DNA from: Pristiophorus japonicus
Lineage: Eukaryota
Length of the DNA stretch: 64,000 nt
Direction of reading: 5' to 3'
NCBI RefSeq assembly: GCF_044704955.1
Contig: NC_091995.1
Span: forward strand, 16,182,001-16,246,000
Shown here piece by piece: positions 1 through 64,000 of the stretch. The position numbers and the translations under genes were made by a program. The notes beneath the pieces were generated by a model. That model did no database searches, had not been told where the DNA came from, and saw only the letters and a program-made list of their open reading frames with translations. Position 1 is the stretch's first letter, and every line of letters begins with the position of its first letter.

Positions 1-220
1 GCTCAGTGGACACGGGGTGAACCAAATGGGTACAAACTGGATAATAGTCCATTTTATGGAGACCGGCTGGAGAAATCGGACAAAGATTCATTTTTCAACA
101 ACAGAGTATTTATTATTATCTCCAACTTGATTGAGAAAGACTCAGACACCTATTACTGCTGGATAAACTTAATGCGAGAAGGGCAGAGTTGCGGAAATGG
201 CACCAAATTGGAAGTGACGC
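1..220 (+). CDS. V-set (V-J joined) Ig exon of NKp30/CD28-family-like receptor, copy 1 (5' part outside window)
   Basis: Reads AQWTRGEPNG...IIISNLIEKDSDTYYCWINLMREGQSCGNGTKLEVT. Has the C-strand Trp, DxxxYxC and the J-like GxGT motif. Ends C|GTAAGT (phase 1). Identical to 49996-50215. Confidence 0.9.
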
Positions 221-350
221 GTAAGTTGCAACTTATTGGTTGATAAAGCATGTGTTTTCATTTTCTATTCAAACAGAGCAGGATGAGTTTTGGTCCAATT
301 TTCCGGACTTGTGATAGGCTGGCTGACCCCAGCAATCTGGGCGCCGATTA

Positions 351-780
351 GTGTCAGCTATGGCTCAGTGGTGGCACCCTCGCTTGTGAGCCAGACGTCA
401 TGGGTTAAAGTCCCACTCCAAGGACTTGAGCGCAAAAGTCTAGGCTGACGCTCCAGTGCGGTGCTGCGCTGTCGGACGTGCCGTCATTCGGATGAGACGT
501 TTGCCCTCTCAGGTGGGTGCAAAAGATCGTTTGGCTCTATTTGGAAGAAGAGTTAATCCCCGGTGTCCTGGGGTCAATATTTATCCCTCAATCAACATCA
601 CTAAAAACAGATTACTTGGCCATTATCACATTGCTATTTGTGGGAGCTTGCTGTGCGCAAATTGGTTCCAAGTTTCCCAGTTTACAACAATGACTACACT
701 CCAAAATAGTACTTCATTGGCTGCAAAATGCCTTGGGACGTCTCGTGGTCGCTAAATAAATTCAAGTCTTTCTTTCTTTC
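351..780 (+). mobile_element. tRNA-derived SINE with L2-type tail
   Basis: A-box TGGCTCAGTGG, B-box-like GGTTAAAGTCC, tail ending in (TCTT)n. The same family recurs at 23850, 30070, 33345 and 35219. Confidence 0.75.
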
Positions 781-944
781 ACGGGGATGGGAATACAATC
801 TCAAGTCGCTCCTCTTTGCCATACTCAAATCTTTTTTCTCCTGGAAGGTGCTTGTATGTTTGTGAGTATCAGAGGATAAAATTGGAAGCAAAACGGGTGG
901 ATTAGCATTGGCTGGCTATTATACCACACACCAGATATTCTGTT

Positions 945-1430
945 CTATTGAAGAATGATTCCTGGGATGGGGGGTTGTCCTATGAGGTGAAATTGAGGAG
1001 ACTAGGCCTATCTTCTCTAGAGCTTAGAAGAATGAGAGGTGATCTCATTGAAACATACAACATTCTCACAGGGCTTGACCGGATTGATGCAAGGAGGATG
1101 TTACTTCTGGCTGGGGAATCCGGAACCAGCGGTCACAGCCTCAGAATAAGTGGTCGACCATTTAGGACTGAGATGAGGAGAAATTTATTCACTCAGAGGG
1201 TGGTGAATCTTTGGAATTCTCTACCACAGAAAGCTGTGGAAGCTCCGTTGTTGAGTACATTTAAGAAAGAGATCAATAGATGTTTTGGATATTAAGCGAA
1301 TCAAGGGATATGGGGATAATGCAGGAAAGTGGAGTTGAGGTAGAAGATTTGTCGTGATCTTATTGAATGGTGGAGCAGGCTTGAGGGGCCTAATGGCCGA
1401 ATCCTGCTCCTACCTCTTATCTTCTTATGT
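945..1430 (+). mobile_element. CR1 LINE 3' fragment
   Basis: LGLSSLELRRMRGDLIETY...FTQRVVNLWNSLP (CR1 ORF2 C-terminus) plus CR1 3' UTR. Confidence 0.9.
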
Positions 1431-1527
1431 CCTTATGAAATAAATATCATCTGAACCTGTAACGGGCTCCCAATACCGCTTGTGTTGCCAACCTGCTCAT
1501 GCCCAAGGTGCCTACTTTGATTTAATT

Positions 1528-1855
1528 TGTTTCTGGGATGTGGGCATCACTGGCATGGCCGACATTTATTACCCATCCATAATTGCCCTTGAACAGGTGG
1601 TGGTGAGCCGCCTTCTTGAACCGCTGCAGTCTGCGTGGCAAATGTACTCCCCCACAGTGCTGTTAGGGAGGGAGTTCCAAGATTTTGACCCAGCGCCGAT
1701 GAAGGAAAGGCCGATATATTTTCAAGTCAGGATGGTGTGTGTGACTTGGAGGTGATCTTGGAGGTGGTGGTGTCCCCATGCGTCTGCTGCCCTTGTCCTT
1801 CGAGGCGGCAGAGGTCGTGGGTTTGGGAAGTGCTGCTGAAGAAGCTTGGCAGAGC
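1528..1855 (-). mobile_element. LINE 3' end fragment (second CR1-group family)
   Basis: GGGATGTGGGCATC...GCCTTCTTGAAC block recurs at about 12335, 21800, 40000 and 47605. Family assignment is from memory. Confidence 0.55.
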
Positions 1856-2196
1856 AGGATTGTGATGCTTTTTAGAGTCAAATAGCCAAACTCACCTTCT
1901 GGGCTTAACTTTGAATAATCACCATTAAATTGATATCTTGGGCGCTCCAAGTGAAGAAAAAATCCATGAAGATTCCATGTAATGAGAACATGGGACAAAA
2001 TCAATAAAGGTTGAGGAAAGCGTCTTGACATTTTCTTTATTATTGTTGATGCACCAACAGTAACACAATAGAAGAGCAAATTTTCTGTTTCCATTGTAAT
2101 ACAATCATGTTATTTGTTTTAAGGCAAACAAAACCATTTTCCCTCAGCGTCTTCCTATTTAGATATAAAAATATTGACTTCAACTCCTTATTTCAG

Positions 2197-2316
2197 GCAG
2201 AAAGCAGGAAAAAAAGAAAGGAGATATTATCCTGACACTTGTACTGGGAGGTGTGCTGGTATTGCTGGGGATAACCATCATGATTCTTACAATTCGACTG
2301 ATCAGGCAAAACAAAG
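2197..2316 (+). CDS. Stalk + transmembrane exon, copy 1
   Basis: tttcag| acceptor, phase 1 continues from the V exon: (R)RKQEKKKGDIILTLVLGGVLVLLGITIMILTIRLIRQNK, then G|gtctgt. The hydrophobic core has no charged residue. Confidence 0.88.
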
Positions 2317-2694
2317 GTCTGTATCTTTACAAAACACACTGGTAACCTGTTTAAATATTACACTTTCACTATAGTGCAGGGGAATTACTCTGGCCACTGT
2401 AAATAACAATATAGCAAATGCTTTTGTGGAGCAAGTCAGCATTTCTACTGCAATCGGAATCACATTATTATGAACAACTATTTTAGGGCACCCATAGGAT
2501 TTCACCAGAAATAATAATAGGAGAAAATGTCCATACTCCATTATGATATCGGTGCACATAGCATCCAGAATACCTTCCCTTCCTATCTATGCATTTGTGT
2601 GTCAAAGGTCAATTTTACGAAACTTTAATAAGGAATAGCATTATAAAGTCATTATCCTACAACAATAATATTAATTTTGTTCTTTACCTTTCAG

Positions 2695-2713
2695 TTATCC
2701 TGAGGCTGAAAAG
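2695..2713 (+). CDS. Cytoplasmic micro-exon (19 nt), copy 1
   Basis: Pyrimidine tract + tcag|, AG|gtacag donor. Gives VILRLK in frame. Confidence 0.6.
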
Positions 2714-2804
2714 GTACAGGAAAAGTTAAATCCTAAAGAATTAATGATTATTCATAATATAATGTACTTAATTTTAAATTCAAATATCATCTCACTTATT
2801 ACAG

Positions 2805-2833
2805 AAATCGCAGTGAAGCCAATGCAACATATG
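2805..2833 (+). CDS. Cytoplasmic micro-exon (29 nt), copy 1
   Basis: ttattacag| ... G|gtaagg. Reads RNRSEANATY after the 19-nt exon, or EIAVKPMQHM if that exon is skipped. Confidence 0.7.
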
Positions 2834-3009
2834 GTAAGGAAAATTTAATTGCATTCACGTGACGTAATTTACATTGATCAATACAAAAACACATTTGCAG
2901 ATTATTTTAATCAAAATCATTTCATTTCCAATCAGGTTCTACTGATATGTGTGTGTGCGTATGCGTGTATCTGTATATGTATGTGCATATGTTTGTATGT
3001 GTCTGAGTT

Positions 3010-3255
3010 AAAGAGTGTTTGAAGACCAGGCCCTCAAAACTGTCATCAAGCTCATGGTCTACAGGCCATAGTAATACCCGCCCTGTTGTATGGCTCAGAG
3101 ACGTGGACCATGTACAGCAGACACCTCAAGTCGCTGGAGAAATACCCCAAAGATGTCTCCGCAAGATCCGACAAATCCCCTGGGAGGACAGATGCAGCAA
3201 CATTAGCGCCCTCATCCACACCAACATCCCCAGCATTGAAGCACTGACCAAACTT
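3010..3255 (+). mobile_element. RTE LINE fragment
   Basis: Degenerate RVFEDQAL..KLMVY..LYGSETWTMYSRHLKSLEKY, typical of the RTE ORF C-terminal region. Confidence 0.7.
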
Positions 3256-6200
3256 GAAGGAGGAACTGATGGAAATCCTTATTAGTCGGGAAATTGTGTT
3301 GGGGAAATTGATGCGATTGAAGGCTGATAAATCGCCAGGGCCTGATGGACTGCATCCCAGAGTACTTAAGGAGGTGGCCTTGGAAATAGCGGATGCACTG
3401 ACAGTCATTTTCCAACATTCCATTGACTCTGGATCAGTTCCTATCGAGTGGAGGGTAGCCAATGTAACCCCACTTTTTAAAAAAGGAGGGTGAGAGAAAA
3501 CAGAGAATTATAGACTGGTCAGCCTGACATCGGTAGTGGGTAAAATGATGGAATCAATTATTAAGGATGTCATAGCAGCGCATTTGGAAAGAGGTGACAT
3601 GATAGGTCCAAGTCAGCATGGATTTGTGAAAGGGAAATCATGCTTGACAAATCTTCTGGAATTTTTTGAGGATGTTTCCAGTAAAGTGGACAAGGGGGAA
3701 CCAGTTGATGTGGTGTATTTGGACTTTCAGAAAGCTTTCGACAAGGTCCCACACAAGAGATTAATGTGCAAAGTTAAAGCACATGGGATTGGGGGTAGTG
3801 TGCTGGCGTGGATTGAGAACTGGTTGGCAGACAGGAAGCAAAGAGTAGGAGTAAATGGGTACTTTTCAGAATGGCAGGCAGTGACTAGTGGTGTACCGCA
3901 AGGTTCTGTGCTGGGGCCTCAGCTATTTACATTGTACATTAATATTTAGACGAAGGGATTAAATGTAGTATCTCCAAATTTGCGGATGACACTAAGTTGG
4001 GTGGCAGTGTGAGCTGCGAGAAGGATGCTATGAGGCTACTGAGTGACTTGGATAGGTTAGGTGAGTGGGCAACTGCATGGCAGATGAAGTATAATGTGGA
4101 TAAATGTAAGGTTATCCACTTTGGTGGTAAAAACAGAGAGACAGACTATTATCTGAATGGTGACAGATTAGGAAAAGGGGAGGTGCAACGAGACCTGGGT
4201 GTCATGGTACATCAGTCATTGAAGGTTGGCATGCAGGTACAGCAGGCGGTTAAGAAAGCAAATGGCATGTTGGCCTTCATAGCGAGGGGATTTGAGTACA
4301 GGGGCAGGGAGGTGTTACTACAGTTGTACAGGGCCTTGGTGAGGCCACACCTGGAGTATTGTGTACAATTTTGGTCTCCTAACTTGACATTCTTGCTATT
4401 GAGGGAGTGCAGCGAAGGTTCACCAGACTGATTCCCAGGATGGCGGGACTGACATATCAAGAAAGACTGGGTCAACTGGGCTTGTGTTCACTGGAGTTCA
4501 GAAAAATGAGAGGGGATCTCATAGAAACATATAAAATTCTGACGGGTTTAGACAGGTTAGATGCAGGAAGAATGTTCCCAATGTTGAGGAAGTCCAGAAC
4601 CAGGGGTCACAGTCTAAGGATAAGGGGTAAGCCATTTAGGACCGAGATGAGGAGAAACTTCTTCACCCGGGGAGGAGTTAAACTAATGTGGTAGGGGGAT
4701 GGGAACCAATGCAGGGAGACAGAGGGAAACAAAAAGGAGACAAAAGCAAAACACAGAAAGGAGATGAGTAAAAGTGGAGGGCAGAGAAACCCAAGGCAAA
4801 AAACAAAAAGGGCCACTGAATGTAAAGGGGCTGCAGGAGGGGTCAAAACTAAAAATCATGGATTAAAAACTAGTATTAAAACACTCTACCTAAACGCACG
4901 CAGCATTCGAAATAAAGTAAATGAGTTGACGGCACAAATCATTACAAATGGGCATGATTTGGTGGCCATTACAGAAACGTGGTTGCAGGGTGGCCAAGAC
5001 TGGGAATTAAACATACAGGGGTATCTGACGATTCAGAAAGATAGACAAGAAGGGAAAGGAGGTGGGGTAGCTCTGTTAATAAAGGATGCTATCAGGGCAG
5101 TTGTGAGAGACGATATTGGCTCTGATGAACAAAATGTTGAATCATTGTGCGTGGAGATTAGAGATAGTAAGGGGAAAAAGTCACTGGTGGGCGTAGTTTA
5201 TAGGCCCCCAAATAATAACTTCATGGTGGGGCGGGCAATAATCAAGGAAATAATGGAGGCATGTGAAAAAGGAACGGCAGTAATCATGGGGGATTTTAAC
5301 CTACATATCGATTGGTCTGATCAAATCGCACGAGGTAGCCTGGAGGAGGAATTCATAGAATGCATACGGGATTGTTTCTTACAACAGTATGTTACAGAAC
5401 CTACAAGGGAGCAAGCTATCTTAGATCTGGTCCTGTGTAATGTGGCAGGAATAATAAATGATCTCCTAGTAAAAGATCCTCTCGGAATGAATCATCACAG
5501 TATGGTTGAATTTGTAATACAGATTGAGGGTGAGGAAATAGTGTCTGAAACGAGCATACTATGCTTAAACAAAGGGGACTACAGTAGGATGAGGGCAGAG
5601 TTGGCTAAAGTAGACTGGAAACACAGACTAAACGGTGGCACAATTGAGGAACAGTGGAGGACTTTTAAGGAGCTCTTTCATAGTGCTCAACAAAAATATA
5701 TTCCAATGAAAAAGAAGGGTGGTAAGAGAAGGGATAACCAGCCGTGGATAACCAGGGAAATTAAGGAGAGCATCAAATTAAAAACCAATGCGTATAAGGT
5801 GGCCAAGGTTAGTGGGAAAATAGAAGATTGGGAAAATTTTAAACGACAGCAAAGAATGAATAAGAAAGCAATAAAGAAAGGAAAGATAGATTACGAAGGT
5901 AAACTTGCGCAAAATATAAAAACGGATAGTAAAAGCTTTTACAGATATATAAAACGGAAAAGAGTGACTAAAGTAAATGTTGGTCCCTTAGAAGATGAGA
6001 AGAGGGATTTAATAATGGGAAATGTGGAAATGGCTGAGACCTTAAACAATTATTTTGCTTTGGTCTTCACAGTGGAAGACACAGAAACCATGCCAGAAAT
6101 TGCTGGTCACAGGAATGTGGGAAGGGAGGACCTGGAGACAATGACTATCACTAGGGGGTTAGTGCTGGACTGGCTAATGGGACTCAAGGTAGACAAGTCC

Positions 6201-8005
6201 CCTGGTCCTGATGAAATGCATCCCAGGGTATTAAAAGAGATGGCAGAAGTTATAGCAGATGCATTCGTTATAATCTACCAAAATTCTCTGGACTCTGGGG
6301 AGGTACCAGCGGATTGGAAAGCAGCTAATGTAACGCCTCTGTTTAAAAAAGGGGGCAGACAAAAGGCAGGTAACTATAGGCCGGTTAGTTTAACATCTGT
6401 AGTGGGGAAAATGCTTGAAACTATCATTAAGGAAGAAATAGCGAGACATCGAAATAGGAATAGTGAAATCAAGCAGACGCAGCATGGATTCATGAAGGGG
6501 AAATCATATTTAACTAATTTACTGGAATTCTTTGAGGATATAACGAGCATGGTGGATAGAGGTGTACCGATGGATGTGGTGTATTTAGATTTTCAAACGG
6601 CATTCGATAATGTGCCATACAAAAGGTTACTGCAGAAGATAAAGGTACGCAGGGTCAGAGGAAATGTATTAGCATGGATAGAGAATTGGCTGGCTAACAG
6701 AAAGCAGAGTCGGGATAAATGGGTCCTTTTCAGGTTGGAAATTGGTGGTTAGTGGTGTGCCACAGGGATCGGTGCTGGGACCACAACTGTTTACAATATA
6801 CATAGATGACCTGGAAGAGGGGACAGAGTGTAGTGTAACAAAATTTGCAGATGACACAAAGATTAGTGGGAAAGCGGGTTGTGTAGAGGACACAGAGAGG
6901 CTGCAAAGAGATTTAGATAGGTTTAGAGAATGGGCTAAGGTTTGGCAGATGGAATACAATGTTGGAAAGTGTGAGGTCATCCACCTTGGGAAAAAATACA
7001 AAAAAAGTGAATACTATTTGAATGGGGAGAAATTACAACATGCTGCGGTGCAGAGGGACCTGAGGGTCCTTGTGCATGAATCCCAAAAAGTTAGTTTGCA
7101 GGTGCAGCAGGTAATCAGGAAGGTGAATGGAATGTTGGCCTTCATTGCGAGAGGGATGGAGTACAAAAGCAGGGAGGTCCTTCTGCAACTGTATAGGGTA
7201 TTGGTGAGACCGCACCTGGAGTACTGCGTGCAGTTTTGGTCACCTTACTTAAGGAAGGACATGCTAGCTTTGGAGGGGGTACAGAGACAATTCACTAGGT
7301 TGATTCCGGAGATGAGGGGGTTACCTTATGATGATAGATTGAGTAGACTGGGTCTTTACTCGTTGGAGTTCAGAAGGATGAGGGGTGATCTTATAGAAAC
7401 ATTTAAAATAATGAAAGGGATAGACAAGATAGAGGCAGACAGGTTGTTTCCACTGGTCGGGGAGACTAGAATTAGGGGGCACAGCCTCAAAATACGGGGG
7501 AGCCAATTTAAAACCGAGTTGAGAAGTAATTTCTTCTCCCAGAGGGTTGTGAATCTGTGGAATTCTCTGCCCAAGGAAGCAGTTGAGGCTAGCTCATTGA
7601 ATGTATTCAAGTCACAGATCGATAGATTTTTAACTAATAAGGGAATTAAGGGTTATGGGGAGCGGGCGGGTAAGTGGAGCTGAGTCGACGGCCAGATCAG
7701 CCATGATCTTGTTGAATGGCGGAGCAGGCTCGAGGGGCTAGATGGCCTACTCCTGTTCCTATTCTTATGTTCAGAGAGTGGTGAATATGTGGAATTCTCT
7801 ACCACAGAAAGTTGTTTAGGCCAATTCACTAAATATATTCAAAAAGGAGTTAGATGTAGTCTTTACTACTAGGGGGATCAAGGGGTATGGCGAGAAAGCA
7901 GGAATGGGGTACTGAAATTGCTTTTTCAGCCATGAACTCATTGAATGGCGGTGCAGGCTCGAAGGGCCGAATGGCCTACTCCTGCACCTATTTTCTATGT
8001 TTCTA
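3256..8005 (+). mobile_element. 5'-truncated CR1 (host; 3256-4668 and 7772-8005) interrupted by a younger CR1
   Basis: RT motifs KSPGPDG, YLDFQKAFDKV, GVPQGSVLGP, FADD. AACTTCTTCACC at 4656-4667 rejoins CAGAGAGTGGTGAAT at 7772. Confidence 0.9.
4669..7771 (+). mobile_element. CR1 LINE with near-complete ORF2 (APE endonuclease + RT), frameshifted near 6705
   Basis: ORF 4764-6752 (YLNARS, ITETW, GDFN, LDLVL, KSPGPD) and ORF 6742-7683 (GVPQGSVLGP, KFADD). Has the 3' UTR and TTCTTATG tail. Confidence 0.95.
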
Positions 8006-8380
8006 ATATGTATGTATGTATGTTTTGCATTTGTGTGTAAGTGCGTATGTCTGTATGTGTGTTTATGTATATGTGTATGCACGTGTGTGTTTATATATAT
8101 GTGTGTGTATGTGCATATGTGTGTGTTTATGAGTGTGTATGTGTGTTTATGTATATGTGGATGTGCGTGTGTGTACATGCGTATGTGTGTGTATGTTTTA
8201 TGTATGTGTATATAAGTATGTGTGTGTGTATTTATGAATATGTGTGTTTATGTTTATGTATGTGTATGCGTGTGTGTATGTGTGTATGCATGTGTATTTA
8301 CATACATGTGTATGCGTGTGTGTGTATGTGGTTTGTGTATGTGTGTTTATGTATGTGTGTATGCGTGTGTGTGTGTGTGT
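8005..8380. repeat. Degenerate (GT)/(TATG) microsatellite
   Basis: Seen directly. ORFs here are low-complexity artefacts. Confidence 0.95.
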
Positions 8381-8436
8381 TGCATTGTGTAATTCTGAGA
8401 TATTCTCTATCATCGTCTCTCCTCTCATTTTCACAG

Positions 8437-8462
8437 ATCCAGCCAATCTACAGCCAACACAA
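8437..8462 (+). CDS. Cytoplasmic micro-exon (26 nt), copy 1
   Basis: ctcctctcattttcacag| ... CAA|gtaaga. Reads DPANLQPTQ (phase 1 entry) or IQPIYSQH (phase 0 entry). Confidence 0.72.
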
Positions 8463-8625
8463 GTAAGAACTATCGGATGATGAAATGTTTTCTGTGTTCA
8501 ATGACAGCTGGTCCTGGTGTACAATAAGGCTCCTGTAATTGGCCAAACACTTAACTCTGTTCTCTATATACTTTCAATATCCTATATGTGCTTGTGAAGG
8601 ATTTCCCCTGTTATGTATGTTTTAG

Positions 8626-8662
8626 GGATGTGCTTATACTTGGCAGTAAAATGAAACCAGAG
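8626..8662 (+). CDS. Candidate cytoplasmic micro-exon (37 nt); has TAA at 8647-8649 in one frame
   Basis: tgttttag| ... GAG|gtaatg. Phase 0 gives GCAYTWQ*NETR; phase 2 gives DVLILGSKMKPE. Confidence 0.45.
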
Positions 8663-8791
8663 GTAATGACAATCAAAAGTAGTGTTTAAGGGGACGCAGT
8701 GCACCAGCATTATTCAACTCCAGCCCCGACTGATGGGCTGAAAGGTTCCTCTTTCCGTTGATTGCAACCGGTCATATCTTCCCAATGGACA

Positions 8792-9011
8792 TTTTTTTTT
8801 TTTTTTTTTTAATTCGTAGCCAATCGTTCCAATTCTTTGTCAAATCACAAACGCCAGAGGTCACCTTGCACATGCCAAGGATCACTCTGCGCCAATGCTC
8901 TTAGCCAAAAGGCCTAGAGCCACTGCACCGTTCCTGGAAGTACTGCAATACCAGGTTCGTGCCATGGAGGTGGATGGGTCAGGTCCCCCACACACCTCCG
9001 TGGAGGTGGAT
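8792..9011 (-). mobile_element. Poly(A)-tailed retroposon containing U2 snRNA-derived segments
   Basis: 19-nt T run at 8792-8810 and CCAATGGACA direct repeat at 8782-8791 and 9012-9021. Minus strand has ACCTGGTATTGCAGTACTTCCAGGAACGGTGCA (U2 3' stem-loop IV) followed by GGCCTTTTGGCTAAGAGCA (U2 5' stem-loop I). Confidence 0.8.
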
Positions 9012-9290
9012 CCAATGGACATTGAACCACAGCACCAAATCTACCCCAAAAAAGGACAATTGGCATTAAATTGGGGACGCGTTTATTTGTACTGCCAAAG
9101 TGGCCAGCATGCTCCACCCTTTGTGTCTGATTGGTCCCCTTGGAGGATAAGCCACACCCTGATGTTTCACAGGAATGTGTAACTGGAACCGCCCATCCCA
9201 AGGTCTCGCTGACTTTGCAAATTGTAACTCGATCTACTTTGACTTCCTGAGCGACAGAGGACAGAGCTCCCCAGAAGACAGCAAGGGCCA

Positions 9291-9470
9291 ACCAAAGTGC
9301 CTTACCCCAGTCCAAATGCATGGCTGGCCCAGCCAAATTGCCTTACCCCAGTCTAAATGTATGCCTCTGCCAGCCAAAGTGCCTTACCCAAGTCCAAATG
9401 CATGCCTTCCCCAGCCAAACTCCTGTACCCAGTCCAAGTGCATGCCTGCCTCAGCCAAAAGTGCCTTCCT
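9291..9470. repeat. ~40-bp minisatellite, about 4.5 copies
   Basis: Unit approximately CAGCCAAAGTGCCTTACCCCAGTCCAAATGCATGCCT. Confidence 0.85.
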
Positions 9471-9639
9471 ATGCCTCCCCCCCACCCCCCATCATAGATA
9501 TCATAGATATCATAGATGTGGAAGGCATTGTGTACGGATTGTTAACAGGTTTATTGGATATGAAGGGAATGGTGTCCACTCCAACTATGTCCCTTTTAGG
9601 GGATTGGAAGAACATGATCCATCTTTGACAAGTTCCCTC

Positions 9640-11090
9640 TCTCCCATCCGATTCCTCCCCCCCCCACCCCACCCACATCTCTCACTCTCCCCCCAGCCTC
9701 ACTCTCCCCGCCCCACCCCTCAGACTCTCTCTCTCTCCCCCCAGCCCAGGCTCTCTCTTTCTCTCTCCCCCCACCCCAGGCTCTCTCTCCCCCTGCCCAC
9801 CCCAGCCTCTCTCTCCCCGCCCCAACCCCCAAGCTCTCTCTGTCCCCCACCGCCCGCCCCCCCCAGCCTCTCTCTCCCCACCCCACCCCCCCCCCAAGCT
9901 CTCTCTCTCCCCCACCGACGCCCCCAGCCTCTCTCTCCCCACCCCACCTCCCAGGCTCTCTCTCTCTCACCCCCGCCTCTCTCACTCTCTCCCAAGCCCA
10001 ACCCAGGCTCACTCTCTCTCCCTCTCTCTCTGCCCCCCCCCCACCCCAGGCTCGCTCACTCTCCCCCCACCCCAGGCTCTTCCCCCCCTCCCCCCCCTCC
10101 ACAAGTTCTCTCTCTCCCCCCACCCTAGACTCCCTCTCTCTCCCTCCCCGCAATCTCTCTCTCTCTCCTCCCCCCCCCCCCGCAATCTCTCTCACTCTCT
10201 CTTCCCCACCAATCTCGCTCTCCCCCCCCCCAATCTCGCTCGCCTCTCCCCCCCAGTCTCCCTCTTCCTCTCCCAAATCTCTCTCTCTTCCTCCCCCCAA
10301 TCGCTCTTTCTCTCCCTCCCCAATCTCTCGCTCTCCCTCCCCAATCTCTCTCTCTCTCTCTCCCTCCCCACAATGTTGCTCTCTCTCTCCCTCCCCCAAT
10401 CTGTCTCTCTCCCTTCCTCCCCCCAATCTCTCTCTCCCTCCCCCAATCTCTCTCTCTCCCTCCCCCCAATCTCTCTTTCTCCCTCCCTCCCCCCAATCTC
10501 TCTCTTCCTCCCCCCAATCTCTCTCTTCCTCCCCCCAATCTCTCTCTCCCTCCCCAATTTCTCTCTCCCTCCCCCAATCTCTCTCTCTCTCCCTCCCCCC
10601 AATCTCTCTTTCTCCCTCCCTCCCCCAATCTCTCTCTCTCTCTCTCCCTCCCCACAATCTCTCTCTCCCTCCATCCAATCTCTCTCTCCCTCCCTCCCCC
10701 CAATCTCTCTCTCTTCCTCCCCCCCAATCTCTCTTTCCCTCTCTCCCCAATCTCTCTCTCCCTCCCCACAATGTCGCTCTGTCTCCCTCCCCCCAATCTC
10801 GCTCGCGCGCTCTCTCTTTCCCTCCCCCAATCTCTCTCCCTCCCCCAATCTCTCTCTCTCCCTCCCTCCCCCCAATCTCTCTCTTCCTCCCCCCAATCTC
10901 TCTCTCCCTCCCCCTCCCCACAATCTCTCTCTCCCTCCATCCAATCTCTCTCTCTCTCCCTCCCCCCCAAATCTCTCTCTCTCTCTCTCTCCCTCCCCAC
11001 AATCTCTCTCTCCCTCCATCCAATCTCTCTCTCTCTCCCCCTCCTCCCAATCTCTCTCTCTCTTTCTCCCCGTCCCCCCGCCGCCGCCGC
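9640..11090. repeat. Polypyrimidine (CT-rich) satellite
   Basis: CCCCAG(G)CTCTCT units grading into CCCCAATCTCTCT units. Length differs in copy 2. Confidence 0.95.
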
Positions 11091-11552
11091 TCTCCCCCTT
11101 CCGCCGCTTAGGACTCGCGGCTCAGCGGGAGGCTCGGTCGGCGCTCGATCGAAGGAGCAGGCTCGCAGAGGAGCAGCAGCTCGGTCAGCTCGTGGAGCAA
11201 CAACGTGGTCGAACTGATCGCAGGATCCCACTGCCGGTTCGGGGCCCCACTGCTCTCCCCGCCCCAGCTTCTCTCTCTCCACCCTCACTCCCCCATCCTC
11301 TCTCCCGCCATTAGCCCCCTGCTGCCATCAGGCCCAGGCCGGCCGGGGGCGAAAAGAGCCTCAGGTCCTGTTTCTCTGCACCACGCGAATGGAATGACTC
11401 GGGCCGGGGGGAGAGCTTGACAGGTGGCGGGGCTTGTCATCTGTCGGTCAAAAAAGTGCAGTACGGGCACTGGTGGGATCAGGGCTGGACAGACCTGTCA
11501 AAAAAAGTGCATTCAAATAATTAGTCCCTTCAATTGGTCATCTCAATTTCAG

Positions 11553-11593
11553 CGTTTATAAGCTGTGAAAGTGGAAATGTTCAGACTCGGAGT
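11553..11593 (+). CDS. Candidate cytoplasmic micro-exon (41 nt), copy 1
   Basis: tctcaatttcag| ... AGT|gtaaga. Open only with phase 1 entry (xFISCESGNVQTRS) and exits in phase 0. Confidence 0.42.
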
Positions 11594-12774
11594 GTAAGAG
11601 TCTTTTTCTGAGCGTTTTGTGTAGGGGTATTGTACAAGCAGAGTAGAGGAAAATTCACCTTGCAGTCTATAATGTTATAGCTGACGCAGAAATACTGGAG
11701 GCCCACAATGGATAACATTCCATGCTTTTCTTCCCAGTACAAACATAACAATGTCTCATTCCAATTTCTCCTCCTGGTATAACAACCATCTTCACTTCTT
11801 TAAGTCCAAGGGGCACACAACCGGATAAGCCGTCCATTCCTAGATTTGGCTTGCCACATTAATCTCTATCTGGCTTTGCTCACCTGTGGAGAAACCGTCC
11901 ATTACTATTGCATCGTCCTGGAAGTTAACGGTAGCTGCAGGCTCCTCTTCTCTACTGCCTTAAACAACTTTGCCCACCACCCCCTCTCTCTCATTTCTAA
12001 CAAGTGCGAGGAACTCATGTAGTTATTCCTCATGTCCATCTGTTGAGCTGTCTCGTTGCTTCTGTCTTCCCCTTGTTTACTCAGCCAAATGTCCCCCAGC
12101 CCTTTCACCATCATTTCCCTGGAACCTGGCCTCTCACTAGTTTCTGCCCTTTTCCCCACACCCCGTCCAAAATTATCTCATCCACGAGATCTTTTTTTCT
12201 GTTCTCTTGACCCTCCCTTTCCCACCAATCTCCTGATCAGCCAACAGCCATTTTTGTGAATGGCTTAATTTACATCGTTGCCTTTTAAACCCACTGCCAT
12301 TACCCGTTTTTATGATCACAACTTCTTTAATCACAGGATGTGGGCATCGTTGGCAAGGCCAGCATTTATTGTCCATTCCTCATTGCCCTTGAGAAGGTGA
12401 TGGTGAGCCACCTTCTTGAATCGCTGCAGACCTATGTGGTGAAGGTGCTCCCACAGAGGTGTTAGGTAGGGTGTTCCGGGATTTTGGCTCAGCGATGATG
12501 AAGGAATGGCGATATATTTCAACGTCAGGATGGTGTGTAATTTGGAGGGGAACTAGGAGGGGTTTGTCTTCCCAACACCTGCTGCTCTTGTCCTTCTCGG
12601 TGGTAGAGATCACAGGTTTGGAAGATGCTGTTGAAAAAGCTTTGGTGAGTTGCTGCAGTGCATCTTTGATCTGTCTGTCCTATCCAGGTAATGTCCCATA
12701 TTGAACCTGCCTTTCCCTTCCAATGTCCTTAGAGTGCTGTTGCCTTACAGATATGTACCCACTTCCCTTCAGAT

Positions 12775-13100
12775 AAGGTTTCTGCCTCTGCCACAACACT
12801 GAAATGACACTGACCAAAGTCAGAAGTGACATTCTCTGCTACAGTGGCTATGGTATGTTATCTTTCCTGTAAACTTTGACTTGTCAATCACACGACCCTC
12901 CTCCAATGTCTCTTCTCTATTGCTCAATTCCCTGGCACTGTTCTTGCTCAGCTCTATGATAATGCATCTAATTTTAACCAGAGCATCTGCAGCAATGGCT
13001 TCTCTTTCCAGCCAATAGCTTGGGAGTCCCCAAAGTATCTATCCTTTGTTTCTTCGTCGAGTTGGCATCATCAAAGCTAGGCATTCAGCTTCCATATATA
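12775..13100 (+). mobile_element. Degenerate L2 LINE RT fragment
   Basis: Remnants of GF..H.TE..L.KV..DIL and GVPQ in shifted frames. Confidence 0.5.
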
Positions 13101-13104
13101 CGCC

Positions 13105-14090
13105 AATTAAGAAATAGGAGCAGAAGTCGCCCATTTGGCCCCTCGAGCCTGCTCCGCTATTCAATAAGATCATGGCTGATCTGATCTTGGCTTCAAATCC
13201 ACTTCCCTGCCCACTCCCCAGAACCCTTGACTCTCTTATCATTCAAAAATCTGACTATCTCCACCTTAAATATATTCAATGTACCAGCACCCACAGCTCT
13301 CTGGGGTAGAGAATTCCAAAGATTCATCACCCTCTGAGAGAAGACAACCCTCTTCATCTCCATTTTAGATGAGCGACCCCTTATTCTGAAACTATACCCC
13401 TTATTTCTAGATTCGCCCACGAGGGGCAGCATCCTCTCTGCATCTAACCTGTCAAGCCCCCTCATGATTCTTATATGTTTCAATAAGATCAACTCTCATT
13501 CTTCTAAAATGCAATTTGTATGGGCCCAACCTGCTCAACTTTTTTCATAAAACAACCTCTTCATCTCAGGAATCAACCTCATGAACCTTCTCTGAACAGC
13601 CTCCAATGCAAATATATACCTCCTTAAATAAGGAGAACAAAATTGTATGCAGTACTCCAGGTGTGGTCTCACCAACGTTCTGTACAGTTGTAGCAGGACT
13701 TCCCTACTTTTAGACTCCATCCCCTTTGAAATAAAGGCCAACATTCCATTTGCCTTCCTGATTACTTGCTGCACCTGCATCCTAACTTTATGTGTTTCAT
13801 GCACAAGGACCCCCAGATCCCTCTGTACTGCAGCATTTTGTAATCTCTACCCATTTAAATAATAATTTGCTTTTGTATTTTTCCTATCAAAGTGGGTAAG
13901 CTCACACTTTCCCACATTATACTCAGTCTTCCAATTTTTTGTCCACTCACTTAGCTGTCTCTATCCCTTTGTAGATTATTTGCATCCTCCTCGCAACTTG
14001 CTTTCCCACCTATTTTGTACTATCAGCAAATTTGTCTACATTACACTCGGTCCCTTCATCCATGTCATTAGAATAGACTGTAAATATTTG
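13105..14090 (-). mobile_element. CR1 LINE 3' fragment
   Basis: Minus-strand ORFs QVQQVIRKANGMLAFI...LVRPHLEYC and SQRVMNLWNSLP. Confidence 0.9.
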
Positions 14091-14326
14091 AGTAAAAAGT
14101 AATAGCTTTACTTATACACCATCTATCTTGACCCCTCCTTGTGCTGTCAGACTGTATCTCCGACTTCTAGTCTTGAATCTGCGACCCTTTATCTGATTGC
14201 ACATCGCTCCAGTGCTTTGGAATGTATTTCTGCTTTACGGGTGCTATAAATAGGCAAACTGGTATTATTGTATTTATACGCATTGGAAATTAAAACTTGT
14301 GCTAACCTGATTGTACTCATTATTAG

Positions 14327-14455
14327 GTACATTCCAATTGTTGCAGTAATGAAGCAGTTTCCCTGCATTACGCCAAAGTGGACACAAAGCAAAAGGGGAG
14401 GATGAGGAGAATGAATATGGAGGAACATGATGTGGAGTACGACACCATCAAATGA
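14327..14455 (+). CDS. Terminal cytoplasmic exon with two ITIM-type motifs, copy 1
   Basis: Branch-point-like CTAAC at 14302, tattag| acceptor. Reads VHSNCCSNEAVSLHYAKVDTKQKGRMRRMNMEEHDVEYDTIK*. LHYAKV at 14363-14380, VEYDTI at 14432-14449. An alternative acceptor at 14346 enters the same frame in phase 2. Confidence 0.82.
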   Translation, partial: VHSNCCSNEAVSLHYAKVDTKQKGRMRRMNMEEHDVEYDTIK

Positions 14456-14694
14456 AGTGGTGGCAAGAAACTTGACATACCTCAAAACCCCGATCCGACA
14501 GATTCCTACCCCTGTCACTAGGAGACCTGGGGCAATTTTAAACAATATCTGGCACATCGACCATCTTGCTCTTTATTACTCTGCCAATAAGGTTGCAACA
14601 TGTTAGCTATGAATGTGTGTAAATCTGCAGTTATTCCTAATTTCCCAGTGGTTCAATATTCGGCACTTTCAATTAATTACCCTGTAGAGGCTAT

Positions 14695-17561
14695 GGGCTA
14701 GGTTTTATACTTTTGTGCATATCGCCCAAAAATGGGCATTATTTCCGGTGTGGGCAGTAAAAATGGGTTTTCAGATCGCCGGCTTCTTGCCCATTCTCAA
14801 ATCACCTAGTCTTCATTTTTGAAATTGGGCATTATTGCAAGCGATATGAAATGGGCGTTAGCATTAAATCTCTCTGACCTTCTGTCGTAAAGTGTCGCTG
14901 TCCTTAGCAACGGCATGGCAATGCTCAATTCCTGTGATTCAGGAGGTCAAGGATCATCATGACACGCACTGAAGAGGAGACAGAGAGAGAGGGAGCTGAG
15001 AGGGACTGAAAGCATGTGTGGCTGTGGTGTGTACTTGTTTGGCTGTTGTGAGAGGCACGACGGAGATTCACCAGCAGCAAAAAGCCTACCTTGCATCAAG
15101 AACATAGTTGGCACCGAGTTTTTCTGCAACAAATAATATATAACATGGAAGGGATGGTAGAGGCCCTAGAGCTGGTAGCGAGGAACACTGGTAGCAGAGG
15201 GCTCCTAGTGGTCCCAGAGCACTGCACTGCACCACAAGGTGATGCACCCCCATTGCTAATGACACATGAGAGTCAGGAGCAACATCTTGCTTCTGGCTCG
15301 GAGCACGTTCCCACCTTGGGACCATCCTCTTCCGTATCCATCCAAGCAGCGTTTCGGCTCACATCCCACCCCCCCCCCCCCCCACCCCGCCCAATCAAGT
15401 ATCGCCTGAGGAGCTCCTCAGCCAGGTGGCTTAGAGTCAGGAGGGGAAGGGGAAGGGGTAGAGGTGGGTGGGAGAAGCTGGGGTGGGGGGAGGGTTGTTT
15501 TTTACAGAAATACTGATGATTTCAGACAAATGTTCGGCTTAAATGTTTTTTATTTAACAAAACCTTGTTGCACATTGGCTCAGATAGCTGCACCATTACA
15601 CGCTGGTGATTCCTTAACATCAAAGGGTATACTTACACTTAACTTCAATCAACTTAAACTTTAACTGTCACAAAGGTAATGCCCACCATTGATGTATGAC
15701 CTGCACACCCAGTAGTGTATCAGCCTTGTAAATATCACCAACGTTCTTTCACGCAAAGCGCTCATTGATGAGCTCTTGACATAAGGCTCATGTCGCTATC
15801 ATGTCACCATGGGTCCTTTCAAGTGGTCTACAGGGAAGTGGGGGAATTGGAATCCGCATCAGCCTGATTGTCTGGGCCGATGTCAGCATCCGCCTCCTCA
15901 ATCTCCTCTTCCTCTCTGTGGTGAGGTGGCCTGTCAGAGCCAAGTTGTGCAGCATGGAGCACACCACCATGAATTGAGCTACCTGCTCAGGGTGGTATTG
16001 GAACGTGCCTCCTGAGTGGCCCAGGCATCTAAAGTGCTGCTTAAGCACTCCAATGGTTTTCTCCATGATATTGCAAGTGGCTCTGTGGCTCTCATTGTAT
16101 CGCCTCTCAGCTTCGGTGTTGGTGTCATGCAGGGGGGTCATCAGCCAGGTGGCGAGGTCACCAAGCATCCAGCATTGACCTTGTGGCTGATTGTTAATCA
16201 AGTCAGATACAGTGCTCTTATGCAAGATGCGAGCATCATGGATGCTGCCCAGAAATGTAGCATTTACGGCCATTATAATTTGCTGGTGGTCAAAAACGAG
16301 TTGAAGATTCAGGGAGTGGAATCCCTTGTGGTTCGTGAAAACCTCTGCATCCTGAAAAGGTGCCCGCATCGCAATGTGCATACAGTCTATTGCTCCCTGC
16401 ACCTTGGGGAAGTTTGCAATTCTGGAGAATCCTAGAGCCCTCTCAGTCTGTGCCTCCCAAGTCATAGGAAAGCTGATCAAGTCCCTCCTGCGTGCGTACA
16501 GGGCTTCAGTGACATGTCTAATGCAGCAATGTGTGGCATGCTGAGACAGACCACAAATGTCACCAGCTGAGGCCTGAAAAGAAAACGATGTGTAGAACGA
16601 CAGTGCCGCAGTGACTTTGACCTCAGCGGACAGTGCGGTCCTGATGGTGCTGGCAGACTCCAGATCTCCCCTTATGAGCTGGCATAGCTCAGTGATAAAC
16701 TCTTTGTGTCTCCGAAGGCAAGTGGTGTCTGGCAAGTCGAGGTAAGACCACTTGTCCCTGTACTTGCGAGGAGTGTAACATCTCGTCCTCCTCATCAGTC
16801 TGGCAGGTCTTACATTGGGCACATAATGCTGTGGAGCATACCTTTGGCCATCTCGACTCTGCAGCATGTAATTGATCATCAAGAGAGGGTGAGAAAAGAC
16901 AGGCCCCATTGCAATAGCTCTCTGTTTTCCACCGCTTGGTCACAAAGAATTAATGTCCCGACGAAGACACCTATTAAATTCCAATTGGTTACAGTATCGT
17001 CAAGATGTTTGTACAGATGTTCACATCACCTCCAAAGACCTCCAGAGTACATCTAAACTCCCCCGAGGTTGAAGTAGAGCAGCCTTTTAAAGGATGCGAC
17101 ATGTGATGTAGAACATGGAGTCCATAATGCTATGATTAATTCTGGTTAGTTCCACTTTTTCCGGGCGGTTTTTTGGGCTAGCGATATTGTGGGCGATATG
17201 TGTGCGAGTTGGTGAAAGTGACACCGGGTGATCTCATGGCAATTAATTTCGGAAAATGTGATCTTTATGACAAAAAAAGTGGGCGGCCGGTAATATTGAA
17301 TTTCGCCGTTAATTCCATGCGGAAACTAACGCTGGGCAATATTATGGGGGTTGATTTTGCCCATTCTGATGATTCCGCCACAAAATTTGGGCAGACGATA
17401 TTATCATTTCCCGGCATTATGCACATAAGTTTCCAAAAAATGCCTGTCAGTTTCCAATTTGTGGCTAAATGGGTGATAAATGGGCGTTATACGTCATTTC
17501 AGCGGTAAAATGGACATTAATTGGGCATTAAGCATGCAAAAAAAAGTGGAGGTTCTAGCCC
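14695..17561. mobile_element. PIF/Harbinger DNA transposon (decayed)
   Basis: Imperfect terminal inverted repeats GGGCTAG..ACTTTT..TGCAT / ATGCAAAAAAAAGT..CTAGCCC, flanks TAT and TTT, internal transposase. Confidence 0.8.
15788..16909 (-). pseudogene. Harbinger (HARBI1-like, DDE_Tnp_4) transposase remnant
   Basis: FPKVQGAIDCMHI, KGFHSLNLQLVFD, GSIHDARIL, WLMTP, YNESH..EKTIGVLK..FRCL, CSMLHNLA. Deletion after LGD and a frameshifted C-terminus. Confidence 0.88.
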
Positions 17562-18019
17562 TTTGTGTCTCTGACCCAATCTTAGAAAATTGAAACTTCC
17601 TTATCATTAACAGAAAATATGTTTCCTAGCCTCACAAACTAAAGAAGGTGGGAAACGAGATCCTCCAAGTCACTGCGTGTAGCGACAAAGTAAATGAAAA
17701 TTGCGTCATGTGGGTATTTCTGGTGAAATTATAAAAGCACTCTTAAAAATGTATTTGCTGTGTTCCTAGAAATAAGAATTAAGAAATCTTCTCAGTGTTT
17801 ACATGGTCGATAACAGGTGTTTTTCAGAAAAGGAATATATCCCAAAATGCTACTTACTGGTTTCCATTTGTCATGAATATTAAAATACTTAACTCTGCAT
17901 GCCAGATTTACCATAACTTTTCATCTAAGTGTCACAAATATTTCAATTTTGCACTTGACATTTTCTAAGATTCAATGTCACCAGTCACTTCTGAAAGTGG
18001 ACCGAGGGTCCCCTATGAT

Positions 18020-18365
18020 TTAGAGGAGGATTATGTGGTCAACCATGTCAAAGGCTGCAGACAGGTCCAGAAGGATGATGAGGGAAAATCTACTTTTGTC
18101 ACAGTCACATAGGATGTCATTTGCCACTTTGCTCGGGGCCGTTTGAATGCTGTGGCATGGGTGAAAATATGATGGGATGGGTTTCAAATCTGGAGCTGCG
18201 GCAAAAATGTGGCACAAATTTTGGAGGTGGCAACATGTTCAAGGTCTTTGGTGCACAAGGGGAGTTTGAAGATGGCACAGTAGTTTTCAGGGCCAAGGGT
18301 GAGTTTTTTCAGGAGGGGCTGCTGATGGCAGATTTGAAGCGGAGGGGGACAGTACCTGAGGAGAG
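18020..18365 (-). mobile_element. L2 LINE RT fragment
   Basis: KVANDILCDCD..SLIILLDLSAAFDMVDH. Confidence 0.75.
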
Positions 18366-19265
18366 ATAAACGAAAAGGGGATAAGGGGTTATGGGGAGCG
18401 GGCGGGGAGGTGGAGCTGAGTCCATGACCAGATCAGCCATGATCTTATTGAATGATGGAGCAGGCTCGAGGGGCCGTATGGCCTACTCCTGGTATTATTT
18501 CTTATGTTCTTATGTAAGTCATGAGATGTTAGTTGCCTTTGCACCAGAGCCGCTTTCCCCCTGCCCTGACAACAGAATGCATTCAGACTGGACTAGTACT
18601 GTAGAACTGAGGAAAGCTTCACTCGTTTATTAATTTAAATTTGAGCTGACTGGACTTTTATTTTAATAATAACATTTAATTATCTGCTATTCTTAAGTAG
18701 AAGCTATTCAAGCTAAATGTTTTTTCAGAAAAGTCTGGAGTGCTCGCAATTGCTTTTGGAGGTAACTGCCATTGCTCAACCATCATCTCCCCTGCCCCAC
18801 ACTCGTCTCTTCCCACCCAATCTGGCATGGATCTGAGAAAGGACACTGAATTGGTTAAAACTGATCCTTCACGAGGCTGAACCTTTCTCCGCCTCTTGGC
18901 CACATTGTGAATAAAAGGCGTAGAAGTTATGGTAACAAAACTTGAGGATCCTACTATAATGGTTCCGAAGTGTATTTATAAGCGAGTGCAGTTGATGAAT
19001 ATCCACTCAAATTAAGTCTTCAAACTTTAAATATAATAAATCATGATGTCTTTATATTCAGTACTACAATTTAGCAAATGTTGTTGCTTGGGATAGGGCT
19101 CAGACAGAAATAAACATAGCCTAAAGATTAAAAATATTTTATAAAAGGATGAGAGCAAAGTTTAGATCAGCAATAGTGTTAAAAGTAATACAAATACTTC
19201 AAGTTCAGAAAAAATATTGGAAATAATAACAAACTAACTGTTCAAAATACAACAGAATACAACAG

Positions 19266-19780
19266 TGCTATTGAAGGAGTGCAGCGAAGGTTCACCAGAC
19301 TGATTCCCTAGATGGCGGGACTAACATATGAGGAGGGACTGGATCAACTGGGCCTTTATACACTGGAGTTTAGAAGGATGAGAGGGGATCTCATAGAAAC
19401 TTACAAGATTCTGACAGGACTGGACAGGCCAGATGCGGAAAGAATGTTCCCAATGATGGGGAAGTCCAGAACCAGGGGACGCAGTCTTAGGATAAATGGT
19501 AGGTCATTTAGGACTGAGATGAGGAGAAACTTCTTCACTGAGTGTTGTTAACCTGTGGAATTCCCTACCGCAGAGAGTTGTTGATGCAAGTTCATTGGAT
19601 ATATTCAAGAGGGAGTTAGATATGGCCCTTACGGCTAAAGGGATCAAGGGGTATGGAGAGAAAGCAGGAAAGGGGTACTGAGGGTACCTCAGCCATGATC
19701 TTATCGAATGGTGGTGCAGGCTCGAAGGGCTGAATGGCCTACTCCTGCACCTATTTTCTATGTTTCTATGTTTCTATGAA
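19266..19780 (+). mobile_element. CR1 3' fragment
   Basis: MAGLTYEE.L.QLGLYTLEFRRMRGDLIETY and TTTCTATG tail. Confidence 0.9.
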
Positions 19781-19839
19781 TATGATCAGTTGGAACATGT
19801 GTTGAAAACATCAGGGCATAAGGGCAGGAAATGATATTT

Positions 19840-22800
19840 TCCGAAATTAGAAGTTCTATATACCAATGCATGTAGCATAAGAAATAAAACAAGTGAATTA
19901 GAAGTGCAAATACAATTAAAAGGAGATGACATTGTGGTCATCACTGAGACCTGACTACATGCTGAGCAGGAGTTGTTCATAGAGTCCAGATAGCAGTGAT
20001 AAATAACCTGGATAAATAAGCACGAAGATCACAGAAGTTTATAGCAAAAGCTCAGTAGTTATAATGGGAGACATCATTTTTCATATAGACTGGACAAGAT
20101 TAAAAAAAAGCACAAACCCAGCAAAATTCTTGAGTGTATTCTAGAAAGTTATCTAGAACAATATGTTCTTGAACTAACAAGAAACTGGCCATCTTAGACT
20201 TAGTAATGATTAACAACTTATATTTATATTGCGCCTTTAACATAGTGAAACGTCCCAAGGCATTATAAGACAAAAACTTTGACACCAAGCCACATAAGGA
20301 TAAATTAGGGCAGGTGACCAAAAGCTCAGTCAAAGAGGTAGGTGTTAAGGAGTGTCATGATGGAGGAACGAGAGTAGGGGGCAGCTAGGTTTAGGCACAG
20401 AATTCCAGAGTTTGGGGGCCTAGGCAACAGAAGGCACGACCACTGATGGTTGAGCGATCATAATCAGGGATGCTCAAGAAGGAAGAATTAGAGGAGCGCA
20501 GATATCTCGGGGGGGGTTGTGGGGCTGGAGGAGATTACAGAGATAGGGAGGGTCGAGGCCAAGGAGCGGTTTTGAAAACAAAGATGAGAATTTTGAAATC
20601 GAGGCGTTGCTGAACCGAGAGCTAATATAGGTCAGCAAGCACAGGGGTGATGGGTGAGCGGGCCTTGGTGTGAGTTAAGACACGGGCTGCCGAGTTTTGG
20701 ATCACATCTAGTTTACGTAGGGTAGAATGTGGGAAGCCAGCCAGGAGTGTATTGGAATAGTCAAGTCTAGAGGTAACAAAGGCATGGATGAGGGCTTGAG
20801 CAGCAGATGACTTGAATTAATGAGCTGAGGATTAATGAACCTGAATTCATCCAAAGGAACATTTGGCTAACAGTGACAATATGATATAATTCGATAGGAT
20901 GTTTGAGAAGGAGAAGGGTGAGTCACGAATCAAGGTTTTAAATTTAGGTTTGGCTAACGTTAGAGGGATAAGGCAGGAATTGACCACAATAGACTGAGCA
21001 GAACTATTGACGGACAAAACAACGGATGAACAGTGAGAGGTTTTCAAAAAAGTATATGGTGGTACACAAAAACTATACATACTCCTAAAGGGCTATTTGT
21101 GTGATTAAACAACCTTGGTCAACAACGAAAGTGAGGGATGGTATAAAATGAAACTAAAATGTAGGGCTTATATGTAAGCAAAGAACTGTAGAGATACAAT
21201 GGACTGGTAGAGATGTAAAGAACAGTAAAGGGATACAAAGAGAGTGGGAAGAGCTGCAAAAAGGGAATACAAGAAAAAGCTTGCGAGGGATATCAGGGAC
21301 AACACTCAAAGTTGTTACAAAAATATTAAGAGAAAGAGGGTGGCTAAGCGTAATGTGGGCCACCTTAATGACAGACACAGTTGATATTGTAATTGGAAAT
21401 CAGGAAATGGCAGAATTACTAAATAGTTACTTTGCATTTGTTTTCACAGTAGACGATGAGGATAAAATACCAGAGATACAAGGAAAAATAAAAATAAATC
21501 AAGAAAGGAATTAACTAGATTCAATATAATTATTTTTAAATGGTGATGGAAATCTAATGAGATTAAAGATAGGTAAATCTCCAGGATCCAATAGTTTCCA
21601 CAGCGTATGAAAAGAAGTAGGCGAGGAAATTATTGATGCTCCAATCATGATCATCCAAAACTCTCTTGATTCAGGGATTGACCCTTGGATTGGAAAATTG
21701 ACACTGTCACTTCACTATTTAAGAAGGGTAAGAGAACTAAACTGGAAAAGATAGGCCTATTGGTCTAACGTCAGTTGTGGGAATGTTTTTTTTTTCATTC
21801 ATGGGATGTGGGCATTGCTGGCAAGGCCCGCATTTATTGCCCATGCCTAACTGCACTTGAATGACTTGCTGGGCCATTTCAGAGAGGCAGTCAACAGTCA
21901 ACCACATTGCTGTGGGCCTGGAGTCATATATAGGCCAAGACCGGGTAAGGGCGGCAAATTTCCTTCCCTGAAGGGCATTAGTTACGAGAGTCTGTTACTA
22001 GGGAGAGAGCGACTGAGTATTTGGACAAATAGGAGCTCATCGGAGAGAGCCAGCGTGGCTTTGTAAAGGGTAAGTCAGGTCTAGCAGACTTGTTGGATTT
22101 TTTGAGATTGTTACTAACGTGGTAGATAAGGGAACCTTATTCATATGGACTTCCAGAAGGCTATCGACAAGGTACCACATAAGAGATTGTTAAGACAAAT
22201 GAGAGTGCGTGGAATTGGAGGCAACCTATTAGCTTGGATAGGGAATTCGTTAAGAGGCAGGAGATAAAGATTTAGGATAATGGGTATGTACTCAAATTGG
22301 CACGATGTGGTTAGTGGTGCCACTAGGAATCAGCACTGCTACAGTTTGTCACTATATTTATAAATGACTTGGATGAAGGAATAGAGAGCTGCATACTTAA
22401 GTTTGCTGATGATACTACGTTAGGGGGCGTAGTAAATAATGTAGATGGGAACAGAAAGTTTAACAAATGGGCATTGAAAGATTAAATGAGTGGGAAAAAC
22501 TGTGGCAAATGGATTTCAATGTAAGCAAATGTGACGTCTTGGACTTAAAAGGGATAGAACAGGGAACTTTCTAAATGAGAAAAGCTAAAAACAGTGGAGT
22601 GCAAAGAGACTTGAGGGTCCAGGTACATAAATCATTAAAATGCCATGAATAGGTAGAGAAAATAATCATAAAAGCAAATGGAATGCTGGCCTTTATATCT
22701 AGCGGACTAGAATTCAAGGGGTAGAAGGTGTGTTATAGATATATAAATCCCTGGTTAGACCCCTCATGGAATCCTGTGAGCAGTTCTGGGTGGCACACCT

Positions 22801-23315
22801 TAGGAAGGATATATTTGCCTTTGAGGGATTGCAGTGTCGGTTTACTAGAATGATACCCAGAATCCAGGGGTTAAATTATGAGGAGAAATTACACAAACCA
22901 GGGTTGTATTCCCTGGAATTTAGAAGACTAAGGGGTCAATTGATTGAAGTTTTGAAGATATTAAGGGGAACAGATAGCATAGATAGAAAGAAACTATTTC
23001 CGCTGGTTGGGGAGTCTAAACCTAAGGGAGAGAGTCTAAAATTTAGAGCCAGTCCCTTCAGGAGTGAAATTAAGATACACTTCTACACAGAAAGGCTGGT
23101 AGAAGTTTGGAACTCTCTTCAGCAAACGACAATTGATGCTGGGTCAATTGTTAATTTTAAATCTGATGCTGATAAACTTTTGTTAACCAAAGGGATTATG
23201 GAATATGGGGCAAAGGCAGGTATATGGAGTTAGATCGCAGATCAGCCATGATCTCATTGAATGGAGGAACAGGCTCGAGAAGTTAAATGGTCTCCTCCTG
23301 TTCCTGTGTTCCTAT
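19840..23315 (+). mobile_element. Old, heavily degraded near-full CR1 ORF2 with nested insertions
   Basis: Colinear remnants of endonuclease (YTNA, ITET), linker (GNQEMAELLNSYF), RT and C-terminus, interrupted at about 20213-20812 and 21790-21980. Confidence 0.75.
20213..20812 (-). mobile_element. L2 LINE 3' end nested in CR1
   Basis: Starts ACAACTTATATTTATATTGCGCCTTTAAC, the reverse complement of the L2-type tail shared with the SINEs. Confidence 0.65.
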
Positions 23316-23319
23316 CTCA

Positions 23320-23850
23320 AGAGGACTAGAATACAAAGGGGTGGCAGTTATGTTACAGATGTATATAGTTCTGGTGGGACCCTAGCTGGAACACGGCATC
23401 CAGTACTGGTCACCCCGCCTCAGAAAGGACATAATGGCCTTGGAGGGAGTACCGTGTAGATTCACCTGAATGATAGTGGGGCGAAAAGGGTTAAATTGAG
23501 GACGTTGCATATACTCAGCTTGCATTCCCTTGAATATAGAAGATTTAAGCTTTAATCTAATTGAGGTGTTCAAGATAATTCATGAATTTGATAGGGTCGA
23601 TAAAGAGAAAGTATTTCCTCTGGTGGGGAGAGTTGAGAACATGGAGGCAGAATCTTAAAATTAGAGCTAGGTCATTCAGGGCTGATATCAGGGAGCACTT
23701 CTTCACACAACGGGTAGTGGAAATCTGGAACTCACTCCCACCAAAAGCTGTTGAGGCTGGGGTCAATGGCAAATTTCAAAACTAAGATGATAGATTTTTT
23801 TTGGCAAGAGCATTAAGGATTATGGAGGCAAGGTGGTTAAATGTGGCTCA
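23320..23850 (+). mobile_element. CR1 3' fragment
   Basis: LKIRARSFR.DIREHFFTQRVVEIWNSLP. Confidence 0.8.
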
Positions 23851-24195
23851 GATGCACTGTCAGAGGTGCTATCTTTCGGATGAGACATTAAACCGGGGTC
23901 CCGTCTGCTCTCTCACAGGTGAACGTAAAAGATCCCATCTCACTATTTTGAAGAAGAGCAGAGGAATTTTCCACGGTGTCCTGGGCCAATATCTATCCCG
24001 GAATCAACATCACTAAAACAGATGAACTGGTCATTATCACATTGCTGTTTGTGGGAGCTTGCTGTGTGAAAATTGGCTGCCGCGTTTCCTGCATTACAAC
24101 AGAGACTACACTTCAAAAAGTGCTTCATTGACTGTAAAGTGCTTTGGGACGATCTGAGGTCGTGAAAGGCGCTATGGAAATGCAAGTATTTCTTT
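23850..24195 (+). mobile_element. SINE, 5'-truncated, same family as 351-780
   Basis: TTTCGGATGAGAC...CATTGCTGTTTGTGGGAGCTTGCTGTG...GGCGCTAT tail. Confidence 0.75.
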
Positions 24196-24429
24196 ATAAG
24201 TTCAACGTTAGCGGTAATTCCTTACCTCAAACTGAGACTCACACAGTAGCTTTTATCTAATAAACAATTTTTGAATGACTTTAAAAGAGATTGAGGCGGG
24301 TCCTGACTCCCCGGAGAATTGTGTTAACAATTGGGGTCCGGGGAAAAAAAATATTCAGTTTCGAATCTACCACTTGTGTAGCATGTACGCTTAATTTGGC
24401 CACTTGTGAGGGTTTTGGTTTAACCCTTT

Positions 24430-49876: not shown

Positions 49877-50215
49877 CAGGTGGGACGGATACCACGGTCT
49901 ACCAGTTACCTCCCTTTATAACTGCAACAGAAGGGGAGTCGGTGAAACTGAACTGTGCCGTGGCTACTGCAGGAAACCTATCTTCGATGGGCTCAGCTCA
50001 GTGGACACGGGGTGAACCAAATGGGTACAAACTGGATAATAGTCCATTTTATGGAGACCGGCTGGAGAAATCGGACAAAGATTCATTTTTCAACAACAGA
50101 GTATTTATTATTATCTCCAACTTGATTGAGAAAGACTCAGACACCTATTACTGCTGGATAAACTTAATGCGAGAAGGGCAGAGTTGCGGAAATGGCACCA
50201 AATTGGAAGTGACGC
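49877..50215 (+). CDS. Complete V-set (V-J joined) Ig exon, NKp30/CD28-family-like, copy 2
   Basis: tttcag|cag| phase 1 acceptors; VYQLP..ATEGESVKLNC..W..RL..IIISNLIEKDSDTYYC..GNGTKLEVT; C|gtaagt. Confidence 0.93.
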
Positions 50216-52191
50216 GTAAGTTGCAACTTATTGGTTGATAAAGCATGTGTTTTCATTTTCTATTCAAACAGAGCAGGATGAGTTTTGGTCCAATTTTCCG
50301 GACTTGTGATAGGCTGGCTGACCCCAGCAATCTGGGCGCCGATTAGTGTCAGCTATGGCTCAGTGGTAGCACCCTCGCTTGTGAGCCAGACGTCATGGGT
50401 TAAAGTCCCACTCCAAGGACTTGAGCGCAAAAATCTAGGCTGACGCTCCAGTGCGGTGCTGCGCTGTCGGACGTGCCGTCATTCGGATGAGACGTTTGCC
50501 CTCTCAGGTGGGTGCAAAAGATCGAATGGCTCTATTTGGAAGAAGAGTTAATCCCCGGTGTCCTGGGGTCAATATTTATCCCTCAATCAACATAACTAAA
50601 AACAGATTACTTGGCCATTATCACATTGCTATTTGTGGGAGCTTGCTGTGCGCAAATTGGTTCCAAGTTTCCCAGTTTACAAAAATGACTACACTCCAAA
50701 ATAGTACTTCATTGGCTGCAAAATGCCTTGGGACGTCTCGTGGTCGCTAAATAAATTCAAGTCTTTCTTTCTTTCACGGGGATGGGAATACAATCTCAAG
50801 TCGCTCCTCTTTGCCATACTCAAATCTTTTTTCTCCTGGAAGGTGCTTGTATGTTTGTGAGTATCAGAGGATAAAATTGGAAGCAAAACGGGTGGATTAG
50901 CATTGGCTGGCTATTATACCACACACCAGATATTCTGTTCTATTGAAGAATGATTCCTGGGATGGGGGGTTGTCCTATGAGGTGAAATTGAGGAGACTAG
51001 GCCTATCTTCTCTAGAGCTTAGAAGAATGAGAGGTGATCTCATTGAAACATACAACATTCTCACAGGGCTTGACCGGATTGATGCAAGGAGGATGTTACT
51101 TCTGGCTGGGGAATCCGGAACCAGCGGTCACAGCCTCAGAATAAGTGGTCGACCATTTAGGACTGAGATGAGGAGAAATTTATTCACTCAGAGGGTGGTG
51201 AATCTTTGGAATTCTCTACCACAGAAAGCTGTGGAAGCTCCGTTGTTGAGTACATTTAAGAAAGAGATCAATAGATGTTTTGGATATTAAGCGAATCAAG
51301 GGATATGGGGATAATGCAGGAAAGTGGAGTTGAGGTAGAAGATTTGTCGTGATCTTATTGAATGGTGGAGCAGGCTTGAGGGGCCTAATGGCCGAATCCT
51401 GCTCCTACCTCTTATCTTCTTATGTCCTTATGAAATAAATATCATCTGAACCTGTAACGGGCTCCCAATACTGCTTGTGTTGCCAACCTGCTCATGCCCA
51501 AGGTGCCTACTTTGATTTAATTTGTTTCTGGGATGTGGGCATCACTGGCATGGCCGACATTTATTACCCATCCATAATTGCCCTTGAACAGGTGGTGGTG
51601 AGCCGCCTTCTTGAACCGCTGCAGTCTGCGTGGCAAATGTACTCCCCCACAGTGCTGTTAGGGAGGGAGTTCCAAGATTTTGACCCAGCGCCGATGAAGG
51701 AAAGGCCGATATATTTTCAAGTCAGGATGGTGTGTGTGACTTGGAGGTGATCTTGGAGGTGGTGGTGTCCCCATGCGTCTGCTGCCCTTGTCCTTCGAGG
51801 CGGCAGAGGTCGTGGGTTTGGGAAGTGCTGCTGAAGAAGCTTGGCAGAGCAGGATTGTGATGCTTTTTAGAGTCAAATAGCCAAACTCACCTTCTGGGCT
51901 TAACTTTGAATAATCGCCATTAAATTGATATCTTGGGCGCTCCAAGTGAAGAAAAAATCCATGAAGATTCCATGTAATGAGAACATGGGACAAAATCAAT
52001 AAAGGTTGAGGAAAGCGTCTTGACATTTTCTTTATTATTGTTGATGCACCAACAGTAGCACAATAGAAGAGCAAATTTTCTGTTTCCATTGTAATACAAT
52101 CATGTTATTTGTTTTAAGGCAAACAAAACCATTTTCCCTCAGCGTCTTCCTATTTAGATATAAAAATATTGACTTCAACTCCTTATTTCAG

Positions 52192-52311
52192 GCAGAAAGC
52201 AGGAAAAAAAGAAAGGAGATATTATCCTGACACTTGTACTGGGAGGTGTGCTGGTATTGCTGGGGATAACCATCATGATTCTTACAATTCGACTGATCAG
52301 GCAAAACAAAG
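52192..52311 (+). CDS. Stalk + TM exon, copy 2
   Basis: Same as 2197-2316. Confidence 0.88.
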
Positions 52312-52689
52312 GTCTGTATCTTTACAAAACACACTGGTAACCTGTTTAAATATTACACTTTCACTATAGTGCAGGGGAATTACTCTGGCCACTGTAAATA
52401 ACAATATAGCAAATGCTTTTGTGGAGCAAGTCAGCATTTCTACTGCAATCGGAATCACATTATTATGAACAACTATTTTAGGGCACCCATAGGATTTCAC
52501 CAGAAATAATAATAGGAGAAAATGTCCATACTCCATTATGATATCGGTGCACATAGCATCCAGAATACCTTCCCTTCCTATCTATGCATTTGTGTGTCAA
52601 AGGTCAATTTTACGAAACTTTAATAAGGAATAGCATTATAAAGTCATTATCCTACAACAATAATATTAATTTTGTTCTTTTCCTTTCAG

Positions 52690-52708
52690 TTATCCTGAGG
52701 CTGAAAAG
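52690..52708 (+). CDS. 19-nt micro-exon, copy 2
   Basis: Same as 2695-2713; one A/T difference in the upstream pyrimidine tract. Confidence 0.6.
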
Positions 52709-52799
52709 GTACAGGAAAAGTTAAATCCTAAAGAATTAATGATTATTCATAATATAATGTACTTAATTTTAAATTCAAATATCATCTCACTTATTACAG

Positions 52800-52828
52800 A
52801 AATCGCAGTGAAGCCAATGCAACATATG
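52800..52828 (+). CDS. 29-nt micro-exon, copy 2
   Basis: Same as 2805-2833. Confidence 0.7.
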
Positions 52829-54663
52829 GTAAGGAAAATTTAATTGCATTCACATGACGTAATTTACATTGATCAATACAAAAACACATTTGCAGATTAT
52901 TTTAATCAAAATCATTTCATTTCCAATCAGGTTCTACTGATATGTGTGTGTGCGTATGCGTGTATCTGTATATGTATGTGCATATGTTTGTATGTGTCTG
53001 AGGAAAAGAGTGTTTGAAGACCAGGCCCTCAAAACTGTCATCAAGCTCATGGTCTACAGGCCATAGTAATACCCGCCCTCTTGTATGGCTCAGAGACGTG
53101 ACCATGTACAGCAGACACCTCAAGTCGCTGGAAAAATACCCCAAAGATGTCTCCGCAAGATCCGACAAATCCCCTGGGAGGACAGATGCAGCAACATTAG
53201 CGCCCTCATCCACACCAACATCCCCAGCATTGAAGCACTGACCAAACTTGAAGGAGGAACTGATGGAAATCCTTATTAGTCGGGAAATTGAGTTGGGGAA
53301 ATTGATGCGATTGAAGGCTGATAAATCGCCAGGGCCTGATGGACTGCATCCCAGAGTACTTAAGGAGGTGGCCTTGGAAATAGCGGATGCACTGACAGTC
53401 ATTTTCCAACATTCCATTGACTCTGGATCAGTTCCTATCGAGTGGAGGGTAGCCAATGTAACCCCACTTTTTAAAAAAGGAGGGTGAGAGAAAACAGAGA
53501 ATTATAGACTGGTCAGCCTGACATCGGTAGTGGGTAAAATGATGGAATCAATTAGTAAGGATGTCATAGCAGCGCATTTGGAAAGAGGTGACATGACAGG
53601 TCCAAGTCAGCATGGATTTGTGAAAGGGAAATCATGCTTGACAAATCTTCTGGAATTTTTTGAGGATGTTTCCAGTAAAGTGGACAAGGGGGAACCAGTT
53701 GATGTGGTGTATTTGGACTTTCAGAAAGCTTTCGACAAGGTCCCACACAAGAGATTAATGTGCAAAGTTAAAGCACATGGGATTGGGGGTAGTGTGCTGG
53801 CGTGGATTGAGAACTGGTTGGCAGACAGGAAGCAAAGAGTAGGAGTAAATGGGTACTTTTCAGAATGGCAGGCAGTGACTAGTGGTGTACCGCAAGGTTC
53901 TGTGCTGGGGCCTCAGCTATTTACATTGTACATTAATGATTTAGACGAAGGGATTAAATGTAGTATCTCCAAATTTGCGGATGACACTAAGTTGGGTGGC
54001 AGTGTGAGCTGCGAGAAGGATGCTATGAGGCTACTGAGTGACTTGGATAGGTTAGGTGAGTGGGCAACTGCATGGCAGATGAAGTATAATGTGGATAAAT
54101 GTAAGGTTATCCACTTTGGTGGTAAAAACAGAGAGACAGACTATTATCTGAATGGTGACAGATTAGGAAAAGGGGAGGTGCAACGAGACCTGGGTGTCAT
54201 GGTACATCAGTCATTGAAGGTTGGCATGCAGGTACAGCAGGCGGTTAAGAAAGCAAATGGCATGTTGGCCTTCATAGCGAGGGGATTTGAGTACAGGGGC
54301 AGGGAGGTGTTACTACAGTTGTACAGGGCCTTGGTGAGGCCACACCTGGAGTATTGTGTACAATTTTGGTCTCCTAACTTGACATTCTTGCTATTGAGGG
54401 AGTGCAGCGAAGGTTCACCAGACTGATTCCCAGGATGGCGGGACTGACATATCAAGAAAGACTGGGTCAACTGGGCTTGTGTTCACTGGAGTTCAGAAAA
54501 ATGAGAGGGGATCTCATAGAAACATATAAAATTCTGACGGGTTTAGACAGGTTAGATGCAGGAAGAATGTTCCCAATGTTGAGGAAGTCCAGAACCAGGG
54601 GTCACAGTCTAAGGATAAGGGGTAAGCCATTTAGGACCGAGATGAGGAGAAACTTCTTCACCC

Positions 54664-57600
54664 GGGGAGGAGTTAAACTAATGTGGTAGGGGGATGGGAA
54701 CCAATGCAGGGAGACAGAGGGAAACAAAAAGGAGACAAAAGCAAAAGACAGAAAGGAGATGAGTAAAAGTGGAGGGCAGAGAAACCCAAGGCAAAAAACA
54801 AAAAGGGCCACTGAATGTAAAGGGGCTGCAGGAGGGGTCAAAACTAAAAATCATGGATTAAAAACTAGTATTAAAACACTCTACCTAAACGCACGCAGCA
54901 TTCGAAATAAAGTAAATGAGTTGACGGCACAAATCATTACAAATGGGTATGATTTGGTGGCCATTACAGAAACGTGGTTGCAGGGTGGCCAAGACTGGGA
55001 ATTAAACATACAGGGGTATCTGACGATTCAGAAAGATAGACAAGAAGGGAAAGGAGGTGGGATAGCTCTGTTAATAAAGGATGATATCAGGGCAGTTGTG
55101 AGAGACGATATTGGCTCTAATGAACAAAATGTTGAATCATTGTGGGTGGAGATTAGAGATAGTAAGGGGAAAAAGTCACTGGTGGGCGTAGTTTATAGGC
55201 CCCCAAATAATAACTTCATGGTGGGGCGGGCAATAATCAAGGAAATAATGGAGGCATGTGAAAAAGGAACGGCAGTAATCATGGGGGATTTTAACCTACA
55301 TATCGATTGGTCTGATCAAATCGCACGAGGTAGCCTGGAGGAGGAATTCATAGAATGCATACGGGATTGTTTCTTACAACAGTATGTTACAGAACCTACA
55401 AGGGAGCAAGCTATCTTAGATCTGGTCCTGTGTAATGTGGCAGGAATAATAAACGATCTCCTAGTAAAAGATCCTCTCGGAATGAATCATCACAGTATGG
55501 TTGAATTTGTAATACAGATTGAGGGTGATGAAATAGTGTCTGAAACGAGCATACTATGCTTAAACAAAGGGGACTACAGTAGGATGAGGGCAGAGTTGGC
55601 TAAAGTAGACTGGAAACACAAACTAAACGGTGGCACAATTGAGGAACAGTGGAGGACTTTTAAGGAGCTCTTTCATAGTGCTCAACAAAAATATATTCCA
55701 ATGAAAAAGAAGGGTGGTAAGAGAAGGGATAACCAGCCGTGGATAACCAGGGAAATTAAGGAGAGTATCAAATTAAAAACCAATGCGTATAAGGTGGCCA
55801 AGGTTAGTGGGAAAATAGAAGATTGGGAAAATTTTAAACGACAGCAAAGAATGAATAAGAAAGCAATAAAGAAAGGAAAGATAGATTACGAAGGTAAACT
55901 TGCGCAAAACATAAAAACGGATAGTAAAAGCTTTTACAGATATATAAAACGGAAAAGAGTGACTAAAGTAAATGTTGGTCCCTTAGAAGATGAGAAGAGG
56001 GATTTAATAATGGGAAATGTGGAAATGGCTGAGACCTTAAACAATTATTTTGCTTTGGTCTTCACAGTGGAAGACACAGAAACCATGCCAGAAATTGCTG
56101 GTCACAGGAATGTGGGAAGGGAGGACCTGGAGACAATGACTATCACTAGGGGGTTAGTGCTGGATTGGCTAATGGGACTCAAGGTAGACAAGTCCCCTGG
56201 TCCTGATGAAATGCATCCCAGGGTATTAAAAGAGATGGCAGAAGTTATAGCAGATGCATTCGTTATAATCTACCAAAATTCTCTGGACTCTGGGGAGGTA
56301 CCAGCGGATTGGAAAGCAGCTAATGCAACGCCTCTGTTTAAAAAAGGGGGCAGACAAAAGGCAGGTAACTATAGGCCGGTTAGTTTAACATCTGTAGTGG
56401 GGAAAATGCTTGAAACTATCATTAAGGAAGAAATAGCGAGACATCGAAATAGGAATAGTGAAATCAAGCAGACGCAGCATGGATTCATGAAGGGGAAATC
56501 ATATTTAACTAATTTACTGGAATTCTTTGAGGATATAACGAGCATGGTGGATAGAGGTGTACCGATGGATGTGGTGTATTTAGATTTTCAAAAGGCATTC
56601 GATAAGGTGCCATACAAAAGGTTACTGCAGAAGATAAAGGTACGCGGGGTCAGTGGAAATGTATTAGCATGGATAGAGAATTGGCTGGCTAACAGAAAGC
56701 AGAGTCGGGATCAATGGGTCCTTTTCAGGTTGGAAATTGGTGGTTAGTGGTGTGCCACAGGGATCGGTGCTGGGACCACAACTGTTTACAATATACATAG
56801 ATGACCTGGAAGAGGGGACAGAGTGTAGTGTAACAAAATTTGCAGATGACACAAAGATTAGTGGGAAAGCGGGTTGTGTAGAGGACACAGAGAGGCTGCA
56901 AAGAGATTTAGATAGGTTTAGAGAATGGGCTAAGGTTTGGCAGATGGAATACAATGTTGGAAAGTGTGAGGTCATCCACCTTGGGAAAAAATACAAAAAA
57001 AGGGAATACTATTTGAATGGGGAGAAATTACAACATTTCTGCGGCGCAGAGGGACCTGGGGGTCCTTGTGCATGAATCCCAAAAAGTTAGCTTGCAGGTG
57101 CAGCAGGTAATCAGGAAGGTGAATGGAATGTTGGCCTTCATTGCGAGAGGGATGGAGTACAAAAGCAGGGAGGTCCTTCTGCAACTGTATAGGGTATTGG
57201 TGAGACCGCACCTGGAGTACTGCGTGCAGTTTTGGTCACCTTACTTAAGGAAGGACATGCTGGCTTTGGAGGGGGTACAGAGACAATTCACTAGGTTGAT
57301 TCCGGAGATGAGGGGGTTACCTTATGATGATAGATTGAGTAGACTGGGTCTTTACTCGTTGGAGTTCAGAAGGATGAGGGGTGATCTTATAGAAACATTT
57401 AAAATAATGAAAGGGATAGACAAGATAGAGGCAGACAGGTTGTTTCCACTGGTCGGGGAGACTAGAATTAGGGGGCACAGCCTCAAAATACGGGGGAGCC
57501 AATTTAAAACCGAGTTGAGAAGTAATTTCTTCTCCCAGAGGGTTGTGAATCTGTGGAATTCTCTGCCCAAGGAAGCAGTTGAGGCTAGCTCATTGAATGT

Positions 57601-57767
57601 ATTCAAGTCACAGATCGATAGATTTTTAACTAATAAGGGAATTAAGGGTTATGGGGAGCGGGCGGGTAAGTGGAGCTGAGTCGACGGCCAGATCAGCCAT
57701 GATCTTGTTGAATGGCGGAGCAGGCTCGAGGGGCTAGATGGCCTACTCCTGTTCCTATTCTTATGTT
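54664..57767 (+). mobile_element. Nested CR1 with near-complete ORF2, copy 2
   Basis: ORF 54759-56747; shares the frameshift of copy 1 and has an extra one near 57035. Confidence 0.95.
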
Positions 57768-58432
57768 CAGAGAGTGGTGAATATGTGGAATTCTCTACCA
57801 CAGAAAGTTGTTGAGGCCAATTCACTCAATATATTCAAAAAGGAGTTAGATGTAGTCTGTACTACTAGGGGGATCAAGGGGTATGGCGAGAAAGCAGGAA
57901 TGGGGTACTGAAATTGCTTTTTCAGCCATGAACTCATTGAATGGCGGTGCAGGCTCGAAGGGCCGAAGGGCCGATTCCTGCACCTATTTTCTATGTTTCT
58001 AATATGTATGTATGTATGTTTTGCATTTGTGTGTAAGTGCGTATGTCTGTATGTGTGTTTATGTATATGTGTATGCACGTGTGTGTTTATATATATGTGT
58101 GTGTATGTGCATATGTGTGTGTTTATGAGTGTGTATGTGTACTTATGTATATGTGGATGTGCGTGTGTGTACATGCGTATGTGTGTGTATGTTTTATGTA
58201 TGTGTATATAAGTATGTGTGTGTATTTATGAATATGTGTGATTATGTTTATGTATGTGTATGCGTGTGTGTATGTGTGTATGCATGTGTATTTACATACA
58301 TGTGTATGCGTGTGTGTGTATGTGGTTTGTGTATGTGTGTTTATGTATGTGTGTATGCGTGTGTGTGTGTGTGTGTTGCATTGTGTAATTCTGAGATATT
58401 CTCTATCATCGTCTCTCCTCTCATTTTCACAG

Positions 58433-58458
58433 ATCCAGCCAATCTACAGCCAACACAA
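58433..58458 (+). CDS. 26-nt micro-exon, copy 2
   Basis: Same as 8437-8462. Confidence 0.72.
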
Positions 58459-58621
58459 GTAAGAACTATCGGATGATGAAATGTTTTCTGTGTTCAATGA
58501 CAGCTGGTCCTGGTGTACAATAAGGCTCCTGTAATTGGCCAAACACTTAACTCTGTTCTCTATATACTTTCAATATCCTATATGTGCTTGTGAAGGATTT
58601 CCCCTGTTATGTATGTTTTAG

Positions 58622-58658
58622 GGATGTGCTTATACTTGGCAGTAAAATGAAACCAGAG
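58622..58658 (+). CDS. Candidate 37-nt micro-exon, copy 2
   Basis: Same as 8626-8662, including the TAA. Confidence 0.45.
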
Positions 58659-58787
58659 GTAATGACAATCAAAAGTAGTGTTTAAGGGGACGCAGTGCAC
58701 CAGCATTATTCAACTCCAGCCCCGACTGATGGGCTGAAAGGTTCCTCTTTCCGTTGATTGCAACCGGTCATATCTTCCCAATGGACA

Positions 58788-59007
58788 TTTTTTTTTTTTT
58801 TTTTTTAATTCGTAGCCAATCGTTCCAATTCTTTGTCAAATCACAAACGCCAGAGGTCACCTTGCACATGCCAAGGATCACTCTGCGCCAATGCTCTTAG
58901 CCAAAAGCCCTAGAGCCACTGCACCGTTCCTGGAAGTACTGCAATACCAGGTTCGTGCCATGGAGGTGGATGGGTCAGGTCCCCCACACACCTCCGTGGA
59001 GGTGGAT
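58788..59007 (-). mobile_element. U2-derived retroposon, copy 2
   Basis: TSD CCAATGGACA at 58778-58787 and 59008-59017. Confidence 0.8.
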
Positions 59008-61655
59008 CCAATGGACATTGAACCACAGCACCAAATCTACCCCAAAAAAGGACAATTGGCATTAAATTGGGGACGCGTTTATTTGTACTGCCAAAGTGGC
59101 CAGCATGCTCCACCCTTTGTGTCTGATTGGTCCCCTTGGAGGATAAGCCACACCCTGATGTTTCACAGGAATGTGTAACTGGAACCGCCCATCCCAAGGT
59201 CTCGTTGACTTTGCAAATTGTAACTCGATCTACTTTGACTTCCTGAGCGACAGAGGACAGAGCTCCCCAGAAGACAGCAAGGGCCAACCAAAGTGCCTTA
59301 CCCCAGTCCAAATGCATGGCTGGCCCAGCCAAATTGCCTTACCCCAGTCTAAATGTATGCCTCTGCCAGCCAAAGTGCCTTACCCAAGTCCAAATGCATG
59401 CCTTCCCCAGCCAAACTCCTGTACCCAGTCCAAGTGCATGCCTGCCTCAGCCAAAAGTGCCTTCCTATGCCTCCCCCCCACCCCCCATCATAGATATCAT
59501 AGATGTGGAAGGCATTGTGTACGGATTGTTAACAGGTTTATTGGATATGAAAGGAATGGTGTCCACTCCAACTATGTCCCTTTTAGGGGATTGGAAGAAC
59601 ATGATCCATCTTTGACAAGTTCCCTCTCTCCCATCCGATTCCTCCCCCCCCCCACCCACATCTCTCACTCTCCCCCCAGCCTCACTCTCCCCGCCCCACC
59701 CCTCAGACTCTCTCTCTCTCCCCCCAGCCCAGGCTCTCTCTTTCTCTCTCCCCCCACCCCAGGCTCTCTCTCCCCCTGCCCACCCCAGCCTCTCTCTCCC
59801 CGCCCCAACCCCCAAGCTCTCTCTGTCCCCCACCGCCCGCCCCCCCAGCCTCTCTCTCCCCACCCCACCCCCCCCCCAAGCTCTCTCTCTCCCCCACCGA
59901 CGCCCCCAGCCTCTCTCTCCCCACCCCACCTCTCAGGCTCTCTCTCTCTCACCCCCGCCTCTCTCACTCTCTCCCAAGCCCGCCCCCCCAGCCTCTCTCA
60001 CTCTTCCACCACCCCCCCCCCAGCCTCTCTCTCCCCACCCCACCCCCCAGACACTCTCTCTCTCCCCCCACCCTTGGCTCGCTCTGTCTCTAACCCCCCC
60101 CTCACCCGATGCTCTCTCTCTCTCGCCCCCTCCCAACCCAGGCTCACTCTCTCTCCCTCTCTCTCTGCCCCCCCCCACCCCAGGCTCGCTCACTCTCCCC
60201 CCACCCCAGGCTCTTCCCCCCCTCCCCCCCCCCTCCACAAGTTCTCTCTCTCCCCCCACCCTAGACTCCCTCTCTCTCCCTCCCCGCAATCTCTCTCTCT
60301 CTCCTCCCCCCCCCGCAATCTCTCTCACTCTCTCTTCCCCACCAATCTCGCTCTCCCCCCCCCAATCTCGCTCGCCTCTCCCCCCCAGGCTCCCTCTTCC
60401 TCTCCCAAATCTCTCTCTCTTCCTCCCCCCAATCGCTCTTTCTCTCCCTCCCCAATCTCTCGCTCTCCCTCCCCAATCTCTCTCTCTCTCTCTCCCTCCC
60501 CACAATGTTGCTCTCTCTCTCCCTCCCCCAATCTGTCTCTCTCCCTTCCTCCCCCCAATCTCTCTTTCTCCCTCCCTCCCCCCAATCTCTCTCTTCCTCC
60601 CCCCAATCTCTCTCTTCCTCCCCCCAATCTCTCTCTCCCTCCCCAATTTCTCTCTCCCTCCCCCAATCTCTCTCTCTCTCCCTCCCCCCAATCTCTCTTT
60701 CTCCCTCCCTCCCCCAATCTCTCTCTCTCTCTCCCTCCCCACAATCTCTCTCTCCCTCCATCCAATCTCTCTCTCCCTCCCTCCCCCCAATCTCTCTCTC
60801 TTCCTCCCCCCCAATCTCTCTTTCCCTCTCTCCCCAATCTCTCTCTCCCTCCCCACAATGTCGCTCTGTCTCCCTCCCCCCAATCTCGCTCGCGCGCTCT
60901 CTCTTTCCCTCCCCCAATCTCTCTCCCTCCCCCAATCTCTCTCTCTCCCTCCCTCCCCCCAATCTCTCTCTTCCTCCCCCCAATCTCTCTCTCCCTCCCC
61001 CTCCCCACAATCTCTCTCTCCCTCCATCCAATCTCTCTCTCTCTCCCTCCCCCCCAAATCTCTCTCTCTCTCTCTCTCCCTCCCCACAATCTCTCTCTCC
61101 CTCCATCCAATCTCTCTCTCTCTCCCCCTCCTCCCAATCTCTCTCTCTCTTTCTCCCCGTCCCCCCGCCGCCGCCGCTCTCCCCCTTCCGCCGCTTAGGA
61201 CTCGCGGCTCAGCGGGAGGCTCGGTCGGCGCTCGATCGAAGGAGCAGGCTCGCAGAGGAGCAGCAGCTCGGTCAGCTCGTGGAGCAACAACGTGGTCGAA
61301 CTGATCGCAGGATCCCACTGCCGGTTCGGGGCCCCACTGCTCTCCCCGCCCCAGCTTCTCTCTCTCCACCCTCACTCCCCCATCCTCTCTCCCGCCATCA
61401 GCCCCCTGCTGCCATCAGGCCCAGGCCGGCCGGGGGCGAAAGGAGGGAGAGACAGTCGGAGCCTCAGGTCCTGTTTCTCTGCACCACGCGAATGGAATGA
61501 CTCGGGCCGGGGGGAGAGCTTGACAGGGGGCGGGGCTTGTCATCTGTCGGTCAAAAAAGTGCAGTACGGGCACTGGTGGGATCAGGGCTGGACAGATCTG
61601 TCAAAAAAAGTGCATTCAAATAATTAGTCCCTTCAATTGGTCATCTCAATTTCAG

Positions 61656-61696
61656 CGTTTATAAGCTGTGAAAGTGGAAATGTTCAGACTCGGAGT
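61656..61696 (+). CDS. Candidate 41-nt micro-exon, copy 2
   Basis: Same as 11553-11593. The ITIM exon of copy 2 would lie about 0.4 kb past the window end. Confidence 0.42.
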
Positions 61697-64000
61697 GTAA
61701 GAGTCTTTTTCTGAGCGTTTTGTGTAGGGGTATTGTACAAGCAGAGTAGAGGAAAATTCACCTTGCAGTCTATAATGTTATAGCTGACGCAGAAATACTG
61801 GAGGCCCACAATGGATAACATTCCATGCTTTTCTTCCCAGTACAAACATAACAATGTCTCATTCCAATTTCTCCTCCTGGTATAACAACCATCTTCACTT
61901 CTTTAAGTCCAAGGGGCACACAACCGGATAAGCCGTCCATTCCTAGATTTGGCTTGCCACATTAATCTCTATCTGGCTTTGCTCACCTGTGGAGAAACCA
62001 TCCATTACTATTGCATCGTCCTGGAAGTTAATGGTAACTGCAGGCTTCTCTTCTCTACTGCCTTAAACAACTTTGCCCACCACCTCCTCTCTCTCATTTC
62101 TAACAAGTGCGAGGAACTCATGTAGTTATTCCTCATGTCCATCTGTTGAGCTGTCTCGTTGCTTCTGTCTTCCCCTTGTTTACTCAGCCAAATGTCCCCC
62201 AGCCCTTTCACCATCATTTCCCTGAAACCTGGCCTCTCACTAGTTTCTGCCCTTTTCCCCACACCCCGTCCAAAATTATCTCATCCACGAGACCTTTATT
62301 TCTGTTCTCTTGACCCTCCCTTTCCCACCAATCTCCTGATCAGCCAACAGCCATTTTTGTGAATGGCTTAATTTACATAGTTGCCTTTTAAACCCACTGC
62401 CATTACCCGTTTTTATGATCACAACTTCTTTAATCACAGGATGTGGGCATCGTTGGCAAGGCCAGCATTTATTGTCCATTCCTCATTGCCCTTGAGAAGG
62501 TGATGGTGAGCCACCTTCTTGAATCGCTGCAGACCTATGTGGTGAAGGTGCTCCCACAGAGGTGTTAGGTAGGGTGTTCCGGGATTTTGGCTCAGCGATG
62601 ATGAAGGAATGGCGATATATTTCAACGTCAGGATGGTGTGTAATTTGGAGGGGAACTAGGAGGGGTTTGTCTTCCCAACACCTGCTGCTCTTGTCCTTCT
62701 CGGTGGTAGAGATCACAGGTTTGGAAGATGCTGTTGAAGAAGCTTTGGTGAGTTGCTGCAGTGCATCTTTGATCTGTCTGTCCTATCCAGGTAATGTCCC
62801 ATATTGAACCTGCCTTTCCCTTCCAATGTCCTTAGAGTGCTGTTGCCTTACAGATATGTACCCACTTCCCTTCAGATAAGGTTTCTGCCTCTGCCACAAC
62901 ACTGAAATGACACTGACCAAAGTCAGAAGTGACATTCTCTGCTACAGTGGCTATGGTATGTTATCCTTCCTTTAAACTTTGACTTGTCAATCACACGACC
63001 CTCCTCCAATGTCTCTTCTCTATTGCTCAATTCCCTGGCACTGTTCTTGCTTAGCTCTATGATAATGCATCTAATTTTAACCAGAGCATCTGCAGCAATG
63101 GCTTCTCTTTCCAGCCAATAGCTTGTGAGTCTCCAAAGTATCTATCCTTTGTTCCTTCATCGAGTTGGCATCATCAAAGCTAGGCATTCAGTTTCCATAT
63201 ATACGCCAATTAAGAAATAGGAGCAGAAGTCGCCCATTTGGCCCCTCGAGCCTGCTCCGCTATTCAATAAGATCATGGCTGATCTGATCTTGGCTTCAAA
63301 TCCACTTCCCTGCCCACTCCCCAGAACCCTTGACTCTCTTATCATTCAAAAATCTGACTATCTCCGCCTTAAATATATTCAATGTACCAGCACCCACAGC
63401 TCTCTGGGGTAGAGAATTCCAAAGATTCATCACCCTCTGAGAGAAGACAACCCTCTTCATCTCCATTTTAGATGAGCGACCCCTTATTCTGAAACTATGC
63501 CCCTTCTTTCTAGATTCACCCACGAGGGGCAGCATCCTCTCTGCATCTAACCTGTCAAGCCCCCTCATGATTCTTATACGTTTCAATAAGATCAACTCTC
63601 ATTCTTCTAAAATGCAATTTGTATGGGCCCAACCTGCTCAACTTTTTTCATAAAACAACCTCTTCATCTCAGGAATCAACCTCATGAACCTTCTCTGAAC
63701 AGCCTCCAATGCAAATATATACCTCCTTAAATAAGGAGGACAAAATTGTATGCAGTACTCCAGGTGTGGTCTCACCAACATTCTGTACAGTTGTAGCAGG
63801 ACTTCCCTACTTTTGGACTCCATCCCCTTTGAAATAAAGGCCAACATTCCATTTGCCTTCCTGATTACTTACTGCACCTGCATCCTAACTTTATGTGTTT
63901 CATGCACAAGGACCCCCAGATCCCTCTGTACTGCAGCATTTTGTAATCTCTCCCCATTTAAATAATAATTTGCTTTTGTATTTTTCCTATCAAAGTGGAT

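Follow-up and report, generated by a model that had tools for sequence, protein, structure and literature searches.

A probable NCR3 (NKp30)-family gene with an ITIM-type tail in a tandem repeat of the shark Pristiophorus japonicus

NKp30 and its described shark relatives

Human NKp30 is an activating receptor with an arginine in or at its membrane helix that signals through CD3-zeta or FcR-gamma. In sharks, NCR3 (NKp30) is reportedly linked to the MHC and is said to form tandem multi-copy clusters. As citations in PMC12272517 and PMC10450919 indicate, a paper by Kinlein et al. (2021, Immunogenetics 73:333) is devoted to the shark family, and a passage of the former, a review, ascribes an ITIM to the human isoform NKp30C.

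The window, that is, the whole 64,000-nucleotide stretch of Pristiophorus japonicus DNA analyzed here, is best explained overall by a shark NCR3-family gene with seven coding exons and an ITIM-type tail, lying in a ~50-kb tandem repeat, a reading that we consider probable. Its best relative among 1.84 billion representatives searched was nurse-shark NCR3, QTT61901.1 (P0001; E 2.3e-37, 66% V identity). The two have in common a leader, a single V-J domain, a short basic stalk, an uncharged helix, a ..QNK-ILRLKR.. juxtamembrane segment, and a tail that ends in VEYxTI plus one residue, with total lengths of 238 aa (nurse shark) and ~239 aa. The window gene differs in keeping tyrosine 1 of the tail, in its more diverged V domain, in a cysteine before GNGT, and in its tandem duplication.

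Ortholog-type proteins of 237-287 aa, with the same helix and tail, were found in Chiloscyllium, Heterodontus, Mustelus, Scyliorhinus, and Heptranchias. Specifically, RefSeq models named 'NCR3-like' or 'uncharacterized' from Heterodontus francisci (P0153), Heptranchias perlo (P0149), Mustelus asterias (P0154), Scyliorhinus canicula (P0156), and Chiloscyllium plagiosum (P0152) had collinear exons and two tyrosine sites (..YAKV.. and ..EYATI.) as in the window gene, with motif position -2 variable. Six other sharks from four orders have a counterpart that agrees in exon order, helix, and tail, one of these being the deposited nurse-shark NCR3. Among predicted isoforms, catshark X2 skips the TM exon and Heptranchias X2 (P0002) has its last exon in another frame.

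Exon model, membrane helix, and tail motifs

All six exons of copy 1 (Table 1) have AG acceptor and GT donor borders and share one frame, with splice phases 1, 1, 2, 1, and 0 and a TGA stop at 14453-14455. The initial annotation had joined these exons in the ITIM frame, and borders, phases, and stop were confirmed, the local translation being the same as the reading it had quoted. The copy-1 V exon terminates in a J-like G strand, GNGTKLEV, in phase 1. The exon peptides were collinear and non-overlapping on full-length proteins from six other sharks (tblastn and exon-by-exon alignment), the three micro-exons included, which places the exon chain above chance level. In the micro-exons, ILRLK was identical, N.S..NATY similar, and PANLQP.TQ nearly the same as in the catshark protein. 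The acceptor of the last exon reads tcattattag/GT, and the ortholog alignment of this exon begins at its first codon (VHSN); an alternative acceptor at 14347 would yield a tail-less product.

The complete model comprises a leader exon, a germline-joined V-J exon, a stalk and TM exon, micro-exons of 19, 29, and 26 nt, and the last exon. It spans ~19 kb and predicts a type I membrane protein. The leader and the full V exon come from the second copy and, like the tandem repeat itself, go beyond the initial annotation. In tblastn, the leader exon had weak N-terminal matches to the proteins of Mustelus and Scyliorhinus (E 0.17-0.26), and the complete V exon has a NAGNAG acceptor (cag/cag at 49874-49879). 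Taken jointly, it is very likely that the gene belongs to the shark NCR3 family, in the subtype of QTT61901.1, and that the exon model is correct.

Table 1. Features of the two gene copies and the repeat, in window coordinates.
Feature	Position	Strand	Evidence or remark
Copy 1 V-J exon, 3' 220 nt	1..220	+	First 119 nt precede window; equals 49996-50215
Copy 1 stalk and TM exon, 120 nt, phases 1/1	2197..2316	+	tblastn to six shark NCR3 proteins, exon alignment
Copy 1 19-nt micro-exon, (V)ILRLK(R)	2695..2713	+	AG/GT; ILRLK identical in orthologs
Copy 1 29-nt micro-exon, NRSEANATY	2805..2833	+	Splice borders, ortholog alignment
Copy 1 26-nt micro-exon, (D)PANLQPTQ	8437..8462	+	Splice borders, ortholog alignment
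Copy 1 terminal coding exon, 42 codons + TGA, both tyrosine motifs	14327..14455	+	Six orthologs aligned
ITIM-type motif 1, LHYAKV	14363..14380	+	Matches (I/V/L/S)xYxx(I/V/L)
ITIM-type motif 2, VEYDTI	14432..14449	+	Matches (I/V/L/S)xYxx(I/V/L); one residue ahead of stop
Copy 2 signal-peptide (leader) exon, MLFTRQLALMQLINFATCA + 1 nt	45068..45125	+	Donor G/GTGAGT, phase 1
Copy 2 V-J exon, full length 339 nt, phases 1/1	49877..50215	+	Pfam V-set E 2.7e-8
Second copy of ~50-kb repeat unit, matches 1-13895	49996..63998	+	97.7% identity with gaps
Copy 2 stalk and TM exon	52192..52311	+	Identical to copy 1
Copy 2 19-nt micro-exon	52690..52708	+	Identical to copy 1
Copy 2 29-nt micro-exon	52800..52828	+	Identical to copy 1
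Copy 2 26-nt micro-exon	58433..58458	+	Identical to copy 1

On the transcript side, a 189-nt contig of run X1 (kind of run not on record) covers 50083-50215 at a depth of 4.88 and stops exactly at the V donor, while its remaining 53 nt explain the sole depth in the TM-exon bin (4.88 x 53/200 = 1.29). This depth arithmetic indicates a transcript spliced from V to TM. The joints from the TM exon through the micro-exons to the last exon were not seen in any read or contig of P. japonicus; the frame of the tail is drawn from conservation only.

The membrane helix, IILTLVLGGVLVLLGITIMILTI, contains zero charged residues and is followed by RLIRQNK, the first arginine of which is a glycine in three of the five orthologs having the TM exon. 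Ortholog helices were likewise neutral, and the positive charge that is the hallmark of mammalian activating NKp30 is absent from the helix of the window gene. Both the neutral helix and the two ITIM-type motifs of the initial annotation were recovered, with LHYAKV and VEYDTI fitting the consensus and their tyrosines 23 residues apart, such that the sequence pattern of ITIM-bearing receptors, two motifs behind a neutral helix, is present. Across seven sharks, the tyrosine of motif 1 was retained in six and the motif was canonical in five, the exception at the tyrosine being the nurse shark (ICNAKV in place of LHYAKV). In motif 2, EYxTI was invariant (7/7), and position -2 was V in four and T, A, or D in one each, leaving four canonical. 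Heterodontus has Q or A at position -2, motif 2 of Mustelus has D there, and motif 2 of Chiloscyllium reads TEYATI.

Two motifs behind an uncharged helix are the usual layout of SHP-recruiting receptors such as KIR2DL, LAIR-1, PD-1, and the Siglecs. Like the window gene, these receptors, along with SIRP-alpha and PILR-alpha, pair an Ig ectodomain with a neutral helix and carry two tyrosine motifs ~20-30 residues apart, but they are of other families and functional analogs only; the window gene groups with NCR3. NCR3-like V-J receptors with two ITIMs were found in frogs (P0129, P0088, P0119), a newt (P0071), an electric ray (P0142), a bichir (P0057), and as another gene of Heterodontus (P0128), each combining one V-J domain and a TM helix with a motif pair (e.g., LHYAEI then VTYAPV). 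These receptors differ in their V domains (30-35% identity), which lie in other clades, and in the glutamate present in several of their helices; their tails are alike at the level of the motifs.

The gene model could be right and the tail tyrosines nonetheless serve as AP-2 clathrin-adaptor sorting signals that set how much receptor is at the surface, as in CTLA-4, or as a C-terminal ITSM recruiting SAP-like adaptors, possibly with an activating outcome, rather than as inhibitory docking sites. As YxxV and YxxI, the two motifs also fit a Yxx-hydrophobic signal; moreover, the ITIM-defining position -2 varies among sharks (Q, A, D), the Chiloscyllium motif has the ITSM form, and invariance is confined to EYxTI at the extreme C-terminus. 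The spacing of the motifs behind an uncharged helix, the canonical forms retained in five and four of the seven sharks, and the two canonical ITIMs in NCR3-like proteins of frogs, newt, ray, and bichir argue in the other direction, and we regard such a non-inhibitory tail as unlikely.

An inhibitory mechanism is what we lean toward for this NCR3-family receptor. By homology, the V domain would bind a B7H6-like ligand on another cell, upon which a Src-family kinase would phosphorylate both tail tyrosines. The tandem SH2 domains of SHP-1 or SHP-2 (or SHIP) would dock on the phosphotyrosines, and the docked phosphatases would damp activating signals in the lymphocyte bearing the receptor. Because its helix is without a charged residue, the receptor would not be expected to pair with CD3-zeta or FcR-gamma, unlike mammalian NKp30.

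The tandem repeat and its gene copies

The window holds 1.28 units of the repeat, and therefore one gene copy's 3' part followed by the 5' part of its neighbor. Its start falls inside the copy-1 V exon, and copy 2 would have its last exon near 64322, past the window end. Outside a simple repeat near 10-10.5 kb, the copies differ at 86 positions in ~13.4 kb (0.64% substitutions). The five exons common to both were identical, although 0 differences in 414 bases against ~2.6 expected is not significant. Beyond this, the window contained only two ORFs, for a zinc finger and a transposase, and a dead V exon, the dead paralog sitting inside the same ~50-kb repeat unit as the NCR3-family gene; no MHC gene was present within the window.

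Low divergence with identical exons would also be seen if the repeat were an assembly artifact, with two haplotypes of one gene placed in tandem, or if the copy analyzed here were a young, silent duplicate, so that one or both copies would be non-working. A single contig of low depth (4.9) touches the gene, its own protein was not found in the protein collection searched at lengths of 72-229 and 131-416 aa, and the repeat unit already carries a dead paralog. Set against these points are reading frames and splice sites that are intact in both copies, an X1 contig that looks spliced, and the tandem multi-copy NCR3 clusters reported for sharks, to judge by how Kinlein et al. 2021 is titled and cited. 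We judge it improbable, more so than a non-inhibitory tail, that the copies are an artifact or silent.

Family membership of the V domain and its implication

One exon of the gene encodes its only V-set domain, which is of the germline-joined V-J type (GxGTxLxV G strand), and G104, G106, T107, L109, and V111 were conserved at >= 90% over 62 relatives. In the V-domain tree, it was placed inside a nine-row shark NCR3 clade that included nurse-shark NCR3 (support 99/91), which was sister to a second shark NCR3-like group (support 95/85). To the RefSeq shark models in the clade, V identity was 59-64%, as against 36-38% for other shark NCR3-like groups.

When a profile of the shark proteins was compared with the PDB, four human NKp30 chains came first (E 7e-11 to 2e-10), ahead of the next match at 7e-9, and were followed by antibody V domains and SIRP; in the single-sequence search, NKp30 (5e-6) was level with scFvs. 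The predicted V fold (pLDDT 90) returned NKp30 chains at ranks 1, 2, and 4 (Z 16.3, with an rmsd of 1.9 across 107 residues and 28% identity), a lead over PILR-alpha and nanobodies that is within a tie, and V domains of SIRP and PILR-alpha were among the next-best sequence or fold matches. Human NKp30 (PDB 3NOI, 3PV6, 6YJP) is alike in its one V-J type domain and GNGT.L.V G strand; unlike it, the window gene combines an uncharged helix with an ITIM-type tail.

The NKp30-like V-J domain proposed in the initial annotation is thus upheld by both the profile search and the clade. It had assigned the gene to an NKp30/CD28 group, of which the NKp30 part stands and kinship to CD28 or CTLA-4 does not, as neither chain was among the best 60 PDB profile matches; the FG loop (..MREGQSCGNGT) is without MYPPPY, as had been noted, and the stalk (TRRKQEKKKGD) is without a cysteine for dimerization. 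The further proposal of a lineage-specific inhibitory receptor had to be given up, given that the V domain groups firmly with a deposited nurse-shark NCR3 of the same architecture and that NCR3-like models from Heterodontus, Heptranchias, Mustelus, Scyliorhinus, and Chiloscyllium fall in the same clade with the same tail. Such a firm grouping with a described ortholog of this architecture is what the initial annotation had itself named as refuting its proposal. A receptor of the NKp30/CD28 group with no described counterpart would accord with the longest end branch of the clade (0.4 vs 0.1-0.2) and with the extra cysteine ahead of GNGT, but the catshark protein has the same cysteine, CD28-type features are absent, and same-architecture counterparts exist in six sharks of four orders, making this reading very improbable. 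As the inhibitory-looking tail is common to those counterparts, the gene is, judged by its sequence, an ordinary new member of the already described NKp30 (NCR3) family and no new kind of receptor.

P. japonicus shares the conserved tail, ..YAKV..(~22 aa)..EYxTI following a neutral helix, with hexanchiform, heterodontiform, orectolobiform, and carcharhiniform sharks. Together with the two-ITIM NCR3-like genes of amphibians, a ray, and a bichir, this makes it conceivable, if doubtful, that ancestral NKp30 was inhibitory and that mammals have a derived form, activating and adaptor-coupled. If that were true, and not already stated in the shark NCR3 literature, the window gene and its tandem copy would be a further data point for such a reversal of sign.

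Structure and family of the gene

The window consists of vertebrate DNA with long introns carrying tRNA-derived SINEs and LINE fragments, and comparison of the window with itself revealed a tandem repeat, with a unit of about 50 kb, in which positions 1-13895 recur at 49996-63998. The left edge cuts the first copy of the gene, and its missing 5′ parts were supplied by the second. AG acceptors and GT donors were found at all six exon stretches proposed in the initial annotation (copy 1 in the table), their phases (1, 1, 2, 1, 0) were mutually compatible, and the local translation, closing with a TGA at 14453-14455, was identical to the reading quoted there. Exons were joined solely for this frame-check translation, while searches, fold prediction, and alignments were run per exon or with database proteins. 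The leader exon was located by homology to the N-termini of orthologues, its peptide resembling those of the Mustelus and Scyliorhinus proteins; a search over 36-49.9 kb for an ATG, a hydrophobic core, and a phase-1 GT donor missed it. Summed, the coding exons comprise 720 nt, that is, 239 codons plus a stop, spread over about 19 kb.

The V exon encodes a V-set domain (Pfam E 2.7e-8), and among 1.84 billion representative proteins searched its best match by far was a 238-aa nurse shark protein (E 2.3e-37, 66% identity) named by its source as natural cytotoxicity triggering receptor 3 (NCR3, or NKp30; QTT61901.1). This public protein has the same architecture as the window gene. With it as query, counterparts of 237-287 aa were recovered from Chiloscyllium plagiosum, Heterodontus francisci, Mustelus asterias, and Scyliorhinus canicula, and a cluster look-up supplied that of Heptranchias perlo; several of these orthologues bear the RefSeq label NCR3-like. 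All window exons, including micro-exons of 19, 29, and 26 nt, mapped successively and without overlap on the orthologues (tblastn and per-exon alignment), with alignment of the last exon starting at its first codon. A tree of 73 V domains built by maximum likelihood placed the window sequence inside a nine-row clade (support 99/91) together with the NCR3 proteins of sharks; the sister of this clade (95/85) is another set of NCR3-like genes from sharks. When the shark proteins were made into a profile and compared with solved structures, human NKp30 headed the list with four chains (E 7e-11 to 2e-10), the next hit being 100x weaker, and the predicted V domain (pLDDT 90) had human NKp30 as its top superposition (Z 16.3, rmsd 1.9, 107 residues), tied with PILR-alpha and nanobodies. 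Exon borders, phases, and homology establish the predicted gene model and its membership in the NCR3 family.

A CD28-like reading was rejected, since neither CD28 nor CTLA-4 was among the best 60 sequence matches and both MYPPPY, the absence of which had been recorded at the outset, and the stalk cysteine are lacking.

Several variations of the model were also seen. A second plausible acceptor (ttgttgcag/TAATGA, window 14341-14352) is present within the last exon, 20 nt from its start; its use would terminate the protein directly behind ..PANLQPTQ, with loss of both tyrosine motifs. Among the orthologues, the last exon is read in a different frame in the Heptranchias RefSeq isoform X2 (P0002), and the transmembrane (TM) exon is skipped in a catshark isoform (P0156). 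Immediately preceding GNGT, the FG loop carries an additional cysteine (window 50179-50181 and 184-186) that only the catshark orthologue shares, the other sharks having D, H, or S.

Membrane helix and cytoplasmic tail

The membrane helix of the window gene contains no charged residue, as the initial annotation had read it, and is neutral in the orthologues too; an arginine after the helix is glycine in three of them. Two motifs of ITIM type, as proposed there, were also confirmed: LHYAKV and VEYDTI, encoded by the last exon, each match (I/V/L/S)xYxx(I/V/L), their tyrosines lying 23 residues apart. Six of seven sharks retain the first tyrosine, nurse shark having lost it, and its motif is canonical in five of the seven. 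The C-terminal EYxTI is invariant in all seven; at position -2 of this second motif, four species have V, and one each has T (giving the ITSM form), A, or D. Comparison of the predicted proteins shows that a neutral helix with a double tyrosine tail is conserved across shark orders. The tail also contains an adjacent cysteine pair (SNCCSN).

By analogy with the well-known behavior of receptors with the same layout, we infer that the V domain would engage a ligand, by homology B7H6-like, after which both tail tyrosines would be phosphorylated and would recruit SHP-1/2 or SHIP, damping activation. Coupling to ITAM adaptors would not be expected, unlike in mammalian NKp30, because the helix carries no charged residue. 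That the tail motifs, with their variable position -2, are instead sorting or switch signals seems unlikely to us.

The tandem copies and the search for transcripts

Leaving aside a simple-repeat block near 10-10.5 kb, 86 substitutions separate the two copies over about 13.4 kb (0.64%). That block (window 10000-10500 and 60000-60500) has a G+C of 57-58% with strong C skew, and accounts for 71 of all 157 substitutions and 125 of all 164 indel columns in the comparison of the copies. The five exons common to both are identical in sequence, which does not demonstrate selection, as zero differences against about 2.6 expected in 414 bases is not significant.

Transcripts were sought in one public sequencing run, X1 (kind not on record), over window positions 49700-55699, on which its contigs comprised thousands derived from repeats and a single 189-nt contig, at depth 4.9, on the V exon. 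The latter spans 50083-50215, ending exactly at the V donor, and its remaining 53 nt are absent from the intron. The sole depth in the TM-exon bin was 1.29, equal to 4.88 x 53/200, from which the contig most likely runs on into 52192-52244. This depth arithmetic indirectly supports a spliced V-to-TM transcript, for that joint only, those to the micro-exons and the last exon being predicted from conservation. We regard it as quite improbable that the copy is silent or that the near-identical repeat is an assembly artefact. At 50171, the one difference in 133 nt, the contig has A and the window G, which could reflect allelic variation, the other copy as present in a different individual, or a closely related paralogue.

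Further NCR3-like remnants and two other reading frames lie within window 15788-35830 (table). The dead V exon has lost its frame at the WTRG region and carries a tRNA-derived SINE in place of its end before YYC; three short stretches similar to the J-like G strand and the stalk start (..ATKLETRRKW) sit within a local-repeat block at 28.9-34.8 kb. The transposase frame lies 1.3 kb downstream of the NCR3 stop. The DNA of the zinc-finger frame is internally repetitive, matching itself at spacings of 84, 168, 252 nt and so on (81-90% identity), and no obvious upstream exon was seen for it.

Features of the window, with coordinates
Feature	Position	Strand	Details
Copy 1 exons	1-220 (V, 3′ part), 2197-2316 (stalk and TM), 2695-2713, 2805-2833, 8437-8462, 14327-14455		
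Leader exon, copy 2	45068-45125	+	19-residue hydrophobic signal peptide; G/GTGAGT end; phase 1
Complete V exon, copy 2	49877-50215	+	339 nt; phase 1 at both ends; NAGNAG acceptor
Other copy 2 exons	52192-52311 (TM), 52690-52708, 52800-52828, 58433-58458		
Transposase ORF	15788-16909	-	Intact, 373 aa; DDE_Tnp_4 (Harbinger/HARBI1-type), Pfam E 1.9e-27
Zinc-finger ORF	27389-28207	+	272 aa; at least 8 C2H2 fingers
J-like G-strand and stalk-start scrap	29950-30030	-	
J-like G-strand and stalk-start scrap	32685-32768	+	
J-like G-strand and stalk-start scrap	33274-33351	-	
Assembly gap	34867-35123		After the dead V exon
Dead NCR3-like V exon	35556-35830	-	Good acceptor, tttatag/ACGG; V-domain start ..GESVPLSCAV..

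Place among known NCR3 genes

Receptors that combine a V-J domain with a pair of canonical ITIMs, some of them source-named NCR3-like, are also present in frogs, newt, electric ray, bichir, and a further Heterodontus gene, making the design widespread. The underlying observation was confirmed and the interpretation first attached to these exons partly supported: the NKp30-like part stood and the CD28-like part fell; a lineage-specific receptor, which we give next to no probability, is refuted by the orthologues in other sharks.

Same-species searches recovered no protein of the window gene at 131-416 aa (nurse shark query) or 72-229 aa (V-exon ORF query), ranges that longer or shorter models would escape, and the Pristiophorus japonicus proteins among the matches (P0005, P0012, and P0159) had just 33-47% identity to it; the gene appears to lack annotation in the searched protein collections. 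The abstract of the paper devoted to shark NCR3 reportedly describes eight divergent, MHC-linked subtypes. That paper, Kinlein et al. 2021, is cited in passages of PMC12272517 and PMC10450919. Full-text searches, in sources other than Kinlein et al. 2021 (PMC8273117), Flajnik et al. 2012 (PMC3709836), and Ohta & Flajnik 2015 (PMC4594805), found no paper on ITIMs in shark NCR3. The window gene is a further member of this known family, whose multi-copy nature in sharks is already published, and represents no new class of system.

Few NK-type receptors can be traced all the way from sharks to humans; NKp30 is one of them, and its V-J domain figures in arguments over how antigen receptors arose. 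In mammals the gene activates, whereas this shark subtype combines a neutral helix with a double tyrosine tail. With this locus, one shark NCR3 subtype gains a well-defined gene model, of use to annotation and comparative immunology.
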